Notes: generated by a model not told the origin, from the sequence alone. A DNA stretch of 64,000 bases from an uncultured Acidobacteriota bacterium (GCA_963813155.1 CAWEYG010000001.1:640001-704000); one strand, 5' to 3'. Positions 1 to 64,000 are shown, numbered from the stretch's first letter. Program-made: numbers and translations.

Positions 1-1025
1 GCCGTCGTCGGCGCCCACCGGCCGGAGGCCCTCCTCTTCGTCGCCGTGACCGCGTTCGGGTTCGACATGAACCTCCGCGCGGTGATCCGAAAAGCCAGGA
101 ACGGGAAATTCGGAGGAGCGGGAGGATATCTCGCGCACGTCGGAGTCTCGATCATGCTCGCGGGGATCGTGCTGTCGGCGCTCTACGCGGTCTCGCAGCG
201 CATCGCGCTCCCGAAAAACACGCCGGTCTCCGTCGCCGGTTACACGATGACCTTCACGTCCGTGATTCCTCCCACGGAAACGACGAAGCAGTCGATGGAG
301 GTCCTCGTTCGCTCTCCGAAGGGGAAGATCTTCTACGCGTACCCGAAGATGTACATCAACACGCGCACGAACCAGTTGATGGCCAACCCGTCGATCAAGA
401 GCAATCCGGTGATGGATCTCTACATCTCGCCGCAGGAATACGACCCCGGCGCGCCGATGAAGCTCGGAAAAGAGCTGACGCTGCGCAAGGGGCAGAGCAC
501 GACGCTCGGAGGGTTCGCAATCCGGTTCGACGAGTTCGAGGTCGATCGCAGCAAGATGACCGAAGGCGTCAAGGAGCTGGAGATCCGCTCGCACCTGACG
601 ATCACGCCCTCCGGCAAAGCGCCGTTTCCCGGCGACGCTCGCTTACGTCGCGCACCTGGACGGCGCCTCGCCGAACGAAGGCAAGCCGTTCAGCATCCCG
701 GGAACGGCCGCGGGGGTGATGACGGTCCAGGGCGTTTCGGCGGCCGAGGAATCCCTCGTCCTGAATGTCACCGGACTCGGAGGCGACTTCGTCGCGGCGA
801 CGCCGGAGACCCTCTCCGTCGACGTGACCCGCAAGCCGCTGATCTCGCTGGTGTGGGGCGGGTTCTACGTCATGATGTTCGGAGGCCTTCTGGCCTTCCT
901 CAAACGCTCGGGACAGGCGCGCGAGGCCGTGCTCGCGGAAGACAAGATCGACGTCCGACGCCTCCACCGCCGCTCCCTCGCCGCCGCTCCAGCCCGCTCC
1001 CGTGCACGCCCGCGCCGAGACGTAA
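1..1025 (+). CDS. ccmF: Cytochrome c biogenesis heme lyase CcmF/NrfE, C-terminal part (5'-partial, indels near 630 and 955)
   Basis: GGYLAHVGVSIMLAGI, DLYISP and KPLISLVWGGFYVMMFGGLLA are typical CcmF C-terminal segments. They are split over ORFs 46..1092 and 716..1429; inferred stop TAA at 1023-1025. Confidence 0.8.
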
Positions 1026-1028
1026 ACC

Positions 1029-1165
1029 TCGCTCGGTTCGGGGGCGGGCCTGTCGCGGGACTCGCTCCTCTTTTCGCTCGCCGCGAGCCTGAGGACTTTG
1101 CTACACCCGCGTCGCGAGCGGCAAAAGGGAGTCTCGCCCCGCGCCACCCGCCCGCTCCCGAGCGA
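1029..1165. repeat. Long palindromic REP/MITE-like element, family A copy 1
   Basis: Terminal inverted repeat TCGCTCGG...CCGAGCGA with nested stems. Shares CCTGTCRCGGGACTCG, CGCGAGCGGCAAAAGGG and CGCCACCCGCCCG with 35541-35662. Confidence 0.8.
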
Positions 1166-1202
1166 CGCCGGCGGAGCGGCCGGGGCCAACGTGCCGGCGC
1201 AG

Positions 1203-1256
1203 GCTGGTCTCTGAGATCCCGAGGGAAAGCGAACTGCGGCCGAGGGTCGAAGAGAC
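1203..1256 (+). repeat. REP-like hairpin, family B copy 1
   Basis: 48-nt core differs at 2 positions from the reverse complement of 11456-11503; lies between convergent genes. Confidence 0.85.
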
Positions 1257-1307
1257 TTGCCGAGGCCGGCGCTGGGGCCAGGGCCGCGAAGCGCGGCGAG
1301 CGAGTCC

Positions 1308-2487
1308 CTAGACCTCGCGGAGCGCCGACACGATCTTCAGCCGGGCCGCGCGGAACGCGGGGAAGAACCCGCCGAACAATCCCATCGCGACGGAAAAGAC
1401 GATCCCTCCGAGCATCAACGGTCCGGTGATCTCGAAGTTGAAGAGAATGTCGGAGAAGGTGCGGAAGTTGTTCGTCCCGACCGGCCCGGTCAGGATCGTG
1501 TGGACGAGGGCGACCGCGAGCACGACCCCGACGGCTCCCCCGGCGAGCGCCAGAAGGACAGATTCGATCAGGAAGGAGAAAGAGAACGGACCGGCGGGAA
1601 TACCCGAGGGCCCGCAGCGTCCCGATCTCGCGCGTGCGCGCGGTCACCTGCGCGTACATCGTGTTCATCGCGCCGAACGCGGCGCCGATCGCCATCATCA
1701 CGCCGACCAGATAAGCGAGATACTTGATCGGCGTCGCCGTCTGCATCTGCTCCGCGTAGTACTTGGTTTCCGTCTTCCCTTCGAGCTTGACGCGCTGGTC
1801 GCCCTTCACGCTCGCGATGATCCGGTCGCGGGACGCCGCGTCGGTCGTTCGAAGGACCATCGACGATGCGCCCGGGCCGCGGTGGATCTGGCCTTCGAGA
1901 TTGTGGAAATCCACCCAGATCTCGGAATCGTACGGGGTGTTCCGCCCGTCGAAGACACCGACGATGACCCATCGCTCCGAGCCCGCCTTGAGAACGTTTC
2001 CGAGGTCGCAATTCGCGAATCGCTGCGCGACGCTCGACGGAACGATCGCCTCGTCGGTCCCGGGATTGAACATCCGGCCGCGCACGAGCTTGAGCGTCGG
2101 CCGGATTTCGAACGCCACGGGCAGCTCGACGCCTCGGACCTGGACGTTCGTCTTCGTTCCGTCCCGTTTCGGCGTGTTGACGAGGACGACGAGCTCCGGC
2201 GAGGCCAGCGCGTTCCCCTTCGCGTCGCGCTCGACACCCGGAAGCGTCTTCAGCGTGTCGATCTGGTCCGGCGCGACGAAGGACTGCATCTCCGACTGTG
2301 CTCCCGTTCGCATCACGACGACGTTCCGATCGGAGACCGTCTGCGTGAGGGTCTTCGTGATGCCCTCCACGAGAGACATGATCACGATGAAGACCGTGAC
2401 GACGAACGCGATGACCATCACGGTCATGCCCGTCGATACCTTCCGGACGAACAGGTTCCGGAGGTTGTACTTGAGCGGGATCGCCAT
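1308..2487 (-). CDS. ABC transporter permease, MacB/FtsX family (indel near 1580)
   Basis: Starts [16 protein letters not shown]; NTMYAQVTARTREIGTLRALG FtsX motif; C-terminus GGFFPAFRAARLKIV lies in a second frame. Confidence 0.9.
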
Positions 2488-3638
2488 CAGACGACCTGCC
2501 GCAGGCCGTCGACGACCTTGATTCGCGAGGACCGGATGGCCGGAACGATCCCCGAGAGGATTCCGATGCCGACGGAGACGAGGAACGCGAAAAGGAGCGT
2601 CGACCCGGTCACGCGAAAATTGTAGGTGAACGGAGCGGCGGGGGTGTGCTTCAGGCCCTCGACCATGCCGTGGATCAGCGGCACCGAGAGAAGCACTCCG
2701 ATCGCGCCGCCGAGAAGCGACAGGATGATCGTCTCGAACAGCACGATCGACAGCACGTGCCGCCCCAGGAAGCCGAGCGCGCGCATCACCGCGATTTCGG
2801 TGACGCGCTCGCGGGCGGACATCGCGATCGTGTTCGCGACGATCAGGACGATCACGAAGAGCACCGCGATCATCACGGCGCGGATGAAGAGCTTGACGTT
2901 GCCCATCATTTCCGTGAACTGCAGCTGGAACTGCTTCTCCGACATCGCCTTCGTCGGCGCCGAGGAGTTCTCGAACAGCGCGTTGATCGTGTTGCAGATC
3001 GGCCCGACGTTCTGCGCCGTGTTCGCCTTCAGGTAGTAGATCCCCGTCTGGCCCCGCCGGCCGAGAAAAGAATTCTCGAGATACTTGTTGTCGAAGAAAA
3101 TGTTTCCCTCGTCGATCGACGTGTACACGCCGCGCAGGACGAGATCCAGGGGAATCGAAATGTAGGTTCCGCGGATCTGGATGCGGTCGCCGATCTTCCA
3201 GTGATACCGGTTCACGAGCTCCTTGCCGGCGATGAACGCGTCGCGCTCTCCCTGCCACGCCTTGATCTGCGCCGGATCGATCTTGTAGTCGTCGAAGATC
3301 TGCGGCCACGTTTCCGGATCGGTCGAGAGCTGCCCGAAGAAGTTCTCCGGCTTGTCGTCCTTGTAGACGCCGCCGAACCAGATCTCGGGAGCGACGGCCA
3401 CGACCCCCGGAATCTGCGCGATCCGCTCGCGGTAGGCGAGCGGCATGAAATTCGCGAGACCCGTGGCATGCTGGACGACGATCCGGTTTCCGCCCGCGTT
3501 CTGGTCGTACGACAGCGCCTTCAGAAGCGACGTCAGGATGACGATCAGCACGAGCACCATGACGATCGAGCCCATCGTCAGGAAAGTTCGCGTCTTCTTC
3601 CGGAAGACGTTCTTCCAGATCAGGTGAAAGAACTTCAC
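2487..3638 (-). CDS. ABC transporter permease, MacB/FtsX family
   Basis: GTG start [18 protein letters not shown]; [23 protein letters not shown]; ends [21 protein letters not shown]. Confidence 0.9.
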
Positions 3639-4347
3639 GTCCGCTCCCCCGCGACCGCCCGGCCGGCGCTGTCGACGAGCACGCCCTTCTCGAGGTGAAC
3701 GAGCCGGTGCGCATGGCTCGCGGCCTTGAGGTCGTGCGTCACCATGACGATCGTCTTGCCGAATTCCTTGTTGAGACGGCTCATGAGCGTCAGGACTTCC
3801 TCCCCGGACTTCGCGTCGAGGTCTCCCGTCGGCTCGTCGGCGACGAGGAGCTTCGGGTCGGTCACGACCGCCCGCGCGATCGCGACGCGCTGTTCCTGCC
3901 CGCCGGAGAGCTGGCGCGGATAGTGGTCCATCCGGTCCGAGAGGCCGACGATCGCAGAGCGCCGCGCGCACGTGCTCGCGGCGCTCCTTTTTCGAAAGGT
4001 GCGTCAGGAGCAGCGGCAGCTCGACGTTCTCGAAGGCCGTCAGAACCGGAATCAGGTTGTACAGCTGAAAGATGAACCCGACGGTGTTCGCCCGCCATCG
4101 GGCGAGATCCGTCTGCGACAGCTTCGCGATGTCGATCGCCGGCGACGACGACGCGGCCCCGGGTGGGAGAATCGATCCCGGCGATGAGGTTCAGCAGCGT
4201 CGTCTTTCCGGAGCCCGAAGGCCCCATCAGCGCGAGGTATTCCCCCTGCGGAACGTCGATCGACAGGTCCTGGAGGACGACGACTTCCTCCACGCCCCGT
4301 CGGTAGATCTTCGTGACGTGATCGATCGAAATCAGCGGCTCGGCCAT
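3635..4347 (-). CDS. ABC transporter ATP-binding protein, LolD/MacB-like (indels near 4135 and 3955)
   Basis: Walker [10 protein letters not shown], signature [14 protein letters not shown], Walker [10 protein letters not shown]-loop VTHD. Confidence 0.9.
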
Positions 4348-4348
4348 T

Positions 4349-5499
4349 TCACTCTCCCTTGAACTTTCACTCTTTCTCCGTCCCGGACCTGCGCCTTCGC
4401 CGCGTCGGCGACGAGCTTCTCGCCGCCCTGCAGCCCTTCGAGGATCTCGACCTGGCCCTGGTTTTCCTGTCCGGCCCTGACCGCCCGGAAAGCTAGCCCG
4501 TCCGTCGGCGACCAGATAGACGCCCGGCGCGCCCTCGCGCGACGCGAGGGCGGATTTCGGAACGAGCACGTGCGTCTTCGTCTGCGCTCCGGCCGTCGGC
4601 TTCTCGGTGAAGTTCACGCGCGCCGACATGTCGGGAAGGATGTTGTCGTCCTTGTCGTCGATCGCGACCTTCACCTTGACGGTCCCCTTCGACCGGTCGG
4701 CCGTCGGAATGACCTGAAGAAGCGACCCGTGGTACGCATGATCCGGATACGCATCGAGCACGATCTCGGCGGGCTGCTTCGGGCGGAGCCGGCCGAGGTT
4801 CGACTCGTTGATGTCCGCGCCCACGTAGAGCGTCGAGAAGTCCACGAGCGTCACGATCGCTCCCCCGTTGGCGGAGCCCTGGCCGGGCGAACCGTAGGGC
4901 GAGACCGCTTCGCCGACATGGGCGCGTTTCGCGATGACGCGCCCCGAAAACGGAGCGCGAATCTCCGCGTAGTCCTCCTGCGCTTCGACGTAGTGCACCT
5001 TCGCGCGGCTCGACGCTTCCGCGGCGATCGCGGCATCGACGCTCGAGGCAGGAGTGAGTCCGGCTTTCAGCAGGGCGCGCTGCCGCGCCAGATCCGCCGA
5101 CGCGTTGACCCAGGCCGCCTTCGTGTCCGCCAGCTGCGCGTCGAGGTCCACCTTGTCGAGACGGGCGAGGACCTGCCCCTTTTTCACGCGGTCACCCTCC
5201 TCGACGTACAGCGCGACGACCTTCGACGTGATCTTCGGAGAGAGGTCGGCCTTCGTGTCCGCCTCCACGTATCCGGTGGCGGAAAGCATGGTCGCGGCCT
5301 GTCCTTCGGTCACGACGGAGGAGCTCACCGTCTCGACCTGTTTGACCGACCAGACGCGCGTCGCCAGGACGTAGATTCCCGCGCCGACGGCGAGCGCCAG
5401 CACCGAGAACAAGATCATTGTTCCGAATGGTTTGCGCTCTTTCTCCGGCTCTCGATCGCGGTTGATTCGAAGCGCGGAGAGATCGTCCTTGGCTTCCAT
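4349..5499 (-). CDS. Efflux periplasmic adaptor (MacA/RND MFP subunit) (indel near 4490)
   Basis: N-terminal TM, SATGYV, VEEGDRVKKGQVLARLD lipoyl-like half, IRAPFSGRV, and LVPKSAL. Confidence 0.9.
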
Positions 5500-5532
5500 C
5501 ACGATCATTCTACGCGAAAGGTGTGAAGGGGT

Positions 5533-5898
5533 TTAGTTGAGCCAGACATGGATCGCCACCACAACTGCGAGCACGATCATCATTCGGAAATGCCACGCCC
5601 GAATCCTTGAACGAGCCGGCGGTGTCGACCCTTTCAACGCCAACCCGAGCGCAATCTGGAGCAGCATGAGGAAGAGTGCCGCGGTCGCAAAACGCAGGCC
5701 GGTCGCGTTTACACCCCTCATCTGGCGCGTTTGCATCGGAATCCAGCCGTGGACGAACGACAACAGGGGCAACAAGCCCCCCACCCAGTAGTGCGGCCAC
5801 ATTCGATCACGACGGAAGAGATAGGGGATCGAAATCTCGAAAGCAATCAGGACGAGGGCGGTCCAACCGGCGGCCAGTGTCAGGAACACAGGTCTCAT
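5533..5898 (-). CDS. Hypothetical membrane protein (4 TM, several His; possibly cytochrome b561-like)
   Basis: 121-aa hydrophobic ORF with His in or near the TM helices (HYW, VHG, WHF, IHVW), downstream of merR. Confidence 0.6.
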   Translation of the reverse strand: MRPVFLTLAAGWTALVLIAFEISIPYLFRRDRMWPHYWVGGLLPLLSFVHGWIPMQTRQMRGVNATGLRFATAALFLMLLQIALGLALKGSTPPARSRIRAWHFRMMIVLAVVVAIHVWLN

Positions 5899-5937
5899 GC
5901 GCGGAGACGATTCTGGAGTCCGTACCGCGGTAGAGAG

Positions 5938-6345
5938 TCAAGCGCGCTGTGCCGGGCAGGCGGGCGCCGGGCGGGCTCCCGGCTTCTGGAGAGCGGAAGC
6001 GAGACGGGCTTCGATGGCGCGCAGAGCGTCGATCTTCGCGCGGATGGTCTCCAATTTCGCCTGGGCGAGGCGAATGATCGACCGCACTTCCTTTCTCCGA
6101 ACGGTCCCCGCAGCCAACGGCATGGCGATCGAGGCGTGCAGCCGACGGAGCTCTCGCACTTCATTCAGAGTGAATCCCAGTCCCTGGCAGCCTTTGACGA
6201 AGAGAATGGTCTCCAGGTCGGACTCGTCGTAGATCCGATAACCCGCCGGCGACCTCGCGGGGCTGCGAAGCAGACGCCGCCGTTCGTAAAAACGGATCGT
6301 CTGGATGTTGACCCGGGCCCGGGTCGCCAGTTCGCCGATGCGCAT
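5938..6345 (-). CDS. MerR family transcriptional regulator
   Basis: MRIGELATRARVNIQTIRFYERRRLL...GYRIY...LGFTLNEVREL MerR HTH. Confidence 0.92.
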   Translation of the reverse strand: MRIGELATRARVNIQTIRFYERRRLLRSPARSPAGYRIYDESDLETILFVKGCQGLGFTLNEVRELRRLHASIAMPLAAGTVRRKEVRSIIRLAQAKLETIRAKIDALRAIEARLASALQKPGARPAPACPAQRA

Positions 6346-6354
6346 GGGAGCTCC

Positions 6355-6831
6355 TTATTTCCACGCGCCGAGGAGGCGGCGCACCGCGACGATCTCGCCC
6401 AGGTGGAAGGCCGTGTGGTCGGCCGTGAGCAGGATCTCGCGAAGATACGTCTGGCCGTCTCCGTGCGGGATGCGCGCGGTCAGCTTCAACTTCGGGTTCG
6501 CGGCGAGACGGGCGATCGCGCGGCGGTCTGCGCGGTACGCGGCGACGCTCCTCCCCCACGCGCGGGCGCTCGGCGGAGCCGGCTTCTTCGGCCAGTAGTC
6601 GTCGGGCCATTTCGGGGCGCGGTACGTCGGGTCGCGGCAGAAGTCGAGGATGTCGCGCTGGGCGAGACGGATGTGCTCGAGAAGCTGCCAGAGCGAGTAC
6701 GGAAGCTTTTTAGGCCGGACCCCGAGGAGCTTCGCCGGGATGCCCCGGACGGCGGCGTCGAAATCGACGTGGGCCTCTCCCGAGCTCAGCAGCCGGACGA
6801 GCTGCTCGCGGATCGGATCGCGCTTCTTCAT
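6355..6831 (-). CDS. DinB family protein
   Basis: YSLWQLLEHIRLAQRDIL and DHTAFHLGEIV, the His triad of the DinB/YfiT four-helix fold. Confidence 0.85.
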   Translation of the reverse strand: MKKRDPIREQLVRLLSSGEAHVDFDAAVRGIPAKLLGVRPKKLPYSLWQLLEHIRLAQRDILDFCRDPTYRAPKWPDDYWPKKPAPPSARAWGRSVAAYRADRRAIARLAANPKLKLTARIPHGDGQTYLREILLTADHTAFHLGEIVAVRRLLGAWK

Positions 6832-6847
6832 CGATGACCTCCTCGAA

Positions 6848-7450
6848 TCATTCCTCCAGGAACTCGACGACGCCCGTCTCCAGCGAATACTCGGCTCCCA
6901 CGACGAGCAGGCCGTCGCTCTGGATCAGCTTTTCCAGTATCCGGGAACCGTGCCGCAAGTGATCGACCGACACGCCGACATTGGCGCGAACGGCCTCGCG
7001 CACGAGCGCGTCCCGGTCGTTCCGGAGATCGGTCTTCAGCAGCCCCTCGACGGACGGCCGTACCCGGTCGACGATCGAGCGGAGATTCGGCGATTGATGC
7101 TCCGCCGGCTGCTGGAGCTCCTCGAGCGTGGCGAGGATCGCCCCGCACTCCGAGTGCCCGATCACGACGACGAGCCGGGTTCCAAACCGCGACGCCGCGA
7201 ACTCGATGCTTCCGACCTGCGAAGGGGCGACGATGTTGCCGGCGACGCGGATCACGAAGAGGTCGCCGAGGCCCTGGTCGAAAACGATCTCCGCGGGAAC
7301 GCGCGAGTCGGAACATCCGAGGACGATCGCGAACGGGCTCTGCTTCTTCGCGAGCTCGGCCCGGCTGACGGCCGCCTGGCTCGTCTTTCCCTCCACGAAG
7401 CGCCGGTTGCCCTCGCGAAGACGGTCGAGCGCTTCCCGCGCAGAGATCAT
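6848..7450 (-). CDS. Beta-class carbonic anhydrase
   Basis: LREGNRRF, zinc ligands CSDSRV and GHSECGA; ATG at 7450. Confidence 0.93.
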   Translation of the reverse strand: MISAREALDRLREGNRRFVEGKTSQAAVSRAELAKKQSPFAIVLGCSDSRVPAEIVFDQGLGDLFVIRVAGNIVAPSQVGSIEFAASRFGTRLVVVIGHSECGAILATLEELQQPAEHQSPNLRSIVDRVRPSVEGLLKTDLRNDRDALVREAVRANVGVSVDHLRHGSRILEKLIQSDGLLVVGAEYSLETGVVEFLEE

Positions 7451-7461
7451 CGGGAGGCCTG

Positions 7462-8862
7462 CTAGATGTGGATCGCGTGGCCGTTGGCGGCCGCTTCCGA
7501 CGCTTCGTGGATCGCCTCCGCGAGCGTCGGGTGGGCGTGGACGGTGCGCGCGAGGTCCTGGGCCGTCGCTTCGAGCTTCATGGCGGCGCCCGCCTCGGCG
7601 ATCAGCTCCGTCGCGCTCGGCCCGATGACATGGACGCCGAGCACCTCGCCGTACTTCTTGTCCGAGACGATCTTCACGAAGCCCTCGGTGTCGTTCAAGA
7701 CGCGCGCCTTGCCGATCGCGGCAAACGGGAACCTGCCGACGACGACGTCGTGGCCGCGCTCGCGAGCCTTCGCCTCGGTCAGGCCGATCGAGCCGATCTC
7801 CGGATGGCAATACGTGCAGCCGGGAATCTGGTCGTAGTTCAACGGATACGTCTCCGCGCCCGCCATCGTTTCTACCGAGACGATCCCCTCCGCTTGCGCG
7901 ACGTGCGCGAGCCACGGTGTCGGCACGACGTCGCCGATCGCGAAAACGCCCGGAACGTTCGTGCGGCAGTTCGCGTCGATCGTGATGTAACCCCGCTCGG
8001 TCGCCACACCCAGCTTCTCGAGGCCGATTTTCTCCGACAGGGGCTTTCGCCCGACGGCGACGAGAAGCTTCTCGGCCTTGAGCGTCTCGGTCTTCCCGCC
8101 GGGCGTCCGGGCGAGCACCTCGACTCCCTGGTCGTTTTTCGTGATCGTCTCGACCTTCGTGTCGACGAAGCTCGCGATGCCCTGTTTGCGGAACGAGGCC
8201 GCGAGCTCCTTGGAAACCTCCTCGTCCTCGACCGGCACGAGGCGGGGCAGCATTTCGACGATCGTGCACTTCGCGCCGAAGCGCGCGAACATCGAAGCGA
8301 ATTCCACGCCGACGGCGCCCGAGCCGATGACGACGAGCGACTTCGGGACTTCCTTGAGCTCCAGGATCGAGTCGGAATCGAGGATCGTCTGGTGGTCGGT
8401 CGCTGCGATCGGGAGCTGCCGCGGGTTCGACCCGGTCGCGATGAGGATGAACTTCGCGCCGAACGACGTTTCGTTCCCCGCCGCGTCGACGACCGAGACC
8501 GTCCGGTCGTCTTTGAGCGACCCGAACCCCGTGATCACGTCGACCTTGTTCTTCTTCATGAGAAACGCGATGCCGTTGCTGCTCTGACGCACGACCTTCG
8601 CCTTGTGCTTCATCGCGCCGGCCATGTCGAGACGAACCTCTTTGGCGACGACGCCCACGTCGCCCCCCTTTCGCGCCGACTCGAGCAGGTCCGCGGAGTG
8701 AAGCAGGGCCTTGGTCGGAATGCACCCGCGCAGCGTGCAGACGCCGCCGAGCGCGGCGTCCTTCTCCACGATCGCGGCCTTCATTCCGAGCTGGGAAGCG
8801 CGAATCGCCGCGACATATCCGCCGGGTCCGGAGCCGATCACCACGAGGTCGTAATTCGCCAT
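7462..8862 (-). CDS. lpdA: Dihydrolipoyl dehydrogenase
   Basis: GSGPGGY FAD loop, redox disulfide GGVCTLRGCIPTK, C-terminal HAHPTLAE. Confidence 0.95.
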   Translation of the reverse strand: MANYDLVVIGSGPGGYVAAIRASQLGMKAAIVEKDAALGGVCTLRGCIPTKALLHSADLLESARKGGDVGVVAKEVRLDMAGAMKHKAKVVRQSSNGIAFLMKKNKVDVITGFGSLKDDRTVSVVDAAGNETSFGAKFILIATGSNPRQLPIAATDHQTILDSDSILELKEVPKSLVVIGSGAVGVEFASMFARFGAKCTIVEMLPRLVPVEDEEVSKELAASFRKQGIASFVDTKVETITKNDQGVEVLARTPGGKTETLKAEKLLVAVGRKPLSEKIGLEKLGVATERGYITIDANCRTNVPGVFAIGDVVPTPWLAHVAQAEGIVSVETMAGAETYPLNYDQIPGCTYCHPEIGSIGLTEAKARERGHDVVVGRFPFAAIGKARVLNDTEGFVKIVSDKKYGEVLGVHVIGPSATELIAEAGAAMKLEATAQDLARTVHAHPTLAEAIHEASEAAANGHAIHI

Positions 8863-8903
8863 TCGAGGAATATATCCGAAAGCCGGCCGGGCATTCTCGG
8901 CCC

Positions 8904-8983
8904 GTCATCGCGAGGCCGCAAGGCGGCCGTGGCGATCTGGCCCGGGGCGCCGGAGCAGATTGCTTCGCTCCGCTCGCAATGAC
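8904..8983. repeat. REP/RPE-like palindrome (GTCATYGCGAG...CTCGCAATGAC type)
   Basis: Terminal inverted repeats GTCATCGCGAG / CTCGCAATGAC and inner GGCGATCTG / CAGATTGCT; lies between divergent lpdA and cls. Confidence 0.8.
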
Positions 8984-8999
8984 AGGATCGCCCCAACGC

Positions 9000-10268
9000 A
9001 TGAGGCCGCGCCGGCGACCCCGTCTTTCGATCGTCCCGCTTTTTGCGGCGGTTTTCCTGCTTCCCGGTTGCTCTTTTCAGCCGCGCGGCGAAGGGGTCTA
9101 TTTCTTCGAAGGCAAGGCCGATCCCGCCGACGCGGAATTCACGCGCGAGCTGTCGAGCGCGACCGGCGAGCCCGCGCTCGGCGGGAACCGCTGTCTCCTT
9201 CTCGAGAACGGCGACCGCATGTTCCCGGCGATGCTCGAAGAGATTCGGCGCGCGAAATCGTCGATCAACCTCGAAACCTACATCTTCGGCTCCGACGCGA
9301 CGGGAACGCGCTTCGCCCGCGCGATCGAGGAGCGGGCGCGGGCGGGCGTGCGGTGCCGCGTGCTCGTCGACGCCTGGGGAAGCCACACGCTCTCCAAGGG
9401 CCTGGAAGCCGAGATGAAGAAGGCGGGAGTCGAGTTCGAGCGTTTTCGCCCCCTTCTGCTGTTTCATCGCCTGAGGAACCGGACCCACCGCAAGATTCTG
9501 GTCGTCGACGGAAAGGTCGGGTTCGTCGGGGGCCAGGGCTTCGACGACCGGTGGGAGGGAGACGCGGATTCTCCCCGCCACTGGCACGACGCGGCCGTTC
9601 GCATCGAAGGACCGGGAGTGTCGAGGCTTCAGGGCATCTTCGCGGAGAACTGGATCGGCCAGAAACGGCCGGTTCCCTCCGGCCCCGGCGACTACCCCGT
9701 TCTCGATCCCGCCGGCGACGAAACGGTGATTTTCCAGCGGTCCTCGTTCGGCGAACGGAACTCCCGCTCGGCGCTGGGCTTCGACCTGCTGCTGCACGCC
9801 GCGAAGAAGGAGATCCGGATCGAGAACGCGTACTTCATCCCCGACGCGACCGCGATCGGGCTCCTGACCGACGCGGTCAAGCGCGGGGTGCGCGTGGAAA
9901 TCGTCCTCCCGGGCCCCAAGAACAACCTCGGCTACGTCCGCGACGCTTCGCGCGCGCGCTACGGCCCGCTGCTCGAGGGAGGCGTGAAGATCTTCGAGTA
10001 CCGTCCGACGATGATGCACGCGAAGACGATCGTGATCGACCGGACCTGGGCTTCCGTCGGATCCGCGAACATCGACAACCGCTCGTTTTTCCTGAACGAC
10101 GAGGCGAACGTCCTCGTTCGCAGCCCCGCGTTCTGCGACGATCTCTCGGCGATGTTCGACCGGGACCTCGCCCGATCGGACGAGATCACCCTGGAGCGGT
10201 GGCGCTCGCGCTCCTTCGGAACGAAGCTGCTCGAGCGGTTCATCGGGCTGTTCCAGAGCGAGCTGTAG
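9000..10268 (+). CDS. Phospholipase D family cardiolipin synthase-like protein with lipoprotein signal
   Basis: Two HKD motifs (THRKILVVD, MHAKTIVID) plus GSANIDNRS; N-terminal lipobox LPGC. ATG 9000 is preferred because ATG 8979 lies inside the repeat. Confidence 0.88.
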   Translation: MRPRRRPRLSIVPLFAAVFLLPGCSFQPRGEGVYFFEGKADPADAEFTRELSSATGEPALGGNRCLLLENGDRMFPAMLEEIRRAKSSINLETYIFGSDATGTRFARAIEERARAGVRCRVLVDAWGSHTLSKGLEAEMKKAGVEFERFRPLLLFHRLRNRTHRKILVVDGKVGFVGGQGFDDRWEGDADSPRHWHDAAVRIEGPGVSRLQGIFAENWIGQKRPVPSGPGDYPVLDPAGDETVIFQRSSFGERNSRSALGFDLLLHAAKKEIRIENAYFIPDATAIGLLTDAVKRGVRVEIVLPGPKNNLGYVRDASRARYGPLLEGGVKIFEYRPTMMHAKTIVIDRTWASVGSANIDNRSFFLNDEANVLVRSPAFCDDLSAMFDRDLARSDEITLERWRSRSFGTKLLERFIGLFQSEL

Positions 10269-10299
10269 CAGCGTAGGTCATAATCCGGCCGTGAGATCC

Positions 10300-11449
10300 A
10301 TGCGCCGAAGTCTCCTGTTCTTTCTTGCCCTTTCTCTCGCGTGCCAGCCCGGCCGTCCCTCGCGAGAAGGGATTCCGGTCGGCTTCTACGGCGCGCTCAC
10401 CGGATCGACGGCCACGTTCGGCCAGTCGGGAAAGAAGGGAGTCTCTCTCGCGCTCGACGAGATCAACGCCCGGGGAGGCGTCCTGGGAAAACCCCTTTCC
10501 CTGAAAATCGAGGACGACCGAGGAGAGCCGGCCGAGGCCGCCTCTTCGGTGACGAAGCTGATCTCGCGCGACCACGTCGTCGCTCTCATCGGCGAAGCGG
10601 CTTCCTCCCGCACCCTGGCGGCGGCCCCGATCGCGCAGTCGAGCGAGGTCCCCATGGTCACGCCTTCGTCGACGAATCCCCAGGTCACCCGGGTCGGGAC
10701 CTACGTTTTCCGCGTGTGCTTCACCGACGACTTTCAGGGCGAGATGCTCGCCCGTTTCGCGGCGGAATCCCTCCGGGCGAAAACGGCCGCCTTTCTCGTC
10801 GACGTTCGGAGCGACTACAGCGTCGGGCTCGCGGAGGCCTTCCGGAGGGCGTTTTCCCGGGCCGGGGGACGCGTCGTCGGCCGAGCAGCGATATTCGGAG
10901 GGCGACACCGATTTTTCCGCGCAGCTGACGCAGATCCGGAGCGCGGCGCCCGACGTCGTCTTCGTTCCGGGTTATTACACCGAAGTCGGCCTCGTCGCGC
11001 GGCAGAAACAATCGCTCGGCGTCGGGGGCGTGCTGCTCGGGGGAGACGGATGGGATTCTCCGCGGCTGACCGAGATCGCGGGGGCGGCCGCCGACGGCGC
11101 CTACTTTTCCAACCACTACTCGCCGCAGGACCCTTCGCCCGCGACGGCCCGATTCGTCTCCGCGTACCTCGCGCGCTACGGAGAGCTTCCCGACTCCGTC
11201 GCGGCGCTCTCCTACGACGCGGGCAAGCTCGTCGCGGAGGCGATCCGGCGGGCGGGAGAAGCTTCCGGGCCGCGGATCCGCGAGGCGCTCGCCGCGACTC
11301 GAGACTTCCCCGGGGTGACGGGCAACCTCACGTTCGACCTCGACCGCAACCCGGTCAAGTCGATCACGATCCTGAAAATCGAAGGTAGTCGCTACCGGTT
11401 CGTCGAGAAAATCGAACCGAACCGCCCGGCCATTCGCTCCGGCCGCTAA
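10300..11449 (+). CDS. Branched-chain amino acid ABC substrate-binding lipoprotein, LivK-like (indel near 10885)
   Basis: Lipobox LAC, GALTGSTATFG, FRVCFTDDFQG, LGGDGWDSP, ALSYDA. Confidence 0.88.
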
Positions 11450-11450
11450 T

Positions 11451-11503
11451 CCTCCTCGACCCTCGGCCGCAGTTCGCTTTCCCTCGGGATCTCGGAGGCC
11501 AGC
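11451..11503 (-). repeat. REP-like hairpin, family B copy 2
   Basis: Reverse-complement match to 1203-1256 with compensatory stem changes. Confidence 0.85.
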
Positions 11504-11519
11504 GCCCGCAGCTCAGGCC

Positions 11520-12176
11520 TCAAGGTTTTCTGCTGTCGGTCGACGTGTCCCTCGGCTCGAGCAAGAGCTCGTCGAAGCCCACAACCGACGCTCCCTCGGC
11601 CAGCATCCCCGCGGCTCCCGGAGCGGGACCGGGGTCCGTCGCTTCGAGCGCGGTTTTTCCCGAGACCGTCACCGCGACGCGCGGGCCGGAGAGGTCGACG
11701 CCGATCGTTCTCCAGAGCGGCTCGTCGGACGTCACGCTTCCCGAAGCGAGAGTCCGGGCTCGCCCTTTTTCGACCCGGATGACGGCGACGCTCGACCCGC
11801 GCAGGTCGTAGACGACGCCGAGAAAGTTCTCCGGGTTCCGATACCGCACCGCGAGCCCCGCCCGGCAGGGGCTGCACGAAGCCTCCTTCCGCACCGAGAC
11901 GGCGACCCGGCCGTCGAGAAAGTCTCCGGCCTCGGTCGAGAGCGCGAACCGGTATTGCCCCTCGGCTCCCGAAGAGCCCGTCTGGATCGCGACGTTCTCG
12001 AGAGTGACCGCTCGCGGGTCCGGGATCGCCTTCCAGGTCGACGCCGGGAGGCCCGGGGTCGATTCGTACCGGAGAAATGAGGGCGGAGACCCCGCGCGGT
12101 CGGCGTCGAAGTGGAGGCGAATCGAGGGGCTCGCCAGCGACAGAAATCCGGCAGCGACAATCCCGAAAATATTCAT
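11520..12176 (-). CDS. Hypothetical secreted protein (possible ConA/LamG-like beta sandwich)
   Basis: Signal-peptide-like N-terminus; beta-rich AGLAVRYRNPENF...W...GAAG...FDEL pattern. The fold is an inference. Confidence 0.6.
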   Translation of the reverse strand: MNIFGIVAAGFLSLASPSIRLHFDADRAGSPPSFLRYESTPGLPASTWKAIPDPRAVTLENVAIQTGSSGAEGQYRFALSTEAGDFLDGRVAVSVRKEASCSPCRAGLAVRYRNPENFLGVVYDLRGSSVAVIRVEKGRARTLASGSVTSDEPLWRTIGVDLSGPRVAVTVSGKTALEATDPGPAPGAAGMLAEGASVVGFDELLLEPRDTSTDSRKP

Positions 12177-12185
12177 GCATCCCTC

Positions 12186-12470
12186 CTAAAACGACAGAAT
12201 CGAGAACACGGTGTTTCCACAGGCCAGGAATGACTGTCGCGAATACGGATCGACGACGATCCGGACGTCCGCCGGAGCCGGCAGGTTCTCCGCGAGCGAC
12301 TCCGCCCAGCGAGAGGCCTGCGAATCGAAGAACTCCGCGACGAGCGTCTCGTCGCTCTTTCCTCGGGCTCCCGCCAGCTCCCGGAGTTTCGCGACGTCGG
12401 AAGGAGTCAGATGAAAGTGGTAGCCGCCGCAATCCCGTTCGGCCGGAACGGCGTTTGTCGTCGACATCAT
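12186..12470 (-). CDS. Hypothetical protein (~94 aa)
   Basis: ATG overlaps the acyl-CoA dehydrogenase stop, with GGAGG RBS; coding-like codon usage. Confidence 0.65.
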   Translation of the reverse strand: MMSTTNAVPAERDCGGYHFHLTPSDVAKLRELAGARGKSDETLVAEFFDSQASRWAESLAENLPAPADVRIVVDPYSRQSFLACGNTVFSILSF

Positions 12471-13615
12471 TCCTCCGCCAGGAGCTTCTTGGAGATCACC
12501 ATCCGCTGGATCTCGGAGGTCCCCTCGTAGATCGTCGTCACGCGCGCGTCGCGATAATAACGCTCGACCGCGTACTCCTTCGAATACCCGTATCCTCCGA
12601 AGATCTGGCACGCGCGGGCGCACACCGCGTTGCACATCTCCGAGGAAAACACCTTGGCCATTGAGGACTCCTTCGAAAATTTTCCCCCGTCGTGCTCGGA
12701 GATCCACGCCGCCCGGTGCGTCAGCAGCTCGGCCGCGTCGATCTGGACCTTCATGTCGGCGATCTGGAACGCGACCGCCTGGTGCTCGAAGAGAGGCACG
12801 CCGAACGTCCGGCGGGTGCGCGCGTGCTCGACGGAGTCTTCGAACGCGGCGCGCGCGATTCCGAGCGCCTGCGCCGCAATGCCGATGCGCGAATGGTCGA
12901 GCGTCGTCATCGCGATCTTGAACCCTTCGCCTTCGGCCCCGAGGCGGCGCGACTCCGGGATCTCCACGTTTTCCAGGAAGATGGACGCCGTTCGCGATCC
13001 GTGGAGACCCATCTTCTCTTCGTTCTTTCCGATCTGGAGCCCGGCGTCGGAGTCGCGCACGAGAAACGCCGTGATTCCCCGGGTGCCCGCCGAAGGGTCG
13101 GTCATCGCCATCACGACGTACCAGCGCGCGACGCCGGCGTTCGTGATCCAGGATTTCGAACCGTTCAGGACGTAAGAGCCGCCCTTCCGCTCCGCTCTCG
13201 TCTTCTGATTCGCCGCGTCGGAACCGGATTGAGGCTCTGTCAGCGCGTAGGCGCCCAGGCATTCGCCGGAGGCCAGTTCGCGCAGGATCGTCGTCTTCTG
13301 TTCTTCCGAGCCGAACTTCCAGATCGGGTAGCACGCGACCGAGTTGGTCACGCTCATGATCACGGCCACCGAAGCGTCGATTCGCGCGACCTCCTCGATC
13401 GCCAGGAGATACGAAAGCACGTCGAAGCCCGCGCCGCCAAATTCCGGCGGGATGAACATCCCCAGAAAGCCGAGCTCACCCATCTTCCGAACGAGGTCCG
13501 CGGGAAATTCGTGGGCGGTCTCGCGGCGTGCGATTCCCGGAGCGATTTCCTTCTCCGCGAAAGCGCGCGCCATCGCGCGCACGGACTCCTGCTCTTCGCT
13601 CGGCCGAAAATTCAT
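12467..13615 (-). CDS. Acyl-CoA dehydrogenase
   Basis: ALTEPQSGSDA, GSKSWITN, QIFGGYGY, RDARVTTIYEGTSEIQR. Confidence 0.95.
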   Translation of the reverse strand: MNFRPSEEQESVRAMARAFAEKEIAPGIARRETAHEFPADLVRKMGELGFLGMFIPPEFGGAGFDVLSYLLAIEEVARIDASVAVIMSVTNSVACYPIWKFGSEEQKTTILRELASGECLGAYALTEPQSGSDAANQKTRAERKGGSYVLNGSKSWITNAGVARWYVVMAMTDPSAGTRGITAFLVRDSDAGLQIGKNEEKMGLHGSRTASIFLENVEIPESRRLGAEGEGFKIAMTTLDHSRIGIAAQALGIARAAFEDSVEHARTRRTFGVPLFEHQAVAFQIADMKVQIDAAELLTHRAAWISEHDGGKFSKESSMAKVFSSEMCNAVCARACQIFGGYGYSKEYAVERYYRDARVTTIYEGTSEIQRMVISKKLLAEE

Positions 13616-14259
13616 GCCGTCGGCGGTCCCGCCGGGCCCCGGCGGCGCCCGCGACGGCGCCGGAATCGCCGCCGCTTTCCGGCGGGCGCGCTGCCGGGCT
13701 GCGCCGCCGGCCCCGGCCCGGGCGTACCTGGACCGGGCGGACCCTGCCCGGGCGGTCGTCCCGGCGGCGCGGGACGAGGGGGCGGAGGCGGCTGCCCTCC
13801 CCGCCTGCCGGAAGGCCCCGGGGGTCCGCCCGGCCGCGGAGGGGGCCCGGACCGCGGCTTCGGCTTCCGAGGCTCCGGCTTCCGGGGTTCCGGCGTATCG
13901 ACCCACCCGTCTTCCAGATGGCGAAACGTGACGTCGATCACGGGCCGGTCGGAGCGCCGCCGCAGAAAGTCGACGACCTGCGCCCGGATGGGAGCCTGCG
14001 CGTCGTCGATGATCGCCGGGATCCTCTCGGCGTCGTACAGCACCATTCGCGTCCACCGAATGCGCTTCTCCCCGCCCGCTACCGTCCCGTAGACCATGAC
14101 GAAGGTGTCGTGCTCATGGTCGAGCAGGTACTCCCGAAATTCGAGGTCGGGCAGCGCTTCCGCGATCAGACCCTGGAGGAGCGCCAGATGCTTCTCCCCT
14201 TTCTCGAAGGTCTGCTCCATCGACACGACGCGATCCCGGAACATTTTCGTGCTGGGCAT
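13612..14259 (-). CDS. Hypothetical protein with Pro/Gly/Arg-rich disordered C-terminal tail
   Basis: 215 aa with RBS and a stop overlapping the next gene; globular-looking N-terminal ~120 aa. Confidence 0.75.
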   Translation of the reverse strand: MPSTKMFRDRVVSMEQTFEKGEKHLALLQGLIAEALPDLEFREYLLDHEHDTFVMVYGTVAGGEKRIRWTRMVLYDAERIPAIIDDAQAPIRAQVVDFLRRRSDRPVIDVTFRHLEDGWVDTPEPRKPEPRKPKPRSGPPPRPGGPPGPSGRRGGQPPPPPRPAPPGRPPGQGPPGPGTPGPGPAAQPGSAPAGKRRRFRRRRGRRRGPAGPPTA

Positions 14260-14275
14260 CGTTCGTACTCCTGAT

Positions 14276-15431
14276 CTACTTCCCGAAGATCTCGCGGGCG
14301 ATCACGACCCGCTGAATTTCACTGGTTCCCTCGTAGATCTCGGTGATCCGCGCGTCCCGAAAATTTCGCTCGACAGGGAACTCTTTCGTGTAGCCGTAAC
14401 CGCCGTGGATCTGAAGGGCCTTCGTCGAGACCCGCTGCGCCATCTCTGCGGCGTACAGCTTCGCGATCGCGGCCTCCTCGGTAAACCGCCCGCCCTTTTC
14501 CGCGGCTTCGTCCTTCCGGGCGGCGGCGCGCCAGGTCAGCAGGCGCGCGGCGTCGATCTCCGTCGCCATGTCCGCAAGGTAGAAGCGCAGGACCTGGAAT
14601 TCCGAGATCGCATGGCCGAAGACGCTGCGCTGGCGGGCATACTTCCGGGCGGCCTCGAAGGCGCTCCTTGCGATCCCCACCGCCTGGGCGGCGATGCCGA
14701 TGCGCCCGCCGTCGAGGGTGGTCATCGCGATCTTGAAACCGTCTCCTTCCGCCCCGAGGAGATTCCCGGCGGGCACCTCCACGTCGTTCAAGAAGATCTC
14801 GACGGTCCCCGAGGCGTTGACCCCGAGTTTCACCTGATGTCGCGAGCGGTCGAAGCCCCGGCTGCCCGTGTCCACGAGGAACGCGGAGATGCCGCGGTGC
14901 TTCCGGGCCGCGGTCGGTGGCCGCGAACACGATCGCGACGTCGGCTTCTCCCCCGCACGTGATGAAGATCTTCTCGCCCTGGAGCCGGTAGACGTCCCCG
15001 TCGCGAACCGCCCGGGTCTTCTGGTTCGCCGCATCGGAACCCGCCTCCGGCTCCGTCAGGGCGAAGCAGCCGAGCATCTCGCCGCGAGCGAGCGGAGCCA
15101 GGTAGCGCTTCTTCTGCTCGTCCGTTCCAAATTTCGCGATCGGGTCGCAAACCAGCGAGTTGTTGACGGAAAGGATCACTCCCATGTTCGCGCAGGCGCG
15201 CGAGATCTCCTCGACGACGATCGCGTACGCGAGCGTGTCCATCCCCGCCCCGCCGAGCTCCTCGGGCACCGCGACGCCCGCGAAGCCGAGCTCTCCCGCC
15301 TGGCGGAAGCATTTTCTCGGAAACTCGCCGGTCTGGTCGATTTCGGCCGCGAACGGAGCAACGGACGCTTCCGCAAAGTCGCGCGCCGCCTGCCTCACCA
15401 GCCGATGTTCTTCCGAAAGGTCGAAGTTCAT
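14276..15431 (-). CDS. Acyl-CoA dehydrogenase (indel near 14910)
   Basis: MNFDLSEEH, CFALTEPEAGSDA, QIHGGYGY, IYEGTSEIQR. Confidence 0.93.
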
Positions 15432-15874
15432 CGCGAGGGGAACCGCGCCCTTCTCTTCTCGAAGAACGCGTCGATCCCCTCCCGCTTGTCGGGAAGCGCG
15501 TTGAGCAGCGCGAACTCGGCGCGCTCGAGCGCGAGCGACGCCGCGCGCGAGGGAAAACTCATCCGCCGCGCGGCCGCGAAGCGGGCGGAGGGCGAAAGCG
15601 ACGCTTCCGAGAAGGACTTCTCGATCTGCTCCCGGGACCCGATTCCGTCGATCCATCCCTCTTCGAAGGCGGATTCGGCCGGAATTTCCGGCGACAGGGC
15701 GAGCCGGTACGGCAGCCGCCTCACGCCGCGGCGGGCCAGGCGCGAAACGGACGCGGCCGATTCGCCCTCGCGCAGGACCAGGACCGTCTCCGGGGCCGCG
15801 AAGATCAGGTCGCAGTCCAGGGCGGCGTCGAGCGACTCCGGCGAAATGCGTCCGGCGAGAAATGCGTATTCCAT
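15428..15874 (-). CDS. Short, degenerate enoyl-CoA hydratase/crotonase-like protein
   Basis: LDCDLIFA, IPAESAFEEGWID and DKREGIDAFFEKRRARF are crotonase segments; the N-terminal oxyanion region is missing. Confidence 0.6.
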   Translation of the reverse strand: MEYAFLAGRISPESLDAALDCDLIFAAPETVLVLREGESAASVSRLARRGVRRLPYRLALSPEIPAESAFEEGWIDGIGSREQIEKSFSEASLSPSARFAAARRMSFPSRAASLALERAEFALLNALPDKREGIDAFFEKRRARFPSR

Positions 15875-15969
15875 GGGCCTCGGATCGTAACAGATGACGC
15901 CGTTGCACCATTGCGTGCGTCCGGGCGCTCCATTCGGAGAGAACCTTCGAGTCTCTTGAACGGCGGCTT

Positions 15970-16635
15970 CTAGGGCTTCTGCTCTTTCGGAGCCTCCGGG
16001 GGGGCAAGAGAAGCCTGGGCCATCGCCTCGAATTTTGAGTCGAGATCCCTCGGATCGTCGGGTTCCTGCTCCGACTCGGAGATCATCTGAAGCTCCACCC
16101 GAAAGGGCTTTCCGATTGCCTTCGGTGCGGCGTCCTTGTCATAGACGAAACTGAATATCGGAGGTTTGACGGAGCCGGCGTGCGGGCTCATCGGCCCCGC
16201 CGTCCCGGAGCTGGACATCTCGGGCCCGCCGCCGCCCCCCGCGGAGAAAGAATCGACGCGCGTCACGTCGGTCTTGTTGCCACTCTGGCCCTTTCCCCGT
16301 TCGATCGAGGAAGGGGGTCCAAGAACGATGACGACTTTTCCGCGCAGCGTTTCCGAGCCCTTCGTCTTTCCCGAGGAGAAATACTTGTCCGCGATAGCGG
16401 CGCGCTCTGCCAGCATCTTGTCGAAATTCGGCCCGCGCTTCGCCTTGTAATCGGCGATGAATGTTTCCGCGTCCGCGTCGGTCTTGAGGTCCTTAAATTG
16501 CGACCTCTCCGACTCGGTCAAAAAGTACGCCTCCGGCGACTTCTCCCAGGTTTTGTACTTCTTCGACAGCCCCGCGCCAAAAGCGAGCGGGATCGCGGAC
16601 ACAACGAGAAGGAATGCGAGAATCAGACTCTTCAT
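15970..16635 (-). CDS. Secreted GWxTD-like domain protein, paralog 1
   Basis: Signal peptide; YKTW...YFLT..ER...KTDADA..F...RAAIADKYF..G..GSETLRGKVVIVLGPP matches the GWxTD domain layout. Confidence 0.8.
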   Translation of the reverse strand: MKSLILAFLLVVSAIPLAFGAGLSKKYKTWEKSPEAYFLTESERSQFKDLKTDADAETFIADYKAKRGPNFDKMLAERAAIADKYFSSGKTKGSETLRGKVVIVLGPPSSIERGKGQSGNKTDVTRVDSFSAGGGGGPEMSSSGTAGPMSPHAGSVKPPIFSFVYDKDAAPKAIGKPFRVELQMISESEQEPDDPRDLDSKFEAMAQASLAPPEAPKEQKP

Positions 16636-16656
16636 GTTCGGCCTCCGAGAGTGAGT

Positions 16657-17313
16657 TTACTTCGGATTCGCGCTCTCCGGAGGCAGGATCGACGCCTCCG
16701 CCATCGCCTCGAATTTCTGGTCGAGCCCCTGCGGGTCTTCCGGCTCCTGATCGGCTTCCGTGAAGAGTTTCAATTCCACCCGGAAGGCCTTTCCGATCGC
16801 TTTCGGCGCCGCTTCCTTGTTGTAGACGAACGTGAACATCGGAGCCTGTGCGGCGTTCGCGTGCGGGCTCATCGGCCCCGCCGTTCCGGAGCTGGACATC
16901 GCGACCCCGCCGTTGCCGCTCGAGAAGTTGTCCACGCGCGTCGCGTCGGTCTTGTTGCCCGCGTCGCCCTTTCCCCTCTCGATCGACGAGGGAGGCCCGA
17001 AGACGATGACGACCTTGCCGCGCAGCGTTTCGGAGCCCTTCGTCTCGCCCGAGGAAAAATACTTGTCCGCGATCGCGATCCGTTCGGCGAGCATCTTCTC
17101 GAAGTCGGGACCGCGTTTGGCTTTGTAGTCGAGAACGAAATTCTGGGCGTCCGCGTCGGTCTTGACCTTCTTCCACTGGTCCCGTTCGGAGGTCGTCAGG
17201 AAGTAGGACTCCGGCGACTTGTCCCAGGTTTTGTATTTCTTCGACAAGCCCGAGCCGAAGACGAGCGAAGCCGCGGAAAGAATCAGAACGAGCGCGATAA
17301 TCGTTTTTTTCAT
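16657..17313 (-). CDS. Secreted GWxTD-like domain protein, paralog 2
   Basis: Same motifs as paralog 1; ATG at 17313. Confidence 0.8.
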   Translation of the reverse strand: MKKTIIALVLILSAASLVFGSGLSKKYKTWDKSPESYFLTTSERDQWKKVKTDADAQNFVLDYKAKRGPDFEKMLAERIAIADKYFSSGETKGSETLRGKVVIVFGPPSSIERGKGDAGNKTDATRVDNFSSGNGGVAMSSSGTAGPMSPHANAAQAPMFTFVYNKEAAPKAIGKAFRVELKLFTEADQEPEDPQGLDQKFEAMAEASILPPESANPK

Positions 17314-17334
17314 TTTCAACCTCTGGCGTAGAGC

Positions 17335-18003
17335 TTACTTCGAGTTCGGTGTTGTCTGCGCGGCAACAGAGGCCTGAGCCACGGCTTCGATCTTCGCGTC
17401 GAAGTCGCGGGGATCCGCCGGCTCCTGGTCCGCTTCGGAGTACATTTTCAATTCCACCCGAAAGGCCTTTCCGAGAACGCTCGGGGCGTGTTCCGCGTCA
17501 TAGACGAACGTGAACGTCGGAGTCTGCACCGCGGCCGCATGCGGACCCGCAGGCGAGGCCGTTCCCGCCGACGAGATCGTCGGCTGCGAGTCCCGGCCGT
17601 TGTCGCTGGAAACCGCCTGGATCGCCGTCACGTCCGCCTTCGCGGCGCCTTTCGGCGCCGCGTCCCGCTCGATCGACGAGGGCGGTCCGAAAACGATGAC
17701 GACCTTGCCGCGCAGCGTTTCGGAGCCCTTCGTCTCGCCCGATGAGAAATACTTGTCCGCGACCGAGATCCGCTCGGCCAGCATCTTCTCGAAATCCGGG
17801 CCGCGCCTGGCTTTGTAGTCGAGAACGAAGTTCTGAGCCTCCGCGTCTGTCTTGACCTTCTTCCACTGGTCCCGTTCGGAGCTCGTCAGGAAGTAGGCCT
17901 CCGGCGACCTGTCCCAGGCCCTGTACTTCTTCGAAAGCCCCGCGCCGAAAGCGGGCCCGAACACCGACACCGTCAGCAGAAATCCAAGAATCGGTTTCCT
18001 CAT
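17335..18003 (-). CDS. Secreted GWxTD-like domain protein, paralog 3
   Basis: Same motifs; ATG at 18003 with GGAGG RBS. Confidence 0.8.
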   Translation of the reverse strand: MRKPILGFLLTVSVFGPAFGAGLSKKYRAWDRSPEAYFLTSSERDQWKKVKTDAEAQNFVLDYKARRGPDFEKMLAERISVADKYFSSGETKGSETLRGKVVIVFGPPSSIERDAAPKGAAKADVTAIQAVSSDNGRDSQPTISSAGTASPAGPHAAAVQTPTFTFVYDAEHAPSVLGKAFRVELKMYSEADQEPADPRDFDAKIEAVAQASVAAQTTPNSK

Positions 18004-18024
18004 TTCCAGCCTCCTCAAGAGCGC

Positions 18025-18681
18025 TTATTTCGGGTTGGGACTCTCCGAAGCGGTCATCGAGGCCTGAGCCACGGCTTCGAGCTTCGAGTCGAAGTCGCGG
18101 GGGTCCGCCGGCTCCTGATCCGCTTCGGAGTACATCTTCAGCTCCGCCCGAAAGGCCTTTCCGATCGCCTTCGGTGCGTGCTCCTCGTCGTAGATGAACG
18201 TGAAGACAGGAGTCTGCGCGCCGCTCGAGTGCGGGCCCATCGGCGAAGGCGCTCCTGAATTGGAGAGCGCGGAACCTTCGCCCTTGGCGTCGACGGAGTT
18301 GACGCGGCTGAGGTCGGCGTTCGCCTTACCGGCCTTGCGGGGCTCTTTCTCGATCGAAGAAGGAGGGCCGAAGACGATGATGACCTTGCCGCGCAGCGTC
18401 TCGGAGCCCTTCGTCTCGCCCGAAGAAAAATACTTGTCCGCGATCGCGATCCGGTCGGCGAGCATCTTCTCGAAGTCGGGGCCGCGCCGGGCCTTGTAGT
18501 CCAGGACGAAGTTCTGCGCGTCGGCGTCCGTCCTGACCCGCTTCCACCGGACGCGCTCGCCGTTCGTCAGGAAATACGCCTCCGGCGACTTGTCCCAGGT
18601 CTTGTACTTCTTCGACAGCCCGTCGCCGAAAACGGCCGAAGCGGCGAAGAGCAATGCGAGAGAAGCGAGCGTCTTTTTCAT
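18025..18681 (-). CDS. Secreted GWxTD-like domain protein, paralog 4
   Basis: Same motifs; AGGAGG RBS. Confidence 0.8.
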   Translation of the reverse strand: MKKTLASLALLFAASAVFGDGLSKKYKTWDKSPEAYFLTNGERVRWKRVRTDADAQNFVLDYKARRGPDFEKMLADRIAIADKYFSSGETKGSETLRGKVIIVFGPPSSIEKEPRKAGKANADLSRVNSVDAKGEGSALSNSGAPSPMGPHSSGAQTPVFTFIYDEEHAPKAIGKAFRAELKMYSEADQEPADPRDFDSKLEAVAQASMTASESPNPK

Positions 18682-19897
18682 GATTCCTCCTTTGGCACGA
18701 AGCGCAAGGAATCCCCTTGCATTGGACCAAAGAAGACGGTCAGGAGACTATCGAAATCCTGCTGTTTCCATCCCCTCCGGCGACGCGGCGTGATCCGGCG
18801 GGCGAACGCGTCGACCTCGGCGGCGTAGCCTTCCCAGGAATGGCGCCGGGCGAGCGCCGAAAGCGCGCTTTCGTAGCTCGCGACTCCGCGCCCGAGGACC
18901 CGGACGACCGCGCCGGCGAGCCGCGCGGCGTCGTTTTCCGGCACGAGCTCGCCCGAGGCGTCCGAGACGAATGGAGCGAACCCGGACAAGTCCGAGGCGA
19001 CGACCGGCCGTCGCGCCGCGATCGCTCGGGCGGCGATGCCGGAGCCCGAATTCTTGCGGTAGGGACAGACGACCACGTCGCAGGCGGCCAGCCAGAGATC
19101 CATTTCCTCTTCGGCCACGTAACGATCGACGAGGGTCACGTTCGAGGCGACGGGACGTTTCATGTATTGCTCCACGGATTCGCGCGAGTCGGGGAAAACC
19201 TCCCCCACGAGGGCGATGCGAGCGCCCGTCTCCGCGACGACGGTCGGGGCCGCGTCGAAGAGCACGTCGAGGCCCTTGTAGGGCCGGATCAAGCCGAGGA
19301 AGAGAACGAGCGGCCCGTCGACCCCGCAGCCGCCTTCGCGCCTCGTCCCGGTCGGGCCGCGGCCGCTCGTCGATCGGGTGCGGCAAGACGAGGATCGGCC
19401 GGTTGCCGAGGCGGCTCTCCAGGATCTCGCGGTCCTGCTCCGACTGCGCGATCGCCGCGTCGGCCGATTCCAGCCCGATGCCAGGCGAGTCTCTTCTTCC
19501 AGGGAACGCTCTCGTGGTCGAAGACGTGGTGGCAAAGGATCACGTTTCGAAACGACGGATCGATCCGGCGCGCTTCGCGGAAGACCCCGCGCAGCGGTAG
19601 AGCCCAGAACGCCGTCCACCACGGGGCGACGAGAGCGCTCGCGCCGCAGCCAACGGCCGCCGCTCCCGCCTTTTTCCAGGAGAGCGGATTCGCCCAGTCC
19701 AGAATCGGGTCCGCCCGCGGCGAGCCCTCAGCGTTTTCGAGCGTGTCGAAGCGCCGGGGATTCAGGAACCTCGGATACGCCCGAGAGTAGGAGAAAAAAC
19801 CCGCGAGACTTCCCCCGAGCGCCCTCGCGAGGAGGTGCGTCTGGTGGGCGATCCCGCCGCGATCCGGCGGCGCGGGCCCGAGAAGAGCGATGCTCAC
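18678..19897 (-). CDS. Glycosyltransferase family 4 (several indels; 3' end uncertain)
   Basis: GTG start SIALLGPAPPDRGGIAHQT, PWWTAFW, LFLGLIRPYKGLD, DVVVCPY..SGSG, PVVASD. Confidence 0.85.
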
Positions 19898-21045
19898 GTC
19901 TGCCTCGCCAGAAAGAACGCCTTCAGGTACTCCGTCTCCGGGCAGTCGATCGAGACGGGGTGGTCCGGGCCCGCTCCCGCCTTTTCGAGGATCGAGAAAG
20001 TCGTCCTCGAATCGAGCGCGGCGGCGAAGAGGATCTTCTGGAACAGGTCCTGGGACACGTGGCCCGAACACGAGCACGCCAGGAGGATGCCCCCGGGCGC
20101 TACGAGCGACATCGCGAGCCGGAACACGTCCTTGTAGCCGCGAGCCGCCCGATCGACGTCGCGCTTCTTCCGCGCGAAGGCCGGAGGATCGCAAACGACG
20201 ACATCCCACGACTCCCCCGCGCCGACGCGCCGCCGGAGCTCCTGGAAAACGTCGCCCTCGACGAAGTCTTCGGACGAGGCCTCGAAGCCGTTTCTCGCGC
20301 GGTTCTCGCGCGCCCCCGCGAGCGCCGATTCCGACGAATCGACATCGACGGCCCTCGCCGCCCCTCCCGCGAGCGCGGCAACGGAAAATCCCCCGGTGTA
20401 GGAAAAGAGATTGAGGACTGTTCGCCCCTCCGCGAGTCGCCGGACGCGATGTCGGTTTTCCCGCTGATCCAGAAAAAAGCCGGTCTTCTGTCCTGTCGAG
20501 ATTTCAGCGGAAAAATCCAGGCCGTGCTCGCGGAACGACGCCCCGGGCGGGTCCACGGGCTCGCGGCCGGAGCCGGTTTCGTCGTCGGCGCGGATCACGA
20601 GACGCTCCGGCGAGAAGACTTCCCGGTAGGCGGTCTCGATCTCGCTTCGGCGGCGACCGGCGCCTTCCGAGGTGAAAACGAGGACGTCGGTGTCACCGTA
20701 GCGGTCCGCGACGAGGCCCGGCGTGCGGTCGCCTTCCGAGTGGAGCAGCCGGTATCCCGTCGTGTCCGGCGGAATCGTCCGCTTCCTCGCCGAGCGCGCC
20801 GCCTCGAATCGCGACCGGAGGAGGCGGGCGTCGACCGGCGCTGCGGAGAAGGTCCACAGACGCGCTTCGATCTGGGATGCGGGAGCGGCGAGCCCGAAGC
20901 CGAGGGTCTCTCCGGAAGACGACCGGACCTGCGCCAGGCCGTCTTCCGGATCGCCTTCCCGCCGGGCCACCGCGCCGGAGAATACCCACGGGTGGCGGCG
21001 AAGGACGGACTGCTCTCTTCCCGGCTTGAGCGTCAGAGTCCACAC
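19894..21045 (-). CDS. rlmI: Class I SAM-dependent rRNA methyltransferase (RlmI/RlmK family)
   Basis: PUA-like RHPWVFSGA, GQKTGFFLDQRENR, LNLFSYTGGF, DPPAF, SCS, DHP...ETEYLK. Confidence 0.88.
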   Translation of the reverse strand: MWTLTLKPGREQSVLRRHPWVFSGAVARREGDPEDGLAQVRSSSGETLGFGLAAPASQIEARLWTFSAAPVDARLLRSRFEAARSARKRTIPPDTTGYRLLHSEGDRTPGLVADRYGDTDVLVFTSEGAGRRRSEIETAYREVFSPERLVIRADDETGSGREPVDPPGASFREHGLDFSAEISTGQKTGFFLDQRENRHRVRRLAEGRTVLNLFSYTGGFSVAALAGGAARAVDVDSSESALAGARENRARNGFEASSEDFVEGDVFQELRRRVGAGESWDVVVCDPPAFARKKRDVDRAARGYKDVFRLAMSLVAPGGILLACSCSGHVSQDLFQKILFAAALDSRTTFSILEKAGAGPDHPVSIDCPETEYLKAFFLARQT

Positions 21046-21113
21046 GGCCGGAAGCTTAGCGGAATCGCCGATTTGGATTGACAGAATCGCGATCCAGGTC
21101 TTAAATATCTGGA

Positions 21114-21611
21114 ATGGCAGACGAAAGCAAAGATCCGTACGCCGAGTTCACGGCGAGGGATCTGCTCAAGCTCGGCCTTGCGGCGTTGAAGGCGAAACGA
21201 ATCCCGGAAGCCAGCGGAATGCTCTTCGAAGTGTGCGAGAGGTTCGCGCGCAACGGCGAGCGCGTTCCCCCGACCGCGCTCTCGCTCTACGCCCTGACGC
21301 TCGCCTACCAGAACCGAATGAAGGACGCGATCGATACCTGCCGGCTGGCGCTTCGACGCGAACCCGACAACGCAACGTCGCGGCTCCACATGGCTCGAAT
21401 TTATCTTCTCGCCGATTCCCGACGGCGCGCGTTCGACGAATTGCAGAAGGGCCTCGCGATTTCCCCGAGGAACGCCGACCTGCTCTCGCTCCAAAAAGAG
21501 CTCGGCGCCCGCCGCAAACCGGTCATCGCGCTCCTCGCGCGCGAAAACCCGATCAACGTGAAGCTCGGAAAAGCTCGATCGCAGATTCGGAAGGCGCCGA
21601 AGCCGGCCTAG
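21114..21611 (+). CDS. Tetratricopeptide-repeat protein
   Basis: TPR-like helices (AIDTCRLALRREPDNA, AFDELQKGLAISPRNA) and a C-terminal R.NPINV.LG motif. Confidence 0.75.
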   Translation: MADESKDPYAEFTARDLLKLGLAALKAKRIPEASGMLFEVCERFARNGERVPPTALSLYALTLAYQNRMKDAIDTCRLALRREPDNATSRLHMARIYLLADSRRRAFDELQKGLAISPRNADLLSLQKELGARRKPVIALLARENPINVKLGKARSQIRKAPKPA

Positions 21612-23380
21612 CCCTTCGGAATCGGATCCCCGGGACTCGCCGCCGGAAAGACGACCCGAAAGACCGCGCCCGAACCCGATTCTCCTTCGACCTCGACCTG
21701 CGCCCGGTGAAGAAGCGCCAGATGCTTCACGATCGCGAGCCCCAGACCCGTGCCCGGCCTCGCCTTCGACCGCGACGGGTCGATCTGATAGAAGCGCTGA
21801 AAGATCTTGTCGCGCTCCGATCGCGGGATGCCGGGCCCACTGTCGGAGATCGTGAGCACGGGAGACCCGTCTCGCAGGCCGAGCGAAGCCTCGACGGGAG
21901 ATCCGTCGGGGGAAAACTTGATCGCGTTGTCGAGCAGGTTGTGGACGATTTGCACGAGCCTCTTGCGATCGCCCGACACGCGAATCTCGCGGTCTCCCGA
22001 GACGCGGACCGCCACCCCGCGCTCGGAGGCCTGGCGCGCCAGATCCCCGGCGACCTCGTCGACGACCGGCAGGAGCGCCACCTCCTCCCACGCGAGCTCG
22101 ATCGCGCCCGATTCCATTCGCGACAGGTCCGTCAGGTCCTCGATCAATTCGTGCATCCGCCGGGTCTGCCGTGCGATCAGCTCGGTCAGCTGAACGCTCT
22201 CGTCTTTCTCCGTTTCGCCCTCGAGCAGAGTTTCCGCGGCCGCCGCGATCGAGGCGACCGGGGTTCGAAGCTCGTGGGACACGTCGGAAACGAAGCGCCG
22301 CCTCATCGCCTCGGTGCGCGCCAGGCGCGTCACGTCCCGGAAGATCCCGACAGCCCTTCCCCTCGTGCCGCGCGGCAGCGGCAGGACGTCGACCTCCCAC
22401 GTGACTTCATTCGGCCTCTTCCAGACGAAGGTCTCTTCCCGGCTCGAGTCCGAGTCGATCGCCTCCCGAAACAGCTCGTGGACCCGGGGATCGCGAACGA
22501 CGTCGACGAGCGGCCGGCCGGCAGGGTCGGGGCATTCGAGCATTTTCGAAAAGGCGCTGTTCGCCTGGACGATCTCCGACTTCTCCCCGATGACGACGAG
22601 ACCCGAGGGGAGCCGGTCGAACGCCGCGGCGGTCAGCTTTCGCTCGGTTTCCGCCGCCGCGAGCGAGGCCAACAGAGAGCTCTTCATGCGGCGAACGGCC
22701 TCGGAAAGGGCGGCTGCCTCCGGCTCGTCCTCCTCGGGCGCGTCGCGCGTGAGATCGCCTCGCGACACGGCGAGCGCGGCTTCGGTCACTCGCCGCAGCG
22801 GGGCCGAGAATCTTCGGCTCGCCAGGTGTCCGACCAGGAAAAGCACGAGGCACGCTCCGAAAATCGCCGCGCGCCCGAGAGAAAGCGTCCGGGACTCGTC
22901 GGCCTGAAGCCGATCGAGCGGATAGGCGAGCCGAATGAACCCGACCGTCGTCCCGGCCGCGTCGACACGGTCGGCGAGATAGATGAAATCGAGATCCAGC
23001 GTCGCCGAAAAACGACGCGAGGAGCCGGTGCCCTGGGCTCTCGCATCCCGGATCTCCGGGCGGTTCGCGTGGTTCTCCATGTTCGGGACCTGGGCAGGCG
23101 GGACCTCGCTGTCGGAGACGACGCGGCCGTCGGGACGGATCGCCGTGACGCGCGCCCCCAGGGTCCTGCCGGACGAGCGGACGAACGCGTCGAGCCCGGC
23201 TTCATCGCCGAACTGAGGCGCCGCCAGCCGGGCGAGCAGGGAGCACTCCGACGAAAGGCGATCGATCGCCCTCGCCTGCGAAGCCCGATCGAGCAGGAAT
23301 CCCCAGAACGCGTTCAGGAGCACCGCAACGCCGAGCGCGAGAAGGCCGAAAAGGAGGGAGAATCGGGACGAGAGCTTCAC
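21608..23380 (-). CDS. phoR: Phosphate regulon sensor histidine kinase (periplasmic domain, HAMP, PAS, HisKA, HATPase)
   Basis: MENHANRPE, FVSDVSHELRTP, NLLDNAIKF, DSGPGI, GTGLGLAIVKH; downstream of pst-phoB. Confidence 0.92.
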   Translation of the reverse strand: MKLSSRFSLLFGLLALGVAVLLNAFWGFLLDRASQARAIDRLSSECSLLARLAAPQFGDEAGLDAFVRSSGRTLGARVTAIRPDGRVVSDSEVPPAQVPNMENHANRPEIRDARAQGTGSSRRFSATLDLDFIYLADRVDAAGTTVGFIRLAYPLDRLQADESRTLSLGRAAIFGACLVLFLVGHLASRRFSAPLRRVTEAALAVSRGDLTRDAPEEDEPEAAALSEAVRRMKSSLLASLAAAETERKLTAAAFDRLPSGLVVIGEKSEIVQANSAFSKMLECPDPAGRPLVDVVRDPRVHELFREAIDSDSSREETFVWKRPNEVTWEVDVLPLPRGTRGRAVGIFRDVTRLARTEAMRRRFVSDVSHELRTPVASIAAAAETLLEGETEKDESVQLTELIARQTRRMHELIEDLTDLSRMESGAIELAWEEVALLPVVDEVAGDLARQASERGVAVRVSGDREIRVSGDRKRLVQIVHNLLDNAIKFSPDGSPVEASLGLRDGSPVLTISDSGPGIPRSERDKIFQRFYQIDPSRSKARPGTGLGLAIVKHLALLHRAQVEVEGESGSGAVFRVVFPAASPGDPIPKG

Positions 23381-24069
23381 GTGCCGGGCTGGCGGAACCG
23401 GTAGCCGAGCCCCACGACCGTCTCGATTCTCTCGTCGCCCAGCTTTTTCCGAAGCGACCGGATGTGCACGTCGACGGTGCGAGTCTCGACATCGGCGTCG
23501 TAGTCCCAGAGCCGCGCGAGAATCGTGTCTCGTGTCACCACCCGGGAACGATTGCGGATCAGCAGCCAGAGAAGGTCGAACTCTTTCTTCGTGAGGTGAA
23601 CCGGAACGCCGTCCTTGACGACTTCGTAGCGAGCGCGATCGACCCGAAGGCCGGGCTGCTCGAACACCTCTTCTTCGGAGGTTTCGAAGGAGGCGACCCG
23701 ACGCAGGTGAGCGGAGACCCGCGCGACGAGCTCCTTCATCGAAAAGGGTTTCGTGATGTAGTCGTCGGCGCCGATCTCGAACCCGAGCAGCTTGTCGCGC
23801 TCCTCCACCCGGGCGGTCAGCATGATGATCGGAATCTTCTTCGTGTCTTCCTGGGAACGCAATTCGCGGCAGAGAGCCAGCCCGTCGATGTCGGGAAGGT
23901 TCAAGTCGAGAATGATCAGGTCGAAAGGACGTTCGTGGAGAGCGCTGAGGGCCGCGATGCCCGAGGCGAAATGCTCCACGTGGTAGCGCTTCTCTTTGCG
24001 CAGGTTCACCCGAATCGTGTACGCGATGTCGGGATCGTCCTCGATGAGCGCGATTCGTTTTTGCGCCAA
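23377..24069 (-). CDS. phoB: OmpR-family response regulator PhoB/PhoP
   Basis: IEDD, LDLNLP..DG, MLTA, GADDYITKPF, LTKKEFDLL, RTVDVHI; probable TTG start at 24069 after AGAGGGA. Confidence 0.9.
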   Translation of the reverse strand: MAQKRIALIEDDPDIAYTIRVNLRKEKRYHVEHFASGIAALSALHERPFDLIILDLNLPDIDGLALCRELRSQEDTKKIPIIMLTARVEERDKLLGFEIGADDYITKPFSMKELVARVSAHLRRVASFETSEEEVFEQPGLRVDRARYEVVKDGVPVHLTKKEFDLLWLLIRNRSRVVTRDTILARLWDYDADVETRTVDVHIRSLRKKLGDERIETVVGLGYRFRQPGT

Positions 24070-24103
24070 CGTCCCTCTGTTCGAATCCTGCCCGTTCTTG
24101 CCG

Positions 24104-24911
24104 TTAACCGAATCGCCCGGTAATGTAGTCTTCGGTGATCTTCTCTCCGGGATTCGTGAAGATTTTGTCGGTTCGATCATACTCGACGAGCCTCCCCAGC
24201 ATGAAAAATGCGGTTCCGTCCGAGACGCGCGCCGCCTGCTGCATATTGTGCGTCACGATCGCGATCGTGTAGCGCTCCTTGAGTTGATAGATGAGCTCCT
24301 CGACCTTCTGCGTGGCGATCGGGTCGAGCGCCGAAGCGGGCTCGTCCATCAGGATGACTTCCGGCTCGATCGCGAGGGCCCGGGCGATGCAGAGCCGCTG
24401 CTGCTGGCCGCCGGAGAGGCCGAGCGCCGGGTCGTCCAGTCGGTCCTTGACCTCGTCCCAGAGCGCCGCCTCCTGGAGCGACTTCTCGACCCGCTCGGCA
24501 ATCTGCGACCGGCGGACGGTTCCGTTGATTCGAAGGCCATACGCGACGTTGTCGAAGATCGATTTGGGAAAGGGATTCGATTTCTGGAAGACCATCCCCA
24601 CCCGGCGCCGAAGATCGACGATGTCGACGTCGCCCTCGTAGATGTCCGTTCCGTCGAGCAACACGTCGCCCTCGACGCGCGTCGCCGGAATGATGTCGTT
24701 CATCCGGTTGAGGCAGCGGAGAAACGTCGATTTTCCGCATCCGGAGGGACCGATCAACGCGGTGACCGATTTCTCCGGGATCGGCAGGGAAACGTCGAAC
24801 AGCGCCTGACGTTTCGCCGTAGAAGAAATTGACGTGACGGGCCTCCATCCGCGGCTTCGCGGCGCCGGTGGCCGGGCTCGTTTGAGGTGGAACCGTCGTG
24901 ATCGTCGTCAT
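24104..24911 (-). CDS. pstB: Phosphate ABC transporter ATP-binding protein (indel near 24810)
   Basis: [50 protein letters not shown]. Confidence 0.95.
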
Positions 24912-24915
24912 CGTG

Positions 24916-25771
24916 TCAACCGACCCTCATCCTTTCCAGTCGCCGCGTTGCGACTCGGGCCAGAACCGAAAAGAGGAACACGAGCATGATCAGCACCAGA
25001 GCGCCCGCCCATGCCAGACGATGCCAGTCTTCGTAGGGCGAAATCGCGTAGCTGTAAATCTGCACGGTCAAGCGACGCCGTCGGCTGGTCCAGCCGGTTG
25101 CTCCAGAACTGGTTGTTGAACGAGGTGAAGAGCAGCGGCGCCGTCTCCCCGGCGATCCGGGCGATCGCGACGAGAATCGATGTCAGAATTCCGGAAAGCG
25201 CCGCCGGCAAAATGATCGTGAATGCCGTCCGGGCGCGCGTGGCGCCCAGAGCCAGGCCGCCTTCGCGAAGGCTGTTGGGAACGAGAAGGATCAACTCCTC
25301 CGTGGCTCGGGTGACAATCGGGATCATCATCATCGCGAGCGCCACGCCGCCCGCGATCGCGGAGAACCGCCGCATGGGAATGACGACGAGCCCGTAGGCG
25401 AAGATGCCGATCACGATCGACGGGATTCCGTTGAGGATGTCGGCGCAGAACCGGATCGCCTGGGCCAGGCCCGTTCCCTTGTACTCCGCGACGTAGATCC
25501 CGGCGAGGACCCCGACCGGGACGGACAGAGCCGAAGCGATCGCGATGAGCTTGATCGTGCCGACGATCGCGTTGGCCATTCCTCCGCCCGTCTCGCCCAT
25601 GGGCTTCGGCAGCTTCGTGAAGAAATTCCAGCTGAGCGAGGAGAACCCCTTCCACAGGCAGTAGAACAGGATCAGCGCGAGAGGCGCCAGCGCGAGCAAC
25701 ACCGCGAGCCCGCTCGCCGCAACCATGACGCTCGACAGCCCTTTGCGGAAGCGAAGGTTGCGCGCCCTCAT
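24916..25771 (-). CDS. pstA: Phosphate ABC transporter permease PstA (indel near 25070)
   Basis: GGMANAIVGT, GIPSIVIG, ARIAGETAPLLFT; frame-corrected end SPYEDWHRLAWAGALVL. Confidence 0.93.
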
Positions 25772-26764
25772 GCCGGCACCGCCGCGACGGGCTGGGCGGC
25801 CGCTTCCGCGGCGCGCCTCTGCGGCTCGCGGGTCGTCGACCAGATGAGGAGCCGCGAGAACAGGCTGATCGCGAACGTGATCACAAAGAGAACGAGGCCG
25901 ATCTCGAAGAGCGCCTGCAGGTACAGGTCGGTCGCCGCTTCGGAGAATTCGTTGGCCAGCACGGCGGCCATCGTGTGCTGGGGCGCGAACAAGGACAGGC
26001 GAGATCTGCGGGTTGTTGCCGATGAGCATCGTGACCGCCATCGTCTCGCCGAACGCCCGGCCGAAGCCCAGCATGATGGCCCCGATGAGGCCCGTGCGCC
26101 CGTAGCGCATCGCCACGAGCGTCGCCTCCCATTTCGTCGCGCCGAGCGCGTACGCCGCCTCGCGCTGCGTCATGGGAACGGCCTTGAGCACCTCCCGCGA
26201 AATCGACGAAATGAACGGGATGACCATGACCGTCAGGATCAGGCCCGCCGCGAGCATTCCGATGCCGTACGGAGGGCCCGAGAAGATCGGCAGTTTGTGC
26301 AAGGGCGTCTTCGAGACGAGGGTCTCGAACTTTCGGACGATCGGAACGAGGACGAACACTCCCCACAGCCCGTAGACGATCGAAGGGATCGCCGCGAGAA
26401 GCTCCGTGAGAAAGGCCAACGGCTGCTTCCACCGGTTCGGAGAGATCTCCGTGATGAAGACCGCGATGCCGAGCGCGATCGGCACGGAAAAGACAATCGC
26501 GAAAATCGACGAATAGAGCGTTCCCCAGATGAACGGGAGAGCGCCGAAGTCGCCGGACACGGGGTCCCAGCTGGTGCTCGTCCAGAACTTCCAGCCGAAC
26601 TTGTGGATCGCGAGCGCGGAGTGCCGATAGAGCTCGAAACCGATGCCGGCGACCACGAGCAGGACGATCGACGCGACGAGGCCCGTCCAGAAACGAAACG
26701 ATCCGTCGTCGTTGCGGCGGACCCTCTTCTTCTTCAAAGCCGGAGGCATCGTTTGCTGGCCCAT
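25768..26764 (-). CDS. pstC: Phosphate ABC transporter permease PstC (indel near 25995)
   Basis: WDPV...FGALPFIWGT, ELLAAIPSIVYGLWG, GRAFGETMAVTM, ANEFSEA. Confidence 0.93.
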
Positions 26765-26778
26765 GGCAAGTTGTGTCG

Positions 26779-26814
26779 GAGCGGCCCGACCGCCATTGAA
26801 CGGCCGGGCCGCTC
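26779..26814 (-). promoter_or_regulatory. Intercistronic stem-loop between pstS and pstC (likely mRNA stabiliser or partial terminator)
   Basis: GAGCGGCCCG.CCG / CGG.CGGGCCGCTC inverted repeat just after the pstS stop. Confidence 0.6.
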
Positions 26815-26824
26815 GACTACCAGT

Positions 26825-27841
26825 TTATTTGACTTTCCCGATCGCCGCTTCTTCGAGAGCGACGACCTGCTTCGGAAGCGGCGCGTACCCGAGGTCCGCG
26901 CAGTATTTCTGGCCGTCCGTCAGCATCCAGTGCATGAAATCCGTCAGGATCTTTCCCTTCGCCTTGTCTTTCTGATTCTGGTACACGAGGAGCCACGTGA
27001 ACGAGGAGATCGGGTACACCTTCTCGCCGGGAGCGTTCGTGATCGAAACCCGGAAATCCTTCGGCATCGCCGTCGCGGCCACCGCGGCCGATTCCGTCAC
27101 TCCGTCAAGCGAGGCTCGAACGAAACGCCCCGAGGCGTTCTGGACCTGGCCGTAATCGATCTTGTTCTGAATGGCGTAGATCAACTCCACGTAGCCGATC
27201 GCGCCCGGCTGTTGTTTCACCTGGCCCGCAACGCCCTCATTGCCCTTGCCTCCGACTCCCACCGGCCACTTCAGCGAGGTCGCAACCCCGACCGTCTTCT
27301 TCCAGGCCGGGGAAACCTTCGCGAGGTAATCGGCCCAGATGTAGGTCGTCCCCGAACCGTCGGACCGGTGCACGACCGCGATGTCCACGTCGGGAAATTT
27401 CACGCCGGCGTTCAGGACCGCGATCGCCTTGTCGTTCCATTTCGTGATTTTTCCCATGAAAATGTCCGCGAGCACGGGGCCCGTGAATTTCAGCTCGGCA
27501 TTGACGCCCGGAATGTTGTAGACGGGAACGACGGCGCCGAGAACCGTCGGGAAATGGAGGATGCCGGGCGCACCCTGCAGCTGCTCCGCGTTCATCGGCC
27601 CGTCGCTCGCGCCGAAGTCGACGGTGTGCTCCGTGATCTGCCGGATTCCTCCGCCCGAGCCGATCGACTGATAGTTGATCTGAACGTTCGGATGGGCGTT
27701 GTGGTACTCGGAAAACCACTTCGTGTAGATCGGGGCGGGGAACGTCGCCCCCGCACCGTTCAACTGAATGGTCTGCGCCGAAGCCGGAACAACCGCGAGG
27801 GCCGCGCCGGCGATCAGGCCGAGAATTCGATTCAACTGCAT
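26825..27841 (-). CDS. pstS: Phosphate ABC transporter substrate-binding protein
   Basis: GAGATFPAP, YQSIGSGGG, DFGASD, RSDGSGTT, GKGNEGV. Confidence 0.97.
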   Translation of the reverse strand: MQLNRILGLIAGAALAVVPASAQTIQLNGAGATFPAPIYTKWFSEYHNAHPNVQINYQSIGSGGGIRQITEHTVDFGASDGPMNAEQLQGAPGILHFPTVLGAVVPVYNIPGVNAELKFTGPVLADIFMGKITKWNDKAIAVLNAGVKFPDVDIAVVHRSDGSGTTYIWADYLAKVSPAWKKTVGVATSLKWPVGVGGKGNEGVAGQVKQQPGAIGYVELIYAIQNKIDYGQVQNASGRFVRASLDGVTESAAVAATAMPKDFRVSITNAPGEKVYPISSFTWLLVYQNQKDKAKGKILTDFMHWMLTDGQKYCADLGYAPLPKQVVALEEAAIGKVK

Positions 27842-27864
27842 TTCAATACCTCAATTTCATCAAG

Positions 27865-28998
27865 TTAGAAGGAGAACAGGCAGTGCAGCGCGTACGCCTT
27901 GTTCGTCACGTTGCTCGCCGATTGCAAGGCCTTGTCGAACTTCACCTCGGTGTAGTCCGCCATCAGCGCCGAGGAGACGCCCTTGAGAACCGGGAACCAG
28001 TAGGCCACGCCCAAGATCGTGCGCTTTTTCTTTGCATCGCCGACCACGGCGTTCTTGTTCGGCTCGAGCGAGTCGTAGCGGAACAGACCTTCCAGTCCGA
28101 ACTCCGTCCGCGGAGTCACCCATCCCGACCAGCCCTGGGCATGGACCTCGGCTGCGGTCGGGGTCGTCTGGTTCTTCGCGTCGAGCCACTCGAAGCCCGC
28201 GTTGACGTACTTGTGCTCGAACGTCGCATTGAGGACGTACCGACGCTTCTTGGCGTGATCCGCGAAGTTGTCGCCGTCGTAGAAAGCGGTCAGCCGCAGA
28301 CCTTTCACGACGTCGACGCCCGGCGCCGGCCGAATCGAAACGCGGCCCTGGAAGCCCTTCTGATCGTTTCCGCCGTTGGAGTCCGCGAGGCTGTTGTAGC
28401 CCTCTCCGTTGTACACGCCGACGTGAAGGTCGCCGTAATTCGAGGGCAGGTTGTAGTGGCCGGAAATTCCGTAGTCCGAAGAGGTCAGAAATCCCTCCGC
28501 GTCCGTAAAGACTTTCCCCTGAAAGCGGTAGCGGTAGATGCCCTCTTCATAATCGATCCAGGGAGTCTGATTGGCGCCGATTCGCAGCCAAGCTCCTTTG
28601 CCCGCCCACTCGTCGAAGTTCACCTGGCCGTACGCGTACTTGAGACGGAAGACGTTGGAACCGTTCAGCGAGGAGTCCGTCGTGTTGTTGTCGGGCTGCA
28701 CGTCCGCCGTCACGCGAAAGGCGATCATGTGCGAGATGCTCCCGGCGATCGTCATGTACGCCCGGCTGACGTTGAAAGAGCTCTTGTTGATCGTGTGATG
28801 GTTCGTGTCGGAGACCGTGGGCGTGTCCTGGTAGGTGTAGTCCGTGAAGATCGTGACACCCGGCCGGACGGTCGGCGTGTCGTCCACCGGCTCGTAGGCC
28901 TGCGCGGGAGTGACCTGCGCCGACGCCAGCCCGGCCCCGAGGATCATTGCGGCAATACCCGCCGCCGACAAGAGAAGTTTCCCTGCGTTGAGTCTCAT
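27865..28998 (-). CDS. Outer-membrane porin (phosphate-selective OprO/OprP-like by context)
   Basis: Signal peptide, amphipathic beta strands (FNVSRAY, RLKYAY, RYD), C-terminal Phe; first gene of the pst operon. Confidence 0.75.
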   Translation of the reverse strand: MRLNAGKLLLSAAGIAAMILGAGLASAQVTPAQAYEPVDDTPTVRPGVTIFTDYTYQDTPTVSDTNHHTINKSSFNVSRAYMTIAGSISHMIAFRVTADVQPDNNTTDSSLNGSNVFRLKYAYGQVNFDEWAGKGAWLRIGANQTPWIDYEEGIYRYRFQGKVFTDAEGFLTSSDYGISGHYNLPSNYGDLHVGVYNGEGYNSLADSNGGNDQKGFQGRVSIRPAPGVDVVKGLRLTAFYDGDNFADHAKKRRYVLNATFEHKYVNAGFEWLDAKNQTTPTAAEVHAQGWSGWVTPRTEFGLEGLFRYDSLEPNKNAVVGDAKKKRTILGVAYWFPVLKGVSSALMADYTEVKFDKALQSASNVTNKAYALHCLFSF

Positions 28999-29047
28999 TG
29001 AAATCTCTCCTCCTTTTTGCGGGCCCAAGCTACGGCCCGGGAGTTCG

Positions 29048-29081
29048 CGGAAAACGAAGACGATGTAAATTCGGTTTAAAG
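29048..29081 (-). promoter_or_regulatory. Putative Pho box upstream of the porin-pst operon
   Basis: Minus strand TTTAA (29080-76), TTTAC (29069-65), TTCGT (29058-54), spaced exactly 11 bp. Confidence 0.65.
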
Positions 29082-29092
29082 AGTCGTTTCGA

Positions 29093-29115
29093 ATTTACCC
29101 GGAATTCACGGTCCG
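29093..29115 (+). promoter_or_regulatory. Putative Pho box upstream of the PP2C phosphatase
   Basis: aTTTACccgga aTTCACggtcc direct repeat with 11-bp period. Confidence 0.6.
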
Positions 29116-29156
29116 CCTCGGTCGTTCTGAGATCTTTGCGCGTCTGAGGTGAATCC

Positions 29157-30320
29157 ATGCACGGTTCCACTGTCGAGCGTTTTTCTCTTCCCGCGGCAGG
29201 CCCGAAGGACGCGTTCCGGGCGGCCGAGCTCCTCCTGAGCGACCTGTCGTTTCGCAACGAGCTCGCGGACCTGCGCGAGGCGGCCGGAAGGATTTGCGGC
29301 GCCTTCCCGGGCGACGGTTCGCCGGGAGCGGCGATCTACTTGAAGGACGGATATTCGTTCCGCCGTCTCGACGAGGTCGGGGCGGCCGACTCGCCGGCCG
29401 TTCTCGGCCCCGAGGAAAGCGAGCAGGTTCGCAACGACGTTTCCGCCTACGGATTCGGCCGGGCCTCGGCCGCCATATGGAACGTCGGGGGACGGCGCGA
29501 ATGGGTCGTCTCCTGGCACTTCTCGCGCGCTTTCTCGAACGAGGAGGTCATCTCGCTCGAAGCCGTCCGGCTCGCGTTGAACCAGCGGCTCCTCGAATCG
29601 AGCTTCACGGGAATCCTCCAACAGGCGGCCGCGATCCAGAGGAGCCTCCTGCCCGATCCTCTCCCCTTTCTCCCGGGGTTCGATCTCGCCGCCCGATCGG
29701 TCCCGGCCGAATCGGTCGGGGGAGACGCCTACGACGCCCTCGAGCTCGGCCACGACACCCTGGCTTTCGCCGTCGCCGACGCTTCGGGCCACGGACTTCC
29801 GGCGGCCCTCGAGGCGCGAGACGTCGTCGTCGGGCTCCGAATGGGGGCCGCGCGCCACATGAAGATCGGCGCCACGGTCGAGAAGCTGAACGGAATCCTC
29901 TGCCGGTCCACTCTCTCGTCGCGGTTCGTCTCGCTCGTCTACGGAGAGCTCGAGCTGGACGGCCGATTCCAGTTCGTGAACGCGGGCCACCCCCACCCGA
30001 TTCTCGTCAACCCCGGCTCGACGACCGTCTTTCCGGAGACGGGGATGGTCCTCGGGGTCGAGCCCGGGGTCCGCCATCGGCTTCAGCACGGCGAGATCGC
30101 CTCCGGCGGTGCGCTCGTGATCGTGACGGACGGTATCCTCGAGTGCTCTTCGCCGGACGGCGAGGAATTCGGAGCGGAGAGGGTCGCGTCCCTCGCCCGC
30201 GCCCTCGCGGGCCGGCCCGCCGCGTGGATCGTCGGCGCGCTGTTCGAAGCGCTCGAGAACCACAGCCGGGAAAGGTCGCTCTCCGACGACGCGACCGTGC
30301 TCGTGATTCGCCGGGAATGA
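29157..30320 (+). CDS. PP2C/SpoIIE (RsbU-like) Ser/Thr phosphatase
   Basis: IQRSLLP, VGGDAYD, ADASGHG, NAGHP, TDGI, DDAT. Confidence 0.92.
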   Translation: MHGSTVERFSLPAAGPKDAFRAAELLLSDLSFRNELADLREAAGRICGAFPGDGSPGAAIYLKDGYSFRRLDEVGAADSPAVLGPEESEQVRNDVSAYGFGRASAAIWNVGGRREWVVSWHFSRAFSNEEVISLEAVRLALNQRLLESSFTGILQQAAAIQRSLLPDPLPFLPGFDLAARSVPAESVGGDAYDALELGHDTLAFAVADASGHGLPAALEARDVVVGLRMGAARHMKIGATVEKLNGILCRSTLSSRFVSLVYGELELDGRFQFVNAGHPHPILVNPGSTTVFPETGMVLGVEPGVRHRLQHGEIASGGALVIVTDGILECSSPDGEEFGAERVASLARALAGRPAAWIVGALFEALENHSRERSLSDDATVLVIRRE

Positions 30321-30345
30321 GCCGGATTCTCGGCGATCCGTCGGA

Positions 30346-30379
30346 CCTCACGCAGTCTTTACAACGGTTTCATCGGAAC
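30346..30379 (+). promoter_or_regulatory. Putative Pho box upstream of the SMR gene
   Basis: CTCAC (30347), TTTAC (30358), TTCAT (30369), 11-bp period. Confidence 0.55.
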
Positions 30380-30408
30380 CGCCGAATTGCCGAAGGAGAA
30401 TCGGCGAG

Positions 30409-30735
30409 ATGAAGTCGTGGGCTTTCCTGATCGTCTCGAGCCTGCTTCAGGTCGGCTGGCTCGTGAGCCTGCGGGCGACGCACGGGATGACCCGACTCGC
30501 GCCGCTCGCCCTCAACGCTCTGTTCGGCTTCACGTCGACCCTCCTTCTGTCCCTCTCGCTCGAGACCATCCCGATGAGCACCGCTTATGCGGCCTGGACG
30601 GGGTTCTCGATCATCGGCACGGTCATCGCCGACCTCCCCGCGCGCCCGTCGGCCATCCTCCCGAAAGCCGCCTGCATTTTCCTGATCCTCGCCGGCACGA
30701 CGGGGTTGAGGCTCTCCTTCCCCGTAAACCGCTGA
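30409..30735 (+). CDS. SMR family (Gdx/SugE-like) transporter with Gln at the conserved Glu14
   Basis: 4 TM; W..L...LLQVGW and IPMSTAYAAWTG motifs. Confidence 0.85.
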   Translation: MKSWAFLIVSSLLQVGWLVSLRATHGMTRLAPLALNALFGFTSTLLLSLSLETIPMSTAYAAWTGFSIIGTVIADLPARPSAILPKAACIFLILAGTTGLRLSFPVNR

Positions 30736-30759
30736 GCCGCGTCGAATTCTCGAGCGGGC

Positions 30760-30792
30760 GTTCACAAGGGATTCACGGAAACTTCTTCCGCC
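30760..30792 (+). promoter_or_regulatory. Putative Pho box upstream of the DUF4388 gene
   Basis: gTTCACaaggg aTTCACggaaa cTTCtt, 11-bp period. Confidence 0.65.
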
Positions 30793-30834
30793 CTTGACGC
30801 AGGCCGCTTCACGATCTCCCTCCGGAGGCAAACA

Positions 30835-31635
30835 ATGGCAGTCATGCAAGGAGACTTGTCGGAGTGTCCCGTTCCCGACCTGCTCCAGTTCTTTCAGGGC
30901 GCCCGCAAGCAGGGCCAGCTGCTGATCGAGAGCGCCGTGCTCCAGAAGCCGGCCGGCGTCTATTTCCATGACGGCCAGGTGATCCACGCGTATTGCCCTC
31001 CCAAGGAAGGGGTCTCCGCGATTTACCAGCTGCTCAAGTGGCGCGAGGGCAGGTTCGCCTTCCTCAAGGACATGGCCCCCGCACAGCGCACGATCCACAC
31101 CGATCTTCAGAACCTTCTTCTCGAGGGACTCCGGCAAATCGACGAGTTCAACCTCATCCGAGACCAGCTTCCTTCGCCTCCCACGGTCCTCTATCTCGAA
31201 CGCGACTCGGAGAAGACCGACGAGATCCGAATGACCCAGCCGGAGTGGAAGATGCTCTCGCTCGTCAACGGCCGGCGCACCCTGGGGCAGGTGATCGAAG
31301 TCTCGGGGCGCCCGGAAAACGACGCGGGCCGAATCCTTTACGGACTTCTGATCGCCGGCCTGATCACCGTGACTCACGACGACTTCTACCTGTCGGCGAT
31401 CGTGCCCGAGAAGATTCCCGCTGCCGCGGGCTCCAAGCGCCGTGCTCCTCCGCCGACGATCCTCGCGAGCCTGCTCTTGAACAAGATCGACGGCCGGAAA
31501 AACCTCAAGGAGATCCAGACGGAGCTGCGATGCACCGAGCGGGACCTCGTGGAGGAATTCCGACTCCTCATGCGGACCGAGTGGCTGAGGCTGTCGGCGG
31601 GGGAGGACGAATACAAGAGGTTTCTGGAAGGATGA
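30835..31635 (+). CDS. DUF4388 (PATAN-like) domain protein
   Basis: MQGDLSECPVPDLLQF...G.L...YFHDGQVIHA...LLKWREGRFAF...LLLEGLRQIDE, followed by wHTH-like segments. Confidence 0.85.
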   Translation: MAVMQGDLSECPVPDLLQFFQGARKQGQLLIESAVLQKPAGVYFHDGQVIHAYCPPKEGVSAIYQLLKWREGRFAFLKDMAPAQRTIHTDLQNLLLEGLRQIDEFNLIRDQLPSPPTVLYLERDSEKTDEIRMTQPEWKMLSLVNGRRTLGQVIEVSGRPENDAGRILYGLLIAGLITVTHDDFYLSAIVPEKIPAAAGSKRRAPPPTILASLLLNKIDGRKNLKEIQTELRCTERDLVEEFRLLMRTEWLRLSAGEDEYKRFLEG

Positions 31636-32145
31636 ACCCCGCGAAGAAATACCTCTGCCTCTTCACATCGCCGGAGCTCCAGTCCGAGTCGTGCTTCCGG
31701 GAGGGCAAAGGATGGCAGGAAGCAACCGACGAAGGGCGAATCGAATTCGTTCCCCACGTCCTCGATGGAGACCTGTCTCTGCTGATTGCTTCCGGGCCTC
31801 TTCTCCGCTTCCACGTTCCTCGCCCGAGCGGCCGATCTCTCGGATGCTCACCTCGGAACGCTCCGGGAGGCCGCTCATGCATTCCAGCGCCCCGACTGCT
31901 CGGTGGAGCTGGTCGCCGCCGAACGCCCGATCGACTTCGTCGCCTGGCTCAGCGCCGCCGCTCCCGACCTGATGGACGTGTACCGCCAGGACGGCGAGGT
32001 TCGCTATGGATATCCCTCCTGGTGGCGCGAGCGGGCGGAGCTGCACTTGTCCGGCCGCATCTCGCCGGGTTCTCTGCGCGAAACGGATTCGGCATTCGAC
32101 GCCGAGGCCCTGCGGGTTTTCGTCGCGAGGAGACGGGGTCTGTAG
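31632..32145 (+). CDS. Hypothetical protein (indel near 31788)
   Basis: ATGA overlap with the DUF4388 stop; continues in ORF 31786..32145. Confidence 0.6.
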
Positions 32146-32295
32146 GCTCGCGGTGAGGAACGCTGTCGGCTCTCCCTTTCACACCGTCCATACGTTCCGT
32201 GTGAAGAGACTTCGGCCGCAGTGGCGAAATATCGCTGGCGATCGAGGCCCGGCTGAAATATATCTGCGATAGCAACCTGCGGAAGGAGGACGCCG

Positions 32296-32517
32296 ATGAC
32301 GGACGATGCTGCTGAAACCCCGGCCGGAGACTCCCGGGTCGCGCGGCTCGAGGCCGAGGTGCGCGGCCTGAAAAAGTTCGTGACGACGCTGGAAGTCGGC
32401 CACGAGAACCGCGCCAAAGACTGGAATCGAAAGATCACGCAGCTAACGGCGGACGTCAAGGAGCTGAAAGACCGGATCCGGAAGACGCGGAAGAAGGTCA
32501 AGAAGCTCGCTCGTTAG
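32296..32517 (+). CDS. Small coiled-coil protein (73 aa)
   Basis: Strong AAGGAGGA RBS, heptad pattern, basic C-terminus. Confidence 0.75.
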   Translation: MTDDAAETPAGDSRVARLEAEVRGLKKFVTTLEVGHENRAKDWNRKITQLTADVKELKDRIRKTRKKVKKLAR

Positions 32518-32520
32518 TCG

Positions 32521-32546
32521 CTTCACGCCGATTTCACAACCGTTCG
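32521..32546 (+). promoter_or_regulatory. Putative Pho box upstream of the cNMP-binding gene
   Basis: cTTCACgccga tTTCACaaccg, 11-bp period. Confidence 0.65.
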
Positions 32547-32578
32547 CTATTTCTCGTAGACTTTCCGGAGGAGCGAGG

Positions 32579-32940
32579 ATGACGACAACGATAGGACTTT
32601 TTCGAAACTCGACCGACTTCGAGATCCTTTCCCGCGGGAAAGGTCATCTTCGAGGAGGGCGACCCCGGAAAGCACATGTACGCGGTGAAGGACGGCGAAG
32701 TCGACATCGTCGTCCACGGCAAGACCGTCGAGACCATCGGACCGGGGGGAGTGTTCGGGGAAATGTGCCTGATCGATTCGGGCGCCCGGAGCGCAAGAGC
32801 CGTTGCCCGAACGGACTGTCAGCTCGTCGCGGTCGACGAGCGGCGATTTTCGTTTCTCATCCAGCAGACTCCGCAGTTCGCGCTGCAGGTCATGAGAGAT
32901 CATGGCCGAACGGCTGCGCCGCCTGGACGCGAAACTCTAG
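32579..32940 (+). CDS. Stand-alone cyclic nucleotide-binding domain protein (indels near 32625 and 32900)
   Basis: IFEEGDPG..MY.V..GEV, FGEMCLI, RSARA; no HTH follows. Confidence 0.85.
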
Positions 32941-33611
32941 CCGGAGGATGCCCGCGGCTTGAACAGGGCGCGCCACGTCTGGTACGCGATCGCGCCCGCG
33001 AGAGAGCCCGACGGCTGGGAGCCCGACCACGCCATCGAGATCCGGAAACCCGACTCGACGAGAAAGTAGACACCCAGGAGCTGCCATTGGAGCGGAATCG
33101 GGAACAGGTTCTGGCCGGCGAACCCGCCGATCGTCAGGAACAGCGCGCAGAAGACTCCGTAGAGAAAGAGCGGCGCGGCGGAAACGATCGTCAGCAGGCT
33201 GGCGGAGACGTCGTATTCCCGCTCCCACTTCTCCTGCACTTCCGCGGGAAGGTGTCCCGCGAGCGGGGCGAGGAGGAGCAGCGTGAGCCGCCGCCGAGCC
33301 CGTTCTGCCTGGTCCGCTCGATCGGCGCGTCTCGCCGCCTCGCTCGATTCGTCGTACTCCTCGATCCGCCGGATCACGTGGGCTTCGGCCCACGGCGAGA
33401 GGGCATATACGGTCTTTCCCGCCGGCGAGCGGGAGAGGGAGACCACCTCGTACAGCGACCCGTCCCAGCGGACGGCCGTGCCGGGATGTTCGACCGAGGT
33501 CCGGGTCGCCGGCGTCCGAGCCGTCCACGTCTTCGGGAGGGGACACTCCAGAATCCAACGCTGCGGCCCCCCGGCCGAAACCGAGTCAAGGCCATAGGGT
33601 TTCGGCGTCAT
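32937..33611 (-). CDS. Hypothetical membrane protein
   Basis: 224 aa; soluble N-terminus (HPGTAVRWDG..YEV) plus about 3 TM; coupled to CHAD. Confidence 0.7.
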   Translation of the reverse strand: MTPKPYGLDSVSAGGPQRWILECPLPKTWTARTPATRTSVEHPGTAVRWDGSLYEVVSLSRSPAGKTVYALSPWAEAHVIRRIEEYDESSEAARRADRADQAERARRRLTLLLLAPLAGHLPAEVQEKWEREYDVSASLLTIVSAAPLFLYGVFCALFLTIGGFAGQNLFPIPLQWQLLGVYFLVESGFRISMAWSGSQPSGSLAGAIAYQTWRALFKPRASSG

Positions 33612-34505
33612 CGTGACCCCCGTTGCAGCGCAGCTCTGAACCTCGAGAAGAAACCCGTTCGGCGGCAGCCGTCAAGCTCGCGGATCGCCGCGGCCGTGCG
33701 CTCGCGCGAAAGCGCCGGCGACGGCGCGCAGCGGCGCCAGGAGCGAGCGCTCCAGCGCGACGAGGCCCTCGCGGCGCAATTCTGCGCGCAGCGAAGCGAT
33801 GCCCGCGTGAAGGGCGTTCGCGTCGTGCACGATTCCGAGCGCATCCTGCAGGGCTTTCAGCCTTCCGATCAGGCCCGGTACGCGGCGGCCGTCGTAGGCC
33901 GGCGAGCACATTTCCATCGAGTACCGGAATTTCTTGAGGTCGATCCGAAGGCGATGGAGACCGGCCGGGGTTGGATGCCGGAGCGTGTGGTCGAGTAGCC
34001 GAGCGAGGCTGGGAAGCCGCTCCTGAAGCTCCCTTCGCGCGACGGCGGATAGCGCGAGATCTTCCCCGTTGCCCGCGTCCAGCGCGTCGTCGGTCTCCGA
34101 CCGAATCTCCTTCGCGAAGTCCTCGAGATCGATGCGGCGCAACCCCTTCTCGAGCGCCTTCGCCCGCCGCTTCCTTTCGCGCGATTCCGATGCGATCAGG
34201 AACTCGATTGCGGCCCCGTGGGAAGGATCCCGCCGCCGAAGATCGAAGAGCTCTTTCAGGTCGACGTCGGCTTCGCGAAGCGCGCCGAGCCTCCGGCCGA
34301 GACTCTTCAGAGCCCGGCGGCCGCGGTCGAGCTTCCGGACGGGAGAAACGGCGAGCCACAGTTCCAGGGCCGCCCGGAGCCGGCGTGTCGCCACCCGAAG
34401 ATCGTGAATTCCGTCCGGGCCGGGATCGGCCGCCGCGCGCCCGGCAATCCCGAGCTGCTCGTCGATCGCCTTTGCGAGAACGGGGAGAACCGATGCGGCG
34501 GGCAT
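33608..34505 (-). CDS. CHAD domain (polyphosphate-binding) protein (probable indel near 33710)
   Basis: IHDLRVATRRLRA, LGALREADV, LHRLRIDLKKFRY, LQDALGIVHD. Confidence 0.9.
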
Positions 34506-34517
34506 CGGTCCGCAAGA

Positions 34518-35750
34518 TTATCCCGAATGCGCGAGCAGCGTCCTCTTTCCGATCCGAACGCTCCGGCCCCTCCAGCGAGTCCGATCCGACACGAGCCCGG
34601 CCCAGAACACGCCGAACGCAAGCACGTCTTTGACCGCGATCCAGGCGGGAACGGCTCTGGCGAGCGGAGAAACACCGCCCCGATTCAGCAGGAACAGGTC
34701 CGCGGCCAGCTTCCCGAGCACCGACGCGATTCCGGCGACGGCTCCCCAGAAACCGCCGAAGAGAACGACCGGAATGCTCCAGGGAATGGGGCTCGCAAAG
34801 ACCTCGGAGAGATATGCCGCCCCGCCCAGCTTCCGCCGCATGCGCGCCCACCGCACCTGCCGGTCCCAGAAGGAGCGGACCGTCTTTCCGCGGGAGACGA
34901 CCGTCACGAATTGCTGGGAGAGCACGGCTCGAAACCCGGCCCGAACCACGAGGTCCCCGAGCAGGAAGTCCTCGGCCAGGTGATCGCGAACGGAATCGAA
35001 TCCGCCGATCCAGTCGAGAGCCGTTCGGCGGAGAAAAATCGACTTCCCCACGACGCAGGGCTGCTTCAGGAGACAGGAAACGGTAGCCGTGCCGCCGAGG
35101 ACGAACCCGTTCATGTGCAGCGACTCGATCGTCGAGCCCGGCGAGCCGCCGCCGTCACAGCGGAACGGATTCGACACGAGGCCCACGAGGGGATCCTCGA
35201 ACTCCGCGGCGGAGCGGCGCAGGTATTCGGGCGCCGCGAGCACATCGCCGTCGGAGATCAGGAGAATCGGGTGCCGCGCGCGGGACAGCGCCGCGAGAAG
35301 CCGAGAAACCTTCGGGTTGCGCCCCGGCTCGCGCGCGTCGAAAACGAAAGCCGTCGGAACGTCGGGATGCCGGTCCGCGACGCGGCGAGCGATGGGAAAC
35401 GCGTCGTCGTCCCGGGAAGCGAACGAAAAGATGATTTCGTACTCCGGGTAGTCGAAGCGGTAAAACGACTCGAGATTCGTCTCCAGGCAGGCGTCCGCGC
35501 CCTTCAGGGGCTTGAGGATCGAGACGGGCAGCATGCCCGAGGCCGTGCGGGTCCTGTCACGGGACTCGACCCACTTTTCCGCTCGCTGCGTTCTAATGCC
35601 TTTGCGACGACTCCGCGCCGCGAGCGGCAAAAGGGGTCTCCTCCCACGCCACCCGCCCGGCCTGGGACGCGGATCGATTGCCAGCTGCGCCGCGAAGAGG
35701 ACGGCCGATCCGAGGATTGAAAGCGCGAGGCAGATCCAGAGAACGATCAT
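34518..35750 (-). CDS. Ceramide glucosyltransferase/HpnI-like glycosyltransferase (GT21/GT2)
   Basis: PVSILKPLKG, NPKV..L, ISDGDV, LAEDF, RQVRWAR; N-terminal TM. Confidence 0.9.
   Translation of the reverse strand: MIVLWICLALSILGSAVLFAAQLAIDPRPRPGGWRGRRPLLPLAARSRRKGIRTQRAEKWVESRDRTRTASGMLPVSILKPLKGADACLETNLESFYRFDYPEYEIIFSFASRDDDAFPIARRVADRHPDVPTAFVFDAREPGRNPKVSRLLAALSRARHPILLISDGDVLAAPEYLRRSAAEFEDPLVGLVSNPFRCDGGGSPGSTIESLHMNGFVLGGTATVSCLLKQPCVVGKSIFLRRTALDWIGGFDSVRDHLAEDFLLGDLVVRAGFRAVLSQQFVTVVSRGKTVRSFWDRQVRWARMRRKLGGAAYLSEVFASPIPWSIPVVLFGGFWGAVAGIASVLGKLAADLFLLNRGGVSPLARAVPAWIAVKDVLAFGVFWAGLVSDRTRWRGRSVRIGKRTLLAHSG
35541..35662. repeat. Palindromic element family A copy 2, inside the glycosyltransferase reading frame
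   Basis: Homologous to 1029-1165 (17-nt and 13-nt identical blocks); the ORF stays open across it. Confidence 0.8.
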
Positions 35751-36505
35751 GCGAAGGCCGGGACTCCCCCCCACGCCGGCGCGTTCTCTGCCGGGGGCTG
35801 AAGCTGGGTGATCGCGAGCGGCGCGGGACCGCGAAGCGCCGCGAGGACGCTCTCGGAGTCGCGGCGCGCGCGAATCAGGGTCTTCCAGGTGTAGAGATGC
35901 TCCTCGGAATGGAAATCTCCGGTCGCAATCGAGGGGAGCTTCTCGCGCGAAACCGCCGGAAAGAGATCCCAGCGATTCGCGACCTCCCACCGGTCGATAT
36001 GGCGCGCGAGCCGGCGGCGGCGGTTCCACAGGTAAAACGTGTTCGCGAACAATTCCTTCACCTCGTGGGGGTGGCACGCGACCGAGACGGCGCCCCGACG
36101 GCGGATCTCGCGCAGGATCTGGAGCGGCGATCGGTCGGCGGAAAGAAATTCGGTGATCCCCAGCGCCAGGATGTGGCACGACCGATCGCGCGTCAGGGCG
36201 TTGTGCGTGATCTCCGCCCCCGGGAGGACCAGCATTCGGTATTTCGCCCACGCCCGGGCGGCCTCGAAGGCGATCTCCTCGAAGTATTCGCGAGCGCTCT
36301 CGGGCGTCACGGTGCGGCCGAGGGCCCGGGCGGCCCGTCCGAGGAGGCCCTTCGTGTCGGTGATGTGATCGGTGATCGCGATGACGTCATGGCCCGACCG
36401 GCCGAAGAGATCCACGACGTCCGCCATGGGAAGTTTCCCGTCGGAATGATTCGTGTGGACGTGAAAGTCGCTCAACAGCGTTTCTTCGTTCGCTTCTCTC
36501 TCCAT
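35747..36505 (-). CDS. PHP domain metal-dependent phosphoesterase
   Basis: DFHVHTNHSDG, AITDH, GAEIT, CHP, WEVAN, TGDFH. Confidence 0.88.
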   Translation of the reverse strand: MEREANEETLLSDFHVHTNHSDGKLPMADVVDLFGRSGHDVIAITDHITDTKGLLGRAARALGRTVTPESAREYFEEIAFEAARAWAKYRMLVLPGAEITHNALTRDRSCHILALGITEFLSADRSPLQILREIRRRGAVSVACHPHEVKELFANTFYLWNRRRRLARHIDRWEVANRWDLFPAVSREKLPSIATGDFHSEEHLYTWKTLIRARRDSESVLAALRGPAPLAITQLQPPAENAPAWGGVPAFA

Positions 36506-36561
36506 GAAGGAATCGTGCGCCCCGCCCGCCAAAACCCATGGAACTTAAAGAAAAAGCTCTG

Positions 36562-37827
36562 TTAGCGGGAGGTAAGAACGGGATGAAGAAACCGGGCGCC
36601 AAGCTCGGCGAACAGCGCCGCCGAGGGCCGCCGGCGGCGTGCGAACGTCGCGTAATCGACGTCGACGAGCCCGAACCGGGGGGCGAACCCCTCGAGCCAT
36701 TCGAAGTTGTCCAGCAGCGACCAGTAGAAATACCCCTCCAGGGGAAGCCCCGAGTTTCGGGCTCGGGCGAGGAGAGCCACGTGCTCGCGAAGAAAGTCGC
36801 AGCGCAGGCGGTCGTCGCGGGTCGCGATTCCGTTTTCGGTCACGATCACGGGGAGCCCGGTTTCCGCCGCGGTTCGCAGGCACGAGACGAGCCCTTCCGG
36901 GTGTACTTCCCAGCCGGTGTCGGTCAACCCCCGGCCTCCCCCGTCGCGGTAGAAGAACTCCCCCTTCCAACGGGACCGGCCCGGAAACTGGAGATGGAGC
37001 CGGCTGTAGTAGTTCACGCCGATGAAATCCGTGGTCCCGGGAAGGTCCGGAAGGGAGGCCCGGATCCGGCCGATCATCGGGATCCGCATGTCGAGCCGGC
37101 CCGTGACGGCGGCTTCGAGGTAGGCGCGGTTGTAGAAACGATCGGCGGCCGCGGCGAGCCGCCGATCCGCCCAGGAGGTGCGCCGGCCCGGCGCGAAATC
37201 CATCATGTTGTGCGCGACGCCGAACCGGGCGCGAGAATTTCTCTCGCGCAAGAGGAAAGAGGCTTCGATATGCGCCCGCAGGAGGTTCTCGATCGCCCGG
37301 GAGGCCTTCGAAAAATCGTTGATGCCGGGCGGGATCCGGCCGTCCAGGTAGCCGCCCAGGACGAACACGACCGGCTCGTTCAGGATCGTGTACATCGAGA
37401 CGCGGTCTCCGACCGCGTCCGCGACGGCGCGCGCGAAATCGAGGAAGAGGTCGACGCCGCGGCGCGTCTCCCATCCGAACTCGGCGAACCACGCCGGATG
37501 CGTGTAGTGAAAGAGCGTGAGAACGGGCTCGATCCCGAGCTGGAGCAGCCGGTCGACCCGGCGGCGATATTCCTCAAGGGCGGCGAGCGAAAATTCGCCG
37601 CGGACGGGTTCGACTCTCGACCACTCGACTGAGAACCGGTACGCGTTCACGCCGAGCGAAGCGAGAAGAGCGTAGTCGCTCTCCCAGAGTCTCCCGTGCC
37701 CCGACGCCTCTCCACACCGCTCGTGGCGGGCCCGAAGCTTCCCTTCCCCCTCCCATCGCGCCCAGTCGCTCCCGGGGCCTCCCTCGATCTGGTATTCGGA
37801 GGTCGCGGCACCCCAGAGGAACTTCAT
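36562..37827 (-). CDS. Glycoside hydrolase family 1 beta-glucosidase
   Basis: FLWGAATSEYQIEG, YRFSVEWSRVEP, catalytic NEP and TENG, WSLLDNFEW. Confidence 0.95.
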   Translation of the reverse strand: MKFLWGAATSEYQIEGGPGSDWARWEGEGKLRARHERCGEASGHGRLWESDYALLASLGVNAYRFSVEWSRVEPVRGEFSLAALEEYRRRVDRLLQLGIEPVLTLFHYTHPAWFAEFGWETRRGVDLFLDFARAVADAVGDRVSMYTILNEPVVFVLGGYLDGRIPPGINDFSKASRAIENLLRAHIEASFLLRERNSRARFGVAHNMMDFAPGRRTSWADRRLAAAADRFYNRAYLEAAVTGRLDMRIPMIGRIRASLPDLPGTTDFIGVNYYSRLHLQFPGRSRWKGEFFYRDGGGRGLTDTGWEVHPEGLVSCLRTAAETGLPVIVTENGIATRDDRLRCDFLREHVALLARARNSGLPLEGYFYWSLLDNFEWLEGFAPRFGLVDVDYATFARRRRPSAALFAELGARFLHPVLTSR

Positions 37828-37858
37828 GGCGCCACATGCGCGTTGACTATGATGCCTC

Positions 37859-38680
37859 ATGCGCGGGCTGCCCGACTATCACGTTCACACGTTCCGCTGC
37901 GGCCATGCCGGAGGGCAATCCCGCGAGTTCGTGGAGACGGCCATCGAGCGCGGGATCTCCGAGATCGCGTTCACGGACCACATCCCGCTCTATTTCCTTC
38001 CGCCGGAAAAGCGCGACCCGAAGCTCGCCATGCGGGAAGACCAATTCGACGGGTACGTCGCCGAGGTTCGCGCCCTCCAGCAGGAGTTCGCCGGCGCGAT
38101 CGCGATCCGGCTCGGGCTGGAAGCCGACTACGCGGAGGGATTCGAGGAAGACCTCGCTCGCTGGCTCGGCAGGGCGGAATGGGACCTCGTGCTCGGGTCG
38201 GTTCACTGGGTTGCCGGCGACTGGATCGACTCCCCGGGCGCCCGCGATCGCTTCTCGCGAGAGGGGACGGAGTTTCTCTACCGCGAGTACTATCGGCTGC
38301 TCGCGAAAGCGGCCGGCACCGGGTTTTTCGACGTTCTCACGCACTTCGATCTCCCGAAAAAATTCGGCGTCCGGCCCGCCACGCCTCTCGAGCCGGAGGA
38401 AGACCGCGCGATCGAGGCCACGGCCGCCGCGAAGTGCGCCGTCGAGATCTCCTCGGCGGGACTCCGAAAACCGGTGGCCGAGATGTATCCGGAGCCGCGC
38501 ATTCTTCGGAAGCTCGTCGCCGCCGGCGTCGCCGTGACGTTCTCGTCAGATTCTCACGCGCCGGCCGAGGTCGGCTGGGGCTATGCGACGACCGCCGCCG
38601 AGGCGAGGGCGTGCGGCGTGCGAGAGTTCGTGACTTTCGAAAAACGCCGGCGGCGCTCGCATCCCCTTCCCGAATTCTGA
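37859..38680 (+). CDS. Histidinol-phosphatase HisJ/HisK family (PHP)
   Basis: DYHVHT..CGHA, FTDH.P, GLEAD, LGSVH, HFDLPKK, EISSAGLRKP, SSDSH. Confidence 0.9.
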   Translation: MRGLPDYHVHTFRCGHAGGQSREFVETAIERGISEIAFTDHIPLYFLPPEKRDPKLAMREDQFDGYVAEVRALQQEFAGAIAIRLGLEADYAEGFEEDLARWLGRAEWDLVLGSVHWVAGDWIDSPGARDRFSREGTEFLYREYYRLLAKAAGTGFFDVLTHFDLPKKFGVRPATPLEPEEDRAIEATAAAKCAVEISSAGLRKPVAEMYPEPRILRKLVAAGVAVTFSSDSHAPAEVGWGYATTAAEARACGVREFVTFEKRRRRSHPLPEF

Positions 38681-38684
38681 CCGA

Positions 38685-39356
38685 TCATCCGATCTCAGCC
38701 GCGTGGTGCTTCACGACCTTCGCCTGCGCGATGTAGATCGTGTCCTCCGCGATGTTCGTCGCCAGGTCGCCGACGCGCTCCAGGTTCTTCGACACCGAGA
38801 TCAGCTCCAGGCAGTACGAAATCAGCGACGGCGTCTCGGCCATGTAGGTCAGCAGCTCGCGGATGATCGACTGGTTCTTTTCGTCGAGAACGTCGTCCTT
38901 TCGGATGACGCTGTTGGCGAGCACGATGTCGCGGTTGACGAACGAATCGAGCGCGTCTTTGAGCATCGCCTTCGCGATTTCGGCCATGTGGGGAAGATCC
39001 ACGAACGGCTTGACCGGCTTCGGCTTCAGCGTTGCGATCCGCTCCGCTCCCTCCGCAATGTTGACGGCGTGGTCGCCGATCCGCTCGAGATCGTTGTTGA
39101 TCTTGAGCGCCCCGATCAGGAGACGCAGGTCGACGGCGACCGGCTGTTGGAGCGCGAAAAGCTGGATGGCTTCCTCTTCGATCTCGACTTCGGTCCGATC
39201 GATCAACTCGTCGGCCGCGATGACGCCGCGAGCCTGTATGGCTGAGCCTTCCGTCAACGCTTCCACCGCCGCCGCGATCTGCTTCTCCACCTCCGCGCCG
39301 AACAGGATCAGGCGGCGCCGCAGGTGCTCGAGTTGTTCCGCGAAATGTTCCTTCAT
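38685..39356 (-). CDS. phoU: Phosphate signalling complex protein PhoU
   Basis: QQPVAVDLR, DLERIGDHAVNIAE, LERVGDLATNIAE. Confidence 0.95.
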   Translation of the reverse strand: MKEHFAEQLEHLRRRLILFGAEVEKQIAAAVEALTEGSAIQARGVIAADELIDRTEVEIEEEAIQLFALQQPVAVDLRLLIGALKINNDLERIGDHAVNIAEGAERIATLKPKPVKPFVDLPHMAEIAKAMLKDALDSFVNRDIVLANSVIRKDDVLDEKNQSIIRELLTYMAETPSLISYCLELISVSKNLERVGDLATNIAEDTIYIAQAKVVKHHAAEIG

Positions 39357-40936
39357 CTTGACGATCCTCCGGCGGCACGGCGGGGCCGGGCCGCAGGCTC
39401 GCTCGCCCGAAAAACGGGCTTGCGGCCGAATATACGAACAAACAGTTTCGACTTGGCCGCAGCCGCCTCGAGCTCCGCTTCCGGATCCTCGAGCGCCACG
39501 ACCTCGAAAATGACCCTCTTCTGCCGAAGGCGGCAGACGACCGACTCGACGATCTGCCGATGGCCTCGGTCGAGCCCGTCGGCGACGCGCAGGATCGCGG
39601 CGAGCTTTTCCACCGACTGGCGGCGCCACGGGTCGAGGCTCTCCCACTCGGGATGCCTCTCTTTCGGGCGCCCGCCGCGGTGGTAGCGGGCGACCGCCGC
39701 GATCGTCGCGATCTCTTCGGACGAAAATCCCGTGAGGTCACCATGGGTGATGAGGTAGTAGGAGTGTTTGTGATGGCGCGGCATGCCAACCGAGGCGCCC
39801 GCGTCGTGAAGGATCGCGGCGAACCGGAGCCACTCGCGCTCCCTCTCGGTCATCTGGTGGAGCGAGTGAGTCGACTGGAAAATCTCGTCTGAAAGTTTTG
39901 CGACGCAGCGGGCGTGCATCCATTCGACGTTCCAGCGCCCGGCGAGGCGCTCGACGCTCTTTTCCCGCAGGTCCCGGGAAATCGGGGCGACGGAGGCTCC
40001 GCGCGAGCGGGCGAGCGAATCGAGCAGGATTCCCTCCCGCAGCCCCCGCTCCCCCGTCAGGATGTCATCCGCTCCGACCGCCTTCAGCAGCTCCGCGAGC
40101 AGCGCGCCTCCCGCCAGAGCGATGTCCCGGCGCTTCGGGTCGAGACCGGGCACCCGCAGCTTCTCCTTGAGCGTCGTTTTTCGAAGGACCTTCAGGACCT
40201 TTTTCAGGTCACTCCGGGAGAGGGTCCGATGGCCCGACGGGAAGATCTCGCGTCCCCGGATCGCCGCCTCGGAAACCATCGACATCGACTGGATCGTGCC
40301 CGACGTTCCCACGCAGGTCTTGAACCCCGCCTTCCGGATCTTTCGGGCGGCGGGCGCCACACGCCGCCGGACCGCCCGCTTCATGTCTCTCCAGTCGTCC
40401 CGGGAGACCGGATCGTGGCGCACGTATTTCTCGGACAGCCGCACGGCGCCGAGGGCGACCGATTCCGCGGACAACACCCGGTTTCCGTCCGAGACCACGA
40501 GCTCCGTCGAGCCTCCCCCGATGTCGATCAGAAGCAGCGGGTCGCACGAAGCCGGAAATTCGCTTCGAACGGCGAGGGTGATGAGCCGGGCTTCTTCCTC
40601 GCCCGAAATGACCTCGACTTCGACGTCGCAGCGGCGCCGCACGGCCTCGACGAACTCCGCCGCGTTCTCCGCTTCCCGGACCGCGCAGGTCGCGACGGCG
40701 CGGATCGCTTCGGCGCCGGAGGAGCGGGCGATCCGCGCCAGCCTTTCCACGGCCGCCGAGCCCCCTTCGATCGCCTCCGGCGAGAGCTTCCCTGTCGCGA
40801 ACGTCGCGTGGCCGAGCCGGATCATTTCCTTCTCGCGCACCACGGATTCCAGCGAGCCGTCGCGCGAGACGCGCGCGACGAGCAGCTTGACGCTGTTGCT
40901 CCCGATGTCGATCGACGCGAGTGTGCGGGTGTCCAT
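39353..40936 (-). CDS. ppx: Exopolyphosphatase Ppx/GppA with HD domain
   Basis: IDIGSNS, ATCAVREA, GEEEARL, DIGGGSTE, GLREG, LHDAG, HHKHSYY, LRVADGLD. Confidence 0.95.
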   Translation of the reverse strand: MDTRTLASIDIGSNSVKLLVARVSRDGSLESVVREKEMIRLGHATFATGKLSPEAIEGGSAAVERLARIARSSGAEAIRAVATCAVREAENAAEFVEAVRRRCDVEVEVISGEEEARLITLAVRSEFPASCDPLLLIDIGGGSTELVVSDGNRVLSAESVALGAVRLSEKYVRHDPVSRDDWRDMKRAVRRRVAPAARKIRKAGFKTCVGTSGTIQSMSMVSEAAIRGREIFPSGHRTLSRSDLKKVLKVLRKTTLKEKLRVPGLDPKRRDIALAGGALLAELLKAVGADDILTGERGLREGILLDSLARSRGASVAPISRDLREKSVERLAGRWNVEWMHARCVAKLSDEIFQSTHSLHQMTEREREWLRFAAILHDAGASVGMPRHHKHSYYLITHGDLTGFSSEEIATIAAVARYHRGGRPKERHPEWESLDPWRRQSVEKLAAILRVADGLDRGHRQIVESVVCRLRQKRVIFEVVALEDPEAELEAAAAKSKLFVRIFGRKPVFRASEPAARPRRAAGGSSR

Positions 40937-40967
40937 CTCGGTTCGGATCAAATGCGGCCCGGGCGGT

Positions 40968-41001
40968 TTTCCCGTGAAGCCGGTGTAAACAAGGTGTGAA
41001 A
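40968..41001 (-). promoter_or_regulatory. Putative Pho box (three repeats) upstream of ppx-phoU
   Basis: Minus strand TTCACaccttg TTTACaccggc TTCACgggaaa, exact 11-bp period. Confidence 0.75.
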
Positions 41002-41010
41002 CGGACCTCG

Positions 41011-43167
41011 TCACTCCGACCCGACCGCGCGTAAGCCGTGTCGCCTCAGGCGGTCGACCACCACCGCCTGCGAATCCCTTTCGGCTTCGCCTTCGGCGGG
41101 ACGACGCCGCCGGTAAACGCCCTGCGAGTCGAGGTCGCGCGCGCGGCAATTGTCCGCGAGGACCGGCTCGATCACTTCCCGGCGGAGCTTCTCGCGAAGC
41201 GACTCGTTCTGGATCGGGAAGAGGATCTCCACGCGCCGGTAAAAATTCCGCGGCATCCAGTCCGCGGACGAAAGGTAGAACTCCTGGCTCGGGGCGGCCC
41301 CGAAAACGAAGAGGCGCACGTGCTCGAGAAATCGCCCGACCACAGAGAAGACCCGGATGTTCTCGGACGTGCCGGGAATCCCCGGCCGGAGGCAGCAGAT
41401 TCCCCTCACGTTGAGATCGATCGGAACGCCTGCCTGGGACGCGCGGTACAGCGCGCGGATCACCGGCGGATCCGCCAGGGAATTGAGCTTCGCGAAGATG
41501 CCGGAGGGCTTTCTCTCGCGGGCGAGCGCGATCTGCTCGTCGATCTTGGCCAGCACCGTCTCCTGGAGCGTTCGCGGGGCGACGGCGATCCGCCGGTAGC
41601 GCGACTTCTTGGAAAATCCCGATAGCGAATTGAAGAGCTCCGAGGCGTCTTCGCCGATTTCCGGATCGGCCGTGAAGAGGTCGCAGTCCGTGTACACCTT
41701 CGCCGTCGAAGCGTTGTAGTTGCCGGTGGAGAGATGGACGTAGCGAACGAGCTTCTCTTTCTCCCGCCGGACGACGAGCGCCGCCTTCGCGTGGGTTTTC
41801 AGACCCACCGGCCCGTAGAAAACGTGCACGCCCGCCCGCTCCAGCGCCCGGGCCCACAGGATGTTGTTCTCCTCGTCGAACCGGGCCTTCAACTCGATCG
41901 ACACGGCCACCTGCTTGCCGTTCTCCGCGGCCTGGATGAGAGCCCGCACGATCTGGGAGTCCGCGCCGGTCCGGTAAAGTGTCATCTTGATCGCAAGCAC
42001 CTGCGGGTCCCGCGCCGCGCGATGCAGGAATTCGAGGACCGGAGTAAAGGAATCGTACGGGTGATGGAGAAGGACGTCTCCCGCGGCGATCACCTTGAAG
42101 ATGTCGGGCTCCGCGGCCAGCGCGGCGGGAATGGCGGGCACGAGGGGGGGATCGTGAAGATCCGGCCGCTCGAGGCCCGCGATCGACGCGAAGGCCGACA
42201 CGCCGAGGAACCCCGGGCTTTCGTAAACGTCCTCGGCGTCGATTTCGACCTTTTCGATGAGCGTCTGGCGCACCCGATCCGGAATTCCAGGCGCGACCTC
42301 CAGGCGCACGACGGCCCCGAACTTGCGCCGCCGGACTTCCCGGTCGACGACGGAGAGAAGGTCGTGCGCCTCCTCCTCGCGAATTTCCATGTCCATGTCG
42401 CGGGTCACGCGAAAGGGATGGCAGCCGACGATCTCCATGCCCGGAAAGAGGTCGTCCAGGTTAGCGGCGATCAGGGACTCCATCGGAAGGAAATTCTGCA
42501 CGGAGGAGTCCCGCGTTTCCCCGCCGATTTTCTCGAGGGCGTCGAGGGCAACGAAGCGTGGAAGGCTCTCGGGGACCTTGACGCGCGCGAACTTGCGTTC
42601 CCCCGTTTCCGGATCCTTGGCCTCAACTGCGAGCGAGAGGGAGAGGTTCGACAGGAACGGAAAGGGATGTCCCGGATCGACGGCGAGGGGCGTCAGGACC
42701 GGAAAAACGGCCTTCCGGAAATACGCGCGCGCGCGCCGCTTGACGTCCCCGTCGAGGGATTTCCAATCGTGGACCCGGATTCCGTTCTGATCGAGCAGCG
42801 GAAGCAGGTCGCCGGAAAGCGCCTCGGACGCGCGCGCGAGCTGCTGGCGTACGATCTGGCCGATCCGCGCGAGCTGCTCGCTGGCCGTCAGCCCGTCCGA
42901 GCTTCTCTCGCCGATCCGAGCCTCGAGTTGCTCGTGGAGGCCCGAGACCCGGATCATGAAGAACTCGTCGAGATTGCTGTAGAAGATCGCCAGGAACTTC
43001 ACCCGCTCGAGCAGAGGCCAGCGCGGGTCGAGAGCTTCGTCGAGAACCCGTTCGTTGAAGGCGAGCCAGGAAATCTCGCGGTTGAAATACAGGGAAGGGT
43101 CTTCGACGTCGATCGGAACGGCCGTGGGAGTCGAGTCGCGGCGGGCGGATTCTTTCTCTTCCGACAT
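41011..43167 (-). CDS. ppk1: Polyphosphate kinase 1
   Basis: NREISWLAFNERV, NLDEFFMIRV, HHPYDSF, KMTLYRT, ELKARFDE, KTHAK, GRFLEH, SADWMPRN. Confidence 0.97.
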   Translation of the reverse strand: MSEEKESARRDSTPTAVPIDVEDPSLYFNREISWLAFNERVLDEALDPRWPLLERVKFLAIFYSNLDEFFMIRVSGLHEQLEARIGERSSDGLTASEQLARIGQIVRQQLARASEALSGDLLPLLDQNGIRVHDWKSLDGDVKRRARAYFRKAVFPVLTPLAVDPGHPFPFLSNLSLSLAVEAKDPETGERKFARVKVPESLPRFVALDALEKIGGETRDSSVQNFLPMESLIAANLDDLFPGMEIVGCHPFRVTRDMDMEIREEEAHDLLSVVDREVRRRKFGAVVRLEVAPGIPDRVRQTLIEKVEIDAEDVYESPGFLGVSAFASIAGLERPDLHDPPLVPAIPAALAAEPDIFKVIAAGDVLLHHPYDSFTPVLEFLHRAARDPQVLAIKMTLYRTGADSQIVRALIQAAENGKQVAVSIELKARFDEENNILWARALERAGVHVFYGPVGLKTHAKAALVVRREKEKLVRYVHLSTGNYNASTAKVYTDCDLFTADPEIGEDASELFNSLSGFSKKSRYRRIAVAPRTLQETVLAKIDEQIALARERKPSGIFAKLNSLADPPVIRALYRASQAGVPIDLNVRGICCLRPGIPGTSENIRVFSVVGRFLEHVRLFVFGAAPSQEFYLSSADWMPRNFYRRVEILFPIQNESLREKLRREVIEPVLADNCRARDLDSQGVYRRRRPAEGEAERDSQAVVVDRLRRHGLRAVGSE

Positions 43168-43180
43168 GGCGTCTTTCGTT

Positions 43181-44589
43181 CTACACCGCGGATGTTAAAT
43201 CCGGCGGAGCCTCCGAGGAGGTTTCCAGCCCCGCTTGCGTCCACGCGGCCATGCCGCCCACGACGTTCGTGATCCGGCGGAAACCCTTTCGTTCCAGTAT
43301 GCTGGACGCGATCGACGAGCGGTATCCACCCGCGCATACCGTCGCGACGGGCTCTCCGGCCTGCTCCCCCGGCGCGTCGCGCTCGAGCGCGTTCAAGGGC
43401 ACGTGCAGAGCCGACGGAATGTGGCCTTCTCCCCATTCCGCCGGGCGACGCACGTCGAGGACGCGCGGAGGCCCCGCTTCCCCGAGGCGGCGAGCGAGCT
43501 CCTCGACTCCGATCTGTTCGGTCGAGGCGAGCGGCCGCCCGGATTCGCTCCAGGCCTGAACGCCGCCCTCGAGAAAACCGGCGACGCGGTCCAATCCCAC
43601 CCGGGACAGGCGCGTGCGGGCCTCGGCGGCGCGATCGGGGTCTTCGGTCACGAGGATGATCGCGGCGTCGGCGGGGAGAACCGTTCCCGCCCAGGATGCG
43701 AACTGCCCGGAAAGCCCGATGTGAAACGACCCGGTAGGTGCCCCGTTCCGTACTCCCACGCGGAGCGCGTGTCGAGGACGACGGCGCCGCCTTCCCGCAT
43801 CTGCGCCGCCTCGCCGGACGGAATCGCCCGGACCGGCGGGAGCTCCCCGAGAAGCTCGGGGCCCTCGCGGTTGATCGCCGCGTCGCGGCCGAAGTACGCG
43901 GGCGCCTCGGGAAGATCCGTCGTCATCATCCGAACGAACTCCTGCCGGGCCATCGGCTGGAGCGCGTAGTTGAACCGCCTCTGTTCGCCGATCGTCGAGC
44001 TCGTTTCGCTGGAAATGTTGCGCCCGCACATCGACCCGGCGCCGTGCGCCGGATACACGCGAACGGAATCGGGAAGGGAGAGGAGCTTTTCGTGCAGCGA
44101 ATCGTAGAGCAGGCCCGCAAGCTCCTGCGGGCTCCGGACCGAGCCGAGGAGATCGGGACGGCCCACGTCGCCGATGAACAGGGTGTCCCCCGTCAGCACG
44201 GCGGCCGGCGATTCGTCCTCGGAGCCTTCGAAGACGAGGATAGAAACCGACTCGGGCGTGTGCCCGGGCGTCTCGAGGAACCGAAGCCGGACCGAGCCGA
44301 GGCGAACTTCGTCGCCCTCCCGCACGGGAACATGCTCGAACTTCGCGCCCGCCGCCGCGCCGAGGTAGATCTTCGCGCCCGTCCGCGCGGCGAGCTCGCG
44401 GTGGCCGGAGACGAAGTCCGCGTGCAGGTGAGTCTCGATGACGTGGCGGATCGTGAGCCCGTTCGCGCGAGCCTCCTCCAGGTATTCCTCCACGTCGCGG
44501 CGGGGGTCGACGACCGCGGCCTCGCCCCCGTCGCCGACCAGGTACGAGGCCTGCGCGAGACACGCGAGATAGAACTGGCGAAAGAACAT
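43181..44589 (-). CDS. MBL-fold persulfide dioxygenase-rhodanese fusion (indel near 43735)
   Basis: ETHLHADFVSG, TPGHTPE, GDTLF.GDVGRPDL, PAHGAGS.CG, and two rhodanese domains with CAGGYRS. Confidence 0.9.
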
Positions 44590-44597
44590 CGGCGCCC

Positions 44598-45374
44598 TCA
44601 GCCCGCCAGAACCGAACCGCCGTTGATATTGACGATTTCGCCGTTGATCTGGCGGGAATAGTCGGAGCAGAGGAACGCGATCATCCCTCCGACGTCGTCG
44701 GCGGTCGCGACGCGCCGGGTCGGGATCGCCTGCTCGATCGCCTTGCGCTTGCGCCGGTTGCCGAGCTCCGCCTTCGACATCTCGGTGTCCACCCAACCGG
44801 GAGCGACCGCGTTGACCGTGATCCCGTCGGGCCCGAGCTCCGTCGCGAGCGACTTCGTGAAAGAGATGATCGCCCCCTTGGTCGCCGCGTAGTGCGAATG
44901 GAACGCCTCGCCCCGCTGGCCCGCCGTCGAGGAAACGTTGACGATCCGGCCGAATCCCTGCTTCTTGAAAACCGGGACCGCGAATTTCGTCATGAGGAAG
45001 GTCCCGCGCGCGTTGATCGCGAAGACTTCCTCCCAGTAGGCGGGCGAAATTTCCTCGATCTTGCCTCCGGGCCAGATTCCCGCGTTGTTGACGAGGATGT
45101 GGAGCCCCCCCAGGCGCGTGACCGCCTGCGCGACGGCGCGTCGGGCCTCGTGCTCGTCGGACACATCGGCCTTCAGGAGCAGCCCGCGGCCCCCCATCGC
45201 TTCGATCTGAGCCGCCGCGAGTTTGGCCTCGCGCTGGCGGCGGCGGTAGACGATCGCGACCTGGCAACCGGCCCGCGCGAGGAATTTCGCCGCCGACAGC
45301 CCGATGCCCCGGGTTCCCCCGGTGACGAGCGCCTTGCGGCCGGAAAGCTCGATCGTGAAAACGGATTGGGTCAT
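44598..45374 (-). CDS. SDR family oxidoreductase (FabG-like)
   Basis: TGGTRGIG, NNAGI, YAATK, NAVAPGWVDT. Confidence 0.92.
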   Translation of the reverse strand: MTQSVFTIELSGRKALVTGGTRGIGLSAAKFLARAGCQVAIVYRRRQREAKLAAAQIEAMGGRGLLLKADVSDEHEARRAVAQAVTRLGGLHILVNNAGIWPGGKIEEISPAYWEEVFAINARGTFLMTKFAVPVFKKQGFGRIVNVSSTAGQRGEAFHSHYAATKGAIISFTKSLATELGPDGITVNAVAPGWVDTEMSKAELGNRRKRKAIEQAIPTRRVATADDVGGMIAFLCSDYSRQINGEIVNINGGSVLAG

Positions 45375-46510
45375 GGCGTCATCTCCCGCAGCTTCGCCAC
45401 CACGAGCCGGGCGATCCGGGCGCTCCCCTCCGGGAGATAGTGCTGAGGCGTGTTGTCGAACTCGCCGGGAGGGAGAGCGTTCCACAGGTCGAGCAGCGGA
45501 ATTCCTCGGCTCCGGCAATATTCCGCCAGCGCGGCGCGGTAACGGTCGTAGATCGTTCGGGCATAAAAGGAATTGTACTCGCGTCCCGAAAACGCTCCGG
45601 AAGCCGGAAAAATGGGGTCGTTGACGACGAGCAGGGCGACGCCCCGATCGGCGGCCATCCGCGCTCCCGCCTCAAGCGTCGCCCATCGCGAATTCGGCAT
45701 CGGGGGATCGTTCGCCCCGCGGTCCGCAAAAAGCGGCTCCGCGGGAAGCGGCATCGACCCGATCCAGGGTTTTCGGGGCATGTACGAGTCGCTCGGGTCG
45801 CCCGGAACGAGCGCGTCGAGGCCCCCGCGCGCGAGAAGAATCGCGAAATCGCGGTAACGGCCCCCTCCCTCGAGCCAGAGAGAATCGCGCCACCACGGAC
45901 GGTTCCCGCACCGCATCTGGCGGATTTCCCAGGTCGAAATGCCGTACTTCGCGGCGAGCTCGCACACATCGTCGTCGTTGGCCCGAAGGATGAGATGAAC
46001 GAAATGCCGAAAGGGCGGGGGGGTGTCTTCCGCCAGGTCGTAAAGGGTGACGAACCAGACGATCGCGTCGGGATCCCGGCGCAGAGCATGCTTCTCGACG
46101 ACGAGATCCTTGAGCGTGTTCGGCGTGTGGTAGCTGAGATTGTATGCCCGCACACGCTTCCCGCGGAGGGTTTCGCCGAGCCGGCCGATCTGGCCCGGGA
46201 TCGCGTCGCGAGAGGGCGAGAAGAGGTCGAAAGAGCCGGAGTCTCCGAGCACCGCGACGCGAAACTCGTCGGGAAGCTTCTTTCGGCCGATCTCGTGCGC
46301 GTCGAGCAGCGGCTCGAGGGGCCACATGACCTGGCTCGGATAGTCTCGAAGGATGTCGAGCCGGGACAGCGACGGCACGAGGTGGCGGTAGATCGAGAGA
46401 TTCTCGACCCTTCTCTCGACGTGGAGAGACGCTTGAAGTGCGTCCACGATCACGAGCAGGGCTACCGCCTTCGCGACGATTCGAATCACGGTGCTCGGCG
46501 ACCAGCTCAC
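45371..46510 (-). CDS. Membrane-anchored SGNH-fold acyltransferase (DltD/AlgJ/PatB-like)
   Basis: N-terminal hydrophobic anchor, VAVLGDS nucleophile motif, YNLS, C-terminal DLW...FDNTPQHY...G; GTGA/ATGA overlaps on both sides. Confidence 0.72.
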   Translation of the reverse strand: MSWSPSTVIRIVAKAVALLVIVDALQASLHVERRVENLSIYRHLVPSLSRLDILRDYPSQVMWPLEPLLDAHEIGRKKLPDEFRVAVLGDSGSFDLFSPSRDAIPGQIGRLGETLRGKRVRAYNLSYHTPNTLKDLVVEKHALRRDPDAIVWFVTLYDLAEDTPPPFRHFVHLILRANDDDVCELAAKYGISTWEIRQMRCGNRPWWRDSLWLEGGGRYRDFAILLARGGLDALVPGDPSDSYMPRKPWIGSMPLPAEPLFADRGANDPPMPNSRWATLEAGARMAADRGVALLVVNDPIFPASGAFSGREYNSFYARTIYDRYRAALAEYCRSRGIPLLDLWNALPPGEFDNTPQHYLPEGSARIARLVVAKLREMTP

Positions 46511-48201
46511 GTCGCGACCGGCCTGGCCGCGGCTCGCTCGGCGAGAAATTTCTCCTTGCACCGCGTCCGGGAGATCTTTCCGCTGGAAGTCTTGACGAGC
46601 CACATCGCGGGGAGGGCGGCAACCGTGCGCGCCACGCAATCGCTCTGCCGCGCGATCGCCTGCCTCACGGCGTCTTCGACCCTTCGCGGAGCATTCGAAT
46701 TCTCCCCTTCGTCCAATTCGAACAGCACGACGACGTCCTCGGTTCCCGCCTCTTCGTTTTCGACGCCGAACGCGACCGTTCTCCCGGGGTGAACGCCCTC
46801 GACGCCGTCCGCCACGAACTCGAGGTCCTGGGGATAGACGTTGTTCCCCCCGACGATGATCAGGTCTTTCTTTCGCCCCGTGACGAAGACTTCGCCGCCG
46901 GAAAGGTACCCGTAGTCGCCCGTGAGGTACCAGCCGTCGTGGAACGCCCTCGCGGTCAGATCCGGACGCCGGAAATATTCCGTCAGCATGCAGTCGCTTC
47001 GGATTGCGAGCTCCCCCACGCGCCGCTCGGAAACGGGTTCGAACGAAGGCCCGAGGACGGTCACGCTCGTGTTCGGGATCGGCGGACCGCACGAAACCAT
47101 CGTGACCGACGCGGAGCCCGGAGCCGGCTTCGCCGCAATCCCGTCGCGGTACAGGCGGGACCGGTCGACCTCCTCGAGGCGAACGGGCTGAGACGGGTCG
47201 CTCTGCGTGATCGCAAGCGTGTTTTCCGCCGTGCCGTACGAAGTCGTCAGCGACAGCGGGTCGAGACCGAGAGGCCGGAACCGCGCGAGGAACATCTCGT
47301 GGCTCGACGCCCGGACCGGCTCGGCGGTGTTGACGAACGCGCGCATCGACGAGAGATCGATCCCTTCCAGCTTCCGGTCGGGGATCTTTCGGGCGAGAAA
47401 GTTGTAAGCGAAATTCGGAAGCCAGCAGAGCGTGGACCGGTCGCGGCTGATCGCCTGAAGCAGCAGCGCGGGGTCGTGGACCCAGTCGATCGGCGAGAGG
47501 ATCGACAGGCGCAGGCCGCGCAGGAGCGGCTGCAGGAAACCCGCGACCAGGCCTCCGTCGTGGTACAGCGGCATCCAGTTCGCGACCCGGTCCGAATCTC
47601 TCACCGAAAGGGCGCGCCCGTAATTCTCGATCTGGCGGAACACCGCCCGGGAGGAGAGAGCGATTCCCTTTTGCAGGCCGGTCGAGCCCGACGAATGCTG
47701 CAGCACAGCGATCGCGTCGGCGTCCTCTCGAAGCTCGCGTCCGACGGCGCGCCGAGCGGCGGCCGGAGAGCAACGCTCGACGGCGACCATCACCGGACGG
47801 CTCGGCGCGTCCTTCGACAGTTTCCGCAGTGTTTCCTCCAGGTCGGCGTTGACGAGAATCGTTCGGGCGCCGCAGATCGCGAGGAGGGCGGCGACGCTCT
47901 TCTCGTAGTAATCGCGCGAGAGCTTTTCCGTCGGCCACGGAAAGATCGACGGGATCGCTCCCAGCAACAGAGGCGCGAGCCAGGCGGACAGGAGAGACGC
48001 GCCCGGTCGGACGATCACGACGACGACGTCTCCCTTGCGGACTCCGGCCCGTTCGAGGGCGTCCGCGTATCCGGAAGCGAGCAGAACGAGGTCGCCGTAG
48101 CTGACCGGCACGATGTCGGCGCCGGGGCCCCAGACGTTCGCGAAGGGACGGCCGGGCTCGGCCTCGGTCAGATCGAGGACGCGACCGAGGAGGCTCGTCA
48201 T
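46507..48201 (-). CDS. Fatty acyl-AMP ligase (FAAL)
   Basis: LQHSSGSTG..KG, WMPLYHDGGL, PNFAY, AEPV, YGTAE followed by the FAAL-type insertion, GRKKDLII.GG.N.YPQDLE, KTSSGK. Confidence 0.9.
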   Translation of the reverse strand: MTSLLGRVLDLTEAEPGRPFANVWGPGADIVPVSYGDLVLLASGYADALERAGVRKGDVVVVIVRPGASLLSAWLAPLLLGAIPSIFPWPTEKLSRDYYEKSVAALLAICGARTILVNADLEETLRKLSKDAPSRPVMVAVERCSPAAARRAVGRELREDADAIAVLQHSSGSTGLQKGIALSSRAVFRQIENYGRALSVRDSDRVANWMPLYHDGGLVAGFLQPLLRGLRLSILSPIDWVHDPALLLQAISRDRSTLCWLPNFAYNFLARKIPDRKLEGIDLSSMRAFVNTAEPVRASSHEMFLARFRPLGLDPLSLTTSYGTAENTLAITQSDPSQPVRLEEVDRSRLYRDGIAAKPAPGSASVTMVSCGPPIPNTSVTVLGPSFEPVSERRVGELAIRSDCMLTEYFRRPDLTARAFHDGWYLTGDYGYLSGGEVFVTGRKKDLIIVGGNNVYPQDLEFVADGVEGVHPGRTVAFGVENEEAGTEDVVVLFELDEGENSNAPRRVEDAVRQAIARQSDCVARTVAALPAMWLVKTSSGKISRTRCKEKFLAERAAARPVAT

Positions 48202-48443
48202 CGCGTCCGGGAGACGATGAGATCTCGAATCTGGCGGACGGTGTCGGCGCGGCCGGCGCCGAGATCCGACGCGTCGATCCTCGCGCCGAATTCGTTTTCC
48301 GCGAAGAGAGAGAGGTCCACGAGCCCGAAAGAGTCCACGACGCCCGACGAGACGAGGGGCTCGTCGTCGCCGATCTCCCGCGAGGCGTCCCGGAAGTAGG
48401 TTTCCGCGATGAAGGATTTCAGGCGCGAAAGCGGTTCGGCCAT
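48198..48443 (-). CDS. Acyl carrier protein (DltC-like)
   Basis: 81 aa, acidic, L..SGVVDSFG phosphopantetheine Ser motif, E.EFG. Confidence 0.9.
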   Translation of the reverse strand: MAEPLSRLKSFIAETYFRDASREIGDDEPLVSSGVVDSFGLVDLSLFAENEFGARIDASDLGAGRADTVRQIRDLIVSRTR

Positions 48444-49976
48444 TCAGCGCGGCCCGGGAAGGACGATCGGCGCGGGCAAGGGCACCGGCTCGATTCCGAA
48501 GCTCGACGTCGTCCCGTTGAAGAATCCCTGCGCCTTCTGCCAGACGAGCGCCCCCACCTGCCGGCCGATCTCGCGGCCCCGCAGATCGCCGTCTCGGAAG
48601 TGGATCCCGCCCCAGCGCCGCGACATCCCCGCCGCATCCGCCGCGTCGGAGAACGTCGCGAACGAAAGCGTCACATCGTTCACCGGTCCGCACCCCGGCT
48701 CTCCTCGGAACGTGTCCTTCGGAATCGTGACTGAAACGCCGAGCGTGTCGTTGCCGGTGAACGAGCTCAGAACCTGCGCTCCCGCCGCGGAATAAATGCT
48801 GTGCCCGGAAAAGTACTCCGGAAACGGAGGCGTCACGATCGTCGCGAGCTGGTACGGCCGCCACTGAGAGGCTGGAATCGTCTGGGTGCCCTCGCAGGGC
48901 CCTGCCCACGCGGAGATGTTTCCGAGCACACCGACGGTAAAGAGGTAGTGAATCGCCGTGATGGGCCGGACCGAATCGTATTCCCGCTTCGCGTCCCACG
49001 CGGCGATCGACGCGTCGAGGAGGGCGTTGCCGAGCGCGAAGAACATCTTCACGTCCTGGGAAATCGTGTGCGCGTCGCGGCGCGAGACGTAGCCGGCGAA
49101 CAGGCACCAGTGCCCGGGGGGGAATTCCGACGACGGACCGTCCGCGAAATACTCGGCCGTCGCCTTCTGCTCGTCGGTCAACCCTGCCGACAGGTTGATG
49201 AGCTCGATCGCCTGCGCCAGATAGGCGGCGTGGTCGGTGGAGGAATATTGCGCCGGGGGCCCCGGGCGAAATTCGTCCCCGCTCGAAAGCGCGAACGGCG
49301 TGACGAGGCCCCACTGCGGCGTCGTATATTTCTGGACGACGGAGCCGCCGTTTCCGTCGGAGACCAGGAGCGGTTGCCAGCGGTTCGGATCCACGACCGC
49401 GCCGGGTTCCGGCGGATTGACGGCGACGTACCCCGTGTAGTCCGAATACGCGCCCGGGTGCAGGTCGCCGAGCTGGTTGGAGCCGTCCCCGTGCCGGTAC
49501 TCGAGCACCGCGTCGGCCGCCGTGTTCCCGATTCCGTCGGGAGACTGAAGATCGCGCGACGAGTCCTCGCGGTCGTAGCCGAGCGATCCCATCAGCGCGT
49601 CGAACTCCGAAGCCTGCGCGGGGAAGAGGTCGACGAGCGCCCGGTATGCCGCGAAGCTCAGCGCCTCTGCGCGATTCGCGTCGGTCCGCTCCTCCGCGGG
49701 CCGCCGCCATGCCCGGTGCGGACGCGTCGGGACCGCGACGTCGTCGTACGCCGCCCACGCGTCGAAGATCGCCGAGTGGAGAACGGCGATCGACCGCGCG
49801 ACGATGGTCGGGCCCGGCTTCGTCTCGCGAACCGCCTGCAGCAGCGCCTCGTTCCACTTCAGAACGGCATTGTCGCCCGGTTGCGGTCCAAGGTTCGTTG
49901 CGCCCCGGAGAGGGACGAGGAACGCGGTCAACGAGAGGATCGAGAGCGGAAGAGCGCGGAATTTCTTGAGTGGCAT
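48444..49976 (-). CDS. Secreted vanadium-dependent haloperoxidase / PAP2-superfamily protein
   Basis: Signal peptide; vanadate/phosphate site motifs KREYDSVRP, PPFPEYFSGHS, SRRWGGIHF. Confidence 0.85.
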   Translation of the reverse strand: MPLKKFRALPLSILSLTAFLVPLRGATNLGPQPGDNAVLKWNEALLQAVRETKPGPTIVARSIAVLHSAIFDAWAAYDDVAVPTRPHRAWRRPAEERTDANRAEALSFAAYRALVDLFPAQASEFDALMGSLGYDREDSSRDLQSPDGIGNTAADAVLEYRHGDGSNQLGDLHPGAYSDYTGYVAVNPPEPGAVVDPNRWQPLLVSDGNGGSVVQKYTTPQWGLVTPFALSSGDEFRPGPPAQYSSTDHAAYLAQAIELINLSAGLTDEQKATAEYFADGPSSEFPPGHWCLFAGYVSRRDAHTISQDVKMFFALGNALLDASIAAWDAKREYDSVRPITAIHYLFTVGVLGNISAWAGPCEGTQTIPASQWRPYQLATIVTPPFPEYFSGHSIYSAAGAQVLSSFTGNDTLGVSVTIPKDTFRGEPGCGPVNDVTLSFATFSDAADAAGMSRRWGGIHFRDGDLRGREIGRQVGALVWQKAQGFFNGTTSSFGIEPVPLPAPIVLPGPR

Positions 49977-50047
49977 CAATGTTTTACCTTTCAAGCCATC
50001 GGAAGTATAGGATAGACTTCTTATCTCCCGGTTCAAGAGGAGGCCCC

Positions 50048-51175
50048 ATGGCGACTGCGGATCCGATTCCGGTTCCTCGGAAGAAGGACTGGATCAACAT
50101 TTCGTTCCTGACCCTGACACCGATCATCGGAGTCGTGGGGACGGCGCTGTACACCTGGAAGTACGGATTCGAGCTGTGGATGCCGATCCTGTGCGTCGGG
50201 ATGTTCGTCGTCGTCGGTCTTTCGGTCTGCGCCGGCTACCACCGGTTCTTCTCGCACAAGAGCTATGAGTGCAGCCCGGCCGTTCAGGCCCTGTACGCTT
50301 TCTTCGGAGCGATGGCCGCGCAGAACTCGATCCTCTGCTGGGCTTCGGACCACCGCGTCCACCACCACTACGTCGATCGCGACTGGGATCCGTACAACAT
50401 CCGGCGCGGCTTCTGGTGGGCGCACTTCTTCTGGATCTTCTACAAAGCGCCCGACGGGAGAACGCGGGACAACGTCGCCGATCTTCAAAAGAATCCCGTC
50501 GTCATGTGGCAGTACCGCTGGAACAAGTTCCTCACCCTGCTCGGCGTCTTCGGCATTCCGCTCGGCGTGGGCTTCCTCTTCGGGAGACCCGTGGCCGGCC
50601 TGCTGTGGGGAGGGTTCCTGAGAATCGCGCTGACGCATCACTCGACGTTTCTCGTCAACTCGATGGCCCACAGCGTCGGCAAACCCACGTTCGCCGCCGA
50701 AGTGTCCGCCCGGGACAACTGGGTCCTCGCCCTCGCGACGTTCGGAGAGGGGTACCACAGCTTTCATCACAAATTTCCGGCGGATTTCCGCAACGGGGTC
50801 CGCTGGTACGACTGGGACCCCGCGAAGTGGCTCATCTGGGCGCTGCGGTCCGTCGGGCTCGCGACGAAGCTCCGGAGCACGGCCGCTCCGGTCGTCGAGC
50901 AGGCGCGGATGCACGCGGCCGTACAGAAGCTCGAACACAAACTCGACGCAATTCCCACCAATCTCGGGGACGAGATCCGTGCAAGAATCATGCGCGCGAA
51001 GGAATCCGTCGAGCACGCGGTCGCTCTCTGGAAGCAGCACACGGAAGAGCGAGCATCGGGAGCGTCGAAGACCTGGCGCGAAACCCGCCGCAAGTGCCAG
51101 GCGCGACTGAGGCAGGCGCGAGTCGAATGGCGCGAGGCCGTCGACATGCTCGCGGGGCTTCCCGAAGCCGCCTAG
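50048..51175 (+). CDS. Delta-9-type membrane fatty acid (acyl-CoA) desaturase
   Basis: His boxes GYHRFFSH, HRVHH and GEGYHSFHH; C-terminal helical extension. Confidence 0.93.
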   Translation: MATADPIPVPRKKDWINISFLTLTPIIGVVGTALYTWKYGFELWMPILCVGMFVVVGLSVCAGYHRFFSHKSYECSPAVQALYAFFGAMAAQNSILCWASDHRVHHHYVDRDWDPYNIRRGFWWAHFFWIFYKAPDGRTRDNVADLQKNPVVMWQYRWNKFLTLLGVFGIPLGVGFLFGRPVAGLLWGGFLRIALTHHSTFLVNSMAHSVGKPTFAAEVSARDNWVLALATFGEGYHSFHHKFPADFRNGVRWYDWDPAKWLIWALRSVGLATKLRSTAAPVVEQARMHAAVQKLEHKLDAIPTNLGDEIRARIMRAKESVEHAVALWKQHTEERASGASKTWRETRRKCQARLRQARVEWREAVDMLAGLPEAA

Positions 51176-51220
51176 ACGGCGGCGCCGAAGCCGCCTGAAC
51201 GGCGGCGCGGGAGCCGCCGA
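51162..51220. terminator. Tandem 23-bp hairpin repeats between convergent genes (putative bidirectional terminator)
   Basis: CCGAAGCCGCCTAGACGGCGGCG (51162-84), CCGAAGCCGCCTGAACGGCGGCG (51185-207) and a partial third unit. Confidence 0.55.
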
Positions 51221-51221
51221 G

Positions 51222-52433
51222 CTACCTTCCGAAGAGCTTCGCCAGGATCGCTCCGCTCTCCCGTAGCGATGTTCCGTAGAAGAATACCCAGCCGAGCATC
51301 ACGTACTGAAACGTGAGGGCAACCGAGGCCGCCCGGCCCGGCAGCCCGCGGGGAACGGCGGGCGCCCCCCGCCGAAAGCGGGTCCACCTCCAGTGCGCGA
51401 AGAGGCCGATCGCGTGCCACAGTCCCCAGGCCGCGAACGCGGCGTCGAGCCCGTGCCACAGGCCGATCGCGACCATCGTCACGGCCTGGCAGACGAAGAC
51501 CGCCGCCGTCTCCGGAAGCCCCGGAGACCGGCGTCGCAGGGCTCGTCCCAGCGGAAAGAACACGTAATCGCGCATCCAGCTCGACAGCGTGATGTGCCAG
51601 CTCTGCCAGAAGCGGGTGAGATTCCGCTGGAGGTAGGGAAACTCGAAGTTCTCCGGAATCGAGAAGCCGACGAGCTTCGCGGTCCCGATCGCGATGTCGG
51701 AGTAGCCCGCGAAATCGAAGAAAAGCTGAAAGCCGAAAACGTAGAGAGAGATCCACATCCGCGGAGTCGATAACCCGGCGTGCGGCAGGTCCAGGGGAAG
51801 GCCGCCGAGAAAGTCGGCGAGCGCGAACTTCTTGAAGATTCCGACGAGAACGCGGCGGCCGCCCTCCGCGATCTCGCCGAACTTCGGCTTCGGATAGTCC
51901 TCGTTGCGGCGGAAACTCGGAAAGCGGTCGATCGGACCCGCGACGAGCGTCGACGGAAACAGCACGTAGAGGAGCAGTTCGGAAAAGCGCATTTCGGGAA
52001 AACCGGGGCGCCGCGCTTCGACGAGAACGTGGATCAGCCGGAACAGAACGTAGGAGGCGCCGAGCCACGCTCCGAGCGAAAGCAGGTACTTGCCGGGAAT
52101 ATGGAGGGCCGCGTACGTCGCGCGCTGCAGCCCGGACCACTTCAGGCCCAGGAGAACGAGCAGCAGCGCGGCCACGCCGAGCCGGCAGTTCCGTTCGCGG
52201 CGCTTCGACGTCGCGGCCCGATAGACGGCGAAGACGAGGCCGATCGAGAGGAGAAAGAGCAGCGCCGAGAGGCGGCGCGCCGGAACGTGGCGCAGGGACA
52301 GGAGGACCCCCAGAACGACCGTCGCGCAGAGGAGGATCGCCCGCCGAGCGCCTGCGCCGCCCGCGAAAAAGTAGAGCGCCACCGCGGCTGTCGCCGCGAG
52401 CAGGACCGGCGCCGGCGAGCTGAAGACCTCCAT
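51222..52433 (-). CDS. MBOAT family O-acyltransferase (DltB/AlgI-like)
   Basis: AGPIDR, FDFAGYSDIAIG, PENFEFPY, FWQSWHITLSSW.RDY, catalytic GLWHG. Confidence 0.95.
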   Translation of the reverse strand: MEVFSSPAPVLLAATAAVALYFFAGGAGARRAILLCATVVLGVLLSLRHVPARRLSALLFLLSIGLVFAVYRAATSKRRERNCRLGVAALLLVLLGLKWSGLQRATYAALHIPGKYLLSLGAWLGASYVLFRLIHVLVEARRPGFPEMRFSELLLYVLFPSTLVAGPIDRFPSFRRNEDYPKPKFGEIAEGGRRVLVGIFKKFALADFLGGLPLDLPHAGLSTPRMWISLYVFGFQLFFDFAGYSDIAIGTAKLVGFSIPENFEFPYLQRNLTRFWQSWHITLSSWMRDYVFFPLGRALRRRSPGLPETAAVFVCQAVTMVAIGLWHGLDAAFAAWGLWHAIGLFAHWRWTRFRRGAPAVPRGLPGRAASVALTFQYVMLGWVFFYGTSLRESGAILAKLFGR

Positions 52434-52577
52434 TCAAAATGCCTGATAGATGAACGGGATTGGCTGGCCTCGCCAGAAGATCGCGATCGCCGCCAGCAGC
52501 AGAAAGAGCAGGAACGCCGCGACGTTCTCCCGACGCCACCACCGGACCGTTTCGGACGCCGGGGCCGCTTCGCTCAT
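52434..52577 (-). CDS. DltX-like 47-aa single-TM acyl-shuttle microprotein
   Basis: MSEAAPASETVRWWRRENVAAFLLFLLLAAIAIFWRGQPIPFIYQAF. ATGA overlap with the GT2 stop; its own stop abuts the MBOAT ATG; C-terminal FIYxxF. Confidence 0.85.
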   Translation of the reverse strand: MSEAAPASETVRWWRRENVAAFLLFLLLAAIAIFWRGQPIPFIYQAF

Positions 52578-53467
52578 CCCGCGATCTCCCGCGCGACAAT
52601 TCTTCTCCCGAAGAGGACGCGCCACGACGCCGCGAGCAATCCGAGAAAGAAAAACAACCTGCGCCGGCGGGCCCGGCCGTGCGCGACGGAGCGGCAGTAC
52701 TGCCAGTATTTCCGGCGCAGCGCCTCGCGCAATCGCCCTTTCGCGACCGCCCGGATCGTGAAAAAGAGCTCGTTCTTGTAAAACCCGAAATTGTCGTAGA
52801 TGTGGGTCTTCACCCGGCTTCCTCCGTACGGCGACGCGAGGTGGACGAGGACGGCCCGCGGCTCGTAATAGATCCGCTGGCCGGCCGCCGCCATCCGAAG
52901 CGAAAGGTCGCTCTCTTCCCGAAACGAATTTCCCCTGTAGCGCTCGTCGAACCCGCCGACTCTCAACGCGTCCTCCACGCGCAGCGCGCAATTGCCGCCC
53001 GGAAAGGCGTTCGTGAAACCGGGCTCGGTCGCGGTGAACATTCCGTGCGTGATCGCGAACTCGTCGAACCAGAGGACGTCCCTTCCAACGGGAAATCCCT
53101 CCTGCAGGACACGGCCTCCGACGGCGCTCAGCTCCGGGCGGCTGCGGAAGGATTCCAGAAAAATCTCCACCAGGTCATTGCTCATCTTCACGTCGTCGTC
53201 GACGAAAACGAGGTAAGGAGCCCGCGCGCGCCGCAGCGCAAAGTTGCGCGCCGCCGTCAGCGACGGAGGGCCCGTTCGAAAGTAGCGAAAACGACGATCC
53301 CGGATGCCGTCGAGGGCGAGCCGTGTCTCGTGCCGGTGCGACCGCGTTTGATCGACGACCAGGAGCTCGAGATTCCCGTGACTCTGGGCGAGCACGTCCC
53401 GGATCGTCGCGAGCAACTCTTCTTCACGGTTGTAGGTGGGAATCGCGACCGTGATGTCGGGATCCAT
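52574..53467 (-). CDS. Glycosyltransferase family 2
   Basis: ITVAIPTYNR, LVVDQ, ARN, FVDDD, GGFDE, EESDL..R. Confidence 0.92.
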   Translation of the reverse strand: MDPDITVAIPTYNREEELLATIRDVLAQSHGNLELLVVDQTRSHRHETRLALDGIRDRRFRYFRTGPPSLTAARNFALRRARAPYLVFVDDDVKMSNDLVEIFLESFRSRPELSAVGGRVLQEGFPVGRDVLWFDEFAITHGMFTATEPGFTNAFPGGNCALRVEDALRVGGFDERYRGNSFREESDLSLRMAAAGQRIYYEPRAVLVHLASPYGGSRVKTHIYDNFGFYKNELFFTIRAVAKGRLREALRRKYWQYCRSVAHGRARRRRLFFFLGLLAASWRVLFGRRIVAREIAG

Positions 53468-53473
53468 CGGCCG

Positions 53474-54749
53474 CTACAGCATCCTGCCGACAAGCGCCGC
53501 GAGCGTATCGGGCAGGGGCACGGACTCCTTCGTCGCATCATCGGCTTCTGCGCACGCGATGAGGACGCCCTGCAGCTCCGCGGCCGAGAATTTCGCGGCT
53601 CGCTGGTAGCACTTGTACCAGAGGTAGGGGCTCCCCTCCAGGAGAGACGAGGAAAAGGGCCCCACGGGCTCGGAGAGGCGCGGGTGAACCCGGGCCGTAT
53701 ACGTTCCGTACGTGATCGAGGGATCGATCTTCGTTCGCGTCTCGTCGCAGCGAGCCTTGACGATCAGGAGCCTTCGCACTTCCGAGAAGAACATGGAGAA
53801 AAATCCGCGGAGGGGATCGTCTCCTTTGAGCTCGCGATCCCCCGCCCGAAGGGCGCGGCCCGAAAGAACCCGGCCGAGCCGGTGGAAGGTCTCGGCGCGA
53901 TCGCGCCGTCCGAGAGAGTCGAAGAACGCGTACAGATCCTCGGAACGCCCGTCGGCGACGAGGGCCTCCACGTCGCCGGACGCGCACCTTTCCGCCCGAT
54001 TCCGCCCACGCGAGCACCTTTTCGAGCTCGGAGTCGAAGCGCCGGGGGTCGGCTTCGGTGAGCCGCAGAAGCGCCTCGACGGCGGCGGGATCGAGAGCCA
54101 CGTCCTTCTCCGCCGCGAGCTTCTTCGCCCGCGACGCGAGGAAACGGGCAAATTCCTCCGGCTTGGAGGAGACGTCGTTGATCGTGCCATGCTTTCGGAA
54201 AGCCTGATAGAGAGCGGAAGTTTTCGGGGGATCGACGGCGCGGGCGAGCAGAACCGTGCCCGCGAGACCTCTTTCGAGGTGCTCGAGCACGGCCGAAGCC
54301 GCGGGCGCCGCGTCGCCGATCGGTCCGGGGAGGGCCCGAAGGATCTCCAGCAGAGTCTCGGCCGCCTCGGGACGCCGCGCCTTCTGGGCCGCGGCCGCGG
54401 CGGCCTCCTCCGGCGAGCCCTGGATTCTCAGGGCGGAAAGCAGCGCGCGAGTCTTCTTGAACGCCTCCCGCCGGCCCGAAGGCGTGTCCTTGATCCACGC
54501 TTCGACGGCTTCCTCGACGAGCGAACCCGGAGACTCCCGGCCGAAGAGGCCCGAAAGGTCGGCTTCGACGAGCCGTTTCTCGGCGAAAAGGGAGCCGTGG
54601 GTGAGCGCGATCGGGAGCCGATCGGCAAGGTCCTCGTCGGAGATTCTCTCGACTTCAGTCTCCGGGGAGGCGAGCGATGCGCGGATTTCCTCGGCGGCTT
54701 CGTCCACGAAAAACTCGTGGCTGCCGGTCACGAGAATCGCCTGACTCAG
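53474..54749 (-). CDS. holA: DNA polymerase III delta subunit (indel near 53990; start approximate)
   Basis: ILVTGSHEFFVD, SLFAEKRLV, ELEKV, C-terminal AAKFS..EL...ADDATK; usual genomic context. Confidence 0.75.
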
Positions 54750-55135
54750 TCGAGGAGCCCTTTTTCCGACAGTTCCATGCAGTCGAGGCAATACGGCGTC
54801 CAGGGAACCGCTTCGAGGCGCTTCTCCATCAGCGGGCTCGAGCAGTGGGTACACGTGCCGTAGATGCCTTCATCGATCCGGACAAGAGCCTGCTCGATCA
54901 GCTGAACGAGTGTCCGTTCGGTGTCGCTCAGGGAAAAGAGGAATTCCTTCGTGTAGGAAGACGTCGCCTTGTCGGCGATGTCCTGCGTCGACTCGTCCGA
55001 GTTCTCCTGACCCGCGTCCTTGTTCTTGACGAGCTCCTGCGAAATCTCGTCTTTCTTCGCGAGGAGGGAGCGACGGTACTTTTCCACGTCTTTCTTCGAA
55101 ACCCGCACGCTGGATGACTTGGCAGAAGTTGGCAT
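54746..55135 (-). CDS. dksA: TraR/DksA C4 zinc-finger protein
   Basis: DIADKA coiled-coil tip, AL.RI..G.YG.CTHC...RLEAVPW..YCLDC. Confidence 0.85.
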   Translation of the reverse strand: MPTSAKSSSVRVSKKDVEKYRRSLLAKKDEISQELVKNKDAGQENSDESTQDIADKATSSYTKEFLFSLSDTERTLVQLIEQALVRIDEGIYGTCTHCSSPLMEKRLEAVPWTPYCLDCMELSEKGLLD

Positions 55136-55141
55136 TCCGAT

Positions 55142-55615
55142 TCACTCCTTTTCTGAGAACGGCAGATGATAGCGCAAGCCGGCCTGAATCGACAATGCCC
55201 GGTACACCTGCTCGACGAGGAGCAGGCGCGCCATCTGGTGGGGAAACGTCATTTTGGAGAGTGAGAGAACTTCGTCCGCCCGGGAGACCACCTCCGGCGA
55301 CAGTCCCGAGGCTCCTCCGACGAGAAAGGAGATCGGCCGGGGATCGCGATCACGATGGTTCGAAAGCATTGTTGCGAACTCGTCGGAGCTCTTCATGCGG
55401 CCTCTTTCGTCGAGCGCGACGACTCGTCCCCGAAGAGCCGCGAGAATTCGGGCGCCCTCCCGCTGTGCGGCGCGGTCGTCGCGGTCCCGCTCGGGGCGAA
55501 TGACGACCTCCTCCAGAGAGGCCCAACGCGAAAGCCGGCTCCAGTAACGCTCGATTCCTCGGGCGTATTCCCCGGCCTCCGACTTTCCCACCCAGACGAA
55601 GCGCAGGGCGAGCAC
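55142..55615 (-). CDS. rlmH: 23S rRNA m3Psi1915 methyltransferase
   Basis: LDERG, FLVGGASG, SLSKMTFPHQMARL...EQVYRA...YH. Confidence 0.95.
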   Translation of the reverse strand: MLALRFVWVGKSEAGEYARGIERYWSRLSRWASLEEVVIRPERDRDDRAAQREGARILAALRGRVVALDERGRMKSSDEFATMLSNHRDRDPRPISFLVGGASGLSPEVVSRADEVLSLSKMTFPHQMARLLLVEQVYRALSIQAGLRYHLPFSEKE

Positions 55616-55633
55616 GCGGAGGCGGGCGTCCGG

Positions 55634-56002
55634 TCAGACCGCTGACGCGAAGCGAAGCGTCTCGTCGCCCGCGTCGCCCCAGAGGCGCTCGAGAGCGTAG
55701 AACCGCCGCGCCTCGTCGAGGAAGACGTGGAAAACGACGTCGCCGTAGTCCAGGAGGATCCAGCGCGCCGAGGACCGCCCCTCGGCCGAAACGGGGCTCC
55801 GGTGAAGCGACTTCATCGCCGCCTCCACCGCATCGGCGACCGACTGCGAATGACGCTCGGACGTCGCCGAACAGATCACAAAGTAATCGGCGAACGACGA
55901 AATGTCGGAGAGGTTCAGAACGAGAAGATCGGCCGCTTTCTTTTCGAGTGCCGCCGAGACGACCTCCCGCACGACGGGGTGTGGGGATCCGGAACCCTTC
56001 AA
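55634..56002 (-). CDS. rsfS: Ribosome silencing factor
   Basis: KKA.D, ADYFVICS, WILLDYGDVVFHVF..EAR.FY.LERLWGDA. Confidence 0.95.
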   Translation of the reverse strand: MKGSGSPHPVVREVVSAALEKKAADLLVLNLSDISSFADYFVICSATSERHSQSVADAVEAAMKSLHRSPVSAEGRSSARWILLDYGDVVFHVFLDEARRFYALERLWGDAGDETLRFASAV

Positions 56003-56616
56003 CGCGGGCCGGCTCCGGGTGCGACGGTGTAAAGGCCTTGTTTGAAGATGTACTCCTCCACCGGCCCGGGGGTGAGCGCCGAGATCGATTCACCCCGGGA
56101 AACCGCGGCCCGCAGGTCGGTCGAGGAAATTGTCACGCGGACCGATCCGAAAATCAAGATCGAATTCTCCCGTCCCCTCCAAAAGGGTTGCTCCAGGATC
56201 GGTCCCGGCTCGAAGGGCTCCCGAACGAAAACGACGAGCCGCGCGAGGCGAAGGATTTCTTCCGGCTCGTGCCACCGGGGGAAGCTCTCCCAGGCGTCGC
56301 TTCCGAGCAGAAAATATCGCTCGTCGGAGGGATGGGCTTCGGCAAACTCCCGAAGCGTGTCGACGGTGAACGAAGGCTCGGGCCGGTCGAGCTCGCAGAA
56401 CGACAGCACGCTCCGCGGCCGGCCCGCCAGAGCGAGCGCGAGCATCGCGACCCGGTGGCGCGAATCCGCCGCGGCCGAGTCCTTTTTCCACGGAGACCGG
56501 CGATTCACGACGTAGTGAACCCGGTCGAGGCCGAGCGATTTCGCGACGAAGTCGATCGGGCGCAGATGTCCCTCGTGGACCGGATCGAACGTCCCGCCGA
56601 AGACTCCGATCTTCAC
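55999..56616 (-). CDS. nadD: Nicotinate-nucleotide adenylyltransferase
   Basis: GVFGGTFDPVHEGH, SFTVDTL, LLGSD, ISSTDLR. Confidence 0.95.
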   Translation of the reverse strand: MKIGVFGGTFDPVHEGHLRPIDFVAKSLGLDRVHYVVNRRSPWKKDSAAADSRHRVAMLALALAGRPRSVLSFCELDRPEPSFTVDTLREFAEAHPSDERYFLLGSDAWESFPRWHEPEEILRLARLVVFVREPFEPGPILEQPFWRGRENSILIFGSVRVTISSTDLRAAVSRGESISALTPGPVEEYIFKQGLYTVAPGAGPR

Positions 56617-57614
56617 GACTCGTGCCCGGTCCCCGGCTTCCCGATCCGAAAGAGAGCATGGACGAGATCGGTCAGCCCCGTTCCGGCAGCGGCCGAAACG
56701 GCGAAAAACGGAATTCCGCGGCGCCGGGCCGCCTCTTCGATCGAGGCCAGGCGGGCCGGGTCCGCCGAGTCGATCTTGCTCGCGACGAGAATCTGCGGAC
56801 GCGCGGCGATCTCGGGTGAAAAAGCCGCGAGCTCGCCCTCGACGGCCGCGATGTCGGTCCCGGCATCGCCCTCCTGCGACGAATCCACGAGATGGCACAG
56901 GGCGCGGCACCGCTCGACGTGCTTGAGGAAACGGATACCGAGGCCGGCTCCTTCGTGCGCTCCCCGGATCAACCCGGGGATGTCGGCCACGACGAGAGTG
57001 TCGTCGCCGCGGCGGACGACGCCCAGATTGGGAACGAGCGTCGTGAAGGGATAGTCGGCGATCTTCGGCTTCGCGGCCGAGATTACCGAAATCAGCGTCG
57101 ATTTCCCCGCGTTCGGGAGCCCGATGATCGCGACTTCCGCGAGCAGCTTGAGCTCGATCCCGAGCTTTCGGACCTGCCCGGGGAGGCCCGGTTTCGCGAA
57201 CCGCGGAGCCTGACGGGTCGACGTCGCAAAATGTTGATTTCCCCAGCCGCCGTTTCCGCCCTTGGCGATCAGAACGCGTTCGTCCGCTTGCGTGAGGTCG
57301 GCAAGGACCTCTCCCGAGTCCTCGTCGCGGACGATCGACCCTACCGGCAGGAGGATCTCCAGATCGTCGCCCCGTTTTCCATGGCAGTTGGACCCGAGAC
57401 CGTGCTCGCCGCGCCCGGCCCGGTAGTGCGTCTGGTGCCGAAGGGGATAGAGCGTGTTCAGCGATGCCGTCGAGCGGACGTACACGTCGCCGCCGTCGCC
57501 GCCGTCGCCGCCGGAAGGCCCGCCCCGCGGAACGAATTTCTCGCGCCGGAACGCGATACAACCGTTCCCCCCGTCTCCGGACGAGACCATGATCTGCGCT
57601 TCATCGATGAACAC
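56613..57614 (-). CDS. obgE: GTPase ObgE
   Basis: FRREKFVPRGGPSGGDGG, GLPNAGKST, DYPFTTL, DIPG, SKID. Confidence 0.97.
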   Translation of the reverse strand: MFIDEAQIMVSSGDGGNGCIAFRREKFVPRGGPSGGDGGDGGDVYVRSTASLNTLYPLRHQTHYRAGRGEHGLGSNCHGKRGDDLEILLPVGSIVRDEDSGEVLADLTQADERVLIAKGGNGGWGNQHFATSTRQAPRFAKPGLPGQVRKLGIELKLLAEVAIIGLPNAGKSTLISVISAAKPKIADYPFTTLVPNLGVVRRGDDTLVVADIPGLIRGAHEGAGLGIRFLKHVERCRALCHLVDSSQEGDAGTDIAAVEGELAAFSPEIAARPQILVASKIDSADPARLASIEEAARRRGIPFFAVSAAAGTGLTDLVHALFRIGKPGTGHES

Positions 57615-57628
57615 AAAACGACCTTATC

Positions 57629-57655
57629 AAAAGAAAAGCCCCGTCCTACGGGGCT
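57629..57655 (-). terminator. Rho-independent terminator/attenuator after rpmA
   Basis: Minus strand AGCCCCGT-AGG-ACGGGGCT followed by TTTCTTTT. Confidence 0.8.
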
Positions 57656-57680
57656 CTCCGAGTCTCTCCGAAAGAAGAAA

Positions 57681-57950
57681 TCAGCGGCTGGGCTGCTCGA
57701 GCGCGTCGATCGCGATGTACCGCCCGCGGCGTCCGCGGTCGCGGAACCGGACGACGCCCGGAATCTTCGCGAAGAGCGTGTCGTCCTTGCCGCGGCCCAC
57801 GTTTTCGCCGGGCTGGAATTTCGTCCCGCGCTGCCGGACGAGAATGGACCCTCCCGTGACCGTCTCGCCGCCGAACGCCTTGACGCCGAGGCGCTGCGAA
57901 TTCGAGTCGCGGCCGTTGCGGGAAGAACCCTGGCCTTTCTTGTGTGCCAT
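57681..57950 (-). CDS. rpmA: 50S ribosomal protein L27
   Basis: [22 protein letters not shown]...RQRGT. Confidence 0.98.
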
Positions 57951-57953
57951 GGC

Positions 57954-58274
57954 TTACCCCTCGATTCCGTCGATTCGGACTTCGACGAGCTGCTGGCGGT
58001 GGCCCTTCGTCCGCCGGTACTGCTTGGTCCGTTTCTTTTTGAAAATGAGAACTTTGCGGCTCTTCAAAGACGCGAGCACCGTCGCGCGAACCGAGACCCC
58101 GCTCAGATGGGGAACGCCGGAGCGAAAACTGTCGCCGTCGGCGACGAAGGCCACTTCGTTGAACGTGATCACGTCGCCCTTCGAGACCTGCTCGTGAGCG
58201 ACCTTCTCGATCCGGACGACGTCGCCCGGGCTGACCTTCACCTGTTTCCCGCCGGTTGACACGATGGCGTACAT
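57954..58274 (-). CDS. rplU: 50S ribosomal protein L21
   Basis: MYAIVSTGGKQ...KGHRQ; GGGAGGAG RBS. Confidence 0.97.
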   Translation of the reverse strand: MYAIVSTGGKQVKVSPGDVVRIEKVAHEQVSKGDVITFNEVAFVADGDSFRSGVPHLSGVSVRATVLASLKSRKVLIFKKKRTKQYRRTKGHRQQLVEVRIDGIEG

Positions 58275-58302
58275 GACTCTCCTCCCAGAACGAAAGCGGG
58301 TA

Positions 58303-58330
58303 ATCTTACCAAGAGTTTGCACCATGTCAA
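58303..58330 (-). promoter_or_regulatory. Sigma-70 promoter of the rplU operon
   Basis: TTGACA-16 nt-TAAGAT with an extended TG element. Confidence 0.75.
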
Positions 58331-58405
58331 GTCCGAGCCCGACCGGGCGGCTTAAGCTTCTCCGAACTTGCGCCGCGAAGCCTCTGCGCTGAGGATAATG
58401 GGCCA

Positions 58406-58897
58406 GTGGCACCCGACTCCCGAATCGACCGCCGGAGCCTCCTGGGTTTCCTGACCGGAGGGCTCGCGGCAGCGATCGCGGGAACGGTCTCGGCCGTTTT
58501 CTGCCGCTACCTCGCCGGCAGCGCGTCGGCCCAGGGGCTCGAAGGAACGGCTCCCGTATCGCTCGGAAAGCTCTCCGACTGGCCCGCGGGAAGAGACCCC
58601 GTTCCGCAGACCGTGTCCTTCCTGGAGCGGGACGGCTATTCCCGCGAGACGAGGCGAGAGCGGGTCTTCCTGGTCCGCGACGGGTCCGGAGCGGCCGTTT
58701 TTTCGGCTACCTGCACTCACCTCGGTTGCGCGGTCGCCTGGGACGCAGGCTCGCAAACGTTTCGGTGCCCGTGCCACGGCGGCGTGTACGGAATCGACGG
58801 ACGAGTCGTGTCCGGCCCTCCTCCGCGGCCTCTCCGGAGGCTTCCCATCGAAATCCGCGACGGAGAGGTTTTCGTTCGCCCGTCGGAGCTCGCGTGA
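58406..58897 (+). CDS. Rieske iron-sulfur subunit of a cytochrome bc complex
   Basis: Tat-like DRRSLL plus TM; CTHLGC and CPCHGG; GPPPRPL. Confidence 0.93.
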   Translation: MAPDSRIDRRSLLGFLTGGLAAAIAGTVSAVFCRYLAGSASAQGLEGTAPVSLGKLSDWPAGRDPVPQTVSFLERDGYSRETRRERVFLVRDGSGAAVFSATCTHLGCAVAWDAGSQTFRCPCHGGVYGIDGRVVSGPPPRPLRRLPIEIRDGEVFVRPSELA

Positions 58898-60273
58898 AGC
58901 GATTCCTCGAGCAGTTCGACGCGCGGACGGGAGCGATCACCGCGCTTCGAGCGTTCTTTCGGAACCCCACACCCTCCCGGGGCGGCTGGCTCTTCACGCT
59001 CGGCTCGGTCGCCCTCTTTCTCGTCCTGCTCCAGTTCGGAACCGGCGCTCTCCTCGCGATCGCGTACGCACCCACTCCCGACCACGCCCGGGCGAGCGTC
59101 TGGTTCGTCGAGAAACGGATGCCGGCCGGGTCGCTCGTGCGCGGCCTTCATTCCTGGGGCGCGTCCCTGCTCGTCGTGATCGCGCTCGCCCACCTGTTCC
59201 GCGTGCTGTACCACGGTTCCTACAAGGACCCGAGGCGCGAGAACTGGTGGATCGGCCTGGCGCTCCTCGCGGTCATCCTCGCTTTCGCGTTCACGGGATA
59301 TCTCCTTCCGTGGGACCAGAAGGGGTACTGGGCGACCGTCGTGGGCGTCCGGATCGCGGCGATCGTGCCCGGAGTCGGCCCGGCGCTCGCGCGACTCCTC
59401 TCGGGAGGGGGACGCGTCGGTGCCTCGGCGTTGACGAGGTTCGCGACGGTTCACTTCGTCGTTCTTCCGGCCGTCGCCGCGGCCCTCGTCCTTCCCCACC
59501 TGCTGCTCCTGCGACGCCACGGGCACGCCGGCCTCCCCGGCGACGACTCCCCGCGGGAGCCGTTCTTCCCGAACCAGACCGCCCGCGACGCGGCGGCGAT
59601 CGCCATCGTGTTCGGCCTTCTTCTCGCGCTAGCGCATTTCTCCCCCGCGCCTCTCGAGGCGACGGCCGATCCGTCGGACTCGGGATACGTTCCGCGTCCC
59701 GACTGGTACTTCCTGTCTCTTTTTCAGCTGCTCCACTATTTCCCGGGCCGGACGGCCGTCGTCGGCGCCGTCCTGATCCCCGGCGGGATCGCGCTCCTGC
59801 TCTTCGCGCTTCCGTTTCTGGATCGGGCTCCGGGACGCGAGCCGAAGCCGCGCCGCGTCTGGATCGCCCTTGGCGCCGCGATTTTCGCGGGAGCGGGCGT
59901 CCTGACGGGCTTCGCGGTCATCGAACAGCCGGCATCCTCCCGCCTCGCCACGGCGGAGCCTCCCCCGCCGCCGCTCGCGTTCGGTTCCGCGGACCTGCGC
60001 AACTACGACGTGTCGTCGCTTCCGACGGCCATCGCGCACGGCGGAAGGCTCATCGCGACGAAGAAATGCCTCGAATGCCACCTCGTCAACGGAGACGGAA
60101 ACGGCAAGGGGATCGAGCTGAAGCACGTCGCCGAACGGCGGACGCGCGACTGGCTCATCGCGCACTTCAAGGACCCGCAGGACCTCGTCCCGCACTCGAA
60201 GATGCCGCCCTACGACGACCTCCCGGAGCGCGACCTGCAGGACATCGCGAGCTACCTGCTCGCACTGCCGTAG
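58894..60273 (+). CDS. Cytochrome b/b6 + subunit IV + monoheme cytochrome c fusion
   Basis: RGLHSWGA..AH, GYLLPWDQ..YW, HF...PH, PDWY, C-terminal CLECH...MP. Confidence 0.9.
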   Translation: MKRFLEQFDARTGAITALRAFFRNPTPSRGGWLFTLGSVALFLVLLQFGTGALLAIAYAPTPDHARASVWFVEKRMPAGSLVRGLHSWGASLLVVIALAHLFRVLYHGSYKDPRRENWWIGLALLAVILAFAFTGYLLPWDQKGYWATVVGVRIAAIVPGVGPALARLLSGGGRVGASALTRFATVHFVVLPAVAAALVLPHLLLLRRHGHAGLPGDDSPREPFFPNQTARDAAAIAIVFGLLLALAHFSPAPLEATADPSDSGYVPRPDWYFLSLFQLLHYFPGRTAVVGAVLIPGGIALLLFALPFLDRAPGREPKPRRVWIALGAAIFAGAGVLTGFAVIEQPASSRLATAEPPPPPLAFGSADLRNYDVSSLPTAIAHGGRLIATKKCLECHLVNGDGNGKGIELKHVAERRTRDWLIAHFKDPQDLVPHSKMPPYDDLPERDLQDIASYLLALP

Positions 60274-60399
60274 ACGCCCGGCGATGCATCGCGCGAATAC
60301 GGGCGCGTGGCGTCCGGGGTACGTCGGACGGAAACCTCCCGGGTAAGCCGGAGTCGCGACACCGAAACGTCAAACAACTAGCTCAAACAGGAGTCAGAC

Positions 60400-62699
60400 T
60401 TGAACCGAAAACCACGCTCCGAGAATCCAAAGGCCAGCCTTCAAGGGAGCGCCTCGCCTTGCAGGAATTCCTCAAGGAAATCCCACCCTCGGCCGGCGAA
60501 AGGCTGGAGCGATCTCCGCGTGACCACCTATTCTCCGGCGCCGCGAGCTTGCCGGATCGATCGACTCCGCGAAATGGGAGCCCAGGTGCGAGTCACCTAT
60601 GAAACGAAGAACACACGCCTTCACGCGAAGGCGTGGTTGTTTCATAGAAGCACGGGGTATTCGACCGCGTACATCGGGTCTTCGAACCTCTCACGTTCAG
60701 CCTTGCTCGATGGTCTCGAATGGAATGTGCGGCTTTCCCAAATTGAAACCCCGGCGATCCTGCAGAAGTTCGAAGGTGTCTTCGAAAGCTACTGGGCAAG
60801 CCCCGATTTTGAAGAGTACGACACGGGTCGCGACGCGACCCGCTTCGACAGGGCCATTTCCAGCGCATTTTCGAGCGGCGCGGAGGTGCTCCCGCTCTCG
60901 CTCGATATCAACCCTTACCCGTTTCAAACGGAAATTCTCGAGAGAATCGAAACCGAACGGATTCGCCACGACCGTCATCGAAATCTCGTCGTGGCCGCGA
61001 CGGGAACTGGCAAAACCATCGTCGCGGCGTTGGACTTCAAACGGCTTCGCCGAAGCCTTGGCAATCCAAGCCTCCTTTACGTTGCCCATCGAAAGGAAAT
61101 CCTGACCCAAGCTCTTCAGACTTTTCGGACAGTCCTCAGAGATGGAATCTTCGGTGAACTCTACGTCGACGGGAGTCGCCCTGAAGAAGGCCGACATATC
61201 TTCGCGTCGGTACAGTCACTGGCCCAAGTCCCGCTTGCCCAGCTTCCCCCGAAGTCGTTCGACATCGTGATCATCGACGAGTTTCACCACGCGGCGGCGC
61301 CCACGTACGAACGACTGCTCAATCATTTTGAACCGAGAGAACTTATCGGCCTTACTGCGACACCCGAGCGGGCTGACGGACGCAGCGTGTTGGACTGGTT
61401 CGGCGGTCGTATCGCAGCAGAACTTCGCCTCTGGGAGGCCTTGGAACGGGGCCTCTTATGCCCGTTCCAATATTTCGGCGTTGCCGATGGGACGGACCTC
61501 TCGGGCGTCGCCTGGACACGCGGCGGATATCAGGACTCCGAGCTTGAGAACCTCTACACAGCCAACGACGCACGTGTTCGCCTGGTCTCAGAACCGCGAA
61601 CGGGCCGACAAGATGCGTCTGGGCTGCGTGAGTATCGCACGCTTTCAGCGAGGAATTCAACGAATCGGAATTCAACCTTCGCTGCGGGCGGAAGGGGAGA
61701 CAGGAGGAAGTCAACGTCATCTTCACGGTTGATCTATTCAATGGCGGTCGATCTTCCGGAGATCGACACCGTTCTTTTTCTCCGACCGACCGAGAGTAGT
61801 ACGGTGTTCCTGCAGCAGCTCGGTCGCGGCCTGAGGCGCCGGACGAAAAGGATTGCTTTCGCCCGAGGAAGTCAGACTCGTCGACGAGTCGAGCTGGCTC
61901 AGTTGGCGTCGCCTCGCAAAATCGTGCTCGACAACGCCGGGCCTCGGACGGCACTCGACTCCTGCAACACGCCACCGCACGCCTTCTGACGAAGTGAAGC
62001 AGGGGAAAGGGTGGGGCGCCTCCTCCGATTGGACGACAGGAAGAGGTAGTGCCTTCCGGATTCTTTTCCAGCGAAGGTCCACTCCGGAGGCGATGACTAT
62101 CACCGGCGCATGTTGATCGGCCTGCATTTTGAGGCCATCCGGAGTGAGCTGCTCCACTTCGACCTCCTTGACGCCGACGCAAACCACGTAACGATTCCCT
62201 TGACTTCGGAATTGGGCTGGAATCACCCGGTTCCGCTTTCCGTTCATGGCACCTACTCACTCAACGAGATCAGCGCCGCCTTCGGAAAACTCAGCCCGGA
62301 ACACCCGGATCGAATCCGGGAGGGCCTCTTCTTTGACGAAACAACAAAGTCCGACGTGTTTTTCGTAACGCTCGAAAAGTCTGAAACTCGCTATTCCCCG
62401 TCGACGAGGTATCGCGACTACGCGATCTCACGTGAGCTGTTTCACTGGCAATCTCAGAGTACGACCTCGGAGAGCTCGGCCACGGGCAACGCTTCATCCA
62501 CCACCGCGACCGGCGCTCAAACATCTTTCTCTGCGTCCGCCGAACTCCGAAAGATGATCAGCGAACGTCCCCGTACGTATTTCTTGGACCAGCGGACTAC
62601 GTCAGCCACTCGGGTGAACGCCCGATCTCTTTCGTGTGGAGACTTCGCCGCCCCGCCCCGGTCGATTTCTTCGAAGAATTCCAGCTGGCGGCGAGCTAG
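60400..62699 (+). pseudogene. Decayed PLD-nuclease / SF2 (ResIII-type) helicase / DUF3427 gene
   Basis: LHAKAW..GSSN, ATGTGKT, DEFHH, GLTATPER, LRPTES.TVFLQQLGRGLR, YRDYAIS.ELFHWQSQS. Many short deletions, missing 5' end, visibly lower GC. Confidence 0.8.
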
Positions 62700-62712
62700 A
62701 AGCTCGAGCCCT

Positions 62713-63347
62713 CTACTCCTTCGGCGTCGGGGAACGTTCTCGAACGTGAGTACGGCGCCGGGCGCGATCTTTTCCTTCGCGGCGGCGCCGTCGGGGATTT
62801 CCAGCACGAACAGCGATTTCTCTTTCGGGCCGTACGTGGGGCACGGGTCGTCCTTGCACGGCGGCGTGTGCGCGTTGACGTAGATCACCTTGCGGTCCGG
62901 GTCCATCCAGACGATGTCGATCGGGAAGTTGCAGTTCTTCATCCAGAAGCCCTCGACCGACGGCGAGGGAAAGAGAAACAGCATCCCCCGTCCCGGCGCG
63001 AGGCTCTCGCGAAACATCAGCCCCTGCGCGCGCGACTCGGGGGTCGACGCGATCTCGACGGCGTAGCGGGCGCCCGAGGGGGTGACGACGGCCGGGCCGG
63101 CCTCCGGCGGTTTGCTCTCGCGGCCACCCGCCGGGGAGCAGGAGAGGGAGAGGGCGGCAAATAGAAGCGCCAGAACCGACCCGAAGTGATTCCCACTGGT
63201 TGGATGGGGCGCGGCGAGACGCGAGCCAGGCGGGATGCGGGCCGTCCGAGACGCCCGAGGCGTACTGAGGCAAGTACGCCGCAGGGCGGCGCGGGCGGCA
63301 CGCGCCCGCATCGCTCGATGTATCGCCGCGCCGGCGAAGGGTCTCAC
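62713..63347 (-). CDS. DUF192 family lipoprotein (start and stop uncertain)
   Basis: VEIA.T...[10 protein letters not shown]....GMLFLF...FWMKN..FPIDI...CP.Y....FVLEI..G; lipobox LSC. Confidence 0.85.
63208..63332. repeat. Long nested palindromic element (family C)
   Basis: GGCGCGGCGA/TCGCCGCGCC, GATGCGGGC/GCCCGCATC and GGCGTACT/AGTACGCC nested stems. Confidence 0.8.
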
Positions 63348-64000
63348 ACTCCCTCCGCGTCGGCCAGAATCTCCTCGCGTTTGAGCAGCCCGTACTTCTT
63401 CGCGTAGTAGCGGAACGACCGGAACGACATGCGCAGCAGCTCCGCCGCCTGCGTCTGGACGCCGCCGGTCCGCTCGAGCGCTTCCTGCATCAGGCGTTTT
63501 CCGACCGTTTCCAGATACTCCTCCAGGTCCAGCCCCTCGGCGGGAAGCGAGCCGAAATCCGGCAGGGCGCCGGAAAACCGCGACGTGATCGAGACGGGCA
63601 GGCTTCGCGACGTGATGACCGGCCCGGCTTCGAGAGCGACCGTGCGCTCGAGCGTGTTCTCGAGCTCCCGCACGTTGCCCGGCCAGGGATAGTTCTCCAG
63701 AAGGCGCATCGCCTCGGCCGAGATGTTCTTCTCCGGGATCTTCTGCTCGCGGCAGATCTTGCGGATGAAGTGCTCCGCGAGAAGCGGAATGTCCTCGATG
63801 CGCGAGCGCAGCGGCGGCAGGGCGATCGGAATCACGTTGACCCGGTAGAAAAGGTCCTCGCGGAACTTGCCCTCGGCGACGGCGGCGGACAGGTCCCGGT
63901 TCGTCGCGACGATGATCCGCGCGTCGACCGCCTGCTCTTCGTTGCCGCCGACCTTGCGAATCGCCTTCTCCTGAAGGACGCGCAGGAGCTTGACCTGCAT
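63344..64000 (-). CDS. Sigma-54-dependent transcriptional activator (NtrC/PilR-like), 5'-partial
   Basis: [33 protein letters not shown]-terminal Fis-type HTH. Confidence 0.93.

Follow-up and report, generated by a model that had tools for sequence, protein, structure and literature searches.

The gene region described here raises the question whether the architecture of the Dlt pathway also exists in a form that is loaded with a fatty acid instead of D-alanine, as had been proposed in a first-pass annotation of this DNA. The DltXABCD system of Firmicutes consists of the ligase DltA, the carrier protein DltC, the MBOAT protein DltB, the tyrosine microprotein DltX and the SGNH protein DltD. 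In PMC12148441, the FXYXXF motif of DltX is described as an acyl shuttle, and among the bacterial MBOAT-SGNH acylation pathways only the Dlt pathway of Firmicutes is said to use a carrier protein together with a separate tyrosine microprotein. The same source describes PatA/PatB, AlgI/J/F/X and the acetylation systems of cellulose and SCWP as having the tyrosine motif fused to the MBOAT protein on two extra helices and as using no carrier protein (PMC12148441). A description of a Dlt-like system fed by a fatty acyl-AMP ligase (FAAL) was not found in the literature that was searched.

Gene content and junctions of the locus

The window comprises the whole analysed stretch of 64,000 nucleotides, which originates from an uncultured soil acidobacterium. 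The following features were assigned, with coordinates counted from the first letter of the window:

44598..45374, minus strand: FabG-like short-chain dehydrogenase (SDR; adh_short_C2, FabG subfamily)
45371..46510, minus strand: membrane-anchored SGNH-fold protein of 379 aa, candidate DltD-like last-step transferase (conserved residues, AlphaFold model)
46507..48201, minus strand: predicted FAAL-class adenylating enzyme of 564 aa (NCBIfam, PDB profile)
48198..48443, minus strand: stand-alone acyl carrier protein (ACP) of 81 aa with Ser38 in VDSFG as putative phosphopantetheine site (PF00550)
48444..49976, minus strand: secreted PAP2/vanadium-haloperoxidase-like protein of 510 aa (DUF6851 and VCPO_2nd)
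50045..51175, plus strand: membrane fatty-acid desaturase (PF00487)
51222..52433, minus strand: DltB-type MBOAT protein of 403 aa without a fused C-terminal tyrosine motif (Pfam, NCBIfam, PDB profile)
52434..52577, minus strand: single-pass microprotein of 47 aa, DltX-like acyl-shuttle candidate with Tyr44 as putative acyl acceptor (translation, alignment)
52574..53467, minus strand: GT2 glycosyltransferase (Glycos_transf_2)

The five architectural ORFs named in the first-pass annotation (MBOAT, microprotein, ACP, ligase and SGNH protein) were all recovered on the minus strand at the positions that it had given, and the junction sequences agree with its statement that overlapping or abutting stop and start codons couple them to the GT2 and SDR genes. 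ATGA overlaps connect the GT2 gene with the microprotein gene, the ACP gene with the FAAL gene and the SGNH gene with the SDR gene, and a GTGA overlap is present at the FAAL/SGNH junction. At the microprotein/MBOAT junction the stop codon abuts the start codon (TGAATG), as does the stop codon of the PAP2-like gene at the start of the ACP gene (TGAATG). The proposed arrangement of the five parts in two blocks was reproduced as well, although the PAP2-like gene (48444-49976) and the desaturase gene (50045-51175) between the blocks had been left unlisted. The PAP2-like gene is the first gene of the ACP-FAAL-SGNH-SDR string, and the desaturase gene lies on the opposite strand between the two blocks, divergent from the PAP2-like gene (68 nt intergenic) and convergent with the MBOAT gene.

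Family assignment and conserved residues of the core proteins

The MBOAT protein matched the Pfam MBOAT family with 62.8 bits, and its sole NCBIfam match was DltB (TIGR04091) with 213.7 bits, below the equivalog cut-off of 375 bits; a homologue from Chloroflexota scored 208.8 bits and thus also less than 375. A search of the PDB with the MBOAT profile (A3) returned DltB alone (8jem, 9.2e-69; 6bug, 1.1e-68), with no PatA or AlgI structure surfacing to compete. Both His280 (in WHITL) and His327 are invariant in the 23 aligned sequences, none of which carries an FxYxxF tail at the C-terminus, as all of them end near KLFG. The combination of a catalytic histidine with the lack of fused C-terminal tyrosine helices corresponds to the DltB type.

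The microprotein terminates in FIYQAF directly before the stop codon. The invariant positions in an alignment of 23 homologues from two phyla (A2) are Y44 and F47, with near-invariance at E17, N18, I43, Q45 and G46. An ORF ending in [FWY][IVL]Y.[GAS]F-stop was detected in 62 of 80 related loci; these upstream ORFs comprise 38-60 aa with the C-terminus [FW]IYQ[GA]F-stop, and they are usually located 0-32 nt upstream of the MBOAT gene where an MBOAT ORF was paired. As a single-pass microprotein that adjoins an MBOAT protein and carries a C-terminal FxYxxF motif, the gene product has the features of the DltX type. No Pfam or NCBIfam family was matched by the microprotein, and Pfam DltX (PF12459) had no match anywhere in the host genome (G000) at E<=10, with positive controls in B. 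subtilis and L. lactis; only one of the 23 members of the microprotein family matched Pfam DltX, with marginal significance (E 0.033).

The ligase scored 154 bits against the AMP-binding family. Its best NCBIfam match was PRK09192, a fatty acyl-AMP ligase (345 bits against a cut-off of 600), followed by other FAAL, FadD32 and MbtM models; none of the FAAL models reached its curated cut-off. The amino-acid adenylation domain reached only 110 bits, and the DltA model was absent from the best 25 NCBIfam matches. Likewise, FAALs were the best PDB matches (3pbk, 3.8e-65; 7r7g; 3kxw; FadD32), and DltA was absent among the 57 PDB matches at <=1e-10. The translation contains the motifs WMPLYHDGGL and PNFAY, the former being kept as W[LM]PLYHD[MG]GL in six FAAL homologues from Chloroflexota. 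In FAALs, a specific insertion follows the YGxAE motif. The spacing from YGTAE to GEL amounts to 74 residues in the ligase versus 37 in the only other ANL enzyme detected in the genome, which is ACSL-like. The extra segment of about 37 residues aligns without gaps with that of the E. coli FAAL 3pbk, and it is 15 residues shorter in three of the six Chloroflexota FAAL homologues. All FAAL signatures noted in the first-pass annotation (WxPLYHDxGL, PNFAY and the insertion after YGxAE) are therefore contained in the sequence, from which the ligase is classified as a FAAL-class enzyme rather than as DltA or an amino-acid adenylase.

The ACP matched PP-binding (PF00550) with 20.8 bits, exactly at the cut-off, and its NCBIfam matches were all weak, including ACP_for_OlsHI (39.7 bits, cut-off 130) and DltC (19.9 bits, cut-off 68). 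DltC appeared among other carrier proteins in the PDB matches (2.5e-4). A block of the pattern SSG..DSF.L.D, including the serine of DSF, is at least 90% conserved in 47 sequences.

The sole Pfam signal of the SGNH protein was a sub-threshold match to Lipase_GDSL_2 (25.7 against 32.9 bits). Ser91 (GDS), Asn297 and His357 are invariant in an alignment of 23 sequences (A1) reaching down to 26% identity; no Asp is present three residues before His357, and the position four residues before is D or N. The AlphaFold model (pLDDT 88.6, pTM 0.90) has an N-terminal helix at residues 5-29, and VIA-align yielded Z scores of 13-15.7 to many SGNH enzymes, including esterases and thioesterases such as TesA. 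The DltD entries (Z 14.3-14.8) were tied with generic SGNH enzymes, with the longest aligned stretches of 275-288 residues. Pfam DltD had no match in the host genome and matched one of the 23 SGNH family members marginally (E 0.038). The invariant Ser91 and His357, together with the SGNH fold of the model, point to the Ser-His active site on which the earlier interpretation depended.

Linkage of the two halves in Acidobacteriota and Chloroflexota

In each of the four further genomes examined from this family, the whole arrangement is syntenic. A wider survey covered the best 80 loci found through the SGNH protein, many of which end at contig edges; an adjacent MBOAT gene was counted in 74 of these loci, an ACP gene in 48 and a FAAL gene in 46, with ACP or FAAL unseen locally in 32-34. 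The same gene set is common in Chloroflexota, where it forms a single operon with the order microprotein-MBOAT-SGNH-ACP-FAAL, often with a second SGNH lipoprotein gene between the SGNH and ACP genes. The synteny in the four family genomes and the recurrence of the core in another phylum place the arrangement far beyond chance.

Clustering of the neighbouring ORFs from the 76 non-acidobacterial loci yielded a merged MBOAT/SGNH cluster in 75 loci, a second SGNH-like lipoprotein in 44, the ACP in 41, the FAAL in 40 and a lipoprotein of 136 aa in 38, and several other neighbour clusters represent antisense ORFs inside these genes. The conserved set of these 76 loci included no other enzyme using acyl-ACP (ketosynthase, condensation domain or cytoplasmic acyltransferase), and the neighbour clustering likewise yielded no alanine racemase or other Dlt gene in the conserved set. 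Moreover, five of five Chloroflexota genomes with an MBOAT/SGNH locus but no local FAAL contain a single FAAL elsewhere (45-49% identical), with an ACP beside it in three genomes and a second SGNH gene in two. Close copies of MBOAT, SGNH protein and FAAL coincide in the same six of 41 related genomes, including the unpublished genome G002, and these queries found none of the three in G005, a 96% complete genome of the same family. Accordingly, the co-occurrence of the two halves in other genomes, which the first-pass annotation had named as decisive, was observed both as one operon in Chloroflexota and, in the five split cases, with the FAAL elsewhere.

Frame breaks were noted in the relatives, with a split FAAL gene in G001, a split SGNH gene in G006 and an in-frame TGA in the FAAL gene of G002; they may represent assembly errors or decay. 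Two loci of Thermoanaerobaculia (L023 and L026) have their own microprotein of 39-40 aa ending in F[LI]YVDF-stop, a short MBOAT gene and an SGNH-like gene, with neither ACP nor FAAL within the fetched 14-20 kb, and no FAAL was detected in the genome G033 at E<=1e-60. A split microprotein alone is therefore no proof of a carrier-protein donor. Five more distant MBOAT proteins from the same order represent the fused form and end in F[ILV]Y..F-stop. With respect to the envelope type, the claim that the system operates in a diderm holds for the host, in which LpxC is present. Chloroflexota make up the majority of the carriers, and a search of five of these genomes yielded no LpxC.

The proposed acyl relay and its alternatives

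Taken from the genes, their family and fold assignments, the conserved catalytic residues and the linkage in two phyla, the locus probably specifies a relay of the Dlt type, which depends on a carrier protein to bring acyl groups across the cytoplasmic membrane and in which a FAAL takes the place of DltA as the loading enzyme. Such a trans-membrane relay had been suggested at the outset, and the linkage of the halves, the Ser-His site of the SGNH protein and the FAAL-class sequence of the ligase support it. From family membership, architecture and co-occurrence we infer the nature of the acyl group, its hand-off from ACP to MBOAT and the existence of an acceptor. In this relay, the FAAL would adenylate a carboxylic acid, for which a fatty or hydroxy-fatty acid is the most likely candidate, and load it as a thioester onto the phosphopantetheine arm of the 81-aa ACP. 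At the cytoplasmic face, the DltB-like MBOAT protein would accept the acyl group of acyl-ACP and hand it by means of His280 to Tyr44 of the microprotein (FIYQAF) at the outer face. Ser91 of the anchored SGNH protein would then receive the acyl group, His357 serving as base, and the SGNH protein would pass it to an extracytoplasmic acceptor that could be a glycan, a lipid or a protein.

The locus shares with DltXABCD the same five roles, including a stand-alone adenylase and a small carrier protein, an MBOAT protein whose only PDB and NCBIfam relatives are DltB, and an N-terminally anchored SGNH protein with the longest alignment to DltD structures. The separate single-pass microprotein with its C-terminal motif also corresponds to the FxYxxF type described in PMC12148441. 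It differs from DltXABCD in the adenylase, which is predicted to be of the FAAL class and not DltA, in a microprotein and an SGNH protein that fall outside Pfam DltX and DltD, in an MBOAT protein and an ACP that score below the DltB and DltC cut-offs, in the gene order with a second SGNH lipoprotein added in many Chloroflexota operons, and in its hosts, which are Acidobacteriota and Chloroflexota rather than Firmicutes. To our knowledge, both phyla lack teichoic acids. An MBOAT protein combined with an extracytoplasmic SGNH protein and a tyrosine hexapeptide as presumed acyl shuttle is likewise found in the PatA/PatB and AlgI/J/F/X type (PMC12148441), whereas the tyrosine motif of the present locus is encoded by a separate gene, the MBOAT protein is devoid of it, and an ACP and a ligase are linked.

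In known FAAL-ACP pairs, the recipients of the acyl chain are cytoplasmic enzymes of PKS/NRPS or lipid synthesis. The E. coli FAAL 3PBK, the Legionella FAAL 3KXW and mycobacterial FadD32 are the best PDB relatives of the ligase and resemble it in the YHD motif, the segment after YGxAE and the small carrier encoded alongside, but the conserved partners of the locus are only a DltB-like MBOAT protein, a tyrosine microprotein and SGNH proteins. The eukaryotic MBOAT proteins HHAT, PORCN and GOAT demonstrate that MBOAT proteins are able to transfer fatty acyl chains of medium or long length to acceptors across a membrane. In contrast to the proposed relay, the eukaryotic enzymes use an acyl-CoA donor, lack both a tyrosine shuttle and an SGNH partner, and transfer the chain directly to proteins.

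The trios without nearby ACP and FAAL at L023 and L026, each with a split microprotein, and the local lack of ACP or FAAL in 32-34 of the 80 loci would fit a division into two functions, in which MBOAT, microprotein and SGNH protein act as an O-acyltransferase dependent on acyl-CoA (e.g. acetyl-CoA) like PatAB/AlgIJ, and FAAL and ACP separately make or lipidate a cytoplasmic product, for example a lipid or glycolipid on which the trio acts at a later step. Linkage of the genes would then reflect a common target molecule and not a supply of the MBOAT protein by the ACP. We regard this division as unlikely, since the recurrent clusters of the conserved Chloroflexota operon contain no other user of acyl-ACP and since FAAL and ACP occur elsewhere in the genome when they are not local (FAAL in five of five cases, ACP beside it in three). 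In addition, the MBOAT profile matched only DltB in the PDB, where no PatA or AlgI structure competed, and DltB is the one MBOAT protein known to have a carrier-protein donor (PMC12148441). An ordinary Dlt-type aminoacylation, in which the ligase would activate D-alanine or a different small amino or hydroxy acid for the decoration of an anionic envelope polymer, would fit the carrier, the DltB-like MBOAT protein, the tyrosine microprotein and the anchored SGNH protein, and every FAAL model scored below its cut-off. It is nevertheless very improbable in view of the 345 bits of the FAAL models compared with 110 bits for the amino-acid adenylation domain, the lack of DltA among the best 25 models and the 57 PDB matches at <=1e-10, of which the best are FAALs, the FAAL-type YHD motif with the extra segment of about 37 residues, and a conserved set without alanine racemase or other Dlt genes.

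An equally small probability is assigned to the view that the SGNH protein is a hydrolase, either as a lipase/esterase module or in an editing or release step, with no export onto an acceptor. Its best fold matches include true esterases and thioesterases (TesA) with Z scores tied with those of DltD, and the generic GDSL lipase family is its sole Pfam signal, but DltD gives the longest structural alignments (275-288 residues), and the adjacency to MBOAT (74 of 80 loci) and tyrosine microprotein (62 of 80) reproduces the layout of known MBOAT-SGNH transferase pairs (PMC12148441). A chance resemblance to Dlt among unrelated neighbouring genes, as the opposite-strand desaturase gene separating the two blocks in the window might suggest, is hardly credible and already contradicted by the co-location in a second phylum, the co-occurrence when split and the joint absence in relatives.

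With the FAAL-fed relay as the preferred reading, the locus and its many relatives in Chloroflexota suggest that the Dlt architecture also exists in a second, widespread form, in which loading is assigned to an enzyme of the fatty-acid-activating class. Going further, and with slightly less than even confidence, we tentatively propose a second, phylum-wide class of carrier-fed MBOAT/tyrosine-microprotein/SGNH relays, in which ATP-activated long-chain fatty acids would lipidate a molecule at the outer face of the cytoplasmic membrane; its carriers would include at least several hundred species of Chloroflexota and one family of Thermoanaerobaculia, with the acidobacterial locus as an offshoot, and the class would be unlike any characterised bacterial route. 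If the acyl group is a fatty acid, bacteria would be able to lipidate extracytoplasmic envelope components at the expense of ATP, whereas known routes take the acyl chain from phospholipids or depend on acetyl-CoA. The relay would also offer access to the envelopes of Anaerolineae and Thermoanaerobaculia, which have hardly been studied, and the idea is directly testable because the conserved residues are few (His280, Tyr44, Ser91/His357 and ACP Ser38).

The remaining genes of the region, encoding the PAP2-like protein, desaturase, SDR and GT2, are lineage-specific accessories in this group of acidobacteria. The PAP2-like protein matched DUF6851 (142 bits) and VCPO_2nd (93 bits), and its translation has a signal-peptide-like N-terminus and the motifs KxxxxxxRP, SGH and SRxxxxxH; its gene is syntenic in the four family loci and occurs in five of the 80 wider loci. 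The desaturase gene (66 bits against PF00487) is syntenic in the same four family loci and occurs in four of the wider ones. The SDR gene, which scored 224 bits for adh_short_C2 and 234 bits for the FabG subfamily (above its cut-off of 222), is present in three of the four family loci, the fourth ending at a contig edge, and in six wider loci. The GT2 gene (71.9 bits against Glycos_transf_2) is confined to the same genus, being found in one of the four family loci and in two of the 80 wider loci, one of them (L032) being a contig from the unpublished genome G002; this genus-level distribution gives no support to the earlier idea of an acceptor made by the GT2. Collectively, the PAP2-like protein, desaturase, SDR and GT2 may shape the acyl group or the acceptor.

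Gene organization of the proposed acylation locus

The first-pass annotation of the window had described a DltXABCD-like acylation system that would carry a fatty acid in place of D-alanine. The open reading frames (ORFs) and the sequences of the six gene junctions (in transcription order ATGA, TGAATG, TGAATG, ATGA, GTGA and ATGA) reproduced the coordinates and the stop/start coupling that it reported, and the genes for a PAP2-like protein and a desaturase were added to its list. Since the G+C content of the region amounts to 64-67%, spurious ORFs are plentiful, and family support from Pfam and NCBIfam was limited to the ORFs listed here, with the exception of the microprotein, which itself matched no family in either collection.

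Genes of the locus (transcription order within each block)
53467-52574, minus strand, GT2 glycosyltransferase, first gene of block 1
52577-52434, minus strand, microprotein of 47 aa ending in FIYQAF-stop, block 1
52433-51222, minus strand, MBOAT of 403 aa, block 1
50045-51175, plus strand, membrane fatty-acid desaturase, between the two blocks
49976-48444, minus strand, secreted DUF6851+VCPO_2nd (PAP2-type) protein, first gene of block 2
48443-48198, minus strand, carrier protein (ACP) of 81 aa, block 2
48201-46507, minus strand, adenylating enzyme of 564 aa, block 2
46510-45371, minus strand, SGNH-like protein of 379 aa, block 2
45374-44598, minus strand, FabG-like SDR, last gene of block 2

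The desaturase gene is convergent with the MBOAT gene and divergent from block 2, from which it is separated by an AT-richer spacer of 68 nt (49977-50044). A GC-rich inverted repeat between the convergent stop codons (51176-51221) could represent a shared terminator of the desaturase and MBOAT genes. Beyond the GT2 gene, two overlapping ORFs on the minus strand (53538-54854 and 53474-54190, within 53474-54854) resemble one gene with a frameshift near 54100-54190, presumably a holA-like gene for the DNA polymerase III delta subunit judging from the appearance of the translation; the break could be an assembly error or genuine. Upstream of the locus (38685-43167), the appearance of the translations pointed to a putative phosphate-related set of PhoU-like, Ppx/GppA-like and polyphosphate kinase ORFs.

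Family assignment of the core proteins

The proposal that the adenylating enzyme belongs to the FAAL class and not with DltA or NRPS adenylation domains was supported by sequence comparisons. The best NCBIfam models were those of FAALs, with PRK09192 at 345 bits followed by FadD32, MbtM and others, and an amino-acid adenylation domain model reached 110 bits. Likewise, the best PDB relatives were FAALs (3pbk with 3.8e-65, then 7r7g, 3kxw and FadD32), and DltA was absent from the 57 PDB matches at <=1e-10. The spacing between YGTAE and GEL comprises 74 residues, against 37 in the single further ANL enzyme that tblastn detected in the genome, and the extra segment, which we take to be the FAAL-specific insertion, aligned without gaps to the E. 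coli FAAL. Every FAAL model score was under its curated cut-off, and a fatty acid is predicted as substrate solely by family resemblance.

The ACP scored exactly at the PP-binding cut-off, resembled several stand-alone carriers including DltC and belongs to a set of 47 homologues in which the SSG..DSF block is kept. Its best NCBIfam match, ACP_for_OlsHI, suggested an ornithine-lipid carrier as in the GH3 pathway (PMC12493201); this candidate was dropped at 39.7 bits against a cut-off of 130, and no GH3 or OlsI family was matched among the nine locus proteins scanned.

DltB was the sole NCBIfam match of the MBOAT (E 4.7e-63, 213.7 bits, under the cut-off of 375), and a profile of 23 MBOAT sequences matched just two PDB sequences, both DltB (9.2e-69 and 1.1e-68). 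His280 and His327 are invariant in this alignment, none of its members carries a C-terminal Tyr tail, and the Chloroflexota members have extra length at the N-terminus only. The microprotein family profile retrieved no PDB match at E<=10, and complex prediction from the MBOAT and microprotein alignments gave scores of 0.25 and 0.02, under the mark of 0.32, and was counted neither for nor against an interaction.

The SGNH-like protein matched the GDSL family under threshold and no other family, Pfam DltD included, and its family profile found no PDB match at E<=1. The residues S91 (within GDS), N297 and H357 are invariant down to 26% identity, and a confident model (pLDDT 88.6, pTM 0.90; N-terminal helix 5-29) has the SGNH fold; a Ser-His site, the lack of which the first-pass annotation had named as a refuting result, is present. 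Comparison of the model with SGNH enzymes yielded Z scores of 13-15.7; the DltD entries tied with others at 14.3-14.8 and gave the longest alignments (275-288 residues), the other structures at Z >=14 aligning over 164-225 residues. The family is small in protein space, with 78 clusters by word-based search and 286 representatives at 1e-30 among 1.84 billion. Eight members (P0089, P0091, P0097, P0126, P0138, P0150, P0173 and P0226) of 650-690 aa, in which the SGNH match is confined to the first or second half, suggest tandem or fused forms.

Distribution and conservation of the system

A pattern scan of species-level genomes detected at least 510 SGNH relatives, and neighbouring genes were counted at the best 80 loci, which belong to Chloroflexota (75, mostly Anaerolineae), Acidobacteriota (4) and one unclassified bacterium. 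At 74 of these 80 loci the MBOAT gene immediately precedes the SGNH gene; 62 contain an ORF that ends in [FWY][IVL]Y.[GAS]F-stop, 48 an ACP gene and 46 a FAAL gene. Where paired with an MBOAT ORF, the Tyr-motif ORF is usually located 0-32 nt upstream of it. The usual gene order in Chloroflexota is small lipoprotein, microprotein, MBOAT, SGNH, second SGNH-like lipoprotein, ACP and FAAL. The window's locus has neither the gene for the second SGNH-like lipoprotein (44 of 76 loci) nor the one for a 136-aa lipoprotein without a known family, which precedes the microprotein gene in 38 of the 76; Chloroflexota loci with such genes include L044 (11120-12136 and 7959-8375), L043 (11064-12131) and L059 (1225-1635). 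All five tested Chloroflexota genomes without a FAAL gene at the locus encode one FAAL elsewhere (45-49% identical), with an adjoining ACP gene in three and a second SGNH gene in two.

Among 41 relatives of the host, which are not independent of one another and include one unpublished genome (G002), close copies of MBOAT, SGNH and FAAL occur in the same six genomes; with the window's proteins as queries, none of the three was found in the relative G005 or in either of the two other families. Accordingly, the co-occurrence of the two halves in other genomes is borne out by the Chloroflexota operon order, the displaced FAALs and the host's kin, and the linkage counts define a core of microprotein, MBOAT, SGNH protein, ACP and FAAL. 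The GT2, SDR, desaturase and PAP2-like genes, found in 2, 6, 4 and 5 of the best 80 loci, respectively, are lineage-specific additions. The whole arrangement of the window is kept in four of four other loci of the same family, with GT2 only within the same genus; the notion that GT2 is a conserved enzyme making the acylated glycan or glycolipid was rejected on this restricted occurrence.

Disrupted frames were observed in the FAAL gene of G001 (two frames, L019 14519-14547), the SGNH gene of G006 (two frames, L022 3404-3438) and the FAAL gene of G002 (C181 18837-20504, one in-frame TGA), which point either to errors in the MAGs or to a system in decay. In a quick, midpoint-rooted SGNH tree of 79 rows (L034 and L110, with HSPs under 330 aa, left out), the four Thermoanaerobaculia rows formed one clade (SH-aLRT 100) that is sister to three Chloroflexota rows (99). 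No donor phylum is claimed, since midpoint rooting does not fix the true root.

Proposed acyl relay and candidate acceptors

In the Dlt relay, as outlined in PMC12148441, a carrier-bound acyl group passes through DltB to the Tyr of the DltX motif FXYXXF, then to the DltD Ser and the acceptor, whereas other MBOAT-SGNH pathways have the motif fused to the MBOAT and operate without microprotein or carrier. The present system shares the split, carrier-linked form with Dlt and differs in both respects from the other pathways. By analogy, FAAL would load the ACP, the microprotein would receive the acyl group on Tyr44 through the action of MBOAT (His280), and Ser91/His357 of the SGNH protein may hand it to an acceptor on the outer face. 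A literature search covering main texts found no paper on a FAAL- or fatty-acid-fed MBOAT-SGNH system, with a bioinformatic mention possible in supplements or in the 2023 DltX mechanism paper (ref. 25 of PMC12148441). In the Lipocone preprint (10.1101/2025.01.14.632903), the one operon for which MBOAT and SGNH are mentioned is unrelated. The system is real, widespread and hitherto uncharacterised.

ORFs of 39-40 aa ending in F[LI]YVDF-stop were additionally observed in two other Thermoanaerobaculia, G007 (L023 9887-10009, plus strand) and G033 (L026 10658-10777, minus strand). Each is flanked on one side by an SGNH-like gene, whose block V is DHCH, and on the other by the gene of a short MBOAT (396-404 aa), after which comes a gene for an NHL-repeat protein. 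A split microprotein alone is not proof of a carrier donor, because neither ACP nor FAAL was found near these trios. With this second kind of split Tyr microprotein, the diversity of DltX-like microproteins seems greater than published accounts indicate. By contrast, five more distant MBOATs from the same taxonomic order have a fused F[ILV]Y..F-stop tail.

The presence of LpxC indicates that lipid A is made by the host. A search of five Chloroflexota carriers, whose completeness is not given, found no LpxC, which makes it unlikely that the family in general acts on an LPS-specific acceptor. The gene of the PAP2-like periplasmic protein abuts that of the ACP, and the protein keeps its PAP2 motifs; speculatively, this might hint that a lipid or glycan bearing phosphate is involved in this lineage.

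A pairing reminiscent of the window's PAP2-like and SGNH genes was observed at L039 (7035-16582), where an SGNH family member without a matching MBOAT adjoins a divergent PAP2 protein and the neighbours resemble mobile-element genes (Bro-N, Prim-Pol, ParA/ParB-like and AAA ATPase).
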